This document shows positions 1 to 64,000 of a stretch of DNA of 64,000 bases, piece after piece. The notes beneath the pieces are model-generated. The model saw nothing but the letters and a program-made list of their open reading frames with translations, made no database searches and was not told the DNA's origin. The stretch is from a virus (lineage: Duplodnaviria > Heunggongvirae > Uroviricota > Caudoviricetes): the IMG/VR virus record IMGVR_UViG_3300045256_000127. One strand, given 5' to 3'. Made by a program: the position numbers and the translations under genes. How positions within the stretch are numbered: position 1 is the first letter of the stretch; each line of letters opens with the position of its first letter.

Positions 1-81
1 TACTACTTCCGGCACTACTCGCCGAACCGCTACGTCTACAAGACGCTCCTTGAGGCCCACTTCGGCCCGATGGTTCAGTAA
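1..81 (+). CDS. 3' end of an upstream gene (partial, ...YYFRHYSPNRYVYKTLLEAHFGPMVQ*)
   Basis: Open frame running into the window start and ending in TAA at 79-81. Unknown function. Confidence 0.35.
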   Translation, partial: YYFRHYSPNRYVYKTLLEAHFGPMVQ

Positions 82-183
82 GAAAAATTCTGAAACAAAA
101 TCGCAGGGTCGTGCATCTAATATATTAGCCGATGCGGCGTTGGCTGGTCGGCTAATACCATGTGCAAAAGCAATGGAGGTAAT

Positions 184-684
184 ATGACTAAGAATGCACT
201 TGCGCTCCGCAATGGAGATGTTTCACTACTTCCCTCTCGGGATCAATTCTTCCGTCCTTTCGAGGACACCTTCAATCGGTTCTTTGACGACTTCTTCGGC
301 GACCGCCAGTTAGGCAGCATGGTCAAAGGCCAGGGGCGATACCCCAAACTCGACGTAATGTACAAAGACAACAAATGGCTGGTCGAGTTAGCCTGCCCCG
401 GCGCAACCCCGGACGACGTGGAAGTCCGGGTCGTACCCGACAAGAGCGGGGCGAAGTACGTCAAGATCAGCGGCCGGATGTCCGACGAGTACGCCCACGA
501 AGACGCCACCTATTACGTTAAGGAGTTGTCGAGATCGTCGTGGGAACGACTGGTCCGACTGCCGGAGAACGTGGTCCGGGACGAGCCGGACGCACTGCTG
601 AAAGACGGCGTGCTGCGGCTGACATGGGAGACGACAGTTAAGAAAGACCCAGAGGCGAAGGTAGTCAAGATTCGCACTGAGTAA
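184..684 (+). CDS. small heat-shock protein (Hsp20/alpha-crystallin family)
   Basis: GGAGGT RBS 6 nt upstream of the ATG at 184. Alpha-crystallin domain pattern (PKLDVMYKDNKWLVELACPGATPDDVEVRV ... GVLRLTWE). A terminator follows. Confidence 0.75.
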   Translation: MTKNALALRNGDVSLLPSRDQFFRPFEDTFNRFFDDFFGDRQLGSMVKGQGRYPKLDVMYKDNKWLVELACPGATPDDVEVRVVPDKSGAKYVKISGRMSDEYAHEDATYYVKELSRSSWERLVRLPENVVRDEPDALLKDGVLRLTWETTVKKDPEAKVVKIRTE

Positions 685-690
685 ACAAAG

Positions 691-720
691 ACGCCCCGGA
701 ACTCCGGGGCGTTTCTTATA
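691..720 (+). terminator. rho-independent terminator
   Basis: Hairpin acgccccgga-actc-cggggcgt followed by a T-rich tail. Confidence 0.6.
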
Positions 721-726
721 TACCTC

Positions 727-1434
727 ATGCCCATTTGCCGACAGCGAAAACTCGCCTTCGTCCACATCCCGAAGACCGGCGGAATCACTATCGAGTCCGT
801 GTTCGGTTTCGGGAGGACGGAGGCGGACTTGTTCGGCGAGATGGACGGGCTGGAACTCGCCCACCTGACCGCCCAACAGATGATGAAATACGTCCCGGAC
901 TTCCGGGACTACTTCTCGTTCGCCATCGTTCGCAACCCGTGGGAGCGGCTGGTTTCGGAATACGCTTGGCGGGCCGGGAATACGTCGGACACTCGGGCGT
1001 TCGACGTGCTGGGATTGAAAAAGCCCACTTTCGAGAAGTTCGTCCGCTGCCTCGGCGACATCGACTTCGGCAACTACTCCCAGCCGCAGGTCAACCACCT
1101 GTACCCTCAGTCCTGTTTCACGCACGTCGGCGGCGAGCAGGTCGTCACGCACATCGGACGGTTCGAGCAGTTCGAGGCGTCCATCAACGAGATCAGGCAG
1201 AAGTTGGGAATGGACTTGGTGACGATCCCCAAGTTAAACAAATCCAGCCACCGACACTACAGTTACTACTACACGCACAAGACAAAAGAGATCGTAGAAA
1301 GTGTTTACCGGGATGACATCAAGCTCTATGGATACACTTACGAAAGAGATTCATCGCCGTTTCAGCAGTCACCACCTGACGAGCCGAGTCGTCCTGCCCA
1401 ACGCACGGCTTCCCGGTCCCGAGTATTTGGCTAG
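727..1434 (+). CDS. sulfotransferase (Sulfotransfer_2-like)
   Basis: 5'-PSB-like motif HIPKTGG(I/T)T near the N-terminus and RNPWERLVS (3'-PB-like), both characteristic of carbohydrate sulfotransferases. Confidence 0.65.
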   Translation: MPICRQRKLAFVHIPKTGGITIESVFGFGRTEADLFGEMDGLELAHLTAQQMMKYVPDFRDYFSFAIVRNPWERLVSEYAWRAGNTSDTRAFDVLGLKKPTFEKFVRCLGDIDFGNYSQPQVNHLYPQSCFTHVGGEQVVTHIGRFEQFEASINEIRQKLGMDLVTIPKLNKSSHRHYSYYYTHKTKEIVESVYRDDIKLYGYTYERDSSPFQQSPPDEPSRPAQRTASRSRVFG

Positions 1435-1891
1435 TCCGCACTTCGCCTCGACCAACCACCTGCCATTCTTCTACATCGCCGGGGCTGTACTTAGTAAAGC
1501 CCGGACGGTGTTCTGTCTCGACCCGGACTACGGCCTGGAGTTGGCGGCGTTTCTGCGGGGGTGCAGTGCCGACCGGGTGTTGGCCTCGGGTAAAACACAG
1601 TTCTCCTACCCGGAGAAGAACGTGCGGCAGGTGGGTCGTTCCCTGGAAATGAGCGAGACGCTTCCCGAAGGTCCGTTCGATGTCGCTCTTATACTAGGAC
1701 AGCGAGACTGGCCGGAGTCCAGGGACTTGTTATTAAACATCTGGGACAGGATGTCTGACAAATCCCTAATAATCGTTGACTATATACAAGCCGAACCAGT
1801 CGGTCGTGGCTGGGCGGACTTGGAGGCGGTCACGAACCGCCCCGGCGTCGTCTTCCCTACACGCTACGGAACCGGCGTAATGATGAGGTAA
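1313..1891 (+). CDS. class I SAM-dependent O-methyltransferase (family 3 / CmcI-like), start uncertain
   Basis: FDVALILGQRDWPES...LLLNIWDRMSDKSLIIVDY matches the FDxIFIDADK...GGxIVxDN motif block. The ORF overlaps the 3' end of the sulfotransferase in another frame. Start is GTG 1301, ATG 1313 or ATG 1328. Confidence 0.45.
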   Translation: MTSSSMDTLTKEIHRRFSSHHLTSRVVLPNARLPGPEYLASPHFASTNHLPFFYIAGAVLSKARTVFCLDPDYGLELAAFLRGCSADRVLASGKTQFSYPEKNVRQVGRSLEMSETLPEGPFDVALILGQRDWPESRDLLLNIWDRMSDKSLIIVDYIQAEPVGRGWADLEAVTNRPGVVFPTRYGTGVMMR

Positions 1892-1898
1892 CAGTAAC

Positions 1899-2780
1899 AT
1901 GGCATACGAATTGACGTACTTCTACCACGAGAAGAAGCCGGAGGGCGGCTACAACACGGAGGAGAAGAAAGAACTCAAAAAGAAGATCGGCAACGGCTTC
2001 GAGGACGTTTCCCTGGAGTCGGTCGCCTCGGCGATCATCAAACAACTGGCCCGCCGGGACATCTGGGTCGTGGACGTTGAAGTCAACGAGTACACGAAGA
2101 AGAAGGTGTCCTTCAAGGAGTCCAACGACGGCAGCGGGATCGTGTTGAAGAATAAGAAGTTCTCGCTCGACCACTCGTCCGCCCTGGTCGCTACCGACCT
2201 GAGCGTTGACGTGGTTGACGAAGTACCGGCCGCACCAGCCCCGGCCACGAACGGCGTGAACCTCGTGCATGCGTTGCAGAAGAAGACGGCCGGTAAGCCG
2301 GGCGGGGTGAACCTCGTCGAGCCGCCGGTGAACCCGAATAGAGTAATCTTCTGGGCCACCTTCGAGCCGCACCCGTTCACCCAGGAGGCCCGGAGCAAGG
2401 GCTTGAAATTCACCGTAGGAAAACGTTATCCTGTACACCGCCAAACCGAAGGGGAACTCGGCAACACCTTCCACATGACCGACGACACGAAGAAGATCGT
2501 TAAGGTCGATGAGAAATACTTCTCCGTGGCGGGTGCCGGGTTGGTCGGGGACGACGAGGTTGAGGGCGGCTTCAGCCAGCAGACCAGCGGCGAACCCGAG
2601 CCGAAGCTGGCCTACTGGAGCCACATGAAGGGCGGCGATGCGGGCGGCGGCGTGCCGCAGCTTCGTGGCAACGGCAAGTCCCTCAAGAACATCCCCGAAG
2701 AGTACAAGAACATTCCGCTGGACGACGGGTCGATCCCCGACTCGTACTTCAACGTCCCGGACATCCGAAAGAAGAAGTAA
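1899..2780 (+). CDS. hypothetical protein
   Basis: Long ORF with protein-like, K/E-rich composition. No motif recognised. Confidence 0.55.
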   Translation: MAYELTYFYHEKKPEGGYNTEEKKELKKKIGNGFEDVSLESVASAIIKQLARRDIWVVDVEVNEYTKKKVSFKESNDGSGIVLKNKKFSLDHSSALVATDLSVDVVDEVPAAPAPATNGVNLVHALQKKTAGKPGGVNLVEPPVNPNRVIFWATFEPHPFTQEARSKGLKFTVGKRYPVHRQTEGELGNTFHMTDDTKKIVKVDEKYFSVAGAGLVGDDEVEGGFSQQTSGEPEPKLAYWSHMKGGDAGGGVPQLRGNGKSLKNIPEEYKNIPLDDGSIPDSYFNVPDIRKKK

Positions 2781-3214
2781 TGAAAGTTGCTTTTGACATT
2801 GGCGGGGTACTTTCTAAGTACCCCGTTTTGTTTAGAAAGTTCTGCAAGACCCTTCAGAGCGGCAGCATCGAAGTGTATGTCATCACCGACATGCACGACC
2901 GGGAGAAGACCCTGGCGATGCTGAAGGACAACGGCTTCGGGTTCATCCCCGAGGAACGAGTCCTCAACAGCGACTACGCCAAGTACGGCGACATGTGTAA
3001 AGCGGTGCTGCTCAAGGAACACGCCATCGACATGTTGATCGACGACTTCCCCGGCTACGTCCAGTGGGACTCGTCGTTCGGCCCGGCACCCGTCCGGCTC
3101 TTATCACAACCCGACCCATTCAAACCCTACTGGTCCGAAGATTGGAAAACCGATCCGAAGGATGGCGACTTCGGCCGTCGGGTTTTCACTAAGGACACAG
3201 CATGCAGCGACTAG
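2780..3214 (+). CDS. HAD-like fold protein (putative; nucleophile motif degenerate)
   Basis: N-terminal MKVAFDIGGVL resembles HAD motif I, but the second Asp is replaced by Gly. TAATG overlap with the upstream stop. Confidence 0.4.
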   Translation: MKVAFDIGGVLSKYPVLFRKFCKTLQSGSIEVYVITDMHDREKTLAMLKDNGFGFIPEERVLNSDYAKYGDMCKAVLLKEHAIDMLIDDFPGYVQWDSSFGPAPVRLLSQPDPFKPYWSEDWKTDPKDGDFGRRVFTKDTACSD

Positions 3215-3795
3215 AAGAAGAAACCGCCATCGCCATGATGGGCATCCTCTCCACGTCCAAAGACGAAGAGTTCAAGAACAGACTCAACCAATCACTGAAG
3301 ACGGCGGCTGGTGCCCGGAAGGGCTTGTACGCCATGTCGGCGGCGTGGTACGGCACCGAACTCCCGGCCGAGATGCGGGAGGCGTTGCATGAGACGTTCG
3401 GGACGGAGTTCCTTTACCAGCGGAACGTCCTATCGACCTGCGGGACGTGGATCGAGTTGAACGTCCTGTGCGGGGCGATGCCGGATGAATTCTTGAACAA
3501 CTTCTTCCATTTTGATATTAAGGAACGTGCGGAGGAAGTCGGGGTGACGGTTGCCGAAGTCGAGGACTTCATCCGGGATAGCTACCGGGGCGTCACCGAG
3601 GACGGCGACTACCTGTTCGAGTTTAGCGACGAGGAGAACGGGTTCCGGTATCTGACGGTCCTCGGCGTCGGCGGGTTCGGCGGCGACGGGAAGTACAAGA
3701 AGGTCTACGCCGACATGAGTACGTTCGGCGTCGAGAACATCAGGAACATTTTGTTCCGAAACACACAAGGAGAAAGCAATGGCTCAGGAACGTAG
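3202..3795 (+). CDS. hypothetical protein
   Basis: ORF with coding-like composition, overlapping the previous stop. Confidence 0.55.
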   Translation: MQRLEEETAIAMMGILSTSKDEEFKNRLNQSLKTAAGARKGLYAMSAAWYGTELPAEMREALHETFGTEFLYQRNVLSTCGTWIELNVLCGAMPDEFLNNFFHFDIKERAEEVGVTVAEVEDFIRDSYRGVTEDGDYLFEFSDEENGFRYLTVLGVGGFGGDGKYKKVYADMSTFGVENIRNILFRNTQGESNGSGT

Positions 3796-4231
3796 AAAAC
3801 TCCAGAAGCGTAAGGAGCGGGAAGACAAGGCAAAGAAGGCCAAGCTCTACCGGGCGAAGGAAGCCGCAGCCAAGCGTCAGGAGGAGAAGGCCAAGCTGCA
3901 AACGCTAGAGGCCAAGAAGAAGATCATGAAGGAAGAGGCCCGGCTGCGGGCGATGGCCGAGGCGATCTACGACAAGCTGCCGGAGGAAACCCGCAAGAAG
4001 TTGGAACACAACATCCAGATTCTCCGGGCACTCGAAGAGGAGCATGCGAAGGAGCAGGCCGAGAAGGCGAAGCTGAACTCGGAACTGGAGGGCCAGGGTG
4101 CCGAGGATTTGCAGTCGAAAATGAGTTTGCTAACAAAGGCGGCAAACGCCGTGGGGTCGGTCGGCGGCGAGGCGGAATACAGCTTCAAAGTTAATGAACC
4201 TGTTGTGGAAGAAATTCCCGAGCAAGCCTAA
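3779..4231 (+). CDS. lysine/glutamate-rich coiled-coil protein
   Basis: Runs of K/E/A heptads (KRKEREDKAKKAKLYRAKEAAAKRQEEKAKL...). Confidence 0.55.
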   Translation: MAQERRKLQKRKEREDKAKKAKLYRAKEAAAKRQEEKAKLQTLEAKKKIMKEEARLRAMAEAIYDKLPEETRKKLEHNIQILRALEEEHAKEQAEKAKLNSELEGQGAEDLQSKMSLLTKAANAVGSVGGEAEYSFKVNEPVVEEIPEQA

Positions 4232-4326
4232 AGTTCCTTGACCCCGCCTCCGATAAGAGATATAACACTAAACGTTGTTAACCAACGAGTGACAACAGAG
4301 ACAACTTTAACCAAACGGAGTTTACT

Positions 4327-5352
4327 ATGAGCGATTTCGGCGTACTTGACCTGGAAGAGATGATGGGCGAAGGCACCCGGCTGGCAGGCAGCGAGGGTGG
4401 CGAGGGCGGCGGCGGCAACTGGCTCGACATGTTCGTGCCGATGCCGGAAGTCAAGCCGGGTTCGACCGGCAGCGTGACCCTGCGAATCCTTCCCCCGGTG
4501 AAGGGTGGCAAGCTGTTCCAGTTCACCCGCTTGCACTTGATTAACGAGCGCAAGTACCACTGCCCGAAGCCGCTGGTCAACGGCAAGTGGGACAAGAACA
4601 CCCCCTGCCCGATCTGCGACTACTACAACGCCCTCTGGCGTGAGATCGACAAGCTGGAAGACAAGGGCGACAAGGAGCGGGCAGAGGAACTGAAGCGGGA
4701 AGCTCGGTCCATCAAGCCCATCGAGCGGTACTACTACAACGCCATCGTTCGTGAACTCCGTTCCGAGAAGGGCGTCGAGAAGAACGTCGGACCCCGCATC
4801 CTCAGCGTCGGCAAGATTCTGCACAAGATGATTGTGCGGGCCATCGTCGGCGACGAGAACGAGAAGGCTCTGGGTGACGTGACTCACCCGAAGACCGGGT
4901 ACGACTTCGTGATTCGCAAGGAGTTGCGAGGTACGGGCAAGGATGCCTTCCCGAACTACGACCGTTCGAGCTTCGCTCGTGAAACCTCCCCGCTGGGGAC
5001 GGCTGACGAGATCGCCAAGTGGCAAGCCAACCTGCACGACCTGACCAAGCTGCGGACCCTGAAGGGCGTCGATGAACTCGAAACCCAACTGGCGATCCAC
5101 CGTGGCCTGATCCCGGACACGGCAGAGCAGGGCTGGAGCATCGACCAGTTCGATGCGAAGTACAAGGGCGGCAACAAGACGACTGTCGCCACCGGCGGGA
5201 GCGTCGGTAAGCCGAGCGGTGGCAGCACCCCGGCAGTGAACGTGGAGGATGTGGTCGGCAACTTCGAGGCACCCGCTGCCCCGACCCCGACCGACGTGCC
5301 TCTGGACATGGACGAGTTCACGAAGGAACTTCAGGAGATGGAAGGCAAGTAA
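4327..5352 (+). CDS. gp32-like single-stranded DNA-binding protein
   Basis: LRILPPVKGGKLFQFTRLH...KYHCPKP...CPICDY parallels the T4 gp32 IRFLPS...FAILVNH...zinc-site core. Acidic C-terminal tail (DMDEFTKELQEMEGK) as in gp32. Confidence 0.75.
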   Translation: MSDFGVLDLEEMMGEGTRLAGSEGGEGGGGNWLDMFVPMPEVKPGSTGSVTLRILPPVKGGKLFQFTRLHLINERKYHCPKPLVNGKWDKNTPCPICDYYNALWREIDKLEDKGDKERAEELKREARSIKPIERYYYNAIVRELRSEKGVEKNVGPRILSVGKILHKMIVRAIVGDENEKALGDVTHPKTGYDFVIRKELRGTGKDAFPNYDRSSFARETSPLGTADEIAKWQANLHDLTKLRTLKGVDELETQLAIHRGLIPDTAEQGWSIDQFDAKYKGGNKTTVATGGSVGKPSGGSTPAVNVEDVVGNFEAPAAPTPTDVPLDMDEFTKELQEMEGK

Positions 5353-5376
5353 GCCTCCACTCCAACAGCAACACAC

Positions 5377-5425
5377 GGGGGCCAGGAACAAGCTACTGGC
5401 TATGTTCCTGGCCCCCGTTGTCTAT
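5377..5425 (+). terminator. stem-loop terminator after the SSB gene
   Basis: Perfect 14-bp stem gggggccaggaaca / tgttcctggccccc with a 12-nt loop. Confidence 0.55.
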
Positions 5426-5462
5426 ATGCGTCACTAACCACTTTACCAACTAGAGGGAACTT

Positions 5463-6683
5463 ATGGCTAAGAAGAAGAAAGACGAATTGAACGCAGACGA
5501 CGCTCTGTTTGAGGCACTTGCCGAAGCTACGGACGGCGACATTCTCGGCAAGATGGACTCAGTGAAGTATTTCGTGGACACCGGCTCGCTCGCAGTGAAC
5601 TTCATCTGCTCGGGCAAGTTCATTTCCGGTGGCGTCCCCGGTGGCAAGATCACCGAAATCTACGGGGCGTCCTCCTCCGGTAAGTCGCTCCTCGCAGCGA
5701 ACATCCTCCACGGCTGCCAGAAGCTCAGCGGCTTCCCGATCATCCTCGACTGTGAAAACGCCACCAACGGTGAGTTCATGGCGAAGACATCGCACCTGAA
5801 CCTGAACCGGGTCATCCGCTACACGCCGATGACACTGGAGCAGGCGTTCTTGAAGATGCTCAACGCCGCCAGGAAGATTCGGGAGAAGGTGAGTGTCGAA
5901 GTCCCCATCGTCTTCATCTACGACTCGATCTCGGTATCCCCGTGCGAGCGTGAACTGAAGGAAACCGAACTGCCGGAGAACTACAAGCCTTCCGACTGGA
6001 AGAAACTGGTGGGTCGCCAGGAGCAGCCGGGCGAGCGGGCGAAGGTGTGCAGCAAGGAGTTGCGTAAGCTCCAGGCCGTGATGGAAGAGATGAACATCAC
6101 GCTGGTCGTGCTGAACCAGACCCGTGAGAAGATCGGCGTCATGTACGGCAACCCGGAGACGACGGCCGGTGGCGGTAACGCCCTCCCGTTCTACGCTTCG
6201 TGCCGCCTGCGGACCGCAACCCGGAAGAAGATCGAGAACAAGCGTCTCGAAACGTTCGCCGGTGTGAACATGCACGTCAAGAACGTGAAGAACCGCAGCT
6301 TCCGCCCGTTCGTCGAGAGCGAGGGGATCAAGCTGTACTTCGACACGGGCGTGAACCCGATCTCGGGCCTGTTGTCCTGCTTCATCAACGGCGACCGTGT
6401 GAAGCCTGGGAGCGGCGGCAACTACGAAGTGGCCGAGGCGTACCTGCCGGAGAACACGCCGAGCTACAAGTTCAAGGCGGCTCGGGCCAACAACGACGTA
6501 CCGCTTCAGGTTCTCTACGACTGCCCGAAGCTGATCGACGCACGCTCGACCGAGGAAGTGAAGGAATACCTAGCCCCCTTCATGGACTCGATCACCAACT
6601 CCGAGAGCGACGACTTCGAAGAGAAGGCAGTGTCGTTCGACGTGGACGGCAACCCCATCGAGAGTGGCGGCGAAGAAGAGTAA
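5463..6683 (+). CDS. UvsX/RecA-family recombinase
   Basis: Walker A GGKITEIYGASSSGKS as in RecA (GRIVEIYGPESSGKT). RecA-like length and an acidic C-terminus. RBS AGAGGGAA. Confidence 0.85.
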   Translation: MAKKKKDELNADDALFEALAEATDGDILGKMDSVKYFVDTGSLAVNFICSGKFISGGVPGGKITEIYGASSSGKSLLAANILHGCQKLSGFPIILDCENATNGEFMAKTSHLNLNRVIRYTPMTLEQAFLKMLNAARKIREKVSVEVPIVFIYDSISVSPCERELKETELPENYKPSDWKKLVGRQEQPGERAKVCSKELRKLQAVMEEMNITLVVLNQTREKIGVMYGNPETTAGGGNALPFYASCRLRTATRKKIENKRLETFAGVNMHVKNVKNRSFRPFVESEGIKLYFDTGVNPISGLLSCFINGDRVKPGSGGNYEVAEAYLPENTPSYKFKAARANNDVPLQVLYDCPKLIDARSTEEVKEYLAPFMDSITNSESDDFEEKAVSFDVDGNPIESGGEEE

Positions 6684-6689
6684 AACGAA

Positions 6690-6720
6690 ACGAGGGGCGG
6701 TTTCCCGCCCCTCGTCTTTT
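6690..6720. terminator. rho-independent terminator (possibly bidirectional)
   Basis: Hairpin cgaggggcgg-tttc-ccgcccctcg followed by tctttt, placed between convergent genes. Confidence 0.6.
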
Positions 6721-6997
6721 AGAACCCTTCTCGTGGGTCGTATTTGTACGGCACTTCTTCGACCGACTGTTTCACCATCCACTCCCCGACATGCCGGTCC
6801 AACAGCAGGTAGTTGTTGTTCTGGATCGTCGCCAAGTGAGCTTGGTTGCTCAAGTCCCTGATCGTCTCGTAGTCGATCTCGGCAATCATGTCCTGAATGA
6901 TACGAACCGCCAGAGCATCCCGCTCGTAAGGGTCAGCCTCAGCAATTCGTTGATTGATTAAGTCCTCGTACATCTCGATGTCGGCTGCCGCCTGCAT
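6719..6997 (-). CDS. hypothetical protein
   Basis: Minus-strand ORF. The internal Met (MQAAADIEMYED...) is taken as the start. Confidence 0.4.
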   Translation of the reverse strand: MQAAADIEMYEDLINQRIAEADPYERDALAVRIIQDMIAEIDYETIRDLSNQAHLATIQNNNYLLLDRHVGEWMVKQSVEEVPYKYDPREGF

Positions 6998-7010
6998 TAA
7001 GTAACAATTC

Positions 7011-7519
7011 TTACGACAGGTCGGGCCGGATGTAGGATGACATGTCGGGCACGACACAGTATCCGCCATTTTCGGTTTTGGTAACGATCTGACCCTGCGT
7101 CTTGAGCTTCTTGCGGACGGCGGTCATGTGGTTGCAGAGAGTTGAGTCGGACAAATCCATCCCGTCGAACTGTTCCCGGAGGGTCTTGAGAGAGACGACC
7201 TTCTTCGCCTGGAACTGCGACTCGATCCATTTCCTGACCGTCGCCGCCTCCTTTAAGATTACAGTTCGAGGCTTGGAGTCTTTCACGACGTTCTTCGGAT
7301 ATATTTCCTTAACCACCGTGGCCGTCACGTCCTGGTTGGCGTTGGCGTCACACAGGGCTTGGGCGAGTTCACCGAGTTCAAGCGGCTCCGTGTCCGCTTC
7401 CACTTCACTAAGCTCGGCACGAAACGTCTTAGCGTACTCAATTATGGAAGGTAGGTTTTTCTTGGACGTGAACAGCTTCCGTTTGTCCTTCGTCCGAATC
7501 ATGATGAGGTTCTGGTTCA
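7011..7519 (-). CDS. hypothetical protein, possible winged-helix DNA-binding
   Basis: Start at MNQNLIMIRTKDKRK. The C-terminal region looks wHTH-like. Composition is coding. Confidence 0.5.
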
Positions 7520-7566
7520 TGTAAATCCCCCGAAAAGGTTTACCCTGTGTTATAGCAGGAAGTCCC

Positions 7567-7596
7567 TTGACAATCAATACTTTAAGCGAATATAAA
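7567..7596 (+). promoter_or_regulatory. sigma70-type promoter (TTGACA-N17-ATATAAA) driving a near-leaderless mRNA
   Basis: TTGACA at 7567-7572, a 17-nt spacer, then ATATAAA at 7590-7596. The predicted TSS falls at or next to the ATG at 7604. Confidence 0.55.
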
Positions 7597-7603
7597 GGGC
7601 AGT

Positions 7604-8617
7604 ATGGATGATTTCGTAACATGCGACGTGAGTCGCCGGATCGGCGTCGAGATCGAGTTGAACACACCTACCGGAGAGATCAAGCCGCTCAAGAAGAATG
7701 AGGCACCCGAGGGTGCAGACTATGTAGGCGTCTTGGTTAATAAATCCACGGCAAAAAAGACCACCGTCCACGGCTGGCACTCGACCCACGACAACACCGG
7801 CTGGGTCATCAAACCCGACTCGTCCTGCGGCATCGAAGTCTGTTCGCCCATCGGCAAAGGCTGGGACCACATCGTCAGCATCGCCCAGGTCGCCGAGGAC
7901 ATCCGCACCTGCGGTAAGATCGGGGCGGACAGCCGGTGTTCGCTCCACGCCCACATCGACGCTCACGACCTGGACGACCGGCAACTGGCTTCGATCTTAG
8001 CCTACTGGATCAAGTGCGAGGCCGTCATCAACGACGCCTTCCCGTCCAAGCGAAAGCTCAACCGATACTGTCAGTACATCGGGATCAGCGACCTGTTCGA
8101 CGCCCACGAGGAGTACAGTCCCTACGAGATCATCCGCCTGCTGTCCGGGGCGAAGTATTACTCAGTGAACACGTTCCACCTTCAGCGGGGCAACCGCCGG
8201 AGCTTCGAGGTTCGGTACGGCGAGAACGAGATGTGTACCGACGCCTTCTCGATGAAGAACTGGTTGCTGTTCGTCTTGCACTTCTGTCGCTGCGCCCTGG
8301 ATGCGGGGTTGCCGTGGAGGCCGCAGCAGGGCGACGTGCAGACGGGCCTCTACTGGTTCGATCCGGTGGACATGTTCAAGTTCCTCCGCTGGGACAACCC
8401 GGACATCCTGAGTCCTTCACTGAGGCAAGTCCGGCGATGGTACTTGGGACGACTGTCGGAATACACGATAGACACGGGGCTGCCGGGGATTTGGTCATAC
8501 GAAGCGAGGAGAATTGCTTACGAACAGGTGCTAGATATGCTGGGCCAGGAGAAGTTGGAGCCGGGCCTGTACAAGCCGACCGAGGGCGAACTATTCGGGA
8601 AGGAATACTTGTTCTAA
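7604..8617 (+). CDS. amidoligase-family enzyme (glutamine synthetase-like fold, Amidoligase_2)
   Basis: GVEIEL...HGWHSTHDNTGWVIKPDSSCGIEVCSP...SLHAHID matches the amidoligase family signature. Confidence 0.7.
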   Translation: MDDFVTCDVSRRIGVEIELNTPTGEIKPLKKNEAPEGADYVGVLVNKSTAKKTTVHGWHSTHDNTGWVIKPDSSCGIEVCSPIGKGWDHIVSIAQVAEDIRTCGKIGADSRCSLHAHIDAHDLDDRQLASILAYWIKCEAVINDAFPSKRKLNRYCQYIGISDLFDAHEEYSPYEIIRLLSGAKYYSVNTFHLQRGNRRSFEVRYGENEMCTDAFSMKNWLLFVLHFCRCALDAGLPWRPQQGDVQTGLYWFDPVDMFKFLRWDNPDILSPSLRQVRRWYLGRLSEYTIDTGLPGIWSYEARRIAYEQVLDMLGQEKLEPGLYKPTEGELFGKEYLF

Positions 8618-9045
8618 TGAAACTACAAGAAGAAGTTGAGTCGATGCGGCGGATGTCCACGATGCTCAGCCGCTACTCGTACCCGGTGAAAGACCTGAAG
8701 GACGAGATCGACATCTACCCACTCAAGACACGCACACTGACGGTGGACGGCTACGAAGTCATCGCCCACCTGAACATAGCCGAGTACGGCCGGTTCAACA
8801 TCGAGATTTTACAACTCGAATCGGCCCGCTCGATCTACCTGCCGATGCACCTTTTGGTGAAGCTCGGCAAGCTATTCCTGGGTAGCGAGGAAGTCTGCTA
8901 CATCGAGTTCTACCGCAACAATCGGAAGGTGTACTGCTGGACGGTTAGGCGGAAGGGCGACACATGCCTGCCGCCGCTCGGGGAGATTTTACCCCGTGAA
9001 TTCGAGGGGTTTTCGTTTTATGTCGCAAAACCTGAAACGAATTAA
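8617..9045 (+). CDS. hypothetical protein
   Basis: ATG overlaps the upstream TAA (TAATG). Coding-like composition. Confidence 0.5.
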   Translation: MKLQEEVESMRRMSTMLSRYSYPVKDLKDEIDIYPLKTRTLTVDGYEVIAHLNIAEYGRFNIEILQLESARSIYLPMHLLVKLGKLFLGSEEVCYIEFYRNNRKVYCWTVRRKGDTCLPPLGEILPREFEGFSFYVAKPETN

Positions 9046-9125
9046 ATCCGTTAACAGGGATACATATTCCCGTACAGACCAGTTACTTGCCGGGTCTGTT
9101 CTCTAACAAAAAAGAGGTAAGGATC

Positions 9126-9437
9126 ATGCACAAGTCCAAGTCGAAGGCTCGCAAAATCCAGAAGCTACTTACCGACCATTTGCTGAACTGCGGGGTTATC
9201 GAACTCCGTCTGCCAGATGGTATCAACCTGGAAATCGGTATCACGAAGGAGGGCAAGGATGGCGTCGAAATCAGTGATGATTACTGCTTCGTGAAGGCAA
9301 GCCGAGATCACAGTTCCACCCTACTCGACACGCATGTCGTGTCCATGCAGTACGAAGATTCCCGGAACAGCGTCATTTGTCTGGACAACACCTACACCGA
9401 CGACGGCACCGCCGTCAAACGGGTTGAGGTTGTCTAA
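9126..9437 (+). CDS. hypothetical protein
   Basis: RBS AAGAGGTAAGG upstream of MHKSKSKARK. Confidence 0.45.
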   Translation: MHKSKSKARKIQKLLTDHLLNCGVIELRLPDGINLEIGITKEGKDGVEISDDYCFVKASRDHSSTLLDTHVVSMQYEDSRNSVICLDNTYTDDGTAVKRVEVV

Positions 9438-9774
9438 CTTTTGATTCGAAACACACCCCCGAAGTGTTGACTAAGGTCGCTTCCCCGTCCAGGGAGAGTT
9501 GGTAAATGTGGGTTCCCACAAGCACGCCGCTCTCCCTGGGCAAAGTGAATTCGACCCAGATTTCGTATTGTCCCTTGCCAAGCGGCTCGAACTTGGTTAT
9601 AGTCATCTTCGTGGTTGAGCCGGGAGGAGCGTCCTCCTGGGACACGACAGGAGCTTTGTAGTCTCTCGCATCGGCCAAGACACGCTTTAGGAACTGTGTC
9701 TTGTCGATCAGGTTAGCCCAATTGGCTAAGAAAAGAGCTTCAAGTTTCTGGGGATCGATCAGTCTCGTGTGCAT
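9415..9774 (-). CDS. hypothetical protein
   Basis: Minus-strand ORF with an internal Met start (MHTRLIDPQKLE...). Confidence 0.4.
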   Translation of the reverse strand: MHTRLIDPQKLEALFLANWANLIDKTQFLKRVLADARDYKAPVVSQEDAPPGSTTKMTITKFEPLGKGQYEIWVEFTLPRESGVLVGTHIYQLSLDGEATLVNTSGVCFESKVRQPQPV

Positions 9775-9785
9775 AAGGAAGTGCC

Positions 9786-10217
9786 ATGAAGAAGCAGGAT
9801 TACCGGGCATCCGTAGTTGAGTTCGTCGCCACCCTTTCTGACGAAGAAGTTCGCTTCGTCGCAACCCGCCTCGGCGACCGCTACGCCGGTGACATGGCGG
9901 AAGCCCTGAACTACCTCAGCGGCAAGCCCGCTGTGGATGTCATCCTCGGCTCGGCTGCGAACGCCGACGAGTTCTTCGACTACTGCGACGGCATCCGTGA
10001 GGTTGCCTACAAGGAGATCAAGCGGCGGGCCGCAACGCTCGTCGCCGCAGGGGAGTTCGACCCCCGGCAGAACAAGCACCAGGGCGGCGACCGCCCGCCC
10101 CGCCAGTTCCACGACGGCCCCCGTCCGCCCCGCCAGCACAACGGCGGCGGGCACCAGGGCGGCGACCGGCCGTACAAGACCTACCAGAAGCGGGGGCCGA
10201 ATCCGCAGTCGAACTAA
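9786..10217 (+). CDS. hypothetical protein with a C-terminal R/G/P-rich repeat tail
   Basis: RBS AGGAAG. C-terminus carries HQGGDRP x2 and RPPRQ x2 (RGG-like low complexity). Confidence 0.5.
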   Translation: MKKQDYRASVVEFVATLSDEEVRFVATRLGDRYAGDMAEALNYLSGKPAVDVILGSAANADEFFDYCDGIREVAYKEIKRRAATLVAAGEFDPRQNKHQGGDRPPRQFHDGPRPPRQHNGGGHQGGDRPYKTYQKRGPNPQSN

Positions 10218-10283
10218 CTCTCCGGCTCGACACGTCACGGAGTTAGATGAACAGGGTGGCTTCGGCCACCCTGTTTGTTTTCC

Positions 10284-10292
10284 TACCCACCT
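10284..10292 (+). promoter_or_regulatory. extended -10 promoter element (TGnTATACT)
   Basis: TG-c-TATACT lies 33 nt upstream of the helicase ATG. No clear -35. Confidence 0.35.
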
Positions 10293-10324
10293 TTGCTATA
10301 CTAGGCCAACTCAAGGAGGAGAAG

Positions 10325-12364
10325 ATGCCACAAGTCATTCGCATTGAAGACCAGAACGAACTCGTCCCGACTGCCAACTACCCGCACGCCAAGTGGAAGT
10401 TCGAGAAGTTCAACCCGGTCCAGAGCCGGTTGTTCGAAATCTACAACACCGATGCGAACGCCACCATCGCCGCCAGCACGGCTGCCGGTAAGACGGTTTC
10501 GAGCGAAATCTTCGCCGCCTACGAGATCAGGAAGAACAAGAAGAAGATGCTCTACATCGGGCCGCTCAAGTCGCTGGTGAAGGAGAAGCACCAGGACTGG
10601 ACGAAGCCCGACTACCACTTCGGCGACCTGAAGGTGTCGATCTGCTCGGGCGACTTCCGGTTGACCAACAACCGCATCAAGGAACTGGAAGCGGCCGACA
10701 TCATCGTCATGACGCCAGAGATGTTGGCGAGCCGCTGCCGCAACCACAAGAGCGAGAAGTCGCAGTTCCTCCACCATATCGGCTGCGTCGTCTTCGACGA
10801 GTCCCACCTGCTCGGCGTGCCGAGCCGGGGCGACCATATCGAGATCGCACTGATGAAGCTGACGGAGATCAACCCGGACTGCCGGGTCATTCTCCTGTCG
10901 GCCACGCTCCCCAACGTCCCCGAAGTCTGCGGCTGGGTCAGTAAGCTCACCGGCCGGGACACCTACTACCTGGAGTCCAAGTACCGCCCCTGCCCGCTGC
11001 ACATTCACTACGAGAAGTATTACGACGGCGGGAAGAAGTACGAGGACAAGGAGACGGAGAAGGTCGGAGCGGCCGTCGGGATCGTGAACTACTACAGCGA
11101 CGACAAGTTCCTCGTGTTCGTACACACCAAGAGGACCGGCCAGTTGGTTCTCGCCGCCCTGAAGCGGCAGGGGATCGACGCCGAGTTCCACAACGCCGAC
11201 CTGGACGCCGCCAAGCGGGACGCATTGGAGAAGAAGTTCAAGGAAGACCCGAAGTTCCGCTGCGTCGTCGCCACGTCCACCCTGGCCTGGGGTGTTAACC
11301 TACCGAGCCGCCGGGTCGTGATCGTCGGCGTGGACCGTGGCCTGACGCCGGTCGAGAACTACGACATCTGGCAGATGGCGGGCCGGGCCGGTCGTCCGGC
11401 GTTCGACCCTCGGGGCGACGTGTACATCCTCGTGCCGGAGAGTGCGGAGAAGGAAGTCATCGCCCGGTTGAACAAGAAGACGCCGATCCGCTCGCAGTTG
11501 CTCGACGACTTCGGCGGGCACCACAAGACGCTGGCCTTCCATATCGTGTCGGAGATTCACCACGGGAACGTGAAGACGAAGGAGGGGTTCCACGAGTGGT
11601 TCGCCCGGAGCTTCGCCGCCCACCAGAACCAGGATTTCAGTGACGCCGAGCTTGACCGGCTGATCGACCTGCTGGTGAAGTGTAAGACGGTGAAGATCGA
11701 GAACGACGAGTACAAGGTGACGATGACCGGCACCGTAGCGTCGATGTTCTACTTCTCCCCGTTCGACGTGGCCGACCTGAACAGCAACTTCAAGAGGCTG
11801 TTCGAGAACCATTGGGAGAAGGACGACTACCGGCTGGCCGTCGCCCTCGCCGATATCGACAGCAACCGCTGGGGCATCGTGAACAAGAACGAGCGGGCCG
11901 AGATGCTGAAGTTCCAGATGAAGATCGAGCAACTGTACGGCAAGGGCACGGTCAAGGAGTCGGCGATCAAGGCGGCGTTCGGCTACCACAACCTCATGAC
12001 CGGCCAGGACAACGCCGTGTTCGGGGCACTCCAGGCCGGGCTACGGGCCGACTCGGAGCGGACGATTGAGGTACTGAACGCCATCGACACGATGAGTGCG
12101 AAGTGGAACGAGGGCGACTACTTCAACACCGTCCGGCTGCGGCTCACCTACGGCGTCCGGGCCGAACTGGTTGACCTGTGCCGCATCCCGAACGTCGGCA
12201 AGGTCCGGGCCGAGCGGCTGTTCGCCGTCGGCGTGCGGAACATGCAGGACTTCGTTAACACGCCCGCCGAGAAGCTGTCGCTGGCGATGAACCTCACCGT
12301 CGATAAGGCGAAGGAGAGCCAGGACGCCGCCCGTCAGATCAAGATGAAAGAGATGATGGGTTAA
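10325..12364 (+). CDS. SF2 DEAD/DEAH-box helicase (Ski2/Hel308-like)
   Basis: Q-motif FNPVQ, Walker A TAAGKT, Walker B DESH, motif III SAT, motif VI QMAGRAGR. RBS AAGGAGGA. Confidence 0.85.
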   Translation: MPQVIRIEDQNELVPTANYPHAKWKFEKFNPVQSRLFEIYNTDANATIAASTAAGKTVSSEIFAAYEIRKNKKKMLYIGPLKSLVKEKHQDWTKPDYHFGDLKVSICSGDFRLTNNRIKELEAADIIVMTPEMLASRCRNHKSEKSQFLHHIGCVVFDESHLLGVPSRGDHIEIALMKLTEINPDCRVILLSATLPNVPEVCGWVSKLTGRDTYYLESKYRPCPLHIHYEKYYDGGKKYEDKETEKVGAAVGIVNYYSDDKFLVFVHTKRTGQLVLAALKRQGIDAEFHNADLDAAKRDALEKKFKEDPKFRCVVATSTLAWGVNLPSRRVVIVGVDRGLTPVENYDIWQMAGRAGRPAFDPRGDVYILVPESAEKEVIARLNKKTPIRSQLLDDFGGHHKTLAFHIVSEIHHGNVKTKEGFHEWFARSFAAHQNQDFSDAELDRLIDLLVKCKTVKIENDEYKVTMTGTVASMFYFSPFDVADLNSNFKRLFENHWEKDDYRLAVALADIDSNRWGIVNKNERAEMLKFQMKIEQLYGKGTVKESAIKAAFGYHNLMTGQDNAVFGALQAGLRADSERTIEVLNAIDTMSAKWNEGDYFNTVRLRLTYGVRAELVDLCRIPNVGKVRAERLFAVGVRNMQDFVNTPAEKLSLAMNLTVDKAKESQDAARQIKMKEMMG

Positions 12365-12672
12365 CCCAAGATGTCCTTGAGCGGTGTCCCGAAGAACCCT
12401 TCGGGATACTGCACTTTCACCGTGCCGTTCCCGTTGGTCTTCTGCCCGTTCTCGTCCTCAGTCCAGAACCGCACTTCCTTGATGTCGTTGAAGTCGGACC
12501 ACTCGCCCGTCTTCGGGTCTTGAAACTGCTGCTCGAAGAAGCACGGGTCGTTCGCACTGACGGGGAGCTTGATCCGCTCCCCTTCGTGCAGGATGACCAC
12601 GTTGCACCGCTCGTTGACCGGATCGAAGAGACGGCAGTTCTTACAGATGTGTTCGATTTTCTTCTTTTTCAT
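12361..12672 (-). CDS. small Cys-containing protein (possible zinc ribbon)
   Basis: CKNCR...C...C pattern. Convergent with the helicase, with both stop codons inside the palindrome GTTAAC. Confidence 0.5.
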   Translation of the reverse strand: MKKKKIEHICKNCRLFDPVNERCNVVILHEGERIKLPVSANDPCFFEQQFQDPKTGEWSDFNDIKEVRFWTEDENGQKTNGNGTVKVQYPEGFFGTPLKDILG

Positions 12673-12719
12673 GACGCACTTCCTTTACTTAACTAATGGT
12701 ACTACATTCGGAGGCCGAA

Positions 12720-12914
12720 ATGCAATACACTGCTACCTTGATGGGTATCTATAGCTGTAAGGTAATTATCGAGGCATCCTCTCCCCAGGAAGCCGAAGAA
12801 AAGCTGCTCAACGCCAAGTCCGCTGCCGACTTCACCCGGTTCGGGAACAAGCTCGAATTCGTGAAGACAGATTCGGTGGAGGACATTTTCCCTAGTGAAG
12901 TGGAGATCGACTGA
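12720..12914 (+). CDS. hypothetical small protein
   Basis: GGAGG RBS followed by MQYTATLMGIY... Confidence 0.4.
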   Translation: MQYTATLMGIYSCKVIIEASSPQEAEEKLLNAKSAADFTRFGNKLEFVKTDSVEDIFPSEVEID

Positions 12915-13219
12915 TGTTAATCAACGTGAATACGATTGAGGCCGTCCGCAAGGCCATCGCCCTCAACGAGTTGGTTGTGGTAGACGTGTACGCAACGTGG
13001 TGCCCGCCGTGCAAAGCGCTGGCACCTATTCTTGAACAAGTCGCCGATTTGTGCTACATTGTGAAAGTGAACAACGACGAGGTTCCCGACGCTGCCGTGG
13101 AGTTCAACGTAGGCGGACTCCCGACCCTTCTGTTCTTTAAGAACGGGCAGTTGTTGGACCGAGTTCTCGGCTTGATTAGCCGTGAGGCTTTAGAAGCCAA
13201 AATTAACCAACTTAAGTAA
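12914..13219 (+). CDS. thioredoxin
   Basis: Active site WCPPCK (a variant of WCGPCK) and thioredoxin-like length. Confidence 0.75.
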   Translation: MLINVNTIEAVRKAIALNELVVVDVYATWCPPCKALAPILEQVADLCYIVKVNNDEVPDAAVEFNVGGLPTLLFFKNGQLLDRVLGLISREALEAKINQLK

Positions 13220-13233
13220 CCCAGGAGGCAAGG

Positions 13234-13845
13234 ATGCCGGTAGGAACATACCAGAGCGGGGCGAACACCCATTCGCACTTCAACAGCGCTCGCCACAAGG
13301 CGTTCGACGGGATGGGCAAGCAAAATGCCGTCGAGTTCTTGGAGGGCGACGGGTGGAATGTGGAGAAGAACGACGAGGACGCCAAAGGGCGGGTGTTGTA
13401 CACGAACACCGATCTCGTCGCCTCGAAGCCGACCGGCGAACTCTTCTTCTTCGAGGCCGAAGTCAAGCGGGACAAATACTGGAGCTACATCTACCAGGGC
13501 GTAGACATTCCGACCCGGAAGGCGAAGTACCACCGGGAGGGCGTGGACGCCGCCATCATGATGAGCAACGAGAGCAACACGGCGATGCTGGAAATCCCGC
13601 TGAAGCTCATCGCCCTCGCCTGCGAAGACTGCGGCGAAGAGTACAAGGGGGACTTCGGGGCGAAGTCCTCGACCGGCTTCGTGATGCCCGCCCACGGCTG
13701 TCACCGGGTCATGAAGCCCTGCCGGGACCGCTACAACGGCAGCACCGTCGAGACGTTCGCCCGCATCCCGTACAAGTACATCAAGCACTACGTCAAGAAG
13801 GACGGGGCTTGGGTGCTTCACAAAGACGCACAACCCATTTCCTAA
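13234..13845 (+). CDS. hypothetical protein, possible PD-(D/E)xK nuclease fold
   Basis: D...FFFEAEVK resembles D-x(n)-E-x-K. Weak. Confidence 0.45.
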   Translation: MPVGTYQSGANTHSHFNSARHKAFDGMGKQNAVEFLEGDGWNVEKNDEDAKGRVLYTNTDLVASKPTGELFFFEAEVKRDKYWSYIYQGVDIPTRKAKYHREGVDAAIMMSNESNTAMLEIPLKLIALACEDCGEEYKGDFGAKSSTGFVMPAHGCHRVMKPCRDRYNGSTVETFARIPYKYIKHYVKKDGAWVLHKDAQPIS

Positions 13846-13863
13846 CTCTCAAGGAGGAGAGCT

Positions 13864-14475
13864 ATGCACCTGATCGGAGTCGCCTCGCAGGCACAGCACG
13901 GTAAGGACACCCTCGCCAACTATCTTGCCCAGGCTTTGAACAAGCCTGTTTACTACGACAAGCCCGGTAGCAAGATTCATTGGAAGCGGGACGCCTTCGC
14001 CAACAACGTCAAGCGGATATACTGCGAGACGTTCAACAAGGACATGGAGTTCGTCGAGAAGTGGAAGGTGATCCCTGAAGTGCCGCCCGGCATGGACATG
14101 ACCGTCCGCCGGGCGTTACAGTTCATCGGGGACGGCTTCCGCCAGATTCAGGGTGACATCTGGATCGACCTGATGTTCCGTAAGGACGAGCCGAAGATCA
14201 TCTCCGACATTCGTTACATCAACGAGTTGAAGGCGATCAAGAACCGGGGCGGGTTCACGATCCTGGTGGCACGGGCCGACAAGCTGAACGACGACCCGAA
14301 CGGGTCGGAGGCTCAGATCAGGCCGCTCGTCACCTACGCCCTGGGGATGAACCCGGAGCGTCCCGAGGCGATGGACTTCGTGGACGCCATCGTGTTAAAC
14401 AACGGAACGGTCGAGGAATTGTACGCCCAGGGGGACAATTTGATTCCTCAGATACTCAACTATTTCCGTCTCTAA
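13864..14475 (+). CDS. deoxynucleoside monophosphate kinase (T4 gp1-like)
   Basis: GVASQAQHGKDTLANYL (P-loop, compare T4 GVKRSGKDTTADFI), VRRALQFIGDG and NNGTVEELYAQ all parallel T4 dNMP kinase. Confidence 0.75.
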   Translation: MHLIGVASQAQHGKDTLANYLAQALNKPVYYDKPGSKIHWKRDAFANNVKRIYCETFNKDMEFVEKWKVIPEVPPGMDMTVRRALQFIGDGFRQIQGDIWIDLMFRKDEPKIISDIRYINELKAIKNRGGFTILVARADKLNDDPNGSEAQIRPLVTYALGMNPERPEAMDFVDAIVLNNGTVEELYAQGDNLIPQILNYFRL

Positions 14476-14491
14476 GAGCAATAAGGAACAT

Positions 14492-15022
14492 ATGCCAAAA
14501 GAAGAAGTCGTCAAGAAATACGCCCCGCTGGTTGAGGAACTGGCGGGGAACATCGCCACCGGCCCGGAAACCGTCTACGTCAAGGGCGAATACTTCGGGT
14601 ACTTCCTGAACAAGCTGGTCAAGGGCTACGCCCAGGCACTCGACGCCGCCCAGCCGTCGTTCAACTCGATCCTCTTCAATGAGGCGAAGCGGAAGGCAAT
14701 CACCCAACTCACCGAGAAGCTGCAAGTCTTCGTCAACACCGGCGATCCGATGCAAGCCGCCGACGAGTTGAACTACGTCGTGAACGAGGTTTACCGGCAG
14801 GTCGTCGGCCACCTGGACACCCAGGTCACGTCGGCCGTCGCCCTGTACTTCCTCGGCGTCGTAGAGACGGTGAAGAACAACCTGCGGGACGCCAAGTTCG
14901 ACAACCCGGCATCCCCGGCTCTGCGGGCCACCACCCTGCGGCGGTACTCCCTGGCCGTCGGCGTCCTCGGGCAGTTGACCTGCACCCTGGCCTGCCGCAC
15001 TTCGGGGTGCTGCGGTGAGTGA
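14492..15022 (+). CDS. hypothetical protein
   Basis: ORF preceded by an RBS-like AAGGAACA. Confidence 0.45.
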   Translation: MPKEEVVKKYAPLVEELAGNIATGPETVYVKGEYFGYFLNKLVKGYAQALDAAQPSFNSILFNEAKRKAITQLTEKLQVFVNTGDPMQAADELNYVVNEVYRQVVGHLDTQVTSAVALYFLGVVETVKNNLRDAKFDNPASPALRATTLRRYSLAVGVLGQLTCTLACRTSGCCGE

Positions 15023-15482
15023 GTTCATTAAGAACGAGTCCATGAAGTTCGTCCCGAAAAGCTGGGGCTGGGAACTGTGGATCGTCAACAACGAGAAATA
15101 CTGCGGGAAGATTTTGTTCGTGAAGCGGGGGCAGTTCCTCAGCTACCACTACCACAAGATCAAGGATGAGGTTCTATACATCCAGTCCGGCCGTGCCCGC
15201 TTCGTGATCTCCGACCACGAGGACGGCCGTGACCCGAGCGAAGTGTTCATGGACGAGGGGCAGGCGTACCACGTCACGACGGGGTGCCCGCACCAGATCG
15301 AGGCGTTGCGGGACTTGACGATCATCGAGTTCAGCACCCAGCACTTCGACTCGGACAGTATCCGCCTTTCACCGAGTAAAGGTGACGGCGGACAACGAAT
15401 CGAAGTAATGCCACCACCGCACCCGTTCGAGAACCTGTTCGATGCGGCTCCGAACTGCGTGCCAGAATCGAGATACTGCTAA
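15015..15482 (+). CDS. cupin-domain protein (mannose-6-phosphate isomerase type II-like cupin_2)
   Basis: SWGWELWI...YCGKILFVKRGQFLSYHYHKIKDEVLYIQSG matches the small MPI-type cupin signature. Confidence 0.65.
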   Translation: MSEFIKNESMKFVPKSWGWELWIVNNEKYCGKILFVKRGQFLSYHYHKIKDEVLYIQSGRARFVISDHEDGRDPSEVFMDEGQAYHVTTGCPHQIEALRDLTIIEFSTQHFDSDSIRLSPSKGDGGQRIEVMPPPHPFENLFDAAPNCVPESRYC

Positions 15483-15757
15483 TGCGTAACCACTGGCTGA
15501 AGCTTCACCGGCTGCGTGAAGCGAAGAGAAACTGCGAGGTTCACCTGTTCAGCGGGATGAAGACCCAAGACATTGTGGCAATCCTGCCGTTCGCCGACCA
15601 CATCGCATTCAAGCCGGACGAGTTGACCAGCGTGTCGGGCTTCATCATCATGCACAAGGGGAAGGACGTGATGTATCACTACTTCGCCCATACGTTCGTG
15701 ATGAAGAAGGGCGAAGTGCTGAACCTCGACTTGAGTAAGATCACGTTCCGGGTTTAA
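15482..15757 (+). CDS. hypothetical protein
   Basis: TAATG-overlapping start. Small ORF. Confidence 0.4.
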   Translation: MRNHWLKLHRLREAKRNCEVHLFSGMKTQDIVAILPFADHIAFKPDELTSVSGFIIMHKGKDVMYHYFAHTFVMKKGEVLNLDLSKITFRV

Positions 15758-16413
15758 CCTTCGTTAAGCTGCCGCTTGATCTTAGTCTTCAGCTTGCCGA
15801 TGCCGACTTCGGTCAGCACCATGAACTTCCAACCGAGCTTTTCTGCATGGGCGTCCATCGACGCCCATTTGCATTTGTTCTTCTCCAAGTCCGTCTGCTT
15901 GGCGGGCTTGATCTCCCAGATTTCGGTCGCCCCGTCGATGAAGCAAACCTTCAGGTCAGGGATGTAGTCGTGCCACTCGCCCCGGTAGGTGTATGGCACC
16001 TTGAACGGTTCGACGTAGAACGCCGCCACGTCCTTGTCCGAGTCCAGTAGTTCGTAAACCTCGCACTCGTACCCGGAGCGGTAGTGGAGCGGGGCGTTCA
16101 TCTTGGACGACATGTAAGTGCCGTCACGCACCTTCGGCTTGCGGGCCTTTCTCTTACCCTTCGAGTCGAAGTCGAACCAGACGGTGACGGTGTGTTGCAC
16201 ATCGCTCGGCATGACCCGGTTCGGGTGCTTGGCCTTGTAGTGGGCCTTCATGTCCCGGACGGGTGCCTCGCAGGCCGGACACTTGATCCATTCCCGGCCC
16301 TCGTCGTGTTTATCGTAGATGTGCCCCTTGTACTCGTCGTAGGAGGGGAAGAGTTCCCCGCATACGAAACAAGCCCATTTGCGAACATCCTTGCTTCCTG
16401 GCTTTTCGAACAT
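15754..16413 (-). CDS. C2H2 zinc-finger / PD-(D/E)xK nuclease fusion protein
   Basis: Two C2H2-like fingers (CFVCGELFPSYDEYKGHIYDKH and CPACEAPVRDMKAHYKAKH). C-terminal hPD...EIWEIKP nuclease core. The start overlaps the upstream stop as TAATG. Confidence 0.55.
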   Translation of the reverse strand: MFEKPGSKDVRKWACFVCGELFPSYDEYKGHIYDKHDEGREWIKCPACEAPVRDMKAHYKAKHPNRVMPSDVQHTVTVWFDFDSKGKRKARKPKVRDGTYMSSKMNAPLHYRSGYECEVYELLDSDKDVAAFYVEPFKVPYTYRGEWHDYIPDLKVCFIDGATEIWEIKPAKQTDLEKNKCKWASMDAHAEKLGWKFMVLTEVGIGKLKTKIKRQLNEG

Positions 16414-16820
16414 TACTCTCCCGGCCCTTGTAGATTCTGGACGAACCGCACGGCGTTCTTGATCTTGGTGTCGAGGCCGAGGGTGAGGATTTCCACGATC
16501 TCGTAAAGCTGCTTGGTCAAGCTCTCCCGGTTGGTGTGGGACAGCGGCCCGTCTTGGAGCGTGACCTGGGACACGTTGTCCTTCTTGGCGTCGAGGATGT
16601 ACTTGTACGACACGTTGCCCACCTGGGACTTCGTGATGGTGAACTCCCAATTGATCGTGGCGGCAGCGGGATCGACGCACTCGCTCGGCTGCTGCTCGGT
16701 GGACTTGAACTGCGTGTTGCCCAGGGCGCTCCAGGTGAGTGCCCGGCTCTTGGTCTTCTCGATCAGTTCCCGTACCAACGCTTCGTTGTACAGGTCTTGT
16801 AGGTCAAGCAGTGATGGCAT
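16413..16820 (-). CDS. hypothetical protein
   Basis: RBS GGGAGA upstream of MPSLLDLQ. Confidence 0.45.
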   Translation of the reverse strand: MPSLLDLQDLYNEALVRELIEKTKSRALTWSALGNTQFKSTEQQPSECVDPAAATINWEFTITKSQVGNVSYKYILDAKKDNVSQVTLQDGPLSHTNRESLTKQLYEIVEILTLGLDTKIKNAVRFVQNLQGPGE

Positions 16821-16822
16821 AT

Positions 16823-17227
16823 TTATTCTCCCTCGATCTCGACGGCGATGTGCATGTGTCCGTCGAAGTCGTCAGTGGCTTGCTTGTTAAGGATGGCAAA
16901 AGCCTTGTCCTTGTCGATCACCTTCGCTTTCTTAATGTCGTCTTCACTGACGACACGCTGACCGGCGTTGCCTGTAACAACCCCGGTCAGGTTGTACATA
17001 GTGAACGAGGCGTCTTTCGTGGTGTCTTCGTCCGGCTTCTTCAAGCTGGCGAACATGATCCGGCTGCCCTCGCCCCCGGCGAGGACTTCCTTGCCGAGTT
17101 GGAGGAACATGACGAAGTTGGGATTGTCCACCAGATTGCGAAGGTTCTCTTCCCGGCGGTGCGGTCCGATAGACTCGTCCCAGGTATCCATCAAGTCACG
17201 GAAGTCAGAAAAACCGGGTGATTGCAC
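16823..17227 (-). CDS. hypothetical protein (GTG start at 17227 or ATG at 17191)
   Basis: ORF with coding composition. Start ambiguous. Confidence 0.4.
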   Translation of the reverse strand: MQSPGFSDFRDLMDTWDESIGPHRREENLRNLVDNPNFVMFLQLGKEVLAGGEGSRIMFASLKKPDEDTTKDASFTMYNLTGVVTGNAGQRVVSEDDIKKAKVIDKDKAFAILNKQATDDFDGHMHIAVEIEGE

Positions 17228-17268
17228 AGTTGCCTCTGAATGACGGGGACTACACCATATATAACATC

Positions 17269-17751
17269 ATGAACTGGACTTTTCGGCGATTCATGGAACA
17301 AGGCGAGGCCGCACCCACGGCGGGTGCCGCCCCGGCCTCACCGGACAATCCGGGCAAGAAGAACGACGCCTCCGTTGGCGACATGGAACTCGACATCAGC
17401 AAGGATGACCGGGACACCGTTGACCAACAGGGGGAGTTCATTACGTCCCTGAAGCCGCTCTACTTCAAGAGCCACGGCATCAAGGCCGCACCGCCGATCT
17501 TCCTCCAGGTTCTCCAGAAGTACGACGACGGCAGTGCCCGAGTCAAGATCATGTACTCGTTGTGCAACAAGCGGAAGCTGCGGACATCCGAGGGCGAACC
17601 CCTCCAGATCGCCCCGCAAGACCAGGAAGCCTTCCTGTCCCGTCAGGAGTTGGATGACATCCGGCTCGGTGCCTTCGATCAATCAGCCGCCGGTGGCGGC
17701 ATGGGTGGGGCTATGGGCGGGATGCCGCCTCCACCGGGAGGTTTGGTATGA
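17269..17751 (+). CDS. hypothetical protein with a Gly/Met/Pro-rich C-terminus
   Basis: Start at MNWTFRRFMEQ. C-terminus GGGMGGAMGGMPPPPGG. Confidence 0.4.
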   Translation: MNWTFRRFMEQGEAAPTAGAAPASPDNPGKKNDASVGDMELDISKDDRDTVDQQGEFITSLKPLYFKSHGIKAAPPIFLQVLQKYDDGSARVKIMYSLCNKRKLRTSEGEPLQIAPQDQEAFLSRQELDDIRLGAFDQSAAGGGMGGAMGGMPPPPGGLV

Positions 17752-17814
17752 TGTCATTCAAGAAGTGGTTCTTAGCTCAAGAAACGATGACCAGCACCGG
17801 CTGCGTGGCCGGGT

Positions 17815-18159
17815 TCAGCCGCCCGATTGGGATCGGCATGGTTCGGCGGAAGAAGGTGCCGAACATTGTGACGGGTCAGCCTCAAGTGAAAGAGAGTCGG
17901 AAACCGGCTCGGTAAGCACTTCCACCCTGTTCTTAGTCTCGATCCAGACGTGTGCCCCGCAGCTTAGCGGCTTGTCGGGGCTGTAGATCACCCTCGCAAC
18001 CTCGTTACCGTGGTCGTCGTAAATGACGGCCTGATGGCCGTAGGTGTTCTCTTTGTACGTCTTGCATGTGATGACCGGGTTCCGGTTGCCCGTGATCCGG
18101 TTGCCCGTGATCCGGTTCTTTTTGATGGCATGTTGGTTAACGTGAATGACGGTCTTCAT
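17815..18159 (-). CDS. hypothetical protein
   Basis: Contains an in-frame 15-bp tandem duplication (NRITGNRITG). Confidence 0.4.
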   Translation of the reverse strand: MKTVIHVNQHAIKKNRITGNRITGNRNPVITCKTYKENTYGHQAVIYDDHGNEVARVIYSPDKPLSCGAHVWIETKNRVEVLTEPVSDSLSLEADPSQCSAPSSAEPCRSQSGG

Positions 18160-18189
18160 GGCAGCAGTGTACCATGAAGACCGTTCGTT

Positions 18190-18528
18190 TTACAACATGA
18201 TTGGCATCTCGTTGTCGTGGATGCCCGTGTCGAGCGGCGTGTCGTCGAGTGCCGTGTACGGGTCGGCCCCCATGTGCGAGACTGCCTCGGCCTTCCGGCG
18301 GCAGTCCTTAGCCTTCTCCAGATTGTACCCGGCCCGATAACCGAAGTTGTCCATCTTGGAAGATGTCGGGCCGAGGATGTGAATCTGTCCAATGACCTGC
18401 TTCTTGCGCTTGCCATTGCAGTGCGGGCAGGCCACACCCTTGTACTTGCCCGTGGGGTCGTGTTTCTCCAGAGCTTCGAAATACTTCCCGCATTTCTTGC
18501 TGCTGCAAACGAAACAATACATCGGCAT
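18190..18528 (-). CDS. putative zinc-binding protein
   Basis: CFVCSSKKCGK...CPHCNG Cys4 pattern. Confidence 0.45.
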   Translation of the reverse strand: MPMYCFVCSSKKCGKYFEALEKHDPTGKYKGVACPHCNGKRKKQVIGQIHILGPTSSKMDNFGYRAGYNLEKAKDCRRKAEAVSHMGADPYTALDDTPLDTGIHDNEMPIML

Positions 18529-18532
18529 ATCG

Positions 18533-18856
18533 TTAGTCCTTCTTTTTCTTTTCTTCCTCTTCCTCGTAGATGGCTTTCACGAGGTTCTTGAAGATTTTGT
18601 TGATGACTCGTGTCTTGTGGGCGGGGCTGCGGAACCACCAGAAGATATCCTGCTTTGCGACAGCCTGAGCCTGGGCCAATAACCGTTCCTTAAGCTGAGT
18701 GTGCATCAGGTCGATTTGCATCGCCACATCCTCGAAGTCCATGTCGATTACGATGCCACTCCCCTTTTCGTCATCCTCCTCGTCGTCGTTCTCGTCGAAA
18801 CCGTAGCCTTCTTCATCTTCATCCTTATTCGGTTCTTCGTTGAAGTAGCGTTTCAT
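18533..18856 (-). CDS. acidic hypothetical protein
   Basis: RBS AAGAGG. D/E-rich N-terminal half and a C-terminus of EEEEEKKKKD. Confidence 0.45.
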   Translation of the reverse strand: MKRYFNEEPNKDEDEEGYGFDENDDEEDDEKGSGIVIDMDFEDVAMQIDLMHTQLKERLLAQAQAVAKQDIFWWFRSPAHKTRVINKIFKNLVKAIYEEEEEKKKKD

Positions 18857-18866
18857 CAAATACCTC

Positions 18867-19520
18867 TTATTGAACGGCGTTGTAGAGGGACACCATCTTT
18901 CGCCAGAGTTCGACAATCCGTAATTCGTTTACGGTGATATCTTCCGCCATGACGCTTGCCGCCGAGGAGAACGGACATCCCTTCTTGGTATCTATCCAGG
19001 TGCCGACCCCTTTGCGAATACTTACGAAAGTGCCTGGATTTGTGGCCTCTTTCGCCTCCTGTACGAAATGCACTTCGGATAAGCCCAGGTCGGCGAGCAT
19101 GTAGGAGTTCACCAACTCCTTGATAACCGCCGCCGTCGCCTTCGGCACCCACAGGCAGTCCGGGCCAGCCCAACAGGCGTGACTCGGCAATGCTTCGAGT
19201 TGCTGGAGGGCCATGACGTGAGAGGTAATAACCAGCGTATCCCGGCCGTCCGGCAACAACCCTTCGGTGTTCGCCATCAGTAAAGCGTTCAGGATAGTCT
19301 CCTCCCGGTGGTCGGCCGGGTTAACGAAGCGGTGAGGTATCCGCATTCGTTTCATCCACTGGAAATACTGGAACCCGACTTCGAGGTTGCGGACGCAGAC
19401 GACGGCGACTTTGGCTTCGGGCAGGTTCTTGTTGATTGAGTACCAGGACGAGAAGGCCAGCCAGTCTTGCGTCGGCTCGGTCAGGATCAGGACGTTGAGG
19501 TTTTCACCGAGAGAGTTCAT
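18867..19520 (-). CDS. hypothetical protein
   Basis: 217-aa ORF with coding composition. Confidence 0.5.
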   Translation of the reverse strand: MNSLGENLNVLILTEPTQDWLAFSSWYSINKNLPEAKVAVVCVRNLEVGFQYFQWMKRMRIPHRFVNPADHREETILNALLMANTEGLLPDGRDTLVITSHVMALQQLEALPSHACWAGPDCLWVPKATAAVIKELVNSYMLADLGLSEVHFVQEAKEATNPGTFVSIRKGVGTWIDTKKGCPFSSAASVMAEDITVNELRIVELWRKMVSLYNAVQ

Positions 19521-19674
19521 CTTTCATTTCCTTGTACACCTTGTACTGTTGGGCCAGGAACTCGTCCGTCTGGGCCGGTGGCACCTTGTTGTTAAGCATT
19601 AGGTTCGGGCAGGTGTTCTTGACGCCGCACTGGAATTCCTCCCAATACAGGTCTAGTTGTTCGTCTCGTGTCAT
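19504..19674 (-). CDS. hypothetical small protein
   Basis: Strong GAAGGAGG RBS upstream of MTRDEQLDLYWEEF. Confidence 0.45.
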   Translation of the reverse strand: MTRDEQLDLYWEEFQCGVKNTCPNLMLNNKVPPAQTDEFLAQQYKVYKEMKDELSR

Positions 19675-19875
19675 AGAAATGCCTCCTTCGTGCATAAATT
19701 AGTGTAACCATTGACAACGTGGTAATGACAAGTTAACATGGTTGTACTTGGCGGCACCCCGCCAGCGGTCCTCGGGAGCCGAGTGTTTCGTTTACGACAT
19801 GTGTTGAAAGTTGTTTCTTAGGCCGGGTAAAGCCGGTGTATTCAGGATTGAGTTTTGATGGAGTCGTAACGAGCA

Positions 19876-20010
19876 ATGAATCCCGTACCTTTTCCTTCCG
19901 CCCTCTACAACCTGCTGTTCCTCAGCACGGCCTGTCTGACCATCGGCATCGTCTGCATCGCCGCCTGTTGGATTATTTTAGACCTGATGGACACTAGAAA
20001 AAAGGACTAG
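19876..20010 (+). CDS. possible 44-aa hydrophobic membrane peptide
   Basis: MNPVPFPSALYNLLFLSTACLTIGIVCIAACWIILDLMDTRKKD inside the 360-bp intergenic region. Weak RBS. Confidence 0.2.
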   Translation: MNPVPFPSALYNLLFLSTACLTIGIVCIAACWIILDLMDTRKKD

Positions 20011-20056
20011 CGTTTGCTAAGATGCCTCCTTCGCCACCCGTGAAAGGAGTCACACG

Positions 20057-20959
20057 ATGCACGACGTTCTGTCCAATGTTCCGAATCTCCAGATCAACGT
20101 ACTCGACAAGGGGTTCGTTAAGCTCATCGACTCGATGCCCCGTCTTGTGCCCGAAACCCAGAAGACGGCCGACGCCGCCATCACCCAAGCCGCCCGTGTC
20201 TCCTACGGCGACGGCACCAAGTCCGTTAGTGAAGACCGTGGCCTGATCCGCTACCTCTACCGCCACACCCACACCACCCCGTTCGAGATGGTGGAGTTCA
20301 AGTTCCACTGTAAGATGCCGATCTTCGTGGCCCGGCAGTGGATTCGCCACCGCACCGCCAACGTGAACGAATACAGCGGCCGGTACTCCATCATGAAGGA
20401 CGAGTTCTACTACCCGGAAGAGGACAACATCCGCCAGCAGTCCAAGAACAACAAGCAGGGCGGCGACAAGGTGATGGAAGCCGTCGAAGCCCAGGAGTTC
20501 CTGGCGAAGCTCGACGAGGCGTGCCGGGGTGCCTATAACCTCTACACCGAGTTCGCCGACAAGGGCATGGCCCGTGAGCAGGTGCGGATGATTCTGCCCG
20601 TCAACCTATACACCGAATGGTACTGGAAAATCGACTTACACAACCTGTTCCACTTCCTCGGCCTCCGCTGCGACACCCACGCCCAATGGGAAATCCGGGT
20701 GTTCGCCGACGCCATGCTGGAACTCATCACCCCCATCGTCCCGTGGGCCGTCGAAGCCTGGAACGACTACCACGATCACCGTGGGGCTGTGAAGCTCACC
20801 CGCCTGGAGATCGAAGCCCTGCGGAAGACCATCTCGTATTGCGAAGTCCTTGACCGGGCTGCCGGTGGAAAGGTGAAGCTGATGCCACTAGATACTGATA
20901 ACAAACGGGAGCAGGCCGAGTGGGTGGCGAAGGCAGCCAAGTTTGGCCTGAAGGAGTAA
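20057..20959 (+). CDS. thyX: flavin-dependent thymidylate synthase ThyX
   Basis: ThyX signature RHRTANVNEYSGRYS (RHRX7S). RBS GAAAGGAG. Confidence 0.85.
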   Translation: MHDVLSNVPNLQINVLDKGFVKLIDSMPRLVPETQKTADAAITQAARVSYGDGTKSVSEDRGLIRYLYRHTHTTPFEMVEFKFHCKMPIFVARQWIRHRTANVNEYSGRYSIMKDEFYYPEEDNIRQQSKNNKQGGDKVMEAVEAQEFLAKLDEACRGAYNLYTEFADKGMAREQVRMILPVNLYTEWYWKIDLHNLFHFLGLRCDTHAQWEIRVFADAMLELITPIVPWAVEAWNDYHDHRGAVKLTRLEIEALRKTISYCEVLDRAAGGKVKLMPLDTDNKREQAEWVAKAAKFGLKE

Positions 20960-20960
20960 G

Positions 20961-21212
20961 ATGGTTGGTCTACTGGACTACTGGTGGGTTGCGTTGCTGG
21001 TAGGTGCCGTCATCATGGCGATCACCTACGGCGTTAAGAAATATCACGAGAAGAAGCAGGCCGAGGCTCCGCTTCAGGCACAGTTCGTCGTCACCGGCTC
21101 GGTGCTGATCGGCTGTATCATGTTCATCTTCTCAGTCGTCGGGATCGTCTCCGCTATCCTCGGGATTCTCTCAGCAATCCTGAAGCTGATATGCTGGAAG
21201 CTCGGCATCTAA
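20961..21212 (+). CDS. small membrane protein (2 TM)
   Basis: Two hydrophobic helices. A terminator follows. Confidence 0.45.
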   Translation: MVGLLDYWWVALLVGAVIMAITYGVKKYHEKKQAEAPLQAQFVVTGSVLIGCIMFIFSVVGIVSAILGILSAILKLICWKLGI

Positions 21213-21225
21213 CTTTCGAATCGAA

Positions 21226-21256
21226 ACCCGGCTCCGGCCGGGTTTCTTTCTTTTAC
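21226..21256 (+). terminator. rho-independent terminator
   Basis: cccggc-tccg-gccggg hairpin followed by tttctttctttt. Confidence 0.65.
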
Positions 21257-21270
21257 ACTCTCCTATCTGC

Positions 21271-22641
21271 ATGGAAGCCGTCACCAAATTTCTGTCCAAA
21301 AACCGAGAACGAGAAGTCAAAGTCCATTGCTACGGCGATGCGATGATTGACGAATACTACGACGTGAAGGTGAACCGGATCAGCCCCGAGTTCCCCATGC
21401 CGATCATGCACTCCCAGCCGGGACAGCCCGTTGTAAGACCGGGCGGTGCCGCCAACGTCGCCTACCAACTGAAACACTTCAACGTAGACGCCACACTGAT
21501 CTCGTTCATTGACGAGCCGCTGGCGAACGTCCTCCGGCAACACCCGATGAGTTTCGTTGGCTCGCCGAACTTCTTAGGGCACGTCCCGGTCAAGCGGCGG
21601 TTCCTCGACGACGGCATCCAGGTCAGCCGGTGGGATACCGAGGCTAAGAACTACGGCCTGCCGGACCAGGAACTCTACTTCGCCCAACAGCGGCTTATGA
21701 ACAACATCCCCGGACTGAATGAAGACCCGGACGTGGTGATCCTGTCCGACTACGGCAAGGGGTTCTTTAACGACGCCCAGGCATGGCTCGCCGAACTTGA
21801 CGGGTTGATTACCATCGTGGACCCCAAGAACGGCCCTGTCGAGAAGTGGCGTGGCTGTAGCGTGTTCAAGCCGAACGCCAAAGAAGCCTACGAACTGAGC
21901 GGACTGACCGACTGGCGGAAGCAGTGTGAGTTCTTTGTTGAGAAACTAGGCTGCTGGGGCATCGTCATCACCCAGAGCGGCAACGGCTTCGTCGGGTACG
22001 AGGACGGCCGGTTCTTCGAGTACCGGGTGGATCACAAGTACAAGGTGGAGAGCGTGATCGGGGCGGGCGACTGCTTTGCGGCCATCCTCGGTGCGGCCAT
22101 CGCCCAAGACCTGAGTCTGGAGGAAGCCGCTCAGGTAGCGTTCAAGGCGGGGTCGGCCTACGTCCAGAACCGGCACAACCGGCCGATCATCCCAGCGGAA
22201 CTGGTGGACGGTAAGGTCGTCAACCCGGACGACCTATTGCACCACGACTTCAAGCTGGTCTTCACTAACGGCTGCTTCGACATCCTGCACCCTGGGCACG
22301 TCTCCATGCTGGAGTTCGCCAAGAGTAAGGGGGACAAGCTGGTGGTGGCGGTGAACTCAGACGAGAGCGTGCGGCGGTTGAAGGGACCGACGAGGCCGGT
22401 GAACGTTCTGGAAGATCGGATGGCGGTGTTAGAGGCGATGGAAGTGGTGGACTTCGTAGTGGCTTTTGAGGAGGACACGCCGATCAACGCAATCGAGCGA
22501 ATCAAGCCAGACGTACTGGTCAAAGGGGCAGACTACACCGTAGATCAGATTGTCGGTCACGACCTTGTTCCCGAAGTACATCGTGCCCCTATCATTGACG
22601 GTAAGTCCACCACTTCCATCATCAATAAGGTCACTTCTTGA
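21271..22641 (+). CDS. hldE: bifunctional heptose 7-phosphate kinase / heptose 1-phosphate adenylyltransferase (HldE/RfaE-like)
   Basis: N-terminal pfkB-type sugar kinase domain (GGAANVA, GAGDCF). C-terminal cytidylyltransferase-like domain with TNGCFDILHPGHV. Confidence 0.8.
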   Translation: MEAVTKFLSKNREREVKVHCYGDAMIDEYYDVKVNRISPEFPMPIMHSQPGQPVVRPGGAANVAYQLKHFNVDATLISFIDEPLANVLRQHPMSFVGSPNFLGHVPVKRRFLDDGIQVSRWDTEAKNYGLPDQELYFAQQRLMNNIPGLNEDPDVVILSDYGKGFFNDAQAWLAELDGLITIVDPKNGPVEKWRGCSVFKPNAKEAYELSGLTDWRKQCEFFVEKLGCWGIVITQSGNGFVGYEDGRFFEYRVDHKYKVESVIGAGDCFAAILGAAIAQDLSLEEAAQVAFKAGSAYVQNRHNRPIIPAELVDGKVVNPDDLLHHDFKLVFTNGCFDILHPGHVSMLEFAKSKGDKLVVAVNSDESVRRLKGPTRPVNVLEDRMAVLEAMEVVDFVVAFEEDTPINAIERIKPDVLVKGADYTVDQIVGHDLVPEVHRAPIIDGKSTTSIINKVTS

Positions 22642-22735
22642 CAGGGCAATGACCGTTCTTGCAGCAGTCGTCCTTGCAGCCGGTTGCGGCGGCGAAGACG
22701 AAAAGAGCCAGTAGAACCAGGGCAATCTTGCGCAT
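22631..22735 (-). CDS. 34-aa Cys-rich lipopeptide precursor (MRKIALVLLALFVFAAATGC|KDDCCKNGHCPVKK)
   Basis: AGGAG RBS 8 nt upstream. Textbook lipoprotein signal with lipobox ATGC. Mature peptide has 4 Cys in 15 aa. Overlaps the hldE 3' end convergently. Confidence 0.4.
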   Translation of the reverse strand: MRKIALVLLALFVFAAATGCKDDCCKNGHCPVKK

Positions 22736-22788
22736 TCGATCTTCTCCTTGTAGAATGAGACTCGGTATCTATTCAGTAACAGAGGATT

Positions 22789-23070
22789 ATGGCTCGCCGG
22801 AAGAAGTTAATCGACAAACAAGTCAAGAAGAAAGTAGAAGGGAAATGCTACTTCTGCCCCGTCGATGACTACGCACTGCTCGACGTTCACCGCATCGTCG
22901 AGGGTGCGGATGGTGGTCAGTACACCGACCACAACACCATCGTCGTCTGCTCTCTGTGCCACCGCCGCATCCACGCCGGACAGATCAAGCCGTTGAGGAA
23001 GTATTTCTCGACAAGTGGCCGTTGGGTTCTTCATTTTGTCGATGAAGACGGCCAAGAAAAGTTCATGTGA
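22789..23070 (+). CDS. HNH endonuclease
   Basis: CYFC...D...H...N...VVCSLCHRRIH HNH motif. Confidence 0.7.
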   Translation: MARRKKLIDKQVKKKVEGKCYFCPVDDYALLDVHRIVEGADGGQYTDHNTIVVCSLCHRRIHAGQIKPLRKYFSTSGRWVLHFVDEDGQEKFM

Positions 23071-23085
23071 AGGCTAGATAAAACC

Positions 23086-23436
23086 ATGTTGCGATTCAAG
23101 ACATGGTTCCTGCAAGAAGAGAACAACGCCGGGGTCATCACCGCCGGTCCGAACCCCACTGCGGACAAGCAGCAACTCGGCAAGCTTGTTCAGCAAGTCT
23201 CGATGGACCCGGCTATCGCCAACGTCGCAATCAACGCTGGCTCGAACAACCCACGGAAGACACAGCAAGACACCTTGAAGGCGGTCCAGCAGAGTCTCCA
23301 AAAGCAACCGAACAAAGGCGGTGCTAATCCGAACGCCAACATCACGGCGTTCGATGTCACCAATGCTGTCTTGAAGCAGACTGGTGCCAACGTCCCCCAG
23401 CTTGGAGCAACGGCGGGGTTCACCAACAGGAACTAA
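23086..23436 (+). CDS. hypothetical protein (Q/N/A-rich)
   Basis: ORF with a weak RBS. Confidence 0.4.
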   Translation: MLRFKTWFLQEENNAGVITAGPNPTADKQQLGKLVQQVSMDPAIANVAINAGSNNPRKTQQDTLKAVQQSLQKQPNKGGANPNANITAFDVTNAVLKQTGANVPQLGATAGFTNRN

Positions 23437-23714
23437 TGATTACGTTTCGAGAATTCTTTAACCGGCGGGAACGGATGCCGATCAGCGGCCGGACAGTCAC
23501 GACGAAGCCGCCGAGCATGGGCACGATGGGAGTCGTCAAGGACTTCAGCAAGTTCCTTCAGAAGCCGTCCATGAACCCGGAGAAGCCCGAAGCGGCCACG
23601 CCGGAGAAGGCACCACTACCGACCGAAGTCGGCCTGCGGCCCACAGACCGCACCATCGCCAAGAAGCCGACAGACTTCCTCCCTCGCAAGGGAAGCTCGT
23701 TCAAGAATTTCTAA
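23436..23714 (+). CDS. hypothetical protein
   Basis: TAATGA overlap with the upstream gene. Confidence 0.4.
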   Translation: MITFREFFNRRERMPISGRTVTTKPPSMGTMGVVKDFSKFLQKPSMNPEKPEAATPEKAPLPTEVGLRPTDRTIAKKPTDFLPRKGSSFKNF

Positions 23715-23732
23715 ACAGCACTACCTCATCTC

Positions 23733-23945
23733 ATGAGGTATTTCAAACTCCACAACAAGGAACGGGGCGTAGACTTCAAGATGGCCCCGTTCGGCGTATG
23801 GAACACGTCCAATCCCACCGAAGCTAAAGAAATGCTCCTGGCTTGCCGGGAATACCTCCGAGCCATCGGCCTCGATAACGTCTGCGAGCAGGTTGTTTTA
23901 CAAGACCTGGACACGGGCGAAGAATTGTCAGAAAATGCCTTGTAA
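23733..23945 (+). CDS. hypothetical small protein
   Basis: 70-aa ORF. Confidence 0.35.
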   Translation: MRYFKLHNKERGVDFKMAPFGVWNTSNPTEAKEMLLACREYLRAIGLDNVCEQVVLQDLDTGEELSENAL

Positions 23946-24007
23946 TGGAACGGCGAGTTCTGTTATAGTTCATCAATCGTGGCTTCATTAACAACGAAGG
24001 GCTAAGC

Positions 24008-26068
24008 ATGGAAAAAACAGCATTGACCAAATACTCTGCGGGCTTCGACCGCAAGAAGTACCTCGAACTGAACCAAGAGATGAGCTATGACGAGTACATC
24101 GCTCACGCTCTGAAGAACCCTCGGGTCGCACGGAACGCATTTCAGTACATCTACGACATGATTATGTCGAAGGGCACTTCGGAGTTCGAGCGATACCGCA
24201 AGACCTACACCCACTATAACTTCTTCGACGATCCCAAGATTCCGATCTACGGTCTTGAAGAAACACTCGACCAATTGGTGAACTTTATCCACGGGGCAGC
24301 CGGTGGGTACGGCACCGAGAAGCGGGTACTCCTTCTCCACGGCCCGGTCGGATCGGCAAAGTCCACGATCTGCCGCTTGCTTAAGAAGGGGTTGGAAGAA
24401 TACTCCAAGACCCGTGAGGGTGCTTGGTACAGTTATAAGTGGGTTAATCTACCCACGGAAGGCGAGTTCGCCGTCTCCACGACGACGGAAGACCCGTGCC
24501 CGCTGCACGAAGACCCGAGTCGTCTGATGGACCCGGACCAGCGTGAAGCGTTCTTCGCCGACCTGAACCTGTCCCTGGCCGAAGCATCCGGCGGGGAGGC
24601 ACCGTACAAGCTCCGCAGCGAAGGGGAAATGTGCCCCCGGTGCAAGACGTACATGAAGATGCTGCTGAAGAAGTACGACGGCGATTGGGACAAGATCGTC
24701 CGTGACCACATCCGTGTCGTCCGGCTCGTCCACAGCGAGATCGACCGGGTTGGCGTCGGCACCTTCCAGCCGAAGGACGAGAAGAACCAGGACTCGACCG
24801 AACTGACGGGCGACCTGAACTTCGGCAAGGTGAGCCACTACGGGTCCGACTCGGACAGCCGTGCCTTCAACTTCGACGGCGAGTTCTGCGTTGCCAACCG
24901 TGGCGTGATGGAATTCATCGAAATGCTCAAGTTGAGCAACGAGTTCCTTTACGACCTGCTGGGTGCCTCGCAGGAACACAACATCAAGCCGAAGAAGTTC
25001 CCGCAGGTCAAGATCGACCAGTTCATCGTGGGCCACACCAACCACGCCGAACTCGAACGCCTGCAAGGCAACCGCTTCATGGAAGCCCTCCGTGACCGGA
25101 CGGTGAAGATCGACGTGCCGTACCTGCTCCGCTGGACGGACGAGATCAAGGTGCTGGAGAGCGACTACGGTCCAGGCAAGGTGAAGCAGCACATCATGCC
25201 GCACACCCTGGAGATCGCAGCCCTCTTCGCAATCCTCACCCGTCTGAAGGACGACAAGGACGTGAAGCTCGACCTTCGGGACAAGGCCAAGCTGTACGAC
25301 GGCCGGGCACTGCCGGGCTGGACGGAAGACTCGGTAAAGGAACTGAGGGACAAGTACCCGACGGAAGGTCTGGATCAGGGCGTGTCCGCACGTTACATCC
25401 AAGACAAGATTTCGAACTGCTTGGCTCGTAGCGTCAAGGGTTACGTCAACGTCTTCCACGTTCTGAACGAACTGAAGGCAGGGTTCTACAACTCGTCCAT
25501 GATTGATGTCGAACACATCAAGAAGTACGAGGAAGCCCTGGACTTGGCGATCAAGGAGCTTCAGGAAATCCTGAAGGCCGAGGTTCAGAAGGCGTTGGTG
25601 GCCGACGAGAACATCATCGAACGGGTCTGTGCCAAGTACATTGACAACGTGGTGGCGTATGTCAACAAGGAAAAGATCATCAACCCGATCACCAAGCAGC
25701 CCCAGGAGCCTGATGAGCGGCTGATGCGGAGCATCGAAGAGAAGATCGACATCCCCGAGCAAGGTGCCAACGACTTCCGCCGGAGCTTGGCGTCGTTCAT
25801 CGGGACGCTGACGATCAAGAAGAAGGAGTTCCGGTGGGACAGCAACCCGGAACTGCGGCGTGCCCTTGAGGCGAAGGTGTTCGAGGACACCAGGGACTCC
25901 ATCAAGCTGTCGGCCCTCACGGGCGAGGCAGCGGCAGCCGACCCGGACAGCCGGGAAAAGCTGGAGGCCATCAAGGTCCGACTCATCAACCAGTACGGGT
26001 ACAACGAACAGTCCGCCACGGACGTTCTGGAATACGTCGCCAGCCTGTTCACGGGCGGCACCGACTGA
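24008..26068 (+). CDS. prkA: PrkA/YeaG-family serine protein kinase (AAA+ N-domain)
   Basis: Collinear with E. coli YeaG: Walker A LLLHGPVGSAKST (YeaG LYLLGPVGGGKSS) and CVANRGVMEFIEMLK (YeaG CRANQGIMEFVEMFK). About 686 aa, as in PrkA. Confidence 0.85.
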   Translation: MEKTALTKYSAGFDRKKYLELNQEMSYDEYIAHALKNPRVARNAFQYIYDMIMSKGTSEFERYRKTYTHYNFFDDPKIPIYGLEETLDQLVNFIHGAAGGYGTEKRVLLLHGPVGSAKSTICRLLKKGLEEYSKTREGAWYSYKWVNLPTEGEFAVSTTTEDPCPLHEDPSRLMDPDQREAFFADLNLSLAEASGGEAPYKLRSEGEMCPRCKTYMKMLLKKYDGDWDKIVRDHIRVVRLVHSEIDRVGVGTFQPKDEKNQDSTELTGDLNFGKVSHYGSDSDSRAFNFDGEFCVANRGVMEFIEMLKLSNEFLYDLLGASQEHNIKPKKFPQVKIDQFIVGHTNHAELERLQGNRFMEALRDRTVKIDVPYLLRWTDEIKVLESDYGPGKVKQHIMPHTLEIAALFAILTRLKDDKDVKLDLRDKAKLYDGRALPGWTEDSVKELRDKYPTEGLDQGVSARYIQDKISNCLARSVKGYVNVFHVLNELKAGFYNSSMIDVEHIKKYEEALDLAIKELQEILKAEVQKALVADENIIERVCAKYIDNVVAYVNKEKIINPITKQPQEPDERLMRSIEEKIDIPEQGANDFRRSLASFIGTLTIKKKEFRWDSNPELRRALEAKVFEDTRDSIKLSALTGEAAAADPDSREKLEAIKVRLINQYGYNEQSATDVLEYVASLFTGGTD

Positions 26069-26086
26069 TAAGCAGTAGCCCTGAGA

Positions 26087-26116
26087 AAGCCCGGCCAAGT
26101 GCCGGGCTTTTTCTTT
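26087..26116 (+). terminator. rho-independent terminator
   Basis: aagcccggc-caagt-gccgggctt followed by tttctttaat. Confidence 0.65.
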
Positions 26117-26151
26117 AATAGGACTTCCAAATGTAAGCCGGATTGTGTAAT

Positions 26152-26601
26152 ATGTTGGGCATGGGTGTTAGTCCATTCAAGCGGTCTTCCTCCGGCCCCC
26201 GACGAGCGTACTACCCGTCCGGCCCCTGGATCGACGAAAACGGCAAGCCGTGCAAGTCGCCGACTTACGCTGCTTCCGATTACGACAAGAAGAAGCGGAA
26301 GAAGACGGAGCCGCCGAACCCCGACCCGCACAACTACAAGTTCGTGCGTGTCGAGGAAGCAGATGGATTTCTCTTAGTCCAACTCAATTATCCTGACTGC
26401 ACCAACTATGAGGGGAACAAGATTCTTCTCTTCAGGGGTGTGAAGCTGATCGATCTGGTCAACCAGAAATACATCGACCCACACTTCTTCCAAGCGAAGG
26501 ATATCGCCTCCCCCATTGCCCGCTTCGTCCCCACGGAAGAGGGTTGGAAAATGGGCCTTACTTTAATCACAGCGTTGAAAGCGAGTACGAATGCCTCGTA
26601 G
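26152..26601 (+). CDS. hypothetical protein inserted between prkA and yeaH homologues
   Basis: ORF with coding composition. Start is MLGMG or MGV. TAATAT -10-like element just upstream. Confidence 0.4.
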   Translation: MLGMGVSPFKRSSSGPRRAYYPSGPWIDENGKPCKSPTYAASDYDKKKRKKTEPPNPDPHNYKFVRVEEADGFLLVQLNYPDCTNYEGNKILLFRGVKLIDLVNQKYIDPHFFQAKDIASPIARFVPTEEGWKMGLTLITALKASTNAS

Positions 26602-27787
26602 AATTCAAGAAGACCACAAAGACTTCCGGGACGTTGTAGGCGGACGTGTCCGTAGGGAACTGAAGAAGTTCCTGAAAGGGAAGGTCGTCCGCCTACGACC
26701 GAAGAACGGGAAGCTCCAGTTCACCATCCCGCAGATCGACCAGCCGCACTTCCTCCACGGGGACAACGGCGAGGGCGTCGGCCGGGGCAAGGGTAAGAAG
26801 GGTCAGGTCATCGGCCAAGACCCGCAAGAGGGCGATCCGCAGGCTGGCGAAGAACACGCCGACGGGATCACCATCCAGGTCGATCTCGAAGAAGTGTTGA
26901 AGGTCATGCAGGAAGAACTCGGCCTGCCGGACCTGAAGCCGAAGCCGTCGGAAGTGTACGAGGAAGTCAAGACGGTTTACAACGACATCTCGAAGGTCGG
27001 CCCGGAATCGCTACGCCACACCCGCCGCACGATGTACGAGGCGATGAAGCGGATGGCGATGATGGGCACGCTGGGCGAGAAGAAGATGCTCCCCGGCCAC
27101 TCCGTCCCGATGCGGGTCATCACCCTGGCCGACGGGGACCGCCGCTACCGTCAGTACAAAGAGATCAAGATTCCGTCGTCGAACGCCGTGGTGTTCTTCA
27201 TCCGGGACTACTCCGGGTCGATGGACGACTTCCGCTGCGACATCGTTTCCGACATGTCCTGGTGGATCGACGTGTGGATTCGCAAGTTCTACGAGCGGGT
27301 AGAGCGGGTCTACATGATCCACGACACGGAGGCCGAAGAGGTAGACGAGAAGAAGTTCTACGAAGTCCGGTTCGGCGGCGGCACCAAGATTTCGTGTGCC
27401 TTCGACGAGGCGGCGAAGATGCTGGAGAACCGCTTCCCGGCCCACAACTACAACATCTACGTCATCTACTTCTCTGACGGCGACAATTGGGAAGAAGACA
27501 ACGCCAAAGTGTCCGACCTGTTGGGTAAGAAGTTCCCGCCGGAAGTGGTGAACATGGTCGGGTTCGTGCAGATTTGCACCTACAACTACTCACGCAGTAT
27601 CAAGAAGTTCGTTGACGAACAGATCAAGACCGGGGCCATCGGCAAGAACGTCCGCACGGTTACGATTGGTGAAGAGTCCTCCGACAGCAGCAGCATGTTC
27701 GGCGGCGGCACGCTCATGACGCCCGAGGAGCGGGACGAGCAAATCCTGAAGGGAATCAAGACTCTGTTCGGTAAGGAGAAGAACTAA
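26591..27787 (+). CDS. yeaH: YeaH/YhbH-family DUF444 protein (vWA-like)
   Basis: FIRDYSGSMDD (YeaH CLMDVSGSMDQ) and YVIYFSDGDNWEED (YeaH YAAQASDGDNWADD). Gly/Lys-rich N-terminus as in YeaH. Confidence 0.8.
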   Translation: MPRRIQEDHKDFRDVVGGRVRRELKKFLKGKVVRLRPKNGKLQFTIPQIDQPHFLHGDNGEGVGRGKGKKGQVIGQDPQEGDPQAGEEHADGITIQVDLEEVLKVMQEELGLPDLKPKPSEVYEEVKTVYNDISKVGPESLRHTRRTMYEAMKRMAMMGTLGEKKMLPGHSVPMRVITLADGDRRYRQYKEIKIPSSNAVVFFIRDYSGSMDDFRCDIVSDMSWWIDVWIRKFYERVERVYMIHDTEAEEVDEKKFYEVRFGGGTKISCAFDEAAKMLENRFPAHNYNIYVIYFSDGDNWEEDNAKVSDLLGKKFPPEVVNMVGFVQICTYNYSRSIKKFVDEQIKTGAIGKNVRTVTIGEESSDSSSMFGGGTLMTPEERDEQILKGIKTLFGKEKN

Positions 27788-29388
27788 TGGCTATCAGCAA
27801 AATGTTGAACGGTTCGCCTATCCTGATGGGCAACAACAACGTGCCGGGCGTTCGCATTCACAAAGAAGTCATGGATGTCATGGACACCATCTTCAGTGAA
27901 TGCCGTAAGTTCGGCCTGGACTTCTACCCAACCATCGTCGAGTTCTTGACCTACGACGAAATCTCCGAGATCGCCTCATACGGCGGCTTCCCGATCCGCT
28001 ACCCGCACTGGAGCTTCGGGATGGAGTACGAGGAACTGTCCCGTGGGTACGAGTACGGCATGCACCGGATCAGCGAGATGGTTGTGAACAACAACCCTTG
28101 CTACATCTACTGCCTGGACTCGAACACGCTGGTGGACAACATCGACGTGATCGCCCACGCCCTCGGCCACAACCACTTCTTCAAGAACAACGTGTTCTTC
28201 AAGGGGACGCACACCGGCATGATGGGCAAGTTCGCCGACCATGCCCGCCGCATCCGTAAGTACATGGCCCGGTGGGGCAAGGAGCGGGTGACGGAGTTCA
28301 TCGACCACTGCCTGCGGCTGAACACGCTCATCGACCCGATGGACAACCTGTATCAGAAGCAGATCAACGACGTGATCGTCAGCGACCACCGGGAATACCG
28401 GACGCCGAACCGCCGTCACGCCTCGTCGAACTACATGGACGACTGGATCAACCCGGTCGAGTACATCAAGAAGGAGAACGAGAAGATCGAAAAGGCGGAC
28501 GCCGCCGACTACCTGGACATCTTCGACAAGCCGAACCGTAACATCTTCGGCTATCTGCGTGACCACGCCCCGCTCAAACCGTGGCAGCAGGACATCATCA
28601 GCATGCTGTACGAGGAGGCAATGTACTTCTCGCCGCAGCGGTTGACGAAGATGTTGAACGAAGGGTTCGCCTCGTACACCGACTACTACCTGATGTGCGT
28701 CCACGGGCTGTGCGGCCTCGGCCAGAAGCGGCACGACATGGGCATCATCCAGTACGCCAAGCACAAGATGTTGGTTTTGGGCGGCAAGTACAGCCAGAAC
28801 CCTTACAAGCTGGGCTTCGAGCTACTGACCGACATCGAGGAGCGGTGGAACAAGGGCCGCTTCGGTCGGGAGTACGAGGAGTGCAAGAGCATGAAGGAGC
28901 GGGCCGAGTGGGACAAGAAGCTCGGGCTGGGCAAGGAGAAGGTGTTCGAAGTCTGCCAGTTCTACAACGACGCCCTGGCGATTGCGGAATTCTTCACGCC
29001 GGACTTCTGCGAGAAGATGGAATACTTCGAGTACAAGAAGTTTAATAACGGCCAGACGAAGATTCAGAGCCGGGACTACCATAGTATTAAGTCGCAACTC
29101 GTCCGGCGTTACATGAATGGCGGGTTGCCAGATATTCGTCTGACCGACCCGAACCACCTGGGCAAAGGCTGGTTCCTCATGCAGCACTACGGTTGCGGGC
29201 TGCCGCTGTACGATCCTTACGCAAAGGAAACGATCACATCGGTGTTCCGCATCTGGGGTAGCCCCGTGGTTCTGGCTACGAAGAACCCGGACGGTGAGGA
29301 ATTCGTCTACCTCTGCGATGGGACGAACTCCGAGAAGGATGTTCACGTCATGAGACGGGCGGACTACGAGAAGGAGTTTGTCAAATGA
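27787..29388 (+). CDS. spoVR: SpoVR/YcgB-family protein
   Basis: Length about 530 aa and several conserved SpoVR blocks (FPIRYPHWSFGMEYEEL, IAHALGHNHFFKNN, WQQDIISMLYEEAMYF). Start ATG overlaps the yeaH stop as TAATG. Confidence 0.8.
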   Translation: MAISKMLNGSPILMGNNNVPGVRIHKEVMDVMDTIFSECRKFGLDFYPTIVEFLTYDEISEIASYGGFPIRYPHWSFGMEYEELSRGYEYGMHRISEMVVNNNPCYIYCLDSNTLVDNIDVIAHALGHNHFFKNNVFFKGTHTGMMGKFADHARRIRKYMARWGKERVTEFIDHCLRLNTLIDPMDNLYQKQINDVIVSDHREYRTPNRRHASSNYMDDWINPVEYIKKENEKIEKADAADYLDIFDKPNRNIFGYLRDHAPLKPWQQDIISMLYEEAMYFSPQRLTKMLNEGFASYTDYYLMCVHGLCGLGQKRHDMGIIQYAKHKMLVLGGKYSQNPYKLGFELLTDIEERWNKGRFGREYEECKSMKERAEWDKKLGLGKEKVFEVCQFYNDALAIAEFFTPDFCEKMEYFEYKKFNNGQTKIQSRDYHSIKSQLVRRYMNGGLPDIRLTDPNHLGKGWFLMQHYGCGLPLYDPYAKETITSVFRIWGSPVVLATKNPDGEEFVYLCDGTNSEKDVHVMRRADYEKEFVK

Positions 29389-29903
29389 GTGAAGTCGTCG
29401 TCCCTTCACCAACGGTAAAGACCCCTCTACCCGAGGGGTCCGTTGCCCATGAGGGATTGGAAGTCATCGAAGGTTTCCTCAATACACTGGTTACGCAGTG
29501 GGAAACCGAGTACCAGAGCAAGAGCAAGTGGCTCTGGTTTTTCAAAGCCAAAGTCGGGCTGGCTAAGTGCGCCCGGTTCGTCGCCGGGGCCACGGACGGA
29601 TTCATCGTTCTGGCCGAAAGGGTGGGCGAAGCGGGGAGCGGACGGGCAAAGAAGACGCTTGTTACGAATGCCCTGGACCGCCTTTACACGAAGGTCGTGC
29701 AGCCCAATCTACCTTTGTGGCTGAAACCCGTGGGCTGGCTGATCCGGCTCGTGGTGATCCGGTTGATCCTCAGTACACTGATCGACTTCTGCGTCAGCAA
29801 GTACAACCAGGGCGATTGGAACGCCGAAAAGAAGGAAGCGGAAGTCCAGGCTTTGATCGCCCAGAACTTGATCTCACAAGGACTCAAGAAGCAGCAGTTT
29901 TAA
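29385..29903 (+). CDS. hypothetical protein (hydrophobic segment near the C-terminus)
   Basis: ATGA overlap with the spoVR stop. Confidence 0.45.
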   Translation: MSEVVVPSPTVKTPLPEGSVAHEGLEVIEGFLNTLVTQWETEYQSKSKWLWFFKAKVGLAKCARFVAGATDGFIVLAERVGEAGSGRAKKTLVTNALDRLYTKVVQPNLPLWLKPVGWLIRLVVIRLILSTLIDFCVSKYNQGDWNAEKKEAEVQALIAQNLISQGLKKQQF

Positions 29904-30241
29904 GCAACGCCGAGGGTGCCCGGTCCTGCGGGCATCTGATTCTGAAGCTCCGGTTCGCCCTGCGGGGTGGGCCGGGGCTTGTTTTTCCACCCGTCCCAAA
30001 TCTCGAACATTCGGTCACAAACTTTCTTCAGTTCACCCTTCTCGCCCTTCATGGCGTGGCGGATACGCTCCATGTGCCCGTCGATGGCCTGCACCCGGTC
30101 GAAATGCTCTTTGGGCTTGGTTTTTATCTCGTGCGAGTTAATTTGGGGCTGAAGGCCGGTGCGGATGACTTCCGCAGAAGCGGGCATCGCCGACGCTTTC
30201 GCCTCTAACTCTTCGTTCTCTAGCCACTGTCGGAATCGCAT
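29900..30241 (-). CDS. hypothetical protein
   Basis: Minus-strand ORF, convergent. Confidence 0.4.
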   Translation of the reverse strand: MRFRQWLENEELEAKASAMPASAEVIRTGLQPQINSHEIKTKPKEHFDRVQAIDGHMERIRHAMKGEKGELKKVCDRMFEIWDGWKNKPRPTPQGEPELQNQMPAGPGTLGVA

Positions 30242-30340
30242 GGAGGTATCTACTGGACAACTCGAATTTTCTTTGCTAACATTCCCCTGTTAACTGATCG
30301 CCGACGGTAAGGAAACCTCAAACAACGTAAGGAGACGACG

Positions 30341-30988
30341 ATGGCGAAGAAGAAGACCGCAGTAGCAGCACAGGCAGTGGAAACCCCGGTTCTCGTGGAC
30401 ACGGTGCCGGACATCTCGAACCTGAGCGAAGACGCCCTCAGCCAACTGATCTCGGCTGCCAGCACCCGGCGGTACGAGTTGCAGAACGCCGGTTCGGCCG
30501 AGCGGGAGGAGAAGTACAACGAGGCGAAGAAGTCGGACAAGGTGAAGGCTCTCAAGGCCGAACTGAAGGAACTCAACAAGGAGTTCGCCGCTCTCTTGAA
30601 GAACGGCCACAAAGTCACCTACCAGCTTCCGCTCACCCTGACCGTCACCATCGACGCCTACGACGCCGACTACAACGGCGGCACGCTGGCCGAACAACTC
30701 GCCAACCAGGACTACTCCGACGTGGATTGGGACAACCTGTTCCAGATCAGCGTCGAGGGCGACCTGGGCCGGGGCGAACTGCCGAAGGACGTTCACTCAC
30801 TGATGCAGGAGAACCTGGAGAACGTGCTGGCAGACGCCTGCAATGAAGTCGCCCGGCTCACCCCGGACCTGACCAAGCAGTTCGACGCCTTCTGCAAGAA
30901 GGTCAACAAGTTCTCGGCGAAGGTCGTCAAGGCTGCCGAGGAGGTTGACCCGGACGGCTACCACTCGGTCGCCGACCTGCTCGACTAA
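30341..30988 (+). CDS. hypothetical protein
   Basis: RBS TAAGGAGA. A stem-loop follows at about 30998-31028. Confidence 0.5.
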   Translation: MAKKKTAVAAQAVETPVLVDTVPDISNLSEDALSQLISAASTRRYELQNAGSAEREEKYNEAKKSDKVKALKAELKELNKEFAALLKNGHKVTYQLPLTLTVTIDAYDADYNGGTLAEQLANQDYSDVDWDNLFQISVEGDLGRGELPKDVHSLMQENLENVLADACNEVARLTPDLTKQFDAFCKKVNKFSAKVVKAAEEVDPDGYHSVADLLD

Positions 30989-31058
30989 GCAGTAACCCCG
31001 ACGGCACGGGACGTTCCCGTGCCGTCTTCCCCCTCTACCCGTTTCTACAAGGAAGAAC

Positions 31059-33008
31059 ATGGACTTCGTGTTGTCCCACCCCTGGCTGATGGTAGGTGCG
31101 GGGGTGGCGTTCGTCCTCCTGCTCCTGGTCTGGCTCGGCGTCCGCTTCGTGGCGAACGACCGACTGGCAATCGTGGAAAAGCTGTGGGGCAGCAAGTCCC
31201 TCAGTGAAGGCGACATCATCGCCCTCAACGGCGAGGCGGGCTTCGAGCCGGACGTGAAGCGTGGTGGCTTCCACTTCGGCTACTGGCGGTGGCAGTTCAA
31301 GTTCCACAAGCGGAAGCTCATCACCATCAAGCAAGGCAAGATCGGCTACGTCTTCGCACGGGCCGGGAGTGCCCTGGCCCCGACCCAGACACTCGGCACC
31401 GTCGTCGAGTGCAACAACTTCCAGAACGCCCGTGCGTTCTTGAACAACGGCGGGCAGAAGGGTCGCCAGCGGGCCATCCTGCGTGAAGGCGTGTACGCCA
31501 TCAACCTCGCTGTGTTCAGCGTCATCGCCGACGACGGCGTGTACAGCCTGGACAACGACCGGAACCTGGAGTCGTGGCGTGAGCAACTGACCAACTGCCA
31601 CGGGTTCGACCCGGTGGTGGTCGGGCAAGACGCCGACGACATCGGCATCGTGACCACCCAGGACGGCCCGGCTCTGGATCAGGGCGAGATCATCGCCCCG
31701 GCCGTCGGGACGAAGAAGGACGACCCGAACTACCACTCGAACTTCCAAGACATCGAGAAGTTCCTGGCCGCAGGCGGGCGGCGTGGCCTCCAGTACGCCG
31801 TGCTGCTGGACGGGACGTACTTCATCAACCGCTGGTTCGCCGACGTGGAACTGAAGCCCAAGTTCGTCGTTCCCATCGGGAACGTCGGCGTGGTCGTCAG
31901 CTACTACGGCAAGCAAGGGACCGACACGAGCGGCACCAAGTTCCGCCACGGCGAGCGGGTCCACGAGGGCGAGCGGGGCGTGTGGGAAACCACGCTCGGT
32001 CCGGGCAAGTACCCGTTCAACCCCTACGCCGGGAACATCGTCCTGGTGCCGACCACGAACTTCGTGCTGCACTGGATCACGGGCAAGTCGGAAGGCCACA
32101 AGTACGACGAGAGCCTGAAGTCCATCGACCTGATTACGAAGGACGCCTACGAGCCGATCCTGCCGCTGAGCGTCGTGGTTCACTGCGACTACCAGAAGGC
32201 TCCGAACGTCATCCAGCGGTTCGGTGATGTTAAGCAACTCATCACCCAGACCATCGACCCGCTGCTGTCCGCCTTCTTCCGGGACGTGGCCCACAAGAAG
32301 ACGATGCTGGAACTCGTTCACAGCCGGGACGAGATTCAGAAGCAGGCTCGTGTCGAACTGCGGGACAAGTTCCAAGAGTTCGACATCGAGTGCATCGACG
32401 TGCTGATCGGTCGCCCGGAGAGTGCGAAGGGCGACGACAAGATCGAGAACCTGCTGGAACAACTCCGGCAGCGGCAACTGTCGCTCGAACAGATCGAGAC
32501 GTTCGGGAAGCAGGAAGCGGCTGCGGAGAAGCAGAAGTCGCTGAACGACGCCCAGAGCCGGGCCGTTCTCCAGAAGGAACTGACGGCATCGGCGATCAAG
32601 ATTCAGATCGCCGCCAACGACGCCGAAGCGAACCTCGCTCGGGCGAAGAAGGAAGCCGAACAGACCGTCGTCACCGCAGAGGCCGAAGCCAAGAAGCTCA
32701 GCCTCGAAGGTAAGGGTAAGGGCGAACTGATCCTGAGCGTCGGCCAGTCCGAGGCCGAAGTCCTCCAGAAGAAGATCGCCTCGTTCGGCGACAGCAACCT
32801 GTACGCCCTGAGCGTCATCGCCGAGTTCCTGTCCAAGAGCGAACAGCCGCTCGTCCCGGCGACGGTGCTGGGTGGCGGCGGGGACAACGCTGGCGTCCTG
32901 AGCCTGCTGATGAACCTGATGGTCAAGGAGAAGATCACGCCCCGAGACGACGGCGTGACGTTCCTCAGCACGAAGAACGGCAACGGGCACGTCGTCGAAA
33001 AGAAGTAA
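31059..33008 (+). CDS. flotillin-like SPFH/Band-7 protein (YqiK-like)
   Basis: N-terminal TM (WLMVGAGVAFVLLLLVWLGV), SPFH domain, then a long Ala/Glu coiled coil (AEAEAKKLSLEG...) and a GGGGDNAGVLSLLMN tail as in E. coli YqiK. Confidence 0.75.
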   Translation: MDFVLSHPWLMVGAGVAFVLLLLVWLGVRFVANDRLAIVEKLWGSKSLSEGDIIALNGEAGFEPDVKRGGFHFGYWRWQFKFHKRKLITIKQGKIGYVFARAGSALAPTQTLGTVVECNNFQNARAFLNNGGQKGRQRAILREGVYAINLAVFSVIADDGVYSLDNDRNLESWREQLTNCHGFDPVVVGQDADDIGIVTTQDGPALDQGEIIAPAVGTKKDDPNYHSNFQDIEKFLAAGGRRGLQYAVLLDGTYFINRWFADVELKPKFVVPIGNVGVVVSYYGKQGTDTSGTKFRHGERVHEGERGVWETTLGPGKYPFNPYAGNIVLVPTTNFVLHWITGKSEGHKYDESLKSIDLITKDAYEPILPLSVVVHCDYQKAPNVIQRFGDVKQLITQTIDPLLSAFFRDVAHKKTMLELVHSRDEIQKQARVELRDKFQEFDIECIDVLIGRPESAKGDDKIENLLEQLRQRQLSLEQIETFGKQEAAAEKQKSLNDAQSRAVLQKELTASAIKIQIAANDAEANLARAKKEAEQTVVTAEAEAKKLSLEGKGKGELILSVGQSEAEVLQKKIASFGDSNLYALSVIAEFLSKSEQPLVPATVLGGGGDNAGVLSLLMNLMVKEKITPRDDGVTFLSTKNGNGHVVEKK

Positions 33009-33091
33009 AGAAATTCGGCTAGGAAGCCGATACAATGGGCACGGGCGAAGATGCCCGTGCCTGTTTTGTTTCCAAACCAGGGAAGGTTAAC

Positions 33092-34462
33092 ATGTCGAAT
33101 ATGAAGCACCCCATCATGGGGTACGAGAACCTGCACCGCCACTCCGAGTACAGTCTGCTGGACGGGTTCGCAAAGGTCGGCGAGTACGCCGCCTACTCCA
33201 AAGAGGCAAACCAGCGTTACCTCTGCATCACCGACCACGGCGTCATGGGGGCCGTTCCGCAGCAGGTCGGCGAGTCCGAAAAGCACGGCCTGAAGCCCAT
33301 CTTCGGCATCGAGTTCTACATCAACCCGATGCAGCCCAAGTCCGAGTACCGTGAGCAGAACGCCGAATTCCGTAAGGGGTTGGGCACCGAGGAAGAACAG
33401 AAGCGGTTCGACAAGAGTCACCACCTGCTCGGCATCGCCCGCACCAACCAGGGCTACACCAACCTCGTGCGGCTGAGTACCTGGGCCTGGGTTCACGGCT
33501 ACTACCGTCGGCCCCGCATCAACCACGACATCCTGAATCAGTACAAAGAAGGGATCATCTTCACGAGTACCTGTGCCAACAGTGAAATCGCCAACGCCTT
33601 CTTCGACCACGGCGAGGAAGCGGGGATGGCGAAGGTGCAGCAGTACATCGACTTCTTCGGGAAAGAGAACTTCTTCCTCGAACTGATGATGCTCGACTTC
33701 AAGATGCAGAAGCCCTACGACGCCTTCCTGCTACGGGCGATGGATCGGTTCGGCCTGCAAGTCCTGCTCTCCACCGACTGCCACTACTGCAAGAAGGAAC
33801 ACGCCCTGAACCAGCGGATGATGCTCATGGTTCAGACGGGCCGGACCATGCAGGAGATCGAAGCCCTCGTCGCTTCGGGTGCGGCCGACGACCTGTTCGA
33901 GCTTCAGGACACGAACCTGTGGATGAAGACCGAAGATGAGATGAACCAGATGTGGGAGGAGAAGTACCAGGACACCATCGACTACGAAATCTTCAAGTGT
34001 GCGAAGGCGAACACGGTGAAGGTGTGCGAGATGTGTGCCGGGGTGCAGATCGACCGGGGCATCAAGCTGCCGATTGAGGAAGACGAAAAGAAGCAGTTGA
34101 TGAAGTTGATCCGGGAGGGCGTGGACCGGCGGAAGGTGCCGATGACCCGCCAGTACCTTGACCGAATCAAGGAAGAGTACCAACTGATCTGTGACAAGGG
34201 GTTCGCCTCGTACTTCCTGATTCAGAAGAAGATGGTGGATGAGGCGTTGCGGGTGTGCCCGGAGATTTACGGGTTTCAGGACTCGTCGATGGCCCGAGGG
34301 CCGGGGCGGGGGTCAGTAGGCGGCTCGCTGGTCGCCTACTGTCTGGACATTCACGATCTCGATCCGATCAAGCACGGGCTGCTGTTCTCTCGGTTCCTCA
34401 GCCCGGCTCGTGGTGGTAAGCAGATGAAAACTCGCTTCTCGCTTAGCCCCTGCGGCGGTTAA
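33092..34462 (+). CDS. dnaE: DNA polymerase III alpha (DnaE) N-terminal fragment: PHP domain to the GPGRGS helix
   Basis: PHP motif LHRHSEYSLLDG. DnaE hallmark GPGRGSVGGSLVAYCLDI...FLSPAR. Ends 16 aa after FLSPAR, before the catalytic PDxDxDF. Confidence 0.8.
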   Translation: MSNMKHPIMGYENLHRHSEYSLLDGFAKVGEYAAYSKEANQRYLCITDHGVMGAVPQQVGESEKHGLKPIFGIEFYINPMQPKSEYREQNAEFRKGLGTEEEQKRFDKSHHLLGIARTNQGYTNLVRLSTWAWVHGYYRRPRINHDILNQYKEGIIFTSTCANSEIANAFFDHGEEAGMAKVQQYIDFFGKENFFLELMMLDFKMQKPYDAFLLRAMDRFGLQVLLSTDCHYCKKEHALNQRMMLMVQTGRTMQEIEALVASGAADDLFELQDTNLWMKTEDEMNQMWEEKYQDTIDYEIFKCAKANTVKVCEMCAGVQIDRGIKLPIEEDEKKQLMKLIREGVDRRKVPMTRQYLDRIKEEYQLICDKGFASYFLIQKKMVDEALRVCPEIYGFQDSSMARGPGRGSVGGSLVAYCLDIHDLDPIKHGLLFSRFLSPARGGKQMKTRFSLSPCGG

Positions 34463-35285
34463 GTGCCCGCATCAGGTGTTCCATAGCAGGCGGCATGGGC
34501 TTCTTCGGAAGTGCCATGCCGCTGTCGTCCATAGCGTTCGGATCGACGGCAGCCGGATCACCGTCCAGGGTCATCTCGTCGCCCATCCCGTCTTCATCTC
34601 CCGGCAGCGGTTCTTCGTCGCCGTCGTGCTGCATCTGGCCCAGGAAGTCCATGTCGTCGTCGCCGAGGGTGGCGTCTTCGTCACCCATCTCGCCGTCGTC
34701 GCCCATGTCCTCTTCGGCGTCCGGGTCGTCCATCCCGTCCATTCCCATACCGTCTTCGTCATCGAATTCGGAGAGTCCAAAGTCCTCGTAAGGCGGGGCG
34801 ACTTCTTCCTTCTTCAGTGCGCTGACGAGCTTGCGGCTCAGGGTCGGGCCGAAGTCCTTATTAGCCATCACTTCGGCAAGGTGCTTGAAGGTGTCGTTGT
34901 GGGTGAACATTTCCGCAACCACCACGCCCATCGCACCACGACGCTTCAGGTCGGCGATCAGGTGTTCGGCCAGGAACGGGTTATCAGCGATGGCGGCGGC
35001 AGCGGCCTTCACTGCTTGAATGCCCTCAGCGGTCGGAATCTTGACGTTCTTGCAGGTCTTCTCCGGGTCGTACTTGAGAGCCGAATCGCCCTCGTCGCCG
35101 AAGCCCTTCGTGGCCTTTTTGAGCTTTTTGCCGCCGTCAGCGTAGTGCTTCGGGGTGTACTGTGCGTTCCCCTTCGGCGGTTGTTTGGATTTGCCGGACG
35201 GCATATCTACTTTGTCAGCGACATCCTTAACAACAGGCTTATCAAGCTTACCGCTGCTGCTCAGGTATTCAGAAAAAATTCCCAT
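34443..35285 (-). CDS. highly acidic Asp/Gly/Met-rich protein
   Basis: Middle region is repetitive (DGMGMDGMDDPDAEEDMGDDGEMGDEDATLGDDDMDF). Basic N-terminus. Confidence 0.5.
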   Translation of the reverse strand: MGIFSEYLSSSGKLDKPVVKDVADKVDMPSGKSKQPPKGNAQYTPKHYADGGKKLKKATKGFGDEGDSALKYDPEKTCKNVKIPTAEGIQAVKAAAAAIADNPFLAEHLIADLKRRGAMGVVVAEMFTHNDTFKHLAEVMANKDFGPTLSRKLVSALKKEEVAPPYEDFGLSEFDDEDGMGMDGMDDPDAEEDMGDDGEMGDEDATLGDDDMDFLGQMQHDGDEEPLPGDEDGMGDEMTLDGDPAAVDPNAMDDSGMALPKKPMPPAMEHLMRALNRRRG

Positions 35286-35339
35286 GTTTTCACCTGTGGT
35301 TATTTAGCACGATCCGACTCATTTAGATCGGAGGTATCT

Positions 35340-35600
35340 ATGAACGAACAGAAAGAAATCAACCTATTCGAGCGGCATGACCCGTTCTCGAACGGCCAAG
35401 TATTCGACGCCAACGCCGTCACCTACGACCAGGACGGGGACTACTGGAAGCAGCTTTACTGGCTCCAGCGGCACATCGTCCAGTCTTTCCGCAAGGCCAA
35501 CCTCCCGAACAGATTGGCTAAGGACTACGCCGCCCGCTACGGCCGAGACATCCTCGACCGGGCGAAGGCTAAGAGCCTCCCGACGGAACCGGCCGTTTAA
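35340..35600 (+). CDS. hypothetical protein
   Basis: GGAGGT RBS then MNEQKEINLFERHDPFS. Confidence 0.45.
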   Translation: MNEQKEINLFERHDPFSNGQVFDANAVTYDQDGDYWKQLYWLQRHIVQSFRKANLPNRLAKDYAARYGRDILDRAKAKSLPTEPAV

Positions 35601-35911
35601 GTATTCTCATCCCAGCAGATGTCCGGGTTGAAGTAAGTGATGTGGGCGGGAGAAGTGGCTTCAAAGTCCTTGAGCCGCTTCGACTTTTTGGCATATCTTT
35701 CATATTTCCGTTGCGCAGCGGACATCTTGCTGGCGGGGTTACACGAACTCGCCAAATTTCCGCCCGTGTAAGGCACGTCTAACACATTCCCGCAGTCCGG
35801 GAACCTAGCCGCCGTTCCGGTCGGCGACTTTCCGACCAACGGCACGATGAACCCCAAAACCGGGGACACGTTCTCGGAACTGTAGTCCGCTTTTGAATCT
35901 GGGCAGGCCAT
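35597..35911 (-). CDS. hypothetical protein
   Basis: AGGAGGA RBS. Confidence 0.4.
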   Translation of the reverse strand: MACPDSKADYSSENVSPVLGFIVPLVGKSPTGTAARFPDCGNVLDVPYTGGNLASSCNPASKMSAAQRKYERYAKKSKRLKDFEATSPAHITYFNPDICWDENT

Positions 35912-35969
35912 ACTCCTCCTTTACGTCCTAAGCCACTCGTGGTAGTATGTAGTGCCAAAGGAGGCACAT

Positions 35970-36272
35970 ATGCGATTAGTAAAACTGCTGCTCGTTCCGG
36001 TCCTGGCCCTCTGTCTGACGGGCTGTGGCGGGTGCCGGGAGCGGCCGAAAGAGGAGCAAGAAGAGAAGCAGCGGCAGTACGTCCCCATCCTGGTGTGCGA
36101 AAAGGACGGGGTGCGGGTGTACAAGGTGTACGACTCGACCGAAGGCGGCACGAGCTACATCTACTTCACCGTGCCCGTCGGGACGACGCACTGGACGACC
36201 GAGGACAGCGAAGGTAACGTGACCCACCACCAAGTTGCCGGTCCGCAGACCGGGGCACCCAAGAAGAAGTGA
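35970..36272 (+). CDS. lipoprotein
   Basis: AAAGGAGG RBS. Signal peptide MRLVKLLLVPVLALCLTGC with lipobox LTGC. Confidence 0.55.
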   Translation: MRLVKLLLVPVLALCLTGCGGCRERPKEEQEEKQRQYVPILVCEKDGVRVYKVYDSTEGGTSYIYFTVPVGTTHWTTEDSEGNVTHHQVAGPQTGAPKKK

Positions 36273-36279
36273 GGACGCC

Positions 36280-36417
36280 ATGCGGTATCACATCTACGTC
36301 TGGTCGGAAGAGGGTGATATCCGGTACTGTAAGTCGGTGAACACGAAGGAGTCGGTGGATGCCCTCCTCTCGGAACTCCGAAGCATCGGCTTCGGGTGCG
36401 AATACCTCGCTTGGTAA
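36280..36417 (+). CDS. possible 45-aa protein
   Basis: MRYHIYVWSEEGDIRYCKS.... Weak. Confidence 0.25.
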   Translation: MRYHIYVWSEEGDIRYCKSVNTKESVDALLSELRSIGFGCEYLAW

Positions 36418-36429
36418 AGGACAACTCTC

Positions 36430-37311
36430 ATGATGCTGGAACTCGCAGTCGCCGACGCCTACGGGGCATGTTTTGAAACCCTGTCGGCAAAGGACATCGG
36501 CGACACGAACGACCTGTCCTACCACAAGCGACTCCAGCCGTCGATCATCAAGCGGGGTAAGTACACCGACGACGCCCAGATGAGCATCGGCGTGGCCGAA
36601 GCTATTCTGGAACGGGACGAGTGGACGAAGCCCTACCTCGCCCAGAAGTTCGTCGATGTCTTCCGCCGTGACCCCCGACGGGGCTACACCGGCCCGTTCT
36701 TCAACATCTTGACCGAGTGCCAGACCGGCGGCGACCTTCTCTCGAAAGTGGACGGCAAGAGCCGCAAGGGCGGCGGCTGCATGAGGGCCGGGCCGTGCGG
36801 CCTCTACCCGACGCTGGAAGAGGTTCAGGAACGGGCCGTCGAGCAGGCGAAGATCACCCACAACTCTGTCGTCGGCGTCATGAGTGCCGCTGCTGCGGCG
36901 TTCATGGTTCACTACTTCGCCTACGATTTGGGAGAGAAAGCCGACCTACGGGAATGGCTGCACAACAACAACTTCCCGTCGAAAGTCACCGGGGCTATCG
37001 ACGACCCGGAGGGCGAGTTCCGTGTTTGGGAACCCGGCCAGAAGGTCGGCAACTTCGGCTGGAGTGTCGTCCTGGCTGCTCTCGCCGCCATCGAGCGGAC
37101 CGATTCCCTGGCCGAGTGCCTGAAGCAGTGCGTGGCCTGGGGCGGCGACACGGACACGGTGGCGACCGTCGCCCTGGCTGCGGCGTCCTGGTCGAAGGAG
37201 ATGAAGAAGGACATGCCGCAGGGACTTGTTGACATGTTGGAGAACGGCAGGTATGGTAGGGACTACCTGATCGAGTTGGATAACAAACTGAAGGCCAAGT
37301 TCGGCCTGTAA
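36430..37311 (+). CDS. ADP-ribosylglycohydrolase (ARH/DraG family)
   Basis: N-terminal ADAYGACFE, hallmark YTDDAQM, and C-terminal GGDTDTVATVALAAAS metal-binding motif. Confidence 0.75.
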   Translation: MMLELAVADAYGACFETLSAKDIGDTNDLSYHKRLQPSIIKRGKYTDDAQMSIGVAEAILERDEWTKPYLAQKFVDVFRRDPRRGYTGPFFNILTECQTGGDLLSKVDGKSRKGGGCMRAGPCGLYPTLEEVQERAVEQAKITHNSVVGVMSAAAAAFMVHYFAYDLGEKADLREWLHNNNFPSKVTGAIDDPEGEFRVWEPGQKVGNFGWSVVLAALAAIERTDSLAECLKQCVAWGGDTDTVATVALAAASWSKEMKKDMPQGLVDMLENGRYGRDYLIELDNKLKAKFGL

Positions 37312-37323
37312 ACGGAGTCGGCT

Positions 37324-37542
37324 ATGGATGGCCTCAAGAACCTGCTAGTCTACATCTGCCTGTTCACGGGCTTCCCGTTCGCATGGCTCTACGTTAAGCT
37401 GTTCTCGTCCCGGCCGAGGCACGGCGGCTTCCTCGAAAACCTCGGCACCGTCGTCCTGGCGATCTGGATCGGCGTAGCCATGTGGATCGTGGCATTCGTC
37501 GCCTTCGCCTGTTTCGGAATCTACAAAGCAATCTGCGGGTAA
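37324..37542 (+). CDS. small membrane protein
   Basis: Two hydrophobic helices. Confidence 0.4.
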   Translation: MDGLKNLLVYICLFTGFPFAWLYVKLFSSRPRHGGFLENLGTVVLAIWIGVAMWIVAFVAFACFGIYKAICG

Positions 37543-37545
37543 ACC

Positions 37546-38277
37546 ATGTTCCCTAGCGGCATTAACGAACTGGCGAAGAATGTCCCTCTGCCGAAGTACC
37601 AGGAACTCCGCATCCTCCTGATGCCGATTGTCCTGGGGGACGCCAGCACGAACCCGTACCCCGACTGCAACCCGATGTTGGAAGTGATGGCAGCGGTCCA
37701 GCCCCAGCACAAGGGGAAGGTCTGTTACCTGACTATCGACCAGAAGGGTGTTCCGGCTGGGAAGACGCACCGTCGTGCCGGGCTGCACGTTGACGGCTAC
37801 CCGTACACCGAAGCCGACAAGCGGATGCTGGACGGCGGATACATTACCTCTGGCGCTGGCGGCATCTGGGCGGCAAACGCCCACGGCGGCACCTGGGGCG
37901 GTGGTGGTGGCTGGGGAGGCGGTAATTCCGCTCTCTACTGGCACATGGGTAACGGCTTGCTGACGGTTTCGAGCGTCGAGGGCTGTGTCGCCTGGAACCA
38001 GGAATTCCCCGGCGAGCCGAAGGTCGAAGGGGATTGTGAACATCTTCGGGAACACTGCAAGGAGGAGTGTAAGGTCGTACTCAAAGCGAATACCCTCTAC
38101 TGGATGAGTCCGGGGTGCGTCCACGAGTCGCTGCCGCAGCCGGTGGACGTGATCCGCACCTTCGTGCGGCTCTCGCTGCCGTCTAAGTGCGATTGGTACG
38201 AGGGTTGTACTCCGAACCCGCTCGGCGTGAAGCCGACGGGGAAGATCAGCCGCCGTCGCCGCTTCTTGGACGTGTAA
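37546..38277 (+). CDS. hypothetical protein; possible Fe(II)/2OG-dioxygenase-like HxD...H triad and a Gly/Trp-rich loop
   Basis: LHVDGYPY (HxD) ... GCVHES (distal H). A GGTWGGGGGWGGGN low-complexity insert. Weak. Confidence 0.45.
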   Translation: MFPSGINELAKNVPLPKYQELRILLMPIVLGDASTNPYPDCNPMLEVMAAVQPQHKGKVCYLTIDQKGVPAGKTHRRAGLHVDGYPYTEADKRMLDGGYITSGAGGIWAANAHGGTWGGGGGWGGGNSALYWHMGNGLLTVSSVEGCVAWNQEFPGEPKVEGDCEHLREHCKEECKVVLKANTLYWMSPGCVHESLPQPVDVIRTFVRLSLPSKCDWYEGCTPNPLGVKPTGKISRRRRFLDV

Positions 38278-38286
38278 TTTTTCTGG

Positions 38287-38315
38287 TTGACAATCACCGA
38301 ACCGAGGGTATAAAT
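38287..38315 (+). promoter_or_regulatory. consensus sigma70 promoter (TTGACA-N16/17-TATAAAT) for tmRNA
   Basis: TTGACA at 38287-38292 and TATAAAT at 38309-38315, about 12 nt upstream of the tmRNA 5' end. Confidence 0.65.
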
Positions 38316-38326
38316 AGGGTGTGCAT

Positions 38327-38720
38327 GGGGCCGCTCCGGTATCGAACCGGCGTCAACGGCCGAAAGGACTTGCGTAGTGGTTGGTCGGTGGGCCACTTAA
38401 AAAAGCCGACTAAGCCTTAACTGGCGATACTCTCAGAATGGCTGCCTGAGTTGTGCCCTCGCAAGGGGGCACCGCAATAGCGGCCAAATGAGTCTTCGGA
38501 CTCAGGGACTCACAGAAGCGATGCTCCAAGCGTCTGTGTTTCTCACGCCAAAAAGGAGACGAAGCCTAGTGAGTGTCGGTTGTAGCTAGGCGGGTCGCTA
38601 ACCGAGAATCCCGGTGGTTTTGCCAGTTGTACGGCACCGTGGATTATCAACAACTGGATACACGCATAAACGCCTTCGGAAGTTCGCTTGGTCACAGGGG
38701 TTCGACTCCCCTCGGCTCCA
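38327..38720 (+). ncRNA. ssrA: tmRNA (SsrA)
   Basis: 5' GGGGCCGCUCCGGUAUCGAAC and 3' GGGGUUCGACUCCCCUCGGCUCCA are collinear with the E. coli tmRNA ends. The acceptor stem pairs with a G3-U70 wobble (alanine identity). CCA is not encoded. About 394 nt. Confidence 0.75.
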
Positions 38721-38728
38721 CTAAGAAA

Positions 38729-38770
38729 ACCCTCCGGCTCCACTGAAAAGTGGCCGGAGGGTTTCTCTTT
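38729..38770 (+). terminator. rho-independent terminator
   Basis: ccctccggc...gccggaggg stem followed by tttctctttt. Confidence 0.7.
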
Positions 38771-38776
38771 TAGTGC

Positions 38777-39337
38777 ATGTCTACAACACAAGTCACCTGT
38801 GCCCACTGCGGCACGTCATTCTCCAAACGCACAGCAGAAGTTAATCGCTCAGTCAAGCTGGGCCGTAAACACTACTGCAATCGTTCTTGCATGGGGAAAG
38901 ACCAACTCGACCACATGCCGTTAGTAAAGCGTGCCAATGCCCAGCACCTTCGAGGCCACGAGAGCAACCGCAAAGACGAGTACAGCCCGTTCCGCTGGCA
39001 CTTCCGCAATGCGATCCGCCGCTCACAAGAGTCGGATCGCAAAGAATGCACGATCACCCTCGATGATCTGAAGAAGCAGTGGGACGACCAGAAAGGAAAG
39101 TGCCCGTACACTGGCTGGGAACTAAAGAACCTGCCAGATACCAACACCAAGAAGCAGCTTCCTCTTACACCAGACCGTGCGAGCCTGGACCGAAAGGATT
39201 CGTCAAAGGGATACGTCCCCGGCAACATCCAGTTCGTCTCGACGATGGCGAACTACGCCAAAAACCGCTGGGGAGATCAAGAGCTATTCGAGTTCTGTGC
39301 TGCGGTTTACAAGGGGCATGTTTCGGGTAAAATGTAG
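38777..39337 (+). CDS. HNH-family homing-endonuclease-like protein (HNH_3 type) with an N-terminal zinc ribbon
   Basis: CAHCG...C..C N-terminus. C-terminal ASLDRKDSSKGYVPGNIQFVS matches the SLDRIDNSKGYxxGNV block of phage HNH_3 endonucleases. Confidence 0.6.
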   Translation: MSTTQVTCAHCGTSFSKRTAEVNRSVKLGRKHYCNRSCMGKDQLDHMPLVKRANAQHLRGHESNRKDEYSPFRWHFRNAIRRSQESDRKECTITLDDLKKQWDDQKGKCPYTGWELKNLPDTNTKKQLPLTPDRASLDRKDSSKGYVPGNIQFVSTMANYAKNRWGDQELFEFCAAVYKGHVSGKM

Positions 39338-39353
39338 CAGATAGGAGGACAAC

Positions 39354-40445
39354 ATGCCAGCGAAGAAGACGTACTCAGAAGTCGTTAAGTTCTTCCAAAA
39401 ACAAGGCCATACACTCCTCACTGAAACCTACCTCGGTTGTAATCAAACTCTCACTTTCAAGTGTCGTTGCGGCGGCACCGGCACCACTACGTTCGCTATG
39501 ATGCGTGCTATCGTCAACCGGGGGAATACGTCTGGTTGTAAAGAATGCCGTGGTGATCGCATCGGCGTCTCCAGCCGATTTACTATTGAGCATGCCAAAC
39601 AAGTCTATGCCGATGCAGGCTGCAAGCTACTAGAAGATCAATACGTCAACCACATCACCCCTATGCGGTACATCTGCTTCTGCGGACGTGAGGGGCGGAC
39701 GAGCTACAACTATTTCACCCAGCACGGGCGGCATTGTAAACAATGCGGTTTTGAAAAACGCACTGAGAAAATCAAGTTCTCCCAAGAGGAGGTTGAAGCT
39801 ATCTTCGAAGCAGAGAACTGTCTCCTCCTCGGCACATACACCGGCTATCACGATTACATTGATTACATCGCTCAATGTAATCACAAAAGTAACGTCACCC
39901 TACAGTATTTCCGAGTCGGGGGCGGTCGGCAGTGCTGGAAGTGCAGTTGGGAAAACAGGGGGTGGCGTGGCCCAGACTGGACTTTCGAGCAGGTCCGTGA
40001 TTACGTCGCCTCCCACGGCTGCGTGCTGCTCTCCACCAGCTACAGCGGCGTGAAAGACCAGATTGAGTACCGCTGCATCTGTGGGTTTCAAACCGAAATC
40101 CGATTCAGCAACTTCAAAGAAGGACACCGTTGCAAAGAATGTTCCAACCGGCTCGGTGGAGATCGCAGGCGGCACTCCTTCGAATTCGTCAAACTCTTCT
40201 TCCAAGAAGCGGGGTGCCGACTCCTCGCCGATGAGTACGTCGGAAAGGACACGGTGATGCCCTACATCTGCGTTTGCGGTCGAAAATCCAAAATCTGCTT
40301 CGCCAGCTTCGCCCGAGGGAGTCGCTGTAAAGACTGTGGGTTCGTGAAGATCAGTGAATCACAACAACTCGCTCGGCGGCTCTGGGAGGAGGCAGAACTA
40401 GGCGATCTGGACAAAATTCTCTCAGACCGCTTGCGTTGTGATTGA
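39354..40445 (+). CDS. tandem-repeat Cys4 zinc-ribbon module protein (about 7 modules)
   Basis: Repeated about 48-aa module: F..(Q/E)GC.LL...Y......(M/L).Y.C.CG(R).......F..G.RC..CG. Confidence 0.55.
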   Translation: MPAKKTYSEVVKFFQKQGHTLLTETYLGCNQTLTFKCRCGGTGTTTFAMMRAIVNRGNTSGCKECRGDRIGVSSRFTIEHAKQVYADAGCKLLEDQYVNHITPMRYICFCGREGRTSYNYFTQHGRHCKQCGFEKRTEKIKFSQEEVEAIFEAENCLLLGTYTGYHDYIDYIAQCNHKSNVTLQYFRVGGGRQCWKCSWENRGWRGPDWTFEQVRDYVASHGCVLLSTSYSGVKDQIEYRCICGFQTEIRFSNFKEGHRCKECSNRLGGDRRRHSFEFVKLFFQEAGCRLLADEYVGKDTVMPYICVCGRKSKICFASFARGSRCKDCGFVKISESQQLARRLWEEAELGDLDKILSDRLRCD

Positions 40446-40495
40446 GTTGTGTTTAAGATGTGTTTGTGTTGAGGAGACGAGGCAAGGAGGCCGGA

Positions 40496-41407
40496 ATGAG
40501 GAGGCTGACATTCGAGTTCGTGCGGGATGAATTCCGCAAGGCGGGTTGCACACTCCTAGCGACCAGCTACTCCCGCAACAGCGAAAAGCTTCCTTATATC
40601 TGCAAGTGTGGTCGTCGGTCGCAGATCACTTGGAATAAATTCAAAGAAGGGCAACGGTGTTATGATTGCCGCAATCGCAAGATCGGCGATTGCAAACGGA
40701 CCGACTACGAAGATGTGGTCGCATATTATTACGACCAGCAATGTACCCTGCTTGCGGATAAGTATCACGATTGTGATACCCCGATGCCGTTCATTTGTGT
40801 CTGCGGCAGAGAAGGTATAACCACCTTCTATAACTTCAAACATCTTGGGGTTCGATGTCTCGCTTGTGCCCACGAGAAGACGGGGGACGCATATAGGTAT
40901 ACCCTTGAGCAAGTTAAGGAATTCTTTCTCGATCAAGGGTGTGTACTTCTTGCAGATAAGTATGTAAATGCCTTCACAGTGATGCCTTACCTGTGTCATT
41001 GTGGAAGGTATGCCGAGATCATTTGGAATTCCTTCCAACGGGGGAACAGGTGTAAGGCGTGTGGTATCGAAAAAATTGCGAATGACCGGAAGTTCAGCTA
41101 CGAATATGTCAAGATGTACTTTGAGGGGCGGGGGTGTACCCTCCTATCTTCCGAGTATGTCAACTCTCAGACGCCACTGGAGTACCGTTGTGCCTGTGGC
41201 GAAATTGCTAAAGTAACCTTCAACCGCTTTACCTCTCAGGGATCGCTGTGTTGGAGTTGCCGTGATCGTAGAGCATGGCAGGTACGTCGAGAGAACGAGA
41301 AGCTGTGGAATGAGTCCAACTTGGACGCAGACCTTGACCGATTACTCACAGAGAGGTGCCGTGGAGAGCAGGCATCCCTCTTAAACAACGCTCTCAAGGA
41401 GAAGTAA
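40496..41407 (+). CDS. tandem-repeat Cys4 zinc-ribbon module protein (paralogue, about 6-7 modules)
   Basis: Same module as the upstream gene. CAAGGAGG RBS then MRRLTFEFVRDEF. Confidence 0.55.
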   Translation: MRRLTFEFVRDEFRKAGCTLLATSYSRNSEKLPYICKCGRRSQITWNKFKEGQRCYDCRNRKIGDCKRTDYEDVVAYYYDQQCTLLADKYHDCDTPMPFICVCGREGITTFYNFKHLGVRCLACAHEKTGDAYRYTLEQVKEFFLDQGCVLLADKYVNAFTVMPYLCHCGRYAEIIWNSFQRGNRCKACGIEKIANDRKFSYEYVKMYFEGRGCTLLSSEYVNSQTPLEYRCACGEIAKVTFNRFTSQGSLCWSCRDRRAWQVRRENEKLWNESNLDADLDRLLTERCRGEQASLLNNALKEK

Positions 41408-41408
41408 C

Positions 41409-42140
41409 ATGGCGGCACACATGAACGAAGTTGGCACCGAGGCGAAGGCGATCCTGGCCGACGTGGGCAAGATCGGCAAGCGGGTGATGGAGCAATACTA
41501 CCGGGGCTTCCTGGCAGCCCTGCACGATGTCCATAAGGGCTGGCGGCATCTCAAGCCCCGTGAGCGGAAGGTCGTGTTCGAGAAGGTGCAGGACACGGCG
41601 AAGGAACTCATCGTCTGCAAGGAGGACGGCGGCGGGGCCGACGACGGCTTGGCCCTGGGCACTTTCCACGGGTACGTCTGCAAAATCAAGCGTGCCCTGA
41701 TCTTCAACGTTCCGCTGGAGATCGCCGAGCGGGCGACGAACCAGGAACTCCAAAAGGCCCAGGTGTACGTCAACGACGTGCTTAAGGAATCGCCACAACC
41801 GCTCGAAGACAAGATGGTTCTGGCCTACAAGTGGGTCAAGGAGGAACAGATCAAGGCGAAGCAGCGGTTGAAAGAAGAGGCCGACAGGCTCATCAACCAA
41901 CCGACTGCGGCCACCCTGGAGACGGCATACACCCTGCCCGATCCCGATCAGTATAAGGAGGAGGATTCAGACGCCCTGCTCAACGACATCATCCACGGCA
42001 TCCATGCGTGTTTGACCAGTCGGGGGCTGAAGCCGCATCTGACGAAGGATACCCCGGCGGCACGAGTGCTTCGGCGGGTTCTCGGCGAAATCTCGGTGTA
42101 CGAGACTTTGGGCGAATCGCCCTGCACGGCCGCTGGCTAA
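41409..42140 (+). CDS. hypothetical protein
   Basis: 243-aa ORF. A stem-loop follows at 42150-42178. Confidence 0.45.
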   Translation: MAAHMNEVGTEAKAILADVGKIGKRVMEQYYRGFLAALHDVHKGWRHLKPRERKVVFEKVQDTAKELIVCKEDGGGADDGLALGTFHGYVCKIKRALIFNVPLEIAERATNQELQKAQVYVNDVLKESPQPLEDKMVLAYKWVKEEQIKAKQRLKEEADRLINQPTAATLETAYTLPDPDQYKEEDSDALLNDIIHGIHACLTSRGLKPHLTKDTPAARVLRRVLGEISVYETLGESPCTAAG

Positions 42141-42194
42141 GTCAATCACACGCCCGCATTCACTGAATGCGGGCGTGTTGAACAGGAGGTTCAC

Positions 42195-42500
42195 ATGCGA
42201 TACGACGTTCACTACGCCAAGATCGTTCGGCACGAGTTGGTGGTAGAAGTGGAGGCGAACAGCGAAGAGGAGGCCATCCAGAAAGCCCTGAAGGGGCGGC
42301 ACGAGGCCGTGTTGGAGGATGACATCTCGGTCGAGACGGAGTTCGACCCGATGCAAGATCATCACTGCGATCCTGATTGGTCAACTGCCAACGAACCGGC
42401 GGACAATCCTGATTGGGCAACCGCCGAGCCAGACGATTTTCCAGCCGAAACCCTTTACGCACGGGACTTCATGCCCTATGATCCCACGAAGGGATTCTGA
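42195..42500 (+). CDS. acidic hypothetical protein
   Basis: CAGGAGG RBS. D/E-rich. Confidence 0.45.
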   Translation: MRYDVHYAKIVRHELVVEVEANSEEEAIQKALKGRHEAVLEDDISVETEFDPMQDHHCDPDWSTANEPADNPDWATAEPDDFPAETLYARDFMPYDPTKGF

Positions 42501-42507
42501 CTTAACC

Positions 42508-42552
42508 TCGACCCTCGCCAGACCTACCCCCTGGCGAGGGTCTTTCTTTTGG
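42508..42552 (+). terminator. rho-independent terminator
   Basis: accctcgccag...ctggcgagggt followed by ctttctttt. Confidence 0.65.
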
Positions 42553-42559
42553 TGCAAGG

Positions 42560-42721
42560 ATGCACGACGACTACGACGACTACTACTCCGAAAGCCTTTT
42601 GGAAGAAAACTGGAGGCTCAAGCGGGAGAACCGCTACCTCAAGCTCCTCTTCCTCCTACTAGCGGCGGGAACGCTGATCTGGTACTATGACATCATCACG
42701 TTCTTCACCGTGGAGAAGTAA
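42560..42721 (+). CDS. possible 53-aa single-TM protein
   Basis: AAGGA RBS. MHDDYDDYYSE...LLFLLLAAGTLIWYYDIITFF. Confidence 0.3.
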   Translation: MHDDYDDYYSESLLEENWRLKRENRYLKLLFLLLAAGTLIWYYDIITFFTVEK

Positions 42722-42722
42722 G

Positions 42723-43040
42723 ATGAATAGACTTGTCCGCATTGCACTGACGGCACTGATCGTCGTCCTGGTCGGCCTGCTCGTGGGCTGCGGTGGCCCG
42801 TCAACCCCGCTCCCCAAAGGACACGTCGCCAAGATCATTGCCACCCAGAACTACTACAACATCCTGATCGAGAACGAGGGGGTCGTTGTTACCAAACAAT
42901 ACCCATACCACCGGGTCACGTTCGTCACGGGCCTGAAGGCCGACGAGCAGATGTGGATCGAGCCTGACCCGAACGACGGCCTCAGAGTCATCGTCCACGT
43001 CCACACCATCAGGCTCGACATCCAAACACAGGCAGAATAA
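42723..43040 (+). CDS. lipoprotein
   Basis: Signal MNRLVRIALTALIVVLVGLLVGC with lipobox LVGC. Confidence 0.5.
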   Translation: MNRLVRIALTALIVVLVGLLVGCGGPSTPLPKGHVAKIIATQNYYNILIENEGVVVTKQYPYHRVTFVTGLKADEQMWIEPDPNDGLRVIVHVHTIRLDIQTQAE

Positions 43041-43540
43041 TGTTCGAACTCACCAAAGCCAACTGGACGCCGTTCTTCGGCAACAACCACGAAAAGCTGC
43101 CCTGGCCCGACGTGTACGCCGGTGGCTCGGTCCGGTTCCACCGGCACGTCGGCAGGCCGCTCAGCCAAGAACTCTGGGAAGACTTGGTACACCGCCTACT
43201 CGTAACCGGCATGTGCATCTACCGGCCGAACGACGGCATGTGGACGGTCGGATGGGGCAGCGGCCACATCATCATCCACCTGGACGACAAGGACAACGTA
43301 AAGTCCTTCGACTACTTCCCCCGGCACGACAAGCCGCTGCAAGGGGTGTTCGTCTACTATGACTGCAAGCCGGAAGAGATCAAGGTGTTCCGCTACCTCT
43401 CGCACGCCAAGCAGTTCTGCGAGGAGAAGTGGAACAAGTCGCTCGGGCCGGGCGAAACGGTCGAGTGGACCGAGCCGGAACCCGGCGTCTACCTGTACAA
43501 TGGTGGTGTAGGAACCATCAGAGGAACCCCGTTCTCCTGA
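43040..43540 (+). CDS. hypothetical protein
   Basis: TAATG overlap with the upstream gene. Coding composition. Confidence 0.45.
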   Translation: MFELTKANWTPFFGNNHEKLPWPDVYAGGSVRFHRHVGRPLSQELWEDLVHRLLVTGMCIYRPNDGMWTVGWGSGHIIIHLDDKDNVKSFDYFPRHDKPLQGVFVYYDCKPEEIKVFRYLSHAKQFCEEKWNKSLGPGETVEWTEPEPGVYLYNGGVGTIRGTPFS

Positions 43541-43580
43541 TCGGCATGACGCCGATCACTAACAGCAAGGATGCTAAGAC

Positions 43581-44087
43581 ATGGAAGTCTTCGAGGTTCA
43601 CATTACCGGCGACAGCCGGATTCACGAAGCTGCCAAGAAGTACAACATCAAGTCGATTGAGGTTGAACTTCTACGACCCGACTACTCGGTGCTTCGTACT
43701 GAACACATGACATCCCATGTGTTCAAGTTCCCAAACTACGAAGAGTGCATCCAGCACGTCCTGAACCTCCGGGACGAGTTAAAGCGGTGGTGCGCCGTGT
43801 GGCGGGTCAAGGTGGAGTGCCCGGCGTTCTACGAACACTACCGGGACCGCAGCATCTACCTGGAGAGCCACTTCGAAACCAAAGACAACATGTATCCCAT
43901 TAGCCGGAACGTGAAGAAGACGACGCTGATGGGCACGGACCGCACCTACGCCCACGAGGACTACGACAACTTCCTCCGCATCTGGAAGGGCCAGACGCTC
44001 GAACTCGCCCTCTACGACTCGTTCGTGGAAGAAGACTTCGACTGGCTCGACATGTGGGGCGTTACGAAAGAGGCGGTTTATTGCTGA
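43581..44087 (+). CDS. hypothetical protein
   Basis: 168-aa ORF. Confidence 0.45.
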   Translation: MEVFEVHITGDSRIHEAAKKYNIKSIEVELLRPDYSVLRTEHMTSHVFKFPNYEECIQHVLNLRDELKRWCAVWRVKVECPAFYEHYRDRSIYLESHFETKDNMYPISRNVKKTTLMGTDRTYAHEDYDNFLRIWKGQTLELALYDSFVEEDFDWLDMWGVTKEAVYC

Positions 44088-44314
44088 GGCTTCTCGATGA
44101 TGAGCTTCCGTTCCGGGGTTTTGATGTTGAACCGGAACGGCTCTTTCCCTTCACGGCGGGGGATTTCGATGATGTTCGTGCCCTCCGGCACCGTGATGGT
44201 GCGAGGGCCGTCCAGGTCGGGCTTGATCTTGATGCCCTTGAAGCACAACAGGCACGCCACCCCGATCAGGGTGGTGAGGCACAGCAGTACGAGAAGGGTC
44301 TTCTTTGTGTCCAT
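44078..44314 (-). CDS. possible secreted/membrane small protein
   Basis: MDTKKTLLVLLCLTTLIGVACLL signal-like N-terminus. Confidence 0.3.
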   Translation of the reverse strand: MDTKKTLLVLLCLTTLIGVACLLCFKGIKIKPDLDGPRTITVPEGTNIIEIPRREGKEPFRFNIKTPERKLIIEKPQQ

Positions 44315-44324
44315 GAGGGTATTT

Positions 44325-44654
44325 ATGGGCAAGGTGTATATTTGCGAAATCTGGGCGTTCGAGGTAATGGACGAGCGTGACCAGAACTACGACGGATATT
44401 TTGGCCGGGAAACCGAACCTCCGGCCGGGCTGGAGTGTCACGTCTACAGTTCGGTGAGCAGCAAGCTGTTCCCGCCGCACTACCCGGTCAAGTTCCTCGA
44501 CGCCATGAAGTTCGGCCCGAAGAACCGGGTCAGGATGGTTGCAAACAGTGAAGAAGCAGACTATACTGACTTCACGGTCGGGATGTCCCTCGTGCTGGAC
44601 GAGGACGGCCGCAAGATCGGGTACGGAAGTATCACCGAGGTACTAGATAACTGA
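44325..44654 (+). CDS. hypothetical protein
   Basis: GAGGG RBS then MGKVYICEIWAFEV. Confidence 0.4.
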   Translation: MGKVYICEIWAFEVMDERDQNYDGYFGRETEPPAGLECHVYSSVSSKLFPPHYPVKFLDAMKFGPKNRVRMVANSEEADYTDFTVGMSLVLDEDGRKIGYGSITEVLDN

Positions 44655-44731
44655 CATGAACCACATCAAACTCTACCGGCTCATTGGCCGAGCCACCTTC
44701 CACAGTATTTTCCCGTGGAGGGTAATCACCA

Positions 44732-45064
44732 ATGAGAAGATGGCATCAAGACTACAAGATCGCTCGGCGTAACTGGCGGATTCACCGGCAGTCCCACGTC
44801 CGTAACAACCTCGATCAAAGCGTCGGGTACGAGAACTGGCAGCGTTTGCCGGGAGCGTCCCCGTTCGTGGTGAAGTGCGCCTGTGACGAACAGGTCGGGC
44901 GGTTCCGCAAGAAGGACGCCTGGGACTGCGGCAAGCCGCACTGCATGATCTGCCACAGCGACAAGTTCCCGAAGCGGGAAAAGACCCCGCAGGAACTCCT
45001 GTCAGAGAAGGACTTCAAGGAAGCCCTTAAGGACTTCTACGATCATTCTCAGAGCCAAGAGTAG
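44732..45064 (+). CDS. hypothetical Cys/His-containing protein
   Basis: 110-aa ORF. Confidence 0.4.
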   Translation: MRRWHQDYKIARRNWRIHRQSHVRNNLDQSVGYENWQRLPGASPFVVKCACDEQVGRFRKKDAWDCGKPHCMICHSDKFPKREKTPQELLSEKDFKEALKDFYDHSQSQE

Positions 45065-45395
45065 TTGGCGAGCCGGTAGCTTCTTGTAGGTTATCGGCAC
45101 CTACCTGCACTCGGATGAATTCCAGAAGTGGACCCAGAACCTCGCTCCAGGTAAAGAGCGGGGATTTCTCGACGTACACTCGGAAGGCTTGCGAGGACGC
45201 TACCACTACGCCCGGAACGGCAAAGATACCGTCCATGAAGTCGGACGGGTCGCCGCCGCCGTTGACGTACTCTTCTTTGCCAATCTTCGAACAGTAGGCG
45301 GGCACGTCGGTCTTTAACTGAATGAAGACCCCTTCGTCGGACGCCCCGCCGATGCCCTTGAAATACTCCAGTTTGAAAACAAGATCGAAAGCCAT
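45027..45395 (-). CDS. hypothetical protein
   Basis: Minus-strand ORF with an AGGTG RBS. Confidence 0.35.
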   Translation of the reverse strand: MAFDLVFKLEYFKGIGGASDEGVFIQLKTDVPAYCSKIGKEEYVNGGGDPSDFMDGIFAVPGVVVASSQAFRVYVEKSPLFTWSEVLGPLLEFIRVQVGADNLQEATGSPTTLGSENDRRSP

Positions 45396-45486
45396 AGTTT
45401 AACACCTAAAAGGAACACTTGACACGCCTGTAGTATTTAACTATAGTGACTCTGGAATTCACCAACCTTCCGAACAAGGATGTTCA

Positions 45487-46554
45487 ATGAACGAAAACGC
45501 TGAACTCAACCAGATGCTTTCGAAGGCTTGCAGCAGCGGGATGCCCGCTGTAAAGAGCAGCCGTCCTCCCCGTGGTCGTGACTACGACGACGATGACGAC
45601 GAGTTCGAGGATCAGGTTACTCAGTCGTACTCTCAGTGGACGACGAGCAACGGCCGGGTGTTCGTGCCCGCCTCCACCACCAAGAACAAACTGCCGCCGG
45701 GCGTCTACGAGATCGACAGCAGCCCGAACATCGGTTTGTACTTCGAGAAGATTCCGGTCAAGACCGAAGGTCTGCTCCGCTTCCCGGATACCAACTCCGA
45801 CAAGGTGGTGGACGAAATCCAGCGGTTCTGGACGCTCGAAGAGAAGTTCAAAGAGTACAGCCTTGCCTACAAGCGGGGCATCCTGCTCTGGGGTCCGCCG
45901 GGGTCGGGCAAGTCCTGCACCCTGCAACTCATCATGGCCGACGTTATCAAACGTGGCGGGCTGGTGGTGAAGTTCGACGACCCGTACCTCTTCATCGACG
46001 GCATGCGGGTGCTTCGCCGCATCCAGCCGGAAACGCCGGTCGTCGTGATGCTCGAAGACATCGATAGCATCATCAAGATGTACAACGAGTCCGAGGTTCT
46101 GAACATCCTCGACGGCGTTAACGAGACGAACCGGATGGTGTTCCTGGCGACCACCAACTACCCGGAGGAGCTTGGGCACCGCATCGTCAACCGGCCGAGC
46201 CGGTTCGACAAGCGGTTCAAGATCGGGTTCCCGTCCGCCGCAAGCCGGAAGATGTACTTCGAACACCTGATCGGCGGCAAGAAAAAGGTGAAGGAACTCG
46301 GAATTGACCTAAAGCAATGGGTCACGGACACCGATAAGTTCTCCATCGCCCACCTGAAGGAACTGTTCATCGCAGTACACATCCTCGGCGACAACTACGA
46401 GGAGGCGGTCAAGACCCTGCAATCCATGCGGGAGGACATCGACACTCGGGAGAGTGACGACATGATGTCCAACATCTTCACCGGCCGGAAGACTAACAAG
46501 GAAGAGGACGTTGCGTACTATGACGATGACGGTGACGACTCCTGCGGCGGGTAA
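45487..46554 (+). CDS. AAA+ ATPase (classical AAA family)
   Basis: Walker A GILLWGPPGSGKS, Walker B VVVMLEDIDS, and second region of homology TTNYPEELGHRIVNRPSRFDKRF. Confidence 0.8.
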   Translation: MNENAELNQMLSKACSSGMPAVKSSRPPRGRDYDDDDDEFEDQVTQSYSQWTTSNGRVFVPASTTKNKLPPGVYEIDSSPNIGLYFEKIPVKTEGLLRFPDTNSDKVVDEIQRFWTLEEKFKEYSLAYKRGILLWGPPGSGKSCTLQLIMADVIKRGGLVVKFDDPYLFIDGMRVLRRIQPETPVVVMLEDIDSIIKMYNESEVLNILDGVNETNRMVFLATTNYPEELGHRIVNRPSRFDKRFKIGFPSAASRKMYFEHLIGGKKKVKELGIDLKQWVTDTDKFSIAHLKELFIAVHILGDNYEEAVKTLQSMREDIDTRESDDMMSNIFTGRKTNKEEDVAYYDDDGDDSCGG

Positions 46555-46625
46555 GAATAACAACTAGGCGCATCACAATGAACGGGGTATAATCACCCCG
46601 TTCATTTCATTTGTAGGAGAACGTC

Positions 46626-49286
46626 ATGAAGGAACGTGACGAACTGGTAGCCCTGCTGGAAGCGGCTTTGGACGCAAAGGGCTTACGGAACGATCAGTAC
46701 ACAAATCGACTGGCTCTCGAACTGAAAGAACTCGACGTTCTTGAAGAACACGAATACTTTCTCAAGCTGCACAAAGAGGGGAAGAAGTACCCTGAGAACG
46801 AGAACAACCTTCTCGTCCCATATCTGCTCGACCTGTGCCCCGACTTCGACATCAACCGGGAACCCGCCTACAACCAGGGCGAGTTCCCCGACATCGACAT
46901 GGACTACCTGCCGCTCGTCCGTGACCACTTGAAGAACGAGTGGGCGGTGAAGGAGTACGGCCGGGATTACGTCTGCTCCATCGGCACCTACGGCACCCTG
47001 GGCATCAAGGCAGCCATGCTCGACATGGCCCGTGTCCACGGCGTCCCGAAGGACGAAGTGCAGATGGTTACGAAACAGGTCGAAGACAAGGACGACGAAG
47101 GCGAGCCGATGGAGTGGGACAAGGCTCTCGAACTCTACGCCGACTTCAAGGCGTTCTGCGAGCGGCACCCGGACGTGGCCGCAGCCGCCAAGATGATGCT
47201 GGACCGGAACAAATCGGGCGGCGTCCACGCCGGGGGACTCATCATCTCCTCCAAGCCGATCCAAGACTTCGTGCCGCTCGAAGTGCGGTCAGTGAAGAAG
47301 GAGAACAAGCACGGCGTCCTCGTCTCGGCGTGGTGCGAGGGGCAGGCCACCCAGGACTTGCAGCCGGTCGGGCTGGTGAAGTTCGACTTGCTGGTGGTGG
47401 ACGGGTTGATGCAGATCGCCCAGGCGTGCGAACTCATCCGCCAGCGGCACGGCATCGAGCGGATCAACGCCCTGCCGGGCGGGCGGAACTGGAGCGACAC
47501 GGCCTACCTCAACGACCCGAAGGCGTTGGCGATGGCGAACAAGGCCGACCTGAAGTGCGTGTTCCAGTTCGGGTCGGACGGCATCCGGGCGATGGTCAAG
47601 CGGGGCGGCGTGACGAGCTTCGACGACCTGATGGCGTACTCGGCCCTCTACCGCCCCGGCCCGCTGAACATGGGGATGGATAAGCACTACTGCGACCGGA
47701 AGAAGGGGATCGAGCAGTGGAGCATCCACCCGCTGCTCATGCCGATCCTGGGGCGGACTTACGGGGTTCTTGTTTACCAAGAGCAGTGTATGCAAGTCCT
47801 CCACACGGTAGGACTCATCCCGCTCATTCACTGCGAGAAGGTCCGCAAGGCCATCTCGAAGAAGAAGATCGCCCTGTTCGCCAAGTACAAGGACATGTTC
47901 ATTACGAACGGTCAGAAGGTACTCGGCGAGAGCGAGGAGTTCGTCCGTGACCTGTGGGACCAGATCGAGGCGTTCGCCGACTACGGCTTCAACGCCAGCC
48001 ACAGTTGTGCGTACACCTACATCTCCTCCCGGCAGTTGTGGCTCAAGGCCCACTACCCGCTGGAGTATTACACTGCGGTCCTGATGTGCGAAGACCAGTC
48101 GGACAAGATTAAGGAGATCAAGCAGGACGCCCGGAAGCACGGCATCGAAGTCAAGCCGGTGCATATCAACCACAGCCGGGAACTGTTCCGCATCGTGGAC
48201 AACGACATCTACTACGGGTTCAGTAACCTGAAGAAAGTCGGCGAGGCGGTGGCGAAGCGGATCGTGGCGGGGCAACCCTACGCCTCGTTCGAGGACTTCC
48301 TGCAACGGTTCGGGACCGACATGCAGGTGTTGAAGCCGCTCATCTCCCTCGGCGTGTTCGAGGAGAAGGTGGACCGGATCACGCTGTACAAGTTCTACGA
48401 CAAGTACAGCGATTGGCTCAAGAAGTGTAAGAGCCGGGACAAGCGGTTCGAGGAGAGCCAAGCCAAGTACGAAACCGAACTCCGGGAACTGCTGAAGCAG
48501 TACGGGGCGGACGAGAAGGAAGTCGAGGCGATGGCCCGGTTCGACGATGATGTCATCAGTGAATGGGAAGCCCGGTTCGGCAACATCAAGGTCGAACAGC
48601 AGTACAAGTACAAGGGCGAGATGCGGACCCGTGAAGTGTCCGTGGTCAAGTTCATGACCGACATCCACGGGCGGCGGAACAAGGGCGTGCGAGGCCAGGA
48701 GGAGAAGACCCGGCTCGACCAAGAGGAACCGCCGACCCTGGCGACCTTCAACGCTAAGACGTGGCCGCTGGAGCAGGCGATCATCGAACTGCTCTCCGAC
48801 GAGAAGGCAGCCGAACAGGAATACTACGGCTTCCAGTGGGTACACGACCTGGAAGAAAGCCCCGACTACGAAGGGTTCACCATCGACCGCTTCACCGAGG
48901 TTGTGGCGAACCGGAAGGAGCCGAGGGGTGCCATCGAGGTTAAGGTACTCCAGGTGACGAAGCGGGAGTTCAAGACCGGCACCATCGCCTACGACGTGAA
49001 GGTGGAAGACGCCAACGGCAAGGTGGTGATCGTCCGGTTCTGGAGCGACGACTACACCCGGTTCCAAGAGGAGATCACGCCCGGTGCGCTCCTACGGCTG
49101 CACGTCAAGCCGCCGGAAGGGTTCCCGAGCTATTCCTTCTGGGCACCGCCGAAGCACCTGCGGCACCGGCTTGTCCCGAAGGATAAGAGCCTGGACGACC
49201 GGCTGTACGTCCTGACGCCGGGGGCGAAGAAGGTTGTCGTGCAAGAGGAGAAACCGGAAGAGGGATTCGAACTGATGGAAGCCTGA
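46626..49286 (+). CDS. dnaE: DNA polymerase III alpha (DnaE) C-terminal fragment: catalytic palm, fingers and OB fold
   Basis: PDIDMDY...YGRDYVCSIGTYGTLGIKAAMLDMARVHG (E. coli PDFDVDF...[29 protein letters not shown]), HAGGLIIS (E. coli HAGGVVIA), and a C-terminal OB-like domain. Confidence 0.85.
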   Translation: MKERDELVALLEAALDAKGLRNDQYTNRLALELKELDVLEEHEYFLKLHKEGKKYPENENNLLVPYLLDLCPDFDINREPAYNQGEFPDIDMDYLPLVRDHLKNEWAVKEYGRDYVCSIGTYGTLGIKAAMLDMARVHGVPKDEVQMVTKQVEDKDDEGEPMEWDKALELYADFKAFCERHPDVAAAAKMMLDRNKSGGVHAGGLIISSKPIQDFVPLEVRSVKKENKHGVLVSAWCEGQATQDLQPVGLVKFDLLVVDGLMQIAQACELIRQRHGIERINALPGGRNWSDTAYLNDPKALAMANKADLKCVFQFGSDGIRAMVKRGGVTSFDDLMAYSALYRPGPLNMGMDKHYCDRKKGIEQWSIHPLLMPILGRTYGVLVYQEQCMQVLHTVGLIPLIHCEKVRKAISKKKIALFAKYKDMFITNGQKVLGESEEFVRDLWDQIEAFADYGFNASHSCAYTYISSRQLWLKAHYPLEYYTAVLMCEDQSDKIKEIKQDARKHGIEVKPVHINHSRELFRIVDNDIYYGFSNLKKVGEAVAKRIVAGQPYASFEDFLQRFGTDMQVLKPLISLGVFEEKVDRITLYKFYDKYSDWLKKCKSRDKRFEESQAKYETELRELLKQYGADEKEVEAMARFDDDVISEWEARFGNIKVEQQYKYKGEMRTREVSVVKFMTDIHGRRNKGVRGQEEKTRLDQEEPPTLATFNAKTWPLEQAIIELLSDEKAAEQEYYGFQWVHDLEESPDYEGFTIDRFTEVVANRKEPRGAIEVKVLQVTKREFKTGTIAYDVKVEDANGKVVIVRFWSDDYTRFQEEITPGALLRLHVKPPEGFPSYSFWAPPKHLRHRLVPKDKSLDDRLYVLTPGAKKVVVQEEKPEEGFELMEA

Positions 49287-49299
49287 CTCTAATACGGGT

Positions 49300-49731
49300 A
49301 TGTCAGAACCAGAAGTAGTTATCACACCGGAGAACTTCCACGAGTATTTCCATGATGTCCGCACGTCGAAGCCCAAAAAGGGACAGGTGATGGCGAAATT
49401 TACCGCCGTCGCCGAGTTCGTCGAGGGCCGGGGCAAGCGTGACATCATGGTCTTACTCAAGCAGGACAAGGCGTATCAGGCCGCTCAGGTCATGCGGAAG
49501 ATTCACGGGGCCAGAGTGCCTGACTGCTATCGGGTGTGCCGGGAGATCGCCCAGGACATGCTCGAAATGCCGGAAAAGGAAGTGGAGAAGAAGGTCTACG
49601 AGTTCCCCATCGAACTCTTCTTCTACACCGAGAAGCAACACGTCCCGAAGAACGACCCTCATTGGGAAACGATCAACCTCCTCCAGATCGACCCGGAGAC
49701 GGGCAACATCAAGTCCGTCATCGAAATCTAA
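49300..49731 (+). CDS. hypothetical protein
   Basis: 143-aa ORF. Confidence 0.45.
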   Translation: MSEPEVVITPENFHEYFHDVRTSKPKKGQVMAKFTAVAEFVEGRGKRDIMVLLKQDKAYQAAQVMRKIHGARVPDCYRVCREIAQDMLEMPEKEVEKKVYEFPIELFFYTEKQHVPKNDPHWETINLLQIDPETGNIKSVIEI

Positions 49732-49776
49732 AGAAACGGTCTATATATCTGGAGGATAATAACCAGTGAGCGTATC

Positions 49777-50289
49777 ATGACCGACGACATTGAAGATTTC
49801 TGCTCCCTCTGGGATCAGGCCCAAAAAAGCAACGCCGAATTCAAGTCCAAGAAGCCGGTGAAGGCTGTCGCACCGAAGCGGGAGATGCCGAACTTCAATG
49901 AAGACGAGTTCGAGCATGACGACCCGTACTTCAACTACATGGACAGCGAGGAAAGCCTTCTTCAAGAATCCGTTGACAAAAACGAGAAGAAGAAGGACGT
50001 GACCGGCAACCCGGTCCGTAAGTGGACGCTCGGCAAGGACTCCAACCCGAAGATTTGGGTTGACGAAGCCGCCCTGGCCGAAGTCGAGAAGCTGAAGCGT
50101 AAGCTGTACGAGATCGAGTGCAAGCTTGCGGCCGAAGGCGGCACCGACTGGCAGGAGAAGGCCGTCGAGCCGAGGGACAAGGCACTTTGGGGTCAAATCG
50201 AAAAACTCAAGGGCCAGATCGATAAACTGAGCGACACGCTAGGTTTAGACTATGAGCCATCACCTTCACTGTACGACGACGAGAAGTAA
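49777..50289 (+). CDS. hypothetical protein (acidic, coiled-coil C-terminus)
   Basis: GGAGGA RBS. Confidence 0.45.
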   Translation: MTDDIEDFCSLWDQAQKSNAEFKSKKPVKAVAPKREMPNFNEDEFEHDDPYFNYMDSEESLLQESVDKNEKKKDVTGNPVRKWTLGKDSNPKIWVDEAALAEVEKLKRKLYEIECKLAAEGGTDWQEKAVEPRDKALWGQIEKLKGQIDKLSDTLGLDYEPSPSLYDDEK

Positions 50290-50725
50290 CTGGAAAAAAC
50301 GGCTAAGCTACGGCCTTTATGCCGTGGCCTTAGCCTTTATCGCAGTTGCTCCACTGGCATATTTCCTGTATACTGATGACGAGACTGAAGCGGAGGCACC
50401 CCTTGTAACCATCGAGTTCACACAGCCGCAGCCGAAACCAATGGCACCGGGCGTTGTGTACGGTGTGTTGTCAATCAAGGTGGTGGACGGACATATCTTT
50501 AATGTCCTCCTCGACGACCAAGAGTGGCACGAAGTTCGGCTAACGGCTGTGACCAGGGAAGAGGCAACGGCCGACGTAATTGAAGTCTTGAAACAGACTC
50601 ACTCTCCCACCGTCACCCTTCGACGCCAAGTCGAAGGACATTGGGTGGTGGACTTCAATGTGGTGCTATCCGGTCGGCGGATTAGTCTGGTGGAGTGGCT
50701 GGCAGAGAGGAAGCTACTCCTTTAA
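50252..50725 (+). CDS. hypothetical membrane-anchored protein
   Basis: TM helix LYAVALAFIAVAPLAYFLY. Overlaps the upstream gene by 38 nt. Confidence 0.35.
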   Translation: MSHHLHCTTTRSNWKKRLSYGLYAVALAFIAVAPLAYFLYTDDETEAEAPLVTIEFTQPQPKPMAPGVVYGVLSIKVVDGHIFNVLLDDQEWHEVRLTAVTREEATADVIEVLKQTHSPTVTLRRQVEGHWVVDFNVVLSGRRISLVEWLAERKLLL

Positions 50726-50737
50726 CTGAGAGAAGAC

Positions 50738-51847
50738 ATGGCCGACGAAGGCAAGGACGAGAAACAACGGAAGTGTTCGTCCCGTGACATAAGTGAACTC
50801 TTCAAGAACGTACTGGAAGCCAAACTGAAGGACAAGCCGGAAGGCAAGGTGGCGGTGTTCACCCACGCCTTCCCCGACCCCGATGCCCTCGGGGCGATGA
50901 TGGGCGTCCAGTGGATCATCGGGAAGCTGTACCCGAACATCCAGGTAGACCTGTTCTACCAGGGTGAAATCAGCCACCCGCAGAACATCGCCGTCAACAC
51001 CCTGCTCGACCCGCAGTTGCGTAAGGTCGCAGAGTACAAGGCGGACGAGTACCTGCTGCGGATTCTCGTAGACACGATCCCCGTCAACGCCGGGACCGGC
51101 GATAACAAGGTCGATTTCGACCTGTGCATCGACCACCACAAAGACCTGCCCAACGGGTCGTTCAACGGCGTCGTCATCCACGTCAAGACCGGGGCGTGCT
51201 GTTCGATCATTTACAAGATCATGGCGAAGCTCTGCAAGGAGACGTGGTTCGAGGACAACAACGACCACGACAGCAAGACGGCCACCGCCATCATCTGCGG
51301 CATCGTGACCGATACCGAGTACATGATGTCGGACGACAGCACCGAACTAGAGTTCGACGCCTTCTCGGCGTTGTTCCCGTTCCGTCATTCGTCGTTCCTG
51401 AAGCAGATCGTCTTCTTTAAGAAGCCCCGCTTCTGGATCGACATCAAGGCGAAGGCGTGCGAGGGGGCCGAAATCGACGAAGAAGGTTACGCCATCGTCG
51501 GGCTGGGCCTGATCCCCGACAAGCAGCGTGACCTGCTCGCCGACATGGCCGACGAGATGATTACATGGGCGTCCGTCGAGACGGCGATTGCATTCGGTGT
51601 AATCGGCGGCGAACGCATCGAAGGGTCGGTCCGCTCGCTCAACCCGTCCATCCCGGTTTCCGATTTCTGCAAGAAACTCGGCGGGAAGCACGGCACCGGC
51701 GGCGGTAAACAGGGCAAGGGTGCCTACCGCTACAGCCTCGGGGGCATGTCGATTGACCCCGATGAGGACGACGACACCAAGAAACGCACCTGGGAACTCC
51801 TTCGTGAGAAGGAAGCCAAGCGTATCAAGCGGTTGATTTCGAAGTAG
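50738..51847 (+). CDS. DHH/DHHA1-family phosphoesterase (NrnA/RecJ-like)
   Basis: DHH motifs FTHAFPDPDALGAMMG and CIDHHKD. DHHA1 GGKHGTGGG (GGGH motif). Confidence 0.7.
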   Translation: MADEGKDEKQRKCSSRDISELFKNVLEAKLKDKPEGKVAVFTHAFPDPDALGAMMGVQWIIGKLYPNIQVDLFYQGEISHPQNIAVNTLLDPQLRKVAEYKADEYLLRILVDTIPVNAGTGDNKVDFDLCIDHHKDLPNGSFNGVVIHVKTGACCSIIYKIMAKLCKETWFEDNNDHDSKTATAIICGIVTDTEYMMSDDSTELEFDAFSALFPFRHSSFLKQIVFFKKPRFWIDIKAKACEGAEIDEEGYAIVGLGLIPDKQRDLLADMADEMITWASVETAIAFGVIGGERIEGSVRSLNPSIPVSDFCKKLGGKHGTGGGKQGKGAYRYSLGGMSIDPDEDDDTKKRTWELLREKEAKRIKRLISK

Positions 51848-51951
51848 TATCAGTTTTCCCCCGGCCGGTGGCTTTACAACCCACCGGCCTTCTAGTATCC
51901 TCACCAACAGTTATCGGTCCTGTCCCGCTTCTCTACTCCAGAAGGGTCCAA

Positions 51952-54042
51952 ATGAGCAAGGCACCGAATCAGGTCACGCTGTACAGCAACGGGATCGGGC
52001 ACTTCCGCCGCACCTACAAGGTGGGCAAGGAAGGCACCACGATCAAGATTCCCTTCCGCAAGGAGTACATCGGCGACGTTCTCGCCAGCCTCGCCGTGTT
52101 CGGCAAGGTCCGCCTCGTCTCCCCGCCCTCGTTCACCCCGGCCAACGCCAACGCCACCCAACTCCAGATCGACAGCAGCAACGCCCTCCGGGGGATGCTG
52201 AAGTCCCTGTCCGGGGCGGCGGTCAAGCTGAAGATGATGCGGGAGAACGTCCGCTCCGGCGTGCTGCTCGGCATCGAGACGGTGACGGTCGCCACCAGCA
52301 ACGGCAACGTGCCGCAGGACTACGTTGTCCTGGGTGAAGGGGCGAACGTGTCCCGTATCCTGCTCACCGACATGCAGGGCGTGGACTTCACTGAGGAGAG
52401 CGTCCAGGCCGAGATCAAGAAGGCTCTGGCGGCGAACTTCGCCAAGATCAAGCCGGAGTCCACGTTCCTCGAAGTGACCCTGCTCTCGAAGGACGAGTCC
52501 GAGACGGAAGCCGTTCTTCAGTACACCCAGCCGGTCGCCGCCTGGAAGATGACCTACGGCATCCGCCAGGACAAGGACCGCTTCTCCCTCGAAGGGGCGG
52601 CGGTCATCGACAACAACACCGACGAGGACTGGAACGACTTCACCGTCAGCGTCGTCACCGGCAACCCGATCAGCTTCAGCACCGACTTGGCGAACATCGT
52701 CGTGCCGAAGCGTAACCACGTCAGCATCGTGGACGCCCAAGCCCTCGGCAACGTCGCCCTGGCCGAGAGCCAACTGGAGTGCGCCTTCGCCGGTGCGGCG
52801 GCGGGCGGGGCTGCACCGAAGGGGCTGCGTGCCCGTGGCGTGACCCGTGGCATCGAACCGGCGATGGCCTACGCCTCCGTCAGCAACCGGGCGTCGTTCG
52901 GGATGGCCGAGCTTCAGGACGCTTCGGACTACGCCGAGGCTGACATGGAGCAGGCCGAAGTCGCCAGCGTGGAGGCGAAGGAAGTCGGCGACTTCTGCGT
53001 CTTCACCAGCGGCGAGACGATCAGCCTGGGCAGCAAGCGGTCGGCCGTCGTCCCGATGTTCAACGTCGGCCTCAGCACCGCCGGGGGCGTGTTGCTCTAC
53101 AAGGAGGCCAGCCACGCCCGCCGCCCGTTCCGGGCGGTGAAGTTCAAGAACGAGACGCCCTACTCGCTCGGCAAGGGCAAGACCGTCGTCTACCTGGACG
53201 GCGTGTTCCAGGGCGAGTGCGTGCTGGACGCCGCCAAGCCGGGCGACCAGCGGACCCTGCCGCACTGCCTGGAGAACGGCGTCCGCATCAGCCTGGAGCG
53301 GAAGCCCAGCGAGAGCCGGGTCGTGTCCGTCGGGTTCAAGAACGGCAGCGTGGTGACGCAGACCGTCAGCCGCCGGACCTACGTCTACGAGTGCGAGAAC
53401 AAGAAGGACGAAGCCTTCAAGGTGGTCATCGATCACATCAAGGGGCTGTCCGACCCGACGTACACCTTCAGCGGGATCGAACTCGCCGAGAAGGAGAAGA
53501 CGGCCACCGGCCAGAGGCTCTACTTCAACCTGCCCGCCAAGCCGAAGCCGGACAGCGACGAGCCGAAGGTTCACGCCCTGACGGTGGTGGAACAGCAGAT
53601 CGAGAGCCGGACGGATTACATCGTCGGCAACATGAACTACGTCATCCAGGTCAGCAAGGGGCACAGCGAGATCACCAACGACCCGCTGTACCAGGAGTGC
53701 CTGGAACTCCAGAAGCAGATCGGGAAGGCCCAGGAGAAGATCGAGAAGCTGGAGGGGCAGGTCCGCAAGCTGGAAACCCAGAGCGAGCGGACCCGCAAGA
53801 ACATGGCGGCGGCGAAGGAGGGTCCGGGCGGCTCGACCTACGACAAGTGGGTCAGCGATCTGGACAAGGCCGACACCGAAATCCGCACCACGCACGACGA
53901 CCTGATCCCGGCTGCCGAGAAGGAGCGGGACGCCCTGACCGAGAAGCTGAACGAGAAGATGACCGCCCTGTCGGCAAGCTGGACCGAGTGCTGCGGCGGC
54001 AAGCCCGACTGCGGGCACAAGACCCCGGCCCTGGTCGGCTAA
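51952..54042 (+). CDS. DUF4139/DUF4140-family protein (TIGR02231-like) with a C-terminal coiled coil
   Basis: N-terminal VTLYSNGIGHFRRTYKV...GKVRLVSPP pattern. A 700-aa protein with a heptad-rich C-terminal quarter. Confidence 0.5.
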   Translation: MSKAPNQVTLYSNGIGHFRRTYKVGKEGTTIKIPFRKEYIGDVLASLAVFGKVRLVSPPSFTPANANATQLQIDSSNALRGMLKSLSGAAVKLKMMRENVRSGVLLGIETVTVATSNGNVPQDYVVLGEGANVSRILLTDMQGVDFTEESVQAEIKKALAANFAKIKPESTFLEVTLLSKDESETEAVLQYTQPVAAWKMTYGIRQDKDRFSLEGAAVIDNNTDEDWNDFTVSVVTGNPISFSTDLANIVVPKRNHVSIVDAQALGNVALAESQLECAFAGAAAGGAAPKGLRARGVTRGIEPAMAYASVSNRASFGMAELQDASDYAEADMEQAEVASVEAKEVGDFCVFTSGETISLGSKRSAVVPMFNVGLSTAGGVLLYKEASHARRPFRAVKFKNETPYSLGKGKTVVYLDGVFQGECVLDAAKPGDQRTLPHCLENGVRISLERKPSESRVVSVGFKNGSVVTQTVSRRTYVYECENKKDEAFKVVIDHIKGLSDPTYTFSGIELAEKEKTATGQRLYFNLPAKPKPDSDEPKVHALTVVEQQIESRTDYIVGNMNYVIQVSKGHSEITNDPLYQECLELQKQIGKAQEKIEKLEGQVRKLETQSERTRKNMAAAKEGPGGSTYDKWVSDLDKADTEIRTTHDDLIPAAEKERDALTEKLNEKMTALSASWTECCGGKPDCGHKTPALVG

Positions 54043-54073
54043 AAGCAACGAGATCGGGAAACCGAGAACCCAG

Positions 54074-54108
54074 CCGGGTAAAACCGGCTGGGTTTTTTCT
54101 TGTTTGCT
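54074..54108 (+). terminator. rho-independent terminator
   Basis: aacccagccgg-gtaaaa-ccggctgggtt followed by ttttcttg. Confidence 0.7.
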
Positions 54109-54123
54109 AATAACTACTGTATT

Positions 54124-54366
54124 ATGACAGACATCAACAAGTTATTCCTCATCAAGTGTCCGAGATGTGCTTGGTCGAAGTTCACCAGCGGCCTGAAGCA
54201 AGACTTGACCGGCCTCTTCGAGATTAAGAAATGTGCCACCTGCGGCGGGCCACGCAAGTTCCGTTGTCAGAAGTGTGGGCAGATTGCTACAATGAAGAGG
54301 CTGTCAGGTAACAACAAGGTCGGTACGGATGCCTCTAGCACTGATTCAACCGAGACAACGAGCTAA
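54124..54366 (+). CDS. small zinc-ribbon protein
   Basis: CPRC...CATCGG...CQKCG. Confidence 0.4.
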   Translation: MTDINKLFLIKCPRCAWSKFTSGLKQDLTGLFEIKKCATCGGPRKFRCQKCGQIATMKRLSGNNKVGTDASSTDSTETTS

Positions 54367-55519
54367 CCACCCCTCACGCCAAGACGAAGAACGGCTCGAA
54401 CAGGTTAACTTCCACGTCCACAAGCTCAACAGTCGTGTAAGACCGGCACGGGATCGCCGCCTCATCGTGGGCTGCTTCTCTGAGTTCGGGTGCGAGATCG
54501 TCGGGCGGATGTACTGCATCCCCCGACTGCTGAAGCGATTCCCCGGTCGCTACGTCATCGCAATGGGCTGGCACGGTCGTGAGTACCTGTACCGCCATCT
54601 GGTAGACGAGTTCTGGGAGATCGACGAGAAGTACATGTGGTTACGCAACCACGTCTACGCCTTCCACCACCACTCCGACAACCTCACCGCCATCGAGCGG
54701 TCCGCCGCCAAGCACGGCGTCGTCGTCCCCTCCGCTGGCCTCGGCCGGTACGTCGTCGGGAATTTCTGTAAGACGTGCGGTAAATACTGGAACGAGTGGC
54801 GTCACACATCCGACACCTGTCCGGTCTGCAACAGCACCAACATCATCCCCAGCATCTTCGGCAACACCGCCGACTACAAGGACAGTGCGATCCGCATCCC
54901 CCAACCGAAAGGGAAGATCGCCGATTGGGCGAAGTCCGTCGTCGGCGAGAACGCCGTGGCGATCTTCGCCCGAGGCCGCAAGACCTACGGCCGGAACCTG
55001 CCGCCGGAGTTCTACGTCAAGCTGATCGCCCAGCTACGCAGCCAGGGCTACAACCCGATCTGGTTGGGTGAGAAGATCAGCACGCTGCCGTGCCCGGTGG
55101 ACGATGTGATCGACTTCTCCCGTGACCCGACCGCACGGCACCTGGAGAACACGCTGGCGTTGATTTGCGCCTGCAAGTTCACCATCCAGTTCTGGACGGC
55201 ATCTTCGAGATTGGCGGGGTGCATGGGTGTGCCCTACATCCTGTTCGAGAGTCCCGAGCAGATTTACTCCTCCGGCCTGAACCCAGGACAGGAGGGGAAG
55301 CGTCTCGACCTGACGACGTTCGGCCCGAGGAAAGTGGTGCTGTCGCATTATCTTAACGTGCTGAACAACCAGGACGGGGCTTTACTGAAGGTGAACGAGG
55401 CCATCGCCGAGTTGCACGCCGGGAACCACGAGGACATGATCGGGATGGTGGAAGACCCCGAAGCCACGCAGCTATTGAAAGACAAGTTCTACGAATCCGT
55501 GAGGGACAATGGAAAGTAA
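54329..55519 (+). CDS. GT9-like (heptosyltransferase-family) glycosyltransferase, start uncertain
   Basis: C-terminal TASSRLAGCMGVPYILF resembles the GT9 DSGxMHLAAALGxPxVALF block. Overlaps the upstream gene. Confidence 0.4.
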   Translation: MPLALIQPRQRANHPSRQDEERLEQVNFHVHKLNSRVRPARDRRLIVGCFSEFGCEIVGRMYCIPRLLKRFPGRYVIAMGWHGREYLYRHLVDEFWEIDEKYMWLRNHVYAFHHHSDNLTAIERSAAKHGVVVPSAGLGRYVVGNFCKTCGKYWNEWRHTSDTCPVCNSTNIIPSIFGNTADYKDSAIRIPQPKGKIADWAKSVVGENAVAIFARGRKTYGRNLPPEFYVKLIAQLRSQGYNPIWLGEKISTLPCPVDDVIDFSRDPTARHLENTLALICACKFTIQFWTASSRLAGCMGVPYILFESPEQIYSSGLNPGQEGKRLDLTTFGPRKVVLSHYLNVLNNQDGALLKVNEAIAELHAGNHEDMIGMVEDPEATQLLKDKFYESVRDNGK

Positions 55520-56642
55520 CGTACCAACCTTCGTCAAGAGGGCGGCAGAGAGAATGGGATACAACCGGGACTCCTTCGTCGAGAAGGACATGCCCACGGT
55601 ATTGAGTAACATCCACATCCTACCGTTTTTCGGCGACATGCGATCCACCGCACTGATGGCATCTCTGGTCGCCACCCGGTTGCAGGAAGACCTGAAGGGG
55701 AAGTATCTGGTGGTCTGTAGTTGGCCGGGAGCGAGGAAGTTGTTCCCGTATGTTAATGAATTCTGGAGCCACAAGGACAACGGGATCATAAATTCTCTTG
55801 CAATGGGGGCGAACAACTTCTATAATGGCTCTGACGCACAAGTCGAAGTGAAACGTGCCTTGTACGACCATTTCGAAAATGTCCTCTCCTACGACGGCAT
55901 TAAGAAATACTACGACAATGGCTTCGCCACCGACTACTGGCGGCAGGGCAAGACAGTAAAACGCTGTCTGCCCGGAGTACCCTCAGTGACGACGCTGACT
56001 GCCGACTTCAAGAACGAGATGACCCGGAAGGCGGGTGATAAGGTATTGGTCTACCCTACCACCCGCATGCGATCCTGGCAGAAGGGCAAGGTCGAGTACC
56101 TGCCCGTGCCCCAGGACGTGTGGGTCCACATCTGCGAGCGGCTGCTGGCCGAGTCCATCACACCCGTCGTTTACCAAAACAACCAGACCCACGACCTGTC
56201 CAAAGTCTTTGCGGACAGGTGCATCTACGTCGTGCCGAAAGACTGGACACACGCCATGAGTGCGATGCGGGCCTGCGGCATGGCACTGGATGTCCACTCG
56301 GGCATCTCCCGGCTGGCTCTGCTGGCCCGGTGCCCCTTCGTGGCGGTAGACGAGAGGATGCGGTTCTCTGCCCACAAGGAATACGAGTTCGACGACCTAG
56401 CCGGGGAGTGCATGTACCGAAAGTACATCTTCTCGGCTTCGACCGTTTTCCTGGGCGGAAGCAAGGCCGACTGGAATAACACCGTCGTGGACGGCGTTAT
56501 TAACGAACTCAAGGGGCTGCGAAAAACGGCCTCCGTTGCGGCACTCCCCGATGCCACAGAGTCTTACAGCGACGTGTCTTACGACAAAGTGCGTGAACTC
56601 AAGCACAAACGGTTAGGAATCCGTTTTATTAGGAAGTATTAA
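55509..56642 (+). CDS. GT9-like (heptosyltransferase-family) glycosyltransferase
   Basis: N-terminal ILPFFGDMRSTALMASLV (GT9 ILxIRLSAxGD). C-terminal CGMALDVHSGISRLALLARCPFVAV (GT9 DSGPMHLAAALGTPTVALF). Confidence 0.5.
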   Translation: MESNVPTFVKRAAERMGYNRDSFVEKDMPTVLSNIHILPFFGDMRSTALMASLVATRLQEDLKGKYLVVCSWPGARKLFPYVNEFWSHKDNGIINSLAMGANNFYNGSDAQVEVKRALYDHFENVLSYDGIKKYYDNGFATDYWRQGKTVKRCLPGVPSVTTLTADFKNEMTRKAGDKVLVYPTTRMRSWQKGKVEYLPVPQDVWVHICERLLAESITPVVYQNNQTHDLSKVFADRCIYVVPKDWTHAMSAMRACGMALDVHSGISRLALLARCPFVAVDERMRFSAHKEYEFDDLAGECMYRKYIFSASTVFLGGSKADWNNTVVDGVINELKGLRKTASVAALPDATESYSDVSYDKVRELKHKRLGIRFIRKY

Positions 56643-56653
56643 GGAGAATCGAC

Positions 56654-57028
56654 ATGGCTAACGTAACTAATGTGCGGGTCGAGTTGAAGCCGGGCCGTGG
56701 TAACGACTACCACGACCGTGACCGGGCCTTCAAGATCATGCTGGCCCTCTTCAAGAGGAAGGTCGCCGACGCCGGGGTCTTGTCTCAGTACAAGGATCAC
56801 GAGGCTTATGTGTCCCCGTCCCGCAAGGCACGCCTGAAGATGCGTGCCACGGTCCAGGCGAGGAAGCTCGATGAGATCGAGGGCAAGCTGCGTCGGGGTG
56901 AGCCGATTGAGAAAGACAAGAATTTGGTGAAGAAAGTCCAGACCCGAATGAAGAAGAAGAAACAACGTAAAGACAAGCAGCGTGACGGTGGTTACAACTT
57001 CAACTACCGGGAGTACGCTGATAGTTAA
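56654..57028 (+). CDS. rpsU: ribosomal protein bS21 homologue with a Lys-rich C-terminal extension
   Basis: VRVELKPGRGNDYHDRDRAFKIMLALFKRKVADAGVLSQYKDHEAYVSPSRKARLK parallels bacterial S21 (I.V.....ALRRFKR.cekaGvL.E.rr.e.YEKPsekrkR). AAGGAGA RBS. Confidence 0.65.
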   Translation: MANVTNVRVELKPGRGNDYHDRDRAFKIMLALFKRKVADAGVLSQYKDHEAYVSPSRKARLKMRATVQARKLDEIEGKLRRGEPIEKDKNLVKKVQTRMKKKKQRKDKQRDGGYNFNYREYADS

Positions 57029-57036
57029 GGGGACAA

Positions 57037-57327
57037 ATGTCGAAGAACAAACAGGTAATGTCCATCGCCATCGAGCCGGACCTGCATAACGAACTCAAGT
57101 CTTATGCACGCAAGAAGGGCTTGTCAGTTTCGGCCTACATTGGCACGTTGGTAAGCAAGGCCGTGAAGCTGCCGATTGACGATGACCCGGTAATTGTTGG
57201 GAAACCGGCCGACGAGGACGTTGTTCCTGTTATGCTGAAGATTCCTGCGAACCTCAAGGGTGACAAGGTGAACCTCGAAGCGTGGCTCGCCGCCCAGGTC
57301 GCAGGGATCGTCAACAAGCTGGGATAA
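57037..57327 (+). CDS. ribbon-helix-helix (CopG/Arc-type) DNA-binding protein
   Basis: MSIAIEPDLHNELKSYARKKGLSVSAYIGTLVSKAV beta-strand plus two-helix pattern. Confidence 0.55.
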   Translation: MSKNKQVMSIAIEPDLHNELKSYARKKGLSVSAYIGTLVSKAVKLPIDDDPVIVGKPADEDVVPVMLKIPANLKGDKVNLEAWLAAQVAGIVNKLG

Positions 57328-57358
57328 GCTTGACTTCCAAAACGGGGATGGGTAACAT

Positions 57359-57835
57359 ATGAAACTGGTTGCACCGGAAGACATCCCTCTGGGGGAGATC
57401 GTACCGCTCGACAACAAGGCCAAAATCTACAACATCTTCACCAATATGATTAAGATGTGTGAAGAGAAAGAAGGGATTGGCCTATCGGCGGTACAGGTCG
57501 GCCTGCCATACAAGATGTTTGTCGTCAAAGACGGCGACAAATACAGGTGTTTCCTGAACTGCGATTACGAACCGACTACCGAAGCTAAACGAACGTTGTC
57601 CCTCGAAGGGTGCCTGTCTCTGCGGTCGCTAGACGGTCGCTTGCGATTCTTCGAGGTTGAGCGGTGGGACCAGATCAAGGTATCTGGAACCGAATTTTGT
57701 TTATCATCTATTGATTTTATATTTGGTTTTATTGAGTGCGTCAGTTCCCCCTTGTGCGTTGTGTTTCAACATGAGATTGACCACGACAAGGGGGTTCTGA
57801 TCTCTCAGATAGGCAAGGAAGTATCGCTCTTTTGA
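57359..57835 (+). CDS. def: peptide deformylase
   Basis: Three PDF motifs: GIGLSAVQVG, EGCLS and QHEIDH (HExxH). Confidence 0.8.
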   Translation: MKLVAPEDIPLGEIVPLDNKAKIYNIFTNMIKMCEEKEGIGLSAVQVGLPYKMFVVKDGDKYRCFLNCDYEPTTEAKRTLSLEGCLSLRSLDGRLRFFEVERWDQIKVSGTEFCLSSIDFIFGFIECVSSPLCVVFQHEIDHDKGVLISQIGKEVSLF

Positions 57836-57861
57836 AAAACTAAGGACAAGGATGTGCCGAA

Positions 57862-58308
57862 ATGAGTGAACAAGTCGAAACGTGGGGTCGGTGGAACATT
57901 TACAGAGATACCACCGTAGAGCAACACATCCGAGAGCGTGCATACTTCATGTGGCTGGAGGCCGGGTGCCCCGACGGTCGGGACAACGAGTTTTGGTTGT
58001 CCGCCGAACGGGAACTTCTCCAGTCGCCTAAAACCAACTGGCGTGGCCCTTCTTACATTATGGAGGAGGGCGTCATCCACTGCCCATATGTTCCCGAGGA
58101 GTTCAATTCTCCTGTAGTGGATGGCATCGATTTCACTTCTACTGAAGAAGTGACCATCGAGTTGACGAAGCGTTACGAACCTACCCAGAACACGTTAAGC
58201 TACGAACCTACCGGGCGGACTCGTGAAGACCCGGTAGCCTCCCGAGCCAGTGCCCTCATCCGGTTCGGTCGTAAGCTTCTGGACAAGGTGAAGGGTAAAA
58301 GTGAGTGA
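57862..58308 (+). CDS. DUF2934-domain protein
   Basis: RERAYFMWLEAGCPDGRDNEFWLSAEREL matches the DUF2934 core. Confidence 0.5.
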   Translation: MSEQVETWGRWNIYRDTTVEQHIRERAYFMWLEAGCPDGRDNEFWLSAERELLQSPKTNWRGPSYIMEEGVIHCPYVPEEFNSPVVDGIDFTSTEEVTIELTKRYEPTQNTLSYEPTGRTREDPVASRASALIRFGRKLLDKVKGKSE

Positions 58309-58403
58309 TCTCTTTCAACGAGTCCTTGCCGCCAACCGGGGCAAGGACTTCTTCTTGGTCCGGGTAATCCGTGACATGTACACAAAGGAAGGTCGAGCAA
58401 AGT

Positions 58404-58682
58404 ATGGCGTTGACACTGAAACAAGTGGCCGATGTATGTCTGCTCCACCAGGGGCACAAGGAGTGCCGCTACCTGGAGGGGGACGACACGGACCCCCAGA
58501 AGTTCTACTGCAAGAAGAAGTCACCGGACCGAAAGCACATTGACGACTTGGTGCAGGAGTACCTGGACGAGTGCCGGACGAACGGCGAAGACCCCAGGGA
58601 CGGCGGGGTGGCCCTCGCCGACGGTTGTGCGGGATACATTAACCTGAAGAACGTGCCGCAAGGCTACGACGTGGAGGACTGA
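58404..58682 (+). CDS. Cys-containing hypothetical protein; possibly the 3' part of a frameshifted gene starting at GTG 58301
   Basis: Good coding composition from MALTLKQVADVCLLHQGHKECRY on. An upstream GTG ORF (58301) with an AAGGTGAAGGG RBS is in the 0 frame and decays after about 35 codons. Confidence 0.35.
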   Translation: MALTLKQVADVCLLHQGHKECRYLEGDDTDPQKFYCKKKSPDRKHIDDLVQEYLDECRTNGEDPRDGGVALADGCAGYINLKNVPQGYDVED

Positions 58683-58936
58683 TGACGGCAGGAATCGAAG
58701 TAATCAAAGCGAAGAACCCGAGCCTCGGCCAGTGGCTCGAACAGTGGAAGAAGCGGTACGAGAAGAAGTACAACTTCGCCGACTCGAACGATCAGGCCAC
58801 GTTCTACGAGGGCATGACGGAGATGGCGAAGCATCTGGCCCACTCCTCCAACGGGGCGGGCGTCTCGCTTGTGCTGAACCCGGAGGGCGTGACGACGGTC
58901 TACATCAACGCCGCACCGAAGTTGGTGACGCCATGA
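58682..58936 (+). CDS. hypothetical protein
   Basis: ATGA-type overlap with the upstream stop. Confidence 0.4.
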   Translation: MTAGIEVIKAKNPSLGQWLEQWKKRYEKKYNFADSNDQATFYEGMTEMAKHLAHSSNGAGVSLVLNPEGVTTVYINAAPKLVTP

Positions 58937-59139
58937 CTAAAGAAGAGTTCTATGAATCGGTGATGAAGATCGTCACGGCCGGTGCCGTCCCTGTCGTCAT
59001 GTGCCAGTGCGGGTATGGGTCTTGGCAATATGAAGGCCACACTAAGTACCTACACCAAAACTACGAAGGGCAGTGCAAGAAATGCGGCGAAACAGGTAAG
59101 AAGCATTTGTTCGGGGACTTCAACGCCCCGGAGTTGTGA
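58933..59139 (+). CDS. small Cys-rich (zinc-binding?) protein
   Basis: CQCGYGSW...CKKCG. ATGA overlap with the upstream gene. Confidence 0.4.
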   Translation: MTKEEFYESVMKIVTAGAVPVVMCQCGYGSWQYEGHTKYLHQNYEGQCKKCGETGKKHLFGDFNAPEL

Positions 59140-59145
59140 AATGAA

Positions 59146-59172
59146 AAAGCCCGGCGGAAGCCGGGCTTTTTG
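59146..59172. terminator. bidirectional rho-independent terminator
   Basis: aaaaagcccggc-ggaa-gccgggcttttt between convergent genes. Confidence 0.7.
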
Positions 59173-59173
59173 T

Positions 59174-59686
59174 TTACTGATAGTTGACTTGGTGCTTCTT
59201 CACCAGGGCAAGGACTTTCTCCTCAACATCAGTGTACATCGCCGCACGGAACACATTGTCCTGTAGCTCCTCGTCGGCCTTCAAGGCGACCTGCTGGGCG
59301 AGCAGGTTAGCTGCCTTGTCTGATTCCTTAGCTTGCTTCCGATAGCCCATCGCCACGAAGCCAGCCACGACGGCGATCACGCCACCGATCAGCAGTCCGC
59401 CGTTCCCCGAGAGAATCTGGATGCCGCTGTTTTGGTTTGTACTCTGCAAGTTCGCCATGCCAGCCTGGACGTGATCCAGCTTGCTGTTTTGGATTTCGGC
59501 GTTCTGCTTCAAATTGAACAGGTCATTCTTGAACCCATTCTGAATAGTTTCCAGTTGGTCGATCCGCCCGTTTTGGTTGTTAAGCTTCTGATCCAACTTC
59601 GGCTCGAACCGGGGCGACAAGTTGCCGCAGCCGGAAAGACCGACCATCACGAATAGGGCAAGAAATAGCGTAAGTAGCTTTTTCAT
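59174..59686 (-). CDS. lipoprotein with a periplasmic Q/N-rich coiled coil and a C-proximal TM segment (unimolecular-spanin-like architecture)
   Basis: GGAGGT RBS. Signal MKKLLTLFLALFVMVGLSGC with lipobox LSGC. Lpp-like heptads. TM GGLLIGGVIAVVAGFVAMGY followed by about 50 aa. Confidence 0.5.
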   Translation of the reverse strand: MKKLLTLFLALFVMVGLSGCGNLSPRFEPKLDQKLNNQNGRIDQLETIQNGFKNDLFNLKQNAEIQNSKLDHVQAGMANLQSTNQNSGIQILSGNGGLLIGGVIAVVAGFVAMGYRKQAKESDKAANLLAQQVALKADEELQDNVFRAAMYTDVEEKVLALVKKHQVNYQ

Positions 59687-59734
59687 ATCCTACCTCCTCG
59701 TAGGTATTTATGCACCGAAAAGGAATATCCACTT

Positions 59735-59764
59735 GCCTCCCGCCCGGATGGTGCTACAATGGCG
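59735..59764 (+). promoter_or_regulatory. possible sigma70-like promoter (TTGCCT-N16-TACAAT)
   Basis: Lies 30 nt upstream of the CAAGGAGG RBS of the next gene. Confidence 0.3.
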
Positions 59765-59793
59765 TTTGGCTGCGCCTGTCAAGGAGGACTGGC

Positions 59794-60228
59794 ATGGACG
59801 ACGAGACGGTGGACTTCACTAAGTTCGACGAACCCAACCTGGAACTGAAAATCTACATCAAGGCTCTGGAGCGGCAAACTCTGGAGGCCATTGAGAGGTT
59901 TTTCAAGGGCCGGACGTGGTTCTGCGGCGGTCCCATCCCGAAGAACTACCTTTACTCCAAGCAGAGCGTGGACTTGGTGTTGAGTACCGAGTTCCTTAAC
60001 GGCATTGATGAAGTCCGGGCACTCCTGCCCCAAGAGGAGCCGCCCAAAGGTTTCGACCCCAAACGGATCGATTGGGACACGCACCGCCTGTTACAGCTTC
60101 TTCACGAAGTCAAGCGGTTCGGGATTCCGAAAGAGTTCCAGGCGGGTATGATCCTGCTCTACATGCGGTTCTGCATGGGGATTTCAATGCCGGAAAAGAA
60201 GAGGAACCTTGCTCATATAACCTCGTGA
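59794..60228 (+). CDS. hypothetical protein
   Basis: CAAGGAGG RBS then MDDETVDFTKFDEPN. Confidence 0.45.
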   Translation: MDDETVDFTKFDEPNLELKIYIKALERQTLEAIERFFKGRTWFCGGPIPKNYLYSKQSVDLVLSTEFLNGIDEVRALLPQEEPPKGFDPKRIDWDTHRLLQLLHEVKRFGIPKEFQAGMILLYMRFCMGISMPEKKRNLAHITS

Positions 60229-60533
60229 ACCGTGACCTGATATTCGTGTCGGGGTCGTTCTTTGAGACGGAGATTCCAAAGGACAAGACCTTCCTCCTGA
60301 AGTATTACACCACGCCGGTGCAACTGGCTTGGCTACGGTACTTTTTCGCCTTCGGGGATACGAAGTGCTTCAGCGACCACACGGGCCACCCGATGACCGA
60401 CAGGTACGACCGCAGGATGCGGCGACGGTACAAGCGTCTGGTGGAGTTGGAGAAAGACGCCCGCCTCAAGATGGACTTCGACAAGTTGTGGGAAGTCACG
60501 TCCGGCGGCGTCATGATAGACAAAATCATCTGA
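60225..60533 (+). CDS. hypothetical protein with a GTG start overlapping the upstream stop (or a -1 frameshift extension of the upstream gene)
   Basis: Protein-like ORF (FFETEIPKDKTFLLKYYTTPVQLAWLRYFF...) with no ATG start. GTGA overlap with the upstream gene. Confidence 0.35.
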   Translation: MNRDLIFVSGSFFETEIPKDKTFLLKYYTTPVQLAWLRYFFAFGDTKCFSDHTGHPMTDRYDRRMRRRYKRLVELEKDARLKMDFDKLWEVTSGGVMIDKII

Positions 60534-60549
60534 CCAGGGAGGGTCAGTC

Positions 60550-60801
60550 ATGGATAAGCGTACCCAGGCCGAAAGGCTCATCAAGAAGTTCAACGCCTAC
60601 AAGGGCATGACCAGCGAAGTCCTGATGAAGTGCAAGCTCCTGAAGGCGAAAGTCCAGGCCGCACGCCGAGCGGGCGTCACATCCGACCCGGCCCTGGAAG
60701 AGTTAGTTAACAATTCCCTGGCCCAATATCAATCCGACTTGTCTAAATACAAGAAGAAGATGCGCCGCATCTACAGACAAGTTGAGGAATTATGCCACTA
60801 A
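60550..60801 (+). CDS. hypothetical basic protein
   Basis: GGGAGGG RBS. Confidence 0.4.
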   Translation: MDKRTQAERLIKKFNAYKGMTSEVLMKCKLLKAKVQAARRAGVTSDPALEELVNNSLAQYQSDLSKYKKKMRRIYRQVEELCH

Positions 60802-61337
60802 TCAGCTTTGACCAATACCGTGAGAGCAGCCCCGCCACCCGCAACAAGTGGGCAGCGGCCCTCGGCCTCCAGCCGCCGTACTCAGCAGACGTGTACGGTC
60901 ACAGCACGCCCATCAAGTTCGTCGCTGACAAGCTGAAGGAAAAGATCAACGCCAAGCCCAAGAAGGGCAAGCACAAGGATCAGCCGCAGGTGGACGAGTC
61001 TCACGACGCCAAGCCCGACTACTCCTTCGACCGTTTCATCAGTAAAGCCACCCAGATGCGGGGCGAGATGGACGACGAGGAGAAGAAGGCTAAGGAAGAC
61101 GAAGACAAGCTCGACGCCGACATCAAGAAGGCGAAGTCCAAGCCGCAGGATGACGACAAGAAGTCACCCCGTAAGTTCCCGCCGGAAAAGGCACTCGGCC
61201 GGGGCAACCCGCACGAGAAGCCGAAGGGCGACGACGAGAAGGACAAGGACTTCGACGACGACGTTAAGGAATGGGAGCAGGCTTGGGCGGACATGGAGTC
61301 CGACATCGAGGCCAGAACGTCGAACAAGGGTTGGTAA
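60792..61337 (+). CDS. K/D/E-rich hypothetical protein
   Basis: Low-complexity charged C-terminal half. Confidence 0.45.
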   Translation: MPLISFDQYRESSPATRNKWAAALGLQPPYSADVYGHSTPIKFVADKLKEKINAKPKKGKHKDQPQVDESHDAKPDYSFDRFISKATQMRGEMDDEEKKAKEDEDKLDADIKKAKSKPQDDDKKSPRKFPPEKALGRGNPHEKPKGDDEKDKDFDDDVKEWEQAWADMESDIEARTSNKGW

Positions 61338-61368
61338 CTCGACACTGTAATTGGTAAGGAGGCCAATT

Positions 61369-61824
61369 ATGCTGACGACAGGGATGTTCACCCCGACGCT
61401 CGCAATCGACGAGAAACAGGTCGCTAAGGACGTTAAGGAAATCAAGACGAGGACGAAGGTCATGCTCGGCAAGGGCAAGACCATTGTCTTCGCCGTGGCG
61501 TCCGCCCTCGACACCACCGACAACAAGATCATCCACGTCCCCTGCAAGAACGGCATCCACATCTGCAACGCCGTCTACGACGTGACCAAAGACAGTTTCA
61601 TCGTGGAAGGCGTCGAAGTCTTCACCGTGGGCGACATCCCCGCCCACTACTACGTCGAGATGGACGGCGTTCAGGGTTTCCGCATCCACCTGCCCCTTCC
61701 CGAGAAGGTCATCAAGCGGTATCTTACAGAATCCGAGAAGAAGAAGTTTGAGGACTGGAAGGCTAAGTTTCCGGCGGAAAAGTACAACATCAAACTGTTA
61801 GAGATGGTGACTACGAATGGCTGA
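61369..61824 (+). CDS. hypothetical protein
   Basis: AAGGAGG RBS then MLTTGMFTP. Confidence 0.45.
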   Translation: MLTTGMFTPTLAIDEKQVAKDVKEIKTRTKVMLGKGKTIVFAVASALDTTDNKIIHVPCKNGIHICNAVYDVTKDSFIVEGVEVFTVGDIPAHYYVEMDGVQGFRIHLPLPEKVIKRYLTESEKKKFEDWKAKFPAEKYNIKLLEMVTTNG

Positions 61825-62356
61825 AAAGAAGAGAGTCCCGCCCCGGATCGTACCGGACCGGGATAGCAAATACATGGCGATGGCCCTGATCGTGGCCGGG
61901 CTGTCCAAAGACCCGTCCACCCAGATCGGCTCCCTCATCATTGATGAAGACAACTCGCCGCTTGGGTGGGGCTACAACGGCCCTCCGGCCCAGATCGACG
62001 ACAACGCTATCAATTGGGACCGGCCCGACAAGTACGATTTCATTATCCACGCCGAAGAGAACGCCATCGACCACTCGAATGCGTGGCTCGGCAACGCCAC
62101 GATCTACGTCACCGGCCTGCCGTGCAAGAAGTGCATGCTCCGCATCGTCAGTAAAGGAATCAAGCGGGTCTGCTACCTGGAACGGGAGTACGACAAGAAC
62201 AGCATGCAGGTCGTCTCGGCCGACGTGGCACGGGTCCACGAGATCGCCAAGCTGGGCGGGGTGAAGCTGGATGCGTTCAAGGGCAACCTCAACTGGCTGC
62301 CCGACTGGACAATCGTCTTGCGGAATCTCGGAATCCTGGGCGGCAAAGATAAATAA
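61817..62356 (+). CDS. dCMP deaminase (cytidine/deoxycytidylate deaminase family)
   Basis: Zinc-binding HAEENAI and LPCKKC motifs. Confidence 0.8.
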   Translation: MAEKKRVPPRIVPDRDSKYMAMALIVAGLSKDPSTQIGSLIIDEDNSPLGWGYNGPPAQIDDNAINWDRPDKYDFIIHAEENAIDHSNAWLGNATIYVTGLPCKKCMLRIVSKGIKRVCYLEREYDKNSMQVVSADVARVHEIAKLGGVKLDAFKGNLNWLPDWTIVLRNLGILGGKDK

Positions 62357-62359
62357 GGC

Positions 62360-63445
62360 ATGCCGATCAACTACCAGATTAAGAACACGACTTCCGGGTG
62401 CCAGCCGGAGCAATGCCCAGACGAGTTCGGTTGTCCGCCGGGGGTCTGCCCCGACTTCACGATTCGTCGCCACGATACCCGCCCGCCGTTCAAGGTTCTC
62501 GTCGAGGACTGCGACGGGGCACTGAACGTCCAGGGACTCATCGTCGAAGTGAACATGTGGGCCAACGCCAAGTTGCGTAAGGCCATCACCACCGAGGACA
62601 CCTACTTCCAACTCGCCGACAACATCGGGTTCAACCAAGTCATGATCGGCGACATCATCCAGATGGACCGGGTACGGCAGCCCGAGTACATGCTGGTCAC
62701 GGGGTTCGACGAGGAGAACAAGTTCATCCAGGTCGAACGGGGCTATCGTGGCACCACCCCGAGCAACTGGAAGAAGGGCAACAAGATGCGAATCTTCCGC
62801 ATCATGAACGCCCCGGCCGAAACCGAACTGGTGTTCGACGACATTACAGAACCGGACGGCACGACCCAGAAGGACGTGTTGCAGGAAGCCTACTTGGTAT
62901 ACAACTGGAAGGCCGAGGACACCTGCCTGCCGGGCTGCTACTGGTTGGAGTTCAAGGTTCTGAAGATGCAGGACTTGGTGCTGTGGCTGCCCGGCGGTCT
63001 GTGGGCTGGTCCGGTCCACCAGGAGGCCGACGGTTTCTTCTACACCGGCACGGACCAGACCGAGAGTTCTGTAAGACTCTCCTACGACTCGGTACATGAC
63101 AAATACGTCCTGCCGAGTTCCGCCTGGACCGGCGAATTCAACTATTTCTCTGGATATTACTACACGGGCCTTGTCATCAACGACGGCTCTGTGCTATTAA
63201 ATCGTAACGACATCCCCGTCAGCGACGATACAACGATTTCCTCTGTATCCACCGTTGAGGAAGATGTTACAATGATGGCCCTGGCGACTTCCGTAACGCC
63301 GAGCTTCACCGAGTACCCCGACCCGACTCTGTGGAACTACTACTTCGGCTGCGTGTTGGGCGAGGGGGTCGAATGGGAGCGACGGTTCCCGGTCAACCAC
63401 GAAGGGTTCTTGATTAAGATCACGAACTCATACACACCGGAATAA
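62360..63445 (+). CDS. hypothetical protein with a Cys-rich N-terminus (possible virion/structural protein)
   Basis: 361-aa ORF. N-terminal CQPEQCPDEFGCPPGVCPD. Confidence 0.5.
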   Translation: MPINYQIKNTTSGCQPEQCPDEFGCPPGVCPDFTIRRHDTRPPFKVLVEDCDGALNVQGLIVEVNMWANAKLRKAITTEDTYFQLADNIGFNQVMIGDIIQMDRVRQPEYMLVTGFDEENKFIQVERGYRGTTPSNWKKGNKMRIFRIMNAPAETELVFDDITEPDGTTQKDVLQEAYLVYNWKAEDTCLPGCYWLEFKVLKMQDLVLWLPGGLWAGPVHQEADGFFYTGTDQTESSVRLSYDSVHDKYVLPSSAWTGEFNYFSGYYYTGLVINDGSVLLNRNDIPVSDDTTISSVSTVEEDVTMMALATSVTPSFTEYPDPTLWNYYFGCVLGEGVEWERRFPVNHEGFLIKITNSYTPE

Positions 63446-63455
63446 GGGGAATTGA

Positions 63456-64000
63456 ATGTCGAGCGTTGCCGACTTCCTGATCGAAAGACTTGAGAACGCA
63501 GGTGTAAAGCACGTCTTCGGGCTGCCCGGAGACTACGTTCTCGACTTCTACGACAAGCTCTGGAACAACCCGAAGATTGACGTAGTGAACACCACCGACG
63601 AGGCTCACGCCGGTTTTGCGGCCGACGCCTACGCCCGTGTCACCGGCATTGGATGCGTCTGCGTGACGTACAACGTCGGGGCACTGAAGATCGCCAACTC
63701 GGTCGCCTGTGCCTACGCCGAGCGGTCCCCACTGGTCGTCATCTCCGGCTCGCCGGGCATGAAGGAACGAAACGAGGACATGCTGCTGCACCACATGGTC
63801 CGCAGCTTCAACTGCCAGAAGGAAATCTTCGAGAAGATCACCTGCGATGCCGTCGTGTTGGACAATCCGGCGATGGCGGGCTACCTGATCGACCGGGCGT
63901 TCGAGAACCTGAAGCACTACAAGCAGCCGATCTACATCGAACTGCCCCGTGACGTGGCGAACAAGCCGCTCGTGTACGACGTGTACAAGCTCGGCACCCC
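63456..64000 (+). CDS. thiamine-pyrophosphate-dependent decarboxylase, N-terminal part (pyruvate/indolepyruvate/phosphonopyruvate decarboxylase family); truncated by the window end
   Basis: AAGGGGA RBS. VADFLIERLENAGVKHVFGLPGDYVLDFYDKL parallels IpdC/PDC [32 protein letters not shown]. The ORF remains open to position 64000. Confidence 0.65.
   Translation, partial: MSSVADFLIERLENAGVKHVFGLPGDYVLDFYDKLWNNPKIDVVNTTDEAHAGFAADAYARVTGIGCVCVTYNVGALKIANSVACAYAERSPLVVISGSPGMKERNEDMLLHHMVRSFNCQKEIFEKITCDAVVLDNPAMAGYLIDRAFENLKHYKQPIYIELPRDVANKPLVYDVYKLGT

Follow-up and report, generated by a model that had tools for sequence, protein, structure and literature searches.

Two adjacent genes of a large uncultured phage, here termed p1 and p2, encode tandem arrays of CapR-type zinc-finger modules that carry a conserved C-terminal tail in place of a nuclease. 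Both genes are located in a 64,000-nucleotide stretch of phage DNA (the window) and are followed by a gene for a 243-aa orphan protein. The gene p1 (39354..40445, plus strand) encodes 363 aa with five modules and p2 (40496..41407, plus strand) encodes 303 aa with four modules. The truly unusual feature of this locus is the conserved link of such arrays to the downstream 243-aa gene. Judged from homology, p1 and p2 are probably domesticated sequence-specific binders of double-stranded DNA, similar to PLE CapR and the CasPR proteins, which would work together with the helical partner.

The initial annotation had placed the two open reading frames at exactly these positions and had described them as paralogues, each a string of Cys4 zinc modules. 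Indeed, p1 and p2 are colinear and share 33% identity. Strong Shine-Dalgarno sites were found for both genes (AGGAGG ahead of 39354 and AAGGAGG ahead of 40496) as well as for the partner gene, and p2 has an alternative GTG start at 40460. A promoter-like site (TTTACA-16-TAAAAT, 10/12) lies just 5' of p1 at 39306..39333 on the plus strand; this is weak evidence from a consensus scan, in which the count of promoter-like sites in the region was not above that of shuffled controls. A protein identical to p1 is present in three metagenome samples. Megablast of the region against phages gave no match, and no close relative of the source phage was found. In 11 of 12 array-ORF comparisons (loci L003-L009 and L011) p2, and not p1, was the best match in the window. 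By these comparisons the single array gene that adjoins the partner in most related loci can be regarded as orthologous to p2, and p1 is an extra paralogue.

The CxxC motifs recur with a period of 65-66 aa, at residues 62, 128, 194, 260 and 325 in p1 and at residues 55, 121, 186 and 252 in p2. A search with a module profile returned exactly 5 + 4 = 9 copies, each with an E-value of 1e-24 to 1e-30, and no further copy at E < 1 in the whole 64-kb window. The arrays therefore consist of nine modules of ~66 aa each, and not of ~14 copies of 48 aa as had been proposed. The pattern originally written out for the module spans 57 residues, and the number 14 equals the total length divided by 48. In p1, modules 1 to 5 occupy positions 39363..39563, 39567..39761, 39765..39959, 39966..40151 and 40158..40352 (module HMM E-values of 3e-24, 3e-29, 8e-25, 9e-28 and 8e-30, respectively). 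In p2, modules 1 to 4 are found at 40496..40684, 40685..40882, 40883..41077 and 41081..41272 (4e-29, 7e-29, 8e-30 and 2e-29), all nine being on the plus strand.

The zinc site of each module comprises CxC, 17-20 residues and CxxC. The four ligand-type cysteines per module noted before are thus present, with the exception of p1 module 3, which has the variant site AxCxH…CxxC. Modules of P0008, an HNH_3/NUMOD endonuclease, show this variant as well. A fifth conserved cysteine sits in 'GC.LL'; in p1 module 1, the most divergent copy, GH replaces GC and the loop ahead of CxxC is longer. For p1 module 5, AlphaFold2 with a 34-module alignment predicted a helix, a beta-hairpin and short helices (mean pLDDT 87). 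Pairwise identity between modules is 21-56% and at the DNA level no tandem repeat was detectable, in agreement with the earlier view that the repeats are diverged and not recent. Iteron-like repeats as possible binding sites were not found in the window.

Profile comparison places the module in the zinc-finger superfamily of CapR homology (PF21817), DUF4379 (PF14311) and DUF723 (PF05265), although it had at first been matched to no named domain. Alignment of the nine window modules by hhalign to modules of P0004 and P0005, which score above the Pfam thresholds of CapR and DUF4379, gave 99.6% (E 8e-25, 61 columns). P0004 itself (CapR 74 bits, DUF4379 89 bits) matches p1 at E 4e-35, and among the 98 closest extended relatives CapR matched 40, DUF4379 20 and DUF723 3. 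All nine modules show the architecture of the superfamily (~60-67 aa, with the CxC and CxxC pairs ~17-26 residues apart). Furthermore, p1 and p2 match two HNH endonuclease families, PHROG 559 and 681, with E-values of 1e-22 to 1e-35 through the non-catalytic part of the profile (p1 to the DNA-binding region of PHROG 559/681 at E 3e-35, p2 to PHROG 559 at E 3e-31). When p1 and p2 were compared directly with Pfam-A by hmmscan, no CapR, DUF4379 or DUF723 match was obtained at E <= 1; the evidence for membership is profile-profile and transitive. An NCBIfam scan of both proteins and a PDB sequence search with p1 yielded nothing useful. The match to a characterised domain largely removes the novelty that the initial annotation had seen in the module: both the CapR-type module and arrays of it are already known, and the original observation is thus mostly explained. 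Arrays of this size are not unusual either, contrary to what had been supposed. The module matches 11,318 representative clusters, the best 155 of which have 2-11 copies, and homing endonucleases with modules arranged as 'beads on a string' have been described (PMC10448857, PMC12350094).

Scans against Pfam, PHROG and NCBIfam detected no nuclease family in p1 or p2. Both proteins are without the nuclease domain that a homing endonuclease has on the same polypeptide, and both have the composition of the domesticated repressors, a CapR-type domain without a nuclease domain. An AP2 domain had no match in the Pfam scan and an HTH domain was not detected; the nine modules and the short tails fill the whole length of the proteins. 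PADLOC-DB gave no match for p1, p2, the 243-aa protein or the upstream HNH protein. Among the 155 best family members, 131 extend at the C-terminus by 80 aa or more and 3 have an N-terminal extension, and 15% are nuclease-less. The extensions of the 98 closest extended relatives include HNH, HNH_2, DUF2726, MTES_1575, DUF7487 and MUG113/T5orf172. Beyond the last module, p1 has 30 aa (40353..40442, plus strand, with the conserved motif …RRLWEEAELGDLDKILSDRLRCD) and p2 has 45 aa (41273..41404, plus strand, with the conserved motif …EKLWNESNLDADLDRLLTERCRGE…). This tail motif, [RK]x[LM][WM]xE[AT]D[IL]xxLxxxIxER, is ~25 aa long, is common to p1 and p2, and is also found on the partner-adjacent arrays of L004, L005, L006, L007, L008/9, L011 and L012.

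The genomic context agrees with the initial description. A tmRNA (38327-38723) and an HNH/EndoVII-like gene (38777-39337) lie upstream, and the second DnaE part (46626-49286) lies downstream; the N-terminal extension of the latter showed no significant similarity to the upstream DnaE segment. The HNH gene ends 17 nt 5' of p1 and its product matches PHROG 3322 and 1035 (endonuclease / endonuclease VII). Most array relatives are fused to a nuclease, HNH being the commonest, and the three genes could therefore be read as a homing unit, a split endonuclease in which the HNH protein is catalytic and p1 and/or p2 recognise DNA in trans. We consider this arrangement quite improbable. The nuclease of the fused relatives is C-terminal in 131 of 155, whereas the HNH gene of the window is located upstream, and the tail motif of p1 is that of the stand-alone, partner-linked class. 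Moreover, no homologue of the window HNH gene was found near the arrays at any other locus, and this lack of conservation led us to reject the split-HNH reading.

Several observations speak for functional constraint on p1 and p2. The zinc ligands are retained in all nine modules of the window, and 56-58 of the 58 modules compared over ten loci keep them; both open reading frames are intact and have strong Shine-Dalgarno sites, and pN (0.35-0.47) is well below pS (0.71-0.99), where synonymous sites are saturated and rates are consequently given as pN versus pS together with relative rates. Homing endonuclease genes degenerate after fixation, and the nuclease-less fraction of the family could be taken to reflect this process. 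Likewise, the arrays of L004 contain many frameshifts, though the contig was probably assembled from error-prone long reads. That p1 and p2 are decaying remnants of homing endonucleases which have lost the nuclease and are now functionless has nevertheless very little probability. Apart from the retained ligands, the intact frames and the strong ribosome binding sites on all three genes, the non-module tail is conserved and the linkage to the partner is kept in 13/13 loci, down to a partner identity of 26%.

The arrays diverge much faster than the protein encoded next to them. Between L008 and L015 the arrays are 47% identical and the partner is 84% identical, and array divergence reaches up to ~5x the rate of the partner. 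Fast divergence would fit an arms race, and the DNA-recognition modules are in common with active endonucleases. The arrays might accordingly be thought to shield the phage genome at sites of homing, host or competitor nucleases, or to act as protein or nucleic-acid decoys. We regard such a role as very unlikely, since it leaves the conserved helical partner unexplained and the window holds no homing endonuclease with closely similar modules. For the decoy and scaffold functions suggested at the outset no support was found.

The partner gene (41409..42140, plus strand) has its start codon 1 nt past the p2 stop and its Shine-Dalgarno site, AAGGAG, within the end of p2. The 243-aa product is predicted to be all-alpha, with an acidic disordered linker at about residues 163-183. 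No recognisable fold or family was found for it, so that its role is a guess. Neither tblastn against phage and plasmid records nor scans of IMG/VR and GTDB genomes gave a match for the partner. In 13/13 informative loci (the window, L003-L008/9 and L011-L016) a same-strand zinc-finger array immediately adjoins the homologue of the 243-aa gene, which argues against a sporadic distribution; the initial annotation had missed this link. The adjacency persists at 26-35% partner identity, where the arrays belong to the sister types DUF4379 or DUF723. A reverse look-up starting from the tail-bearing arrays P0043 and P0092 showed that both adjoin partner genes. In addition, a gene for a ~85-aa zinc-ribbon protein was found in ten other loci; the window is without this gene, and the composition of the cassette is thus not uniform.

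The flanks of these loci are otherwise unrelated, and the array-partner pair is the sole block that they share. In four of them (L004, L005, L006 and L016) IS200/IS605 genes (Y1 TnpA, TnpB) directly flank the cassette, and similarity to a segment of PHROG 374 'HNH endonuclease' was found for the small zinc-ribbon ORF. These features would fit a selfish mobile element in which the 243-aa protein, alone or together with the small zinc-ribbon protein, serves as a novel array-guided catalytic or recombination subunit. This is unlikely, as the predicted all-alpha partner does not resemble the HNH, GIY-YIG, PD-(D/E)xK or HUH folds, terminal repeats or target duplications were not identified, and there is no transposase near the window locus.

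The reading of p1 and p2 as domesticated DNA binders takes up one half of an earlier proposal, a multivalent RNA/DNA binder; it is the DNA half for which the homology to CapR-type modules argues. Each ~66-aa module would fold around one Zn2+ via CxC…CxxC, and four or five serial modules would read a long specific double-stranded DNA sequence. Having no catalytic domain, p1 and p2 would bind without cutting and might act as site-specific repressors or roadblocks, as do single-domain PLE CapR and the CasPRs. The array would then be a fast-evolving targeting subunit, the conserved C-terminal motif of which may contact the conserved partner. A further-reaching and tentative proposal, which we hold to be possible though doubtful, is that the array and the 243-aa protein, in most relatives together with the ~85-aa zinc-ribbon protein, make up a multi-subunit cassette for DNA targeting that large uncultured phages carry and that has not been described before. 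In it, rapidly diversifying fingers derived from homing endonucleases would give programmable recognition, and the conserved C-terminal motif would recruit a conserved non-nuclease effector to host, competitor or phage loci. Such a cassette might serve, for instance, to silence defence genes as the CasPRs do, the effector being a separate protein. An anti-defence role of p1 and p2, which may be considered, has a real precedent in the CasPRs.

What is new in this analysis is that arrays of 4-6 modules which have no nuclease but share a conserved tail form a consistent class, that this class is locked to an orphan helical protein over 13 unrelated genomic contexts, and that the arrays evolve several-fold faster than the partner. 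Should the arrays prove to be targeting subunits, they would represent a natural modular DNA-recognition system of phages with a logic comparable to that of zinc-finger and TALE arrays. Such a system would also extend the repeated domestication of DNA-binding parts of homing endonucleases as regulators or anti-defence factors. The many natural arrays with one conserved partner could open the recognition code of CapR-type modules to study.

Among known structures, the module profile had a sole match in the PDB, a borderline one to the CSL zinc finger (E 0.015), and the Pfam family Zn_ribbon_CSL matches a few array relatives. In the CSL zinc finger of Dph3/Kti11 (PDB 1yop, 4x33) the zinc core, CxC(G)…CxxC, is similar to that of the module. 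Dph3 carries electrons as a single-domain protein and does not bind DNA, and the borderline match says nothing on shared function. The CapR/DUF723/DUF4379 homing endonucleases of the T5orf172/GIY-YIG, HNH and EDxHD/Vsr types (Barth et al. 2023, PMC10448857; PMC12350094) string together 3-11 copies of the same module and, like p1 and p2, have a variable copy number and degenerate repeats. They carry a nuclease where p1 and p2 have the short conserved tail, and p1 and p2 differ from them in the conserved linkage to a non-nuclease partner.

PLE CapR of a Vibrio cholerae phage satellite (Netter et al. 2021, PMC8096241) resembles p1 and p2 in being a nuclease-free protein with a CapR-type Cys4 zinc finger, and its domain derives from the DNA-binding regions of homing endonucleases, as do the modules described here. 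DNA binding by PLE CapR was shown experimentally: the protein binds a specific site and represses transcription, and binding requires the four cysteines, Cys-to-Ser mutations abolishing it (PMC8096241). PLE CapR has one domain, whereas p1 and p2 have 4-5 tandem modules, and its ligand order was reported as CxxC…CxC, in contrast to CxC…CxxC in p1 and p2. It is encoded by a satellite and not by a large phage, and a conserved C-terminal motif or a linked helical partner, both of which are present here, has not been described for it. The CasPRs (Sanderson et al. 2026, bioRxiv 10.64898/2026.02.23.707548) are CapR-domain proteins without a nuclease that repress cas genes; they are phage-encoded like p1 and p2, bind specific motifs and block transcription. 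They combine one or two CapR domains with an AP2 domain, sometimes also with an HTH domain, and both types of domain are required. Characterised nuclease-free relatives thus have 1-2 CapR domains, often together with the AP2 domain that is missing in p1 and p2. While the CasPRs are located in acr loci of Bacillota prophages, the locus of p1, p2 and their orphan partner is part of the replication region in a large uncultured phage.

Two open reading frames lie on the plus strand where the initial annotation had placed them, at 39354-40445 (p1, 363 aa) and 40496-41407 (p2, 303 aa), each preceded by a strong Shine-Dalgarno sequence. About 14 copies of a 48-aa repeat had been claimed for them. However, the CxxC motif recurs every 65-66 residues, and when the two proteins are scanned with a module-derived profile, p1 has exactly five hits and p2 has four (each E 1e-24 to 1e-30); the real count is nine modules of ~66 aa. 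A search with this profile found no further copy elsewhere in the 64-kb window. The module has the shape …E.V…F…GC.LL…Y……Y.C.CG………F..G.RC..C…. and contains a CxC pair, a CxxC pair and a fifth conserved cysteine; in one module, AxCxH replaces CxC. An AlphaFold2 model of one module (34-module alignment, mean pLDDT 87) predicts an N-terminal helix, a beta-hairpin after CxC and short helices around CxxC. Module-to-module identity is 21-56% and no DNA-level tandem repeat of modules is left in the p1/p2 region. The repeats are thus diverged and do not represent a recent duplication, as had been read initially. p1 and p2 are colinear and 33% identical, including the tails that follow the last module. 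An 11-nt tandem repeat, TTGAGTTGTGT, runs across the stop codon of p1 and the spacer between the two genes (40431-40471; 3.7 copies, 76% matches).

Direct Pfam and NCBIfam scans of p1 and p2 gave no match. Both proteins match the families PHROG 559 ('HNH endonuclease') and PHROG 681 ('endonuclease') at 1e-22 to 1e-35, over the non-catalytic part of the profiles. The database homologues P0003, P0005 and P0007 carry two to five such modules followed by an HNH domain, P0008 has an HNH_3/NUMOD architecture, and P0004 combines the modules with a different C-terminal domain. The Pfam threshold for the CapR homology domain (PF21817) is passed by P0004 and P0005, that for DUF4379 (PF14311) by P0004. 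In a profile-profile comparison, the nine window modules matched those of P0004/P0005 with 99.6% probability (E 8e-25). An exhaustive module-profile search returned 11,318 representative clusters, of which 1,326 reach E <= 1e-30; single proteins hold as many as 11 modules. Of the 155 best relatives, 131 extend past the array by 80 aa or more at the C terminus, and 23 consist of the array alone. Among the 98 closest extended relatives, Pfam matches were to CapR (40), DUF4379 (20) and DUF723 (3), and the extensions contain HNH (14 + 5), DUF2726 (8), DUF7487 (7), MTES_1575 (3) and MUG113/T5orf172 (3) domains. CapR is a homing-endonuclease-derived zinc finger, which needs its four cysteines for DNA binding and repression (PMC8096241), and repeated CapR/DUF723/DUF4379 domains of phage homing endonucleases are described as 'beads on a string' DNA-binding regions (PMC10448857; PMC12350094). 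Because of these family matches and the published arrays, the p1/p2 module is, judged by sequence, a named and partly characterised DNA-binding domain of the CapR/DUF4379/DUF723 superfamily, and arrays of it are common. What was initially taken for an unrecognised module in unusual arrays is largely accounted for by known families.

A nuclease is absent from p1 and p2, where 30 and 45 residues, respectively, follow the last module. Both tails have a common motif, roughly [RK]x[LM][WM]xE[AT]D[IL]xxLxxxIxER, which some of the stand-alone arrays in other metagenomes carry as well. A 186-aa EndoVII-like HNH protein (PHROG 3322/1035) is encoded at 38777-39337, ending 17 nt ahead of p1, and might in principle provide catalysis for p1 or p2. 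We regard this as improbable: no other locus has a homologue of the HNH gene beside its arrays, and fused relatives carry the nuclease C-terminally, whereas the window gene lies upstream of p1. For these two reasons it is treated as an independent, free-standing endonuclease gene. Its product has a Cys-rich N-terminal segment, and the gene sits between the tmRNA and p1.

One nucleotide past the p2 stop begins the gene of a 243-aa orphan protein predicted to be all-helical (41409-42140), termed the partner, with its Shine-Dalgarno sequence inside p2. Searches of Pfam, PHROG and PADLOC with the partner gave no match. All of its 27 homologues are metagenomic, and none was found in IMG/VR, GTDB genomes, phage records or plasmid records. 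In 13 of 13 informative loci (the window and the metagenome loci L003, L004, L005, L006, L007, L008/L009, L011, L012, L013, L014, L015 and L016) the partner gene directly adjoins a zinc-finger array on the same strand; the array lies upstream in most and downstream in L003, L007 and L014. A reverse look-up from the tail-bearing arrays P0043 and P0092 found that both adjoin partner genes. Essentially no genes beyond the array-partner block are common to the window and other loci. Array genes have 4 to 6 modules across loci, and two array genes are present in the window, L004, L007 and L015. The L013 and L014 partners have just 26-35% identity to the window partner; beside them are an array of four DUF4379 modules (L013, 159-1187) and an array of DUF723-type modules with an N-terminal HTH (L014, 6678-7805). 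Since the modules of these arrays belong to sister families, the linkage spans the whole CapR/DUF4379/DUF723 superfamily. In the searched literature we found no description of array genes that stand alone, bear such a tail and are consistently linked to an orphan partner; this is the new part, the module and the arrays themselves being already known.

In 10 related loci a highly conserved zinc-ribbon ORF of ~85 aa (…HDPPxLVGxTxNDLTVxRKTTERQxGHVIYECxCICGRKxRVRATR…KSCGKCQ) lies between array and partner gene (L015 2339-2593, L016 3499-3774, L004, L005, L006, L008/L009, L010, L011 and L012). It matches positions 191-254 of PHROG 374 'HNH endonuclease' and was not found in the window, L003, L007, L013 or L014. 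IS200/IS605-type genes (Y1 TnpA and/or TnpB/OrfB) directly border the array-partner cassette in L004, L005, L006 and L016; in L016 it lies between TnpB and TnpA.

The arrays diverge much faster than the partners (for example, L008 versus L015: 47% array and 84% partner identity). Nonsynonymous differences in the arrays are well below synonymous ones, the synonymous sites being saturated, and the zinc ligands are retained in 56-58 of 58 modules. This pattern of divergence and ligand retention is not what decaying pseudogenes would show. In the syntenic locus L004 (6688-9200), which lies on an 80-kb ENA contig, two arrays and the partner all contain many frameshifts; judging by its name, the contig was assembled from long reads, so these are probably sequencing errors and not signs of pseudogenes.

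The window belongs to a large uncultured phage. The source contig is 131 kb long, and the window encodes a UvsX-like recombinase, a gp32-like SSB, a thymidylate synthase and a helicase; in the related locus L003, capsid, portal and terminase genes adjoin the cassette. As annotated initially, p1 and p2 are flanked by a tmRNA and the HNH gene on one side and the second DnaE part on the other. The tmRNA (38327-38723; Rfam RF00023, 79 bits) directly precedes the HNH gene and has the tag peptide GDTLRMAA* (ARAGORN). Just upstream of it are an ADP-ribosylglycohydrolase-like gene (36430-37311, PHROG 6572) and a PHROG 8970 gene of unknown function (37546-38277). DnaE (Pol III alpha) is encoded by two genes 12.2 kb apart (33035-34462 and 46626-49286), split exactly between positions 98 and 99 of Pfam DNA_pol3_alpha, with the tmRNA, the HNH gene, the zinc-finger cassette and other ORFs in between. 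The first part comprises PHP and the start of the NTPase domain and ends ~16 residues past the domain match, too few to accommodate a classical N-intein. The second part starts with an 84-aa extension ahead of the catalytic 'FPDIDMDY', and its best phage relative is an uncultured 595-kb phage (42% identity). A PrkA kinase/DUF444/SpoVR gene trio at 24008-29388 resembles bacterial yeaG-yeaH-ycgB.

We propose that p1 and p2 are probably DNA-recognition arrays domesticated from homing endonucleases. With its four to five zinc modules, each array would recognise an extended, specific dsDNA sequence and bind it without cutting, leading to repression or recruitment. It would cooperate with the conserved helical protein encoded next to it, which its conserved C-terminal motif would probably contact, and would itself be the fast-evolving specificity subunit. 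That stand-alone, tail-bearing arrays and the partner form a distinct multi-subunit DNA-targeting cassette is a tentative suggestion, which we hold to be possible and short of probable. Binding without cutting, as proposed for p1 and p2, has precedents in PLE CapR and the CasPR anti-CRISPR repressors, both nuclease-free repressors of the CapR type.

Follow-up and report, generated by a model that had tools for sequence, protein, structure and literature searches.

The analysed window, a 64-kb stretch of DNA taken in its entirety, carries three consecutive small genes for a homologue of ribosomal protein bS21, a ribbon-helix-helix (RHH)-type protein and a peptide deformylase (PDF). The open reading frames are located precisely where the original prediction had placed them, on the + strand (Table 1). 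We found that the trio makes up the 3' portion of a compact cassette with the order GTa-GTb-S21-RHH-PDF, in which GTa and GTb are two GT9-like paralogues.

Table 1 Features of the window in and around the cassette, with the tmRNA
Feature	Coordinates	Strand	Evidence and remarks
tmRNA, predicted tag GDTLRMAA*	38327..38721	+	ARAGORN; Rfam RF00023 79.4 bits (cut-off 47), full model covered
Intrinsic terminator	54064..54097	+	14-bp stem with 8 G-C pairs, then T-run
Small CxxC...CxxC zinc-ribbon-like ORF	54124..54366	+	Directly 5' of the cassette
GTa, GT-B-fold GT9-like (heptosyltransferase-like)	54329..55519	+	First conserved cassette gene; inserted CxxC...CPxC zinc ribbon
GTb, distant GTa paralogue	55509..56642	+	Second cassette gene; 11-nt overlap with GTa
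bS21 homologue, 124 aa	56654..57028	+	PF01165 30.9 bits (cut-off 27), E 2.3e-7, residues 30-69
Small RHH-type protein, 96 aa	57037..57327	+	PHROG Arc-like repressor, E 5.6e-6 and 2.4e-5
Peptide deformylase, 158 aa	57359..57835	+	PF01327 64.7 bits (cut-off 22.8), E 9.5e-18
DUF2934 protein	57862..58308	+	PF11154, E 6.8e-15

The identity of the S21 homologue was confirmed by a PF01165 profile search above the cut-off, a match shared by 44 of the 45 family members, and by PDB sequence searches, in which all 18 best matches were bS21 chains (best E 2e-3). Its core motifs are kept, namely the N-terminal strand (V.V), FKR..xxxGVL and Y.xPSxxRK+ in the basic helix, and alignments with the E. coli protein and other solved bS21 chains span residues 23-83. 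The protein is composed of a core of about residues 1-72, with an insertion of 11-13 residues after the first strand, and a basic C-terminal extension of ~50 residues, which contains the predicted KKKKQRKDKQRD tail and ends with GYNFNYREYADS. With 124 aa it exceeds the solved bS21 chains (51-88 aa) by this extension, which is kept in the subclade; both the insertion and the basic tail are absent from solved bS21 structures. The tail is as constrained as the core (dN/dS 0.03-0.17 and 0.09-0.30, respectively), and an AAGGAG Shine-Dalgarno sequence is located 8 nt 5' of the S21 start. Whereas the tail had been correctly predicted to be present, it turned out not to be the unique feature it was taken for: about 12-15 of 99 family representatives share it in homologous form, with G[ED]x[VI]...LV[KR]K[IV] followed by basic residues and an aromatic end, and S21 length varies from 69 to 126 aa across the clade. 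Judging from these alignments, the phage S21 family has a tail of variable length in common, and that of the window's S21 is among the longest. A search with the clade S21 profile against 1.84 billion proteins returned only those 99 representatives at E<1e-3; as far as sequence divergence can tell, the lineage is old, phage-specific and highly diverged from cellular bS21.

The assignment of the second gene to the RHH proteins also held, via PHROG, a profile match to ArtA and an AlphaFold model, with the Pfam models RHH_4, RHH_3 and RHH_5 each scoring below their cut-offs (12.5-15.6 bits). The clade profile matches the regulator ArtA (3gxq, E 0.007) as well as SvtR and AvtR, and one relative has a faint precomputed RHH_1 match. 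An AlphaFold2 single-sequence model of moderate confidence (pLDDT 73 overall) contains the strand-helix-helix arrangement (E5-12, H14-26, H31-43; pLDDT 80-85 there), and its best Foldseek match is AvtR 4hv0 (prob 0.96, TM 0.51-0.53). The N-terminal RHH unit (residues ~5-43) is followed by a linker and a conserved strand-plus-helix unit (residues ~63-95); the C-terminal half is modelled as a strand and a single helix with a weak match to AvtR. The idea of a tandem RHH protein was discarded, as hhalign of the N-terminal against the C-terminal half gave a probability of 0.1% and thus no internal duplication by sequence. Some relatives, with a length of 129-138 aa, have a duplicated N-terminal unit. 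dN/dS values of the RHH gene range from 0.02 to 0.06.

The third gene encodes a complete PDF, as predicted. Besides the PF01327 match, it hits PHROG 2890 (E 6.5e-15) and 17 PDFs in the PDB, the best being 2ew5 (E 1.2e-8), with 3uwa (S-SSM7) among them. All three catalytic motifs, GIGLSAVQ (39-46), EGCLS (83-87) and QHEIDH (137-142), are intact without loss of a catalytic residue, and G41, Q46, C85, H138, E139 and H142 do not vary among 14 sequences of the subfamily. Going by these residues, the catalytic site is intact and deformylase activity is predicted. The C-terminus is short, with 16 residues after HEIDH, and the ribosome-docking helix of type 1B is absent. Marks of the subfamily are VFQHEIDH, a ...GKEVxL[FWY] end and an extra variable segment of ~6-12 residues before motif 3; the subfamily was found in this phage clade only. 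Among 185,579 GTDB species genomes, no close cellular relative of the PDF was detected; since the matches reach at most 36% identity, are partial and come from many phyla, the PDF provides no host signal.

The fold call, made for GTa, gives a GT-B two-Rossmann fold with GT9 structures as the closest ones. GTa does not match the Pfam model PF01075 (Glyco_transf_9) at E<=1, and its clade profile has no sequence match in the PDB. GTb resembles GTa (BLASTP, 24% identity, E 5e-7), the HMMs of both proteins cross-match and GTb is present in every cassette locus. At 90% identity, GTa homologues form 869 clusters. Since an HldE-like kinase/adenylyltransferase gene is located at 21271-22641, ADP-heptose is a possible donor, on circumstantial grounds.

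On its 5' side, the cassette is preceded by a strong intrinsic terminator with a perfect 11-nt inverted repeat (AACCCAGCCGG/CCGGCTGGGTT), which closes the upstream unit at the end of a DUF4139-like gene and is the likely 5' limit of the transcription unit of the cassette; no terminator was found within the cassette. The small zinc-ribbon-like ORF in between, for which the ATG start is our choice, has no Pfam match and is a member of gene cluster 10, the homologues of which sit 5' of GTa in most loci; in the co-transcribed unit that we propose, it precedes GTa. On the 3' side, the DUF2934 gene is a lineage-specific insertion between PDF and the next conserved gene and occurs only in close relatives of the window; in three other loci (L027, L029, L030) the gene next to PDF is homologous to the one at window positions 58371-58682, without a DUF2934 gene in between. 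Apart from the terminator, no convincing operator-like repeats were found at the cassette start and in the region from S21 to PDF. A sigma-70-like site in the gap between RHH and PDF (57330-57358, 9/12 matches) was ruled out as a general promoter because this gap measures about -1 nt in most relatives.

Each of the 38 IMG/VR loci with a PDF of this subfamily has the order GTa-GTb-S21-RHH-PDF on one strand, compared to none of the 22 viral loci with other PDFs. The identical order recurs in about ten more loci from metagenomes (L001-L004, L025, L027-L030, L254, L256). All five representatives of the S21 family whose context was examined, four of which had been picked purely by S21 similarity, are likewise located in this cassette. 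A first scan of IMG/VR for PDFs, with close relatives only as query, yielded 20 loci at 29-35% identity, none of them with S21 within 6 kb, so that the linkage of PDF to S21 is clade-specific. The relatives were gathered via PDF similarity and not via S21 alignments; a narrow S21 alignment used as search pattern gave 312 pattern matches with no relatives among them, a broad one offered no segment of sufficient conservation for such a search, and a scan of metagenome contigs delivered mostly ordinary bacterial def genes and little gain. Along the cassette, the median intergenic gaps are -4, 11, 2.5 and -1 nt (45-46 loci), with enlarged gaps in 3 of 46 loci (L206, L207, L210). Start/stop overlaps of 1-4 nt are common, indicating coupled expression, and translational coupling within the cassette is probable. 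S21, RHH and PDF genes are alike under purifying selection (dN/dS 0.02-0.30). We infer that the cassette is co-transcribed and inherited throughout a large clade of huge phages related to LR756511.1.

LR756511.1, a 595-kb huge phage deposited as 'uncultured phage', is the closest public genome to the window and the sole INPHARED match for both the PDF and the C-terminal part of DnaE; neither blastn in distant mode with positions 54000-60000 nor tblastn with S21 found a match in INPHARED. IMG/VR contigs bearing relatives reach 572 kb. Within the window we found genes for a gp32-like SSB, RecA, ThyX, a split DnaE and PrkA/DUF444/SpoVR, i.e. phage-type replication and nucleotide metabolism, and a Shine-Dalgarno sequence in front of 35 of 70 genes compared to a background of 12%. 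Capsid, terminase, tail or other virion structural genes were not identified within the 64 kb, and the phage assignment thus rests on the relatives. That the element is instead a large plasmid-like or cellular element with a similar set of translation genes would fit this lack of structural genes, and some large putative plasmids do carry analogous sets (Al-Shayeb et al., PMC7162821). However, the nearest records are IMG/VR viral contigs and a genome deposited as phage, the window harbours the gp32-like SSB and the phage-type genes listed above, and GTDB species genomes lack a close relative of the PDF, which makes a non-phage origin highly improbable. The window most probably belongs to the genome of a huge phage akin to LR756511.1, and its S21-RHH-PDF trio is nothing unusual for huge phages of this known kind.

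In the original prediction, the trio was combined with a tmRNA at 38.3 kb into a coordinated programme to remodel host ribosomes. The tmRNA itself is real, as ARAGORN and RF00023 agree on it. It is located 18 kb 5' of the cassette in a separate transcription unit and is not part of the cassette; a Pfam search of ~58 ORFs in the window revealed no further translation gene and no SmpB. In LR756511.1, the tmRNA lies 9.7 kb 5' of PDF, an IF3 gene follows 5 kb downstream, and the tRNAs number at least 31. That these genes act on host translation is a reasonable view, put forward for huge phages in just this form (PMC7162821), but because of the distant tmRNA and the lack of further translation genes in the window, the coordination goes no further than a suggestion. 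We infer coordination at the level of co-expression; a joint mechanism is not part of our claim. Nor does the picture of a purely translational cluster agree with a unit that starts with two GT9-like paralogues, is embedded in 15 kb of collinear sequence and is found in one lineage without PDF. The view of S21 and PDF as separate rarities is not supported either, as each of them is widespread among phages and their co-occurrence is on record (PMC5591237, PMC7029224, PMC7162821).

How could the cassette act during infection? The phage bS21 would be made in infected cells and take the exchangeable bS21 site on the platform of the host 30S subunit, near the 3' end of 16S rRNA, where its long basic tail may add RNA contacts. 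On the 30S subunit, it could bias or sustain Shine-Dalgarno-led initiation on phage mRNAs. The PDF would supply extra deformylase while phage proteins are made in a burst, acting without a ribosome-docking helix like other viral PDFs, while the RHH protein is a putative DNA-binding transcription regulator, possibly of the cassette or of a temporal gene class. The GT9-like enzymes would move a sugar to an acceptor, with ADP-heptose as a conceivable donor. Taken as a whole, a huge-phage cassette with S21, PDF, RHH and GT roles as proposed here is the best explanation, to which we assign a probability of roughly 55%.

Conserved adjacency is in itself no proof of a joint function, because the surrounding 15 kb are collinear across the clade about as much as the cassette itself. 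S21 and PDF could thus be independent auxiliary genes in a collinear core block, their co-location being historical only and their adjacency and co-transcription functionally meaningless. The order of the upstream clusters 12/17/14/10 is indeed nearly as well preserved as that of the cassette, and the same applies downstream to 2, 3-, 4, 5, 13, 18, 9, dCMP deaminase, 11 and the TPP enzyme. Moreover, PDF is absent or catalytically dead in some lineages while S21 and RHH stay: the L252/L253 lineage has the cassette without PDF, and in locus L258 a PDF homologue has lost all three motifs, so that PDF catalysis is not indispensable to the unit. In pelagimyophages, S21 and PDF are both core genes, yet unlinked (PMC7029224). 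On the other hand, in the close and intermediate relatives that were compared gene by gene, insertions and losses affect the surroundings of the five genes (DUF2934, DHH and DUF4139 vary), and the frequent start/stop overlaps speak for coupled expression. Hence, we regard a purely historical co-location as possible, although on the doubtful side.

A different role of the S21-like protein, as a host shut-off factor or an RNA-binding protein off the ribosome rather than a productive ribosome component, seems unlikely to us. It would be compatible with the inhibition observed for E. coli ribosomes containing a viral bS21, whose in vitro activity was about 5% of the normal level (PMC6375957), with a highly diverged lineage of 99 representatives in 1.84 billion proteins and five of five examined contexts in the cassette, and with an N-terminal insertion and 50-residue basic tail that solved bS21 do not have. 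The protein might block the bS21 site for initiation on host mRNAs, or its tail might bind phage or host RNA off the ribosome. The core motifs, however, are kept above the Pfam cut-off, the core is under purifying selection and heterologous inhibition may only mean incompatibility (PMC6375957). It is also conceivable that all cassette genes serve one pathway, in which the GT9-like pair, in a unit regulated by RHH, glycosylates part of the translation machinery, be it the tail of the phage S21, a different ribosomal protein or the nascent chain, to yield phage-specific modified ribosomes, a notion with very little probability in our view. Likewise very unlikely is the idea of one unit in which glycosylation of a translation component together with PDF would create marked ribosomes favouring phage mRNAs; the obvious candidate for such a modification would be the basic tail of the phage bS21, which is conserved and rich in Tyr and Asn. 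In a weaker version, the S21 tail alone would reach the mRNA exit/anti-Shine-Dalgarno region and confer mRNA selectivity.

Phage bS21, PDF and the retuning of translation by huge phages have already been published, so that the window adds a member and not a principle to this field. S21, PDF and tmRNA, too, are published as a translation-redirecting set; what is new is the arrangement GTa-GTb-S21-RHH-PDF. The invariant cassette is a marker of a large, globally distributed clade of huge phages. With ~3.5 kb, it is also a compact clonable unit with which ribosome selectivity of S21, the need for regulator and PDF and a heptosyltransferase-like role can be addressed.

Among characterised systems, the bS21 of pelagiphage HTVC008M is taken up into 70S ribosomes of E. 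coli (Mizuno et al. 2019, PMC6375957), and ribosomes containing it are only ~5% active in vitro, an inhibition that, according to the authors, may merely reflect incompatibility. Like this protein and the bS21 of Bacteroidetes phages (Chen et al. 2022, PMC9723584), the window's S21 is a small homologue under purifying selection. Known phage bS21 have C-termini that diverge between clades and are conserved within them, as in the S21 family described here, and the action proposed for them, replacement of host bS21, is the one we propose, with ribosome incorporation shown for HTVC008M. In contrast, the bS21 of HTVC008M and Bacteroidetes phages seem to have been acquired from the host in recent times (54% identity to the host protein in HTVC008M), have roughly 60-75 aa, and their genes are unclustered or located among structural genes and expressed late. 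The window's S21, with its 124 aa, represents an old lineage specific to phages, and its gene has a fixed place, together with PDF, in a cassette within a replication/metabolism region.

Viral PDFs have been called one of the most abundant viral gene families, and those without a C-terminal domain can be active in vivo, as found for Vp16 PDF (Grzela et al. 2017, PMC5591237). Vp16 PDF and S-SSM7 PDF (Frank et al. 2013, PMC3660681) have three intact motifs and lack the alpha-3 helix, as is the case here, and the short conserved C-terminal end of the window's PDF recalls the last residue of Vp16 PDF, which matters for the function of that enzyme. With only about 25-35% identity, the window's PDF belongs to a distinct subfamily. 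The RHH protein shares the N-terminal strand-helix-helix and sequence similarity with the RHH regulators Arc/Mnt, ArtA of pSK41, SvtR and AvtR, AvtR being most similar to the whole-chain model; unlike this N-terminal unit, its conserved C-terminal strand-plus-helix has no detectable sequence similarity to that unit (hhalign 0.1%). GTa is 14-15% identical to the GT9 heptosyltransferases WaaC/WaaF and the protein heptosyltransferase TibC, without a Pfam GT9 match, and differs from them in its zinc ribbon insertion.

Huge phages carry rpS21, PDF, tmRNA, IF3 and many tRNAs, a set that has been read as redirecting host translation (Al-Shayeb et al. 2020, PMC7162821). That study highlights N-terminal extensions of phage S21, whereas the window's S21 is extended C-terminally; a text search of it found no description of the conserved cassette or of the GT9-like pair. 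LR756511.1, which belongs to its huge-phage set, likewise has the order GTa-GTb-S21-RHH-PDF, a tmRNA, rpS21 and PDF, and the window's subclade differs from it by the split DnaE and the added DUF2934 gene.

The three consecutive genes of the original prediction were recovered at exactly the predicted positions, with intergenic gaps of 8 nt between S21 (the bS21 homologue) and RHH (a small protein with an N-terminal ribbon-helix-helix domain) and of 31 nt between RHH and PDF (the peptide deformylase). S21 scores 30.9 bits against its Pfam model (gathering cut-off 27 bits, E 2.3e-7, residues 30-69), and in the PDB the top sequence hits (18/18) all come from bS21 chains in ribosome structures, the alignments covering residues 23-83. 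PDF reaches 64.7 bits (cut-off 22.8) and has an intact active site with all three catalytic motifs (GIGLSAVQ, EGCLS, QHEIDH); in the PDB it comes closest to PDFs from bacteria and to the enzyme of cyanophage S-SSM7. RHH is the least secure assignment of the trio, every Pfam RHH model scoring below its cut-off; the predicted regulator gene is supported by residues 1-44 matching PHROG Arc-like repressor families (E 5.6e-6), by a family profile matching the RHH regulators ArtA, SvtR and AvtR, and by a single-sequence AlphaFold2 model (pLDDT 73), in which residues 5-43 form a strand-helix-helix and whose top fold match is AvtR. The tmRNA was likewise found by ARAGORN and Rfam (79.4 bits). Pairwise whole-gene dN/dS among four close relatives points to purifying selection on S21 (0.08-0.24), RHH (0.02-0.06) and PDF (0.10-0.16).

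Features of the window discussed in the text
Feature	Coordinates	Strand	Description
Sulfotransferase	727-1434		sulfotransferase-family protein
SSB	4327-5352		gp32-like ssDNA-binding protein
HldE-like enzyme	21271-22641		bifunctional; PfkB kinase and cytidylyltransferase-like domain; PHROG heptose kinase/adenylyltransferase
PrkA-DUF444(YeaH)-SpoVR(YcgB)	24008-29388		triad; Pfam E 4e-77, 3e-65 and 4e-104, respectively
SPFH/Band-7	31059-33008		domain protein, 649 aa
DnaE, first half	33035-34462		split DnaE-type polymerase
ADP-ribosylglycohydrolase	36430-37311		PF03747, E 4.5e-31; ~1 kb upstream of tmRNA
tmRNA	38327-38721		
DnaE, second half	46626-49286		12 kb from first half
Terminator	54064-54097		strong; upstream of cassette unit
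GTa	54329-55519		distant paralogue of GTb
GTb	55509-56642		distant paralogue of GTa
S21	56654-57028	+	124 aa; Pfam Ribosomal_S21 match
RHH	57037-57327	+	96 aa; PHROG Arc-like repressor match
PDF	57359-57835	+	158 aa; Pfam Pep_deformylase match
AT-rich stretch	57690-57740		within PDF gene
DUF2934 gene	57862-58308		after PDF; insertion specific to window's subclade
Cys-rich protein	58371-58682		next conserved gene after DUF2934; kept across clade
Convergent gene	59174-59686		

Together with GTa and GTb, two GT9-like glycosyltransferase paralogues, the trio forms a cassette, GTa-GTb-S21-RHH-PDF. Close S21 relatives (71-90% identity) share this neighbourhood, and relatives found via PDF (45-54% identity) keep the order, with ORFs of ~380-407 and ~377-382 aa ahead of S21 and one of 85-96 aa between S21 and PDF. 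When HMMs of the five families were run on every fetched locus, all 38 of 38 IMG/VR loci with this PDF subfamily carried the five genes on one strand in this order, while none of the four partners was found at any of 22 other viral PDF loci; in 20 viral PDF loci of marine type, too, no S21 lay within 6 kb. For independent sampling, 1.84 billion proteins were searched with an S21 profile, which returned a family of 99 clusters at 50% identity, and representatives were chosen from it on S21 similarity alone. All four (P0128, P0134, P0138 and P0151; S21 profile E 4e-23 to 1e-7) sit inside the same cassette, which suggests that the recovered S21 family is in essence a lineage proper to this phage clade and not a recent host acquisition.

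Median intergenic distances along the cassette are -4, 11, 2.5 and -1 nt, and start/stop overlaps of 1-4 nt are common (45-46 loci); enlarged gaps inside the block occur at 3/46 loci (L206, L207, L210). In the window a strong terminator precedes the unit, and none comparable was found ahead of the convergent gene. Spacing and terminators look like a picture of co-transcription with translational coupling. But does adjacency speak for joint function? Clustering of all ORFs of 44 loci revealed that a region of ~15 kb is collinear across the clade, the cassette being one stretch of a larger conserved order, in which clusters 12, 17, 14 and 10 precede GTa and clusters 2, 3-, 4, 5, 13, 18, 9, dCMP deaminase, 11 and a TPP enzyme follow PDF. 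Given this wider collinearity, adjacency argues only weakly for joint function; the tight spacing argues more strongly, but for co-expression. In relatives inspected gene by gene, insertions and losses lie outside the five-gene block, and the DHH and DUF4139 genes upstream of it are variable; a greater stability of the block than of its surroundings is a candidate feature only.

Compared with E. coli bS21, the entire S21 family has extra residues inserted behind the first strand. The basic tail to which the original prediction drew attention is, in the window's subclade, a nearly invariant C-terminal extension of ~50 residues (seven sequences). Since a homologous extension, with the pattern G[ED]x[VI]...LV[KR]K[IV] and then a stretch of basic residues and an aromatic/acidic end, occurs in ~12-15 of 99 family representatives and S21 lengths at cassette loci range from 69 to 126 aa (mostly 80-96 aa; solved bacterial bS21 chains, 51-88 aa), the tail represents the upper extreme of a feature that is variable overall and conserved within lineages, as Chen et al. 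2022 (PMC9723584) likewise report for other phage bS21. It is constrained at least as strongly as the core (dN/dS 0.03-0.17 versus 0.09-0.30, four close relatives).

PDF ends only 16 residues after HEIDH and hence lacks the C-terminal helix by which the E. coli enzyme docks on ribosomes; other viral PDFs are also without this helix, yet active in vivo (PMC5591237). Hallmarks of the subfamily are VFQHEIDH, a GKEVxL[FWY] end and, ahead of motif 3, a variable segment; no close cellular relative was found in 185,579 GTDB species genomes (identity <=36%). No part of the subfamily is less conserved than this segment (EFCLSSIDFIFGFIEC, between motifs 2 and 3), which the AT-rich stretch encodes; GC3 of the PDF gene is 0.60, below its neighbours (0.71-0.82). 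Two loci of a related lineage, L252 and L253 (JGI 3300045312 and 3300045315; L252 1-2836), carry GTa, GTb, a long-tailed S21 (124 aa) and RHH (138 aa) without PDF; their RHH has a duplicated N-terminal RHH unit, and the versions in L207 and L228 measure 129-131 aa. At the PDF position of L258 (958-1479) lies a 173-aa homologue (hhalign probability 86%, E 5.6e-6) that has lost motifs 1-3 (e.g. VVQDQIAL versus VFQHEIDH); it is either a dead enzyme that retains the PDF fold or a gene undergoing decay.

GTa and GTb share 24% identity (E 5e-7), and neither has a Pfam glycosyltransferase or PDB sequence match. GTa, with 869 homologue clusters (identity 55-92% among the matches listed), is more conserved than S21 and PDF. 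Its AlphaFold2 model (pLDDT 91.4, pTM 0.89; 76-sequence alignment) suggests that it works like a GT9-type GT-B glycosyltransferase; by the sequence-profile membership test it falls outside GT9. On circumstantial grounds, the HldE-like enzyme could be the ADP-heptose source for both.

Nearly all window genes lie on one strand and most ORFs fall outside known families; in this GC-rich stretch, many real genes are overlapped by long, high-GC1 ORFs on the opposite strand, which mislead naive longest-ORF calling. Replication and nucleotide genes comprise a DnaE-type polymerase, SSB, RecA, a helicase, ThyX, a dNMP kinase and a dCMP deaminase. The phage PrkA/DUF444/SpoVR triad is a stress/sporulation-associated kinase module. 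No virion gene was found in the 64-kb window, so the phage assignment rests on its relatives: viral contigs in IMG/VR, the longest 572 kb, and LR756511.1, a 595,163-bp 'uncultured phage', which, going by its accession series, may be a huge phage of Al-Shayeb et al. 2020. Among 50,697 GenBank phage records there was no nucleotide match, and LR756511.1 was the only one matching PDF (45% identity) and the DnaE C-part (42%) at protein level. On the unsplit LR756511.1 enzyme (1183 aa), the first DnaE half covers residues 2-437 and the second, starting at residue 86 of its own sequence, residues 439-1179, a clean break; tmRNA, ADP-ribosylglycohydrolase, an AAA ATPase and genes without known function lie between. 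The split is common to close relatives L001 and L002; DnaE is unsplit in L029 and L030.

What could the trio do for the phage? bS21 joins the 30S subunit late and is exchangeable; it sits at the platform beside the anti-Shine-Dalgarno region, and initiation on natural mRNAs requires it (PMC6375957, PMC7162821). Shine-Dalgarno leaders precede 35/70 window genes versus 12% background, and S21 itself is preceded by AAGGAG. On established knowledge, phage S21 would most plausibly take the place of host bS21, its basic tail altering or stabilising initiation, while PDF would supply extra deformylation capacity and RHH would act as a transcription regulator. A pelagiphage bS21 does incorporate into E. 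coli ribosomes, and ribosomes with viral bS21 showed 5% activity in vitro (PMC6375957); phage S21 may thus have an inhibitory role instead.

A remodelling of host translation, as a general interpretation, was already proposed as translation redirection for huge phages, for which S21, PDF, tmRNA, IF3 and tRNAs are listed (PMC7162821); the cassette itself is not purely 'translational', because GTa and GTb belong to it. The premise that S21 and PDF are separate rarities is wrong, since huge phages carry both and both are core genes of pelagimyophages (PMC7162821, PMC7029224). LR756511.1 shares the cassette; its tmRNA (L031 5263-5615) lies 9.7 kb upstream of PDF, on that gene's strand, IF3 lies downstream, and its tRNAs number at least 31; a one-strand cluster of 31 tRNA genes, one with a 4-base anticodon call (gaaa), lies at 267000-291100 (L260 1-24100). 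Neither tRNA genes nor an SmpB gene were found in the window. The clade retains the tmRNA, and both predicted tags end in MAA, not the usual LAA (GDTLRMAA in the window, ANPEFAMAA in LR756511.1). Within limited literature coverage, we found no published description of the cassette or of this phage-specific S21 lineage. In pelagimyophages S21 and PDF are unlinked (PMC7029224), whereas here they are linked in a conserved cassette order, and this modest structural detail is the new part of an already known idea.
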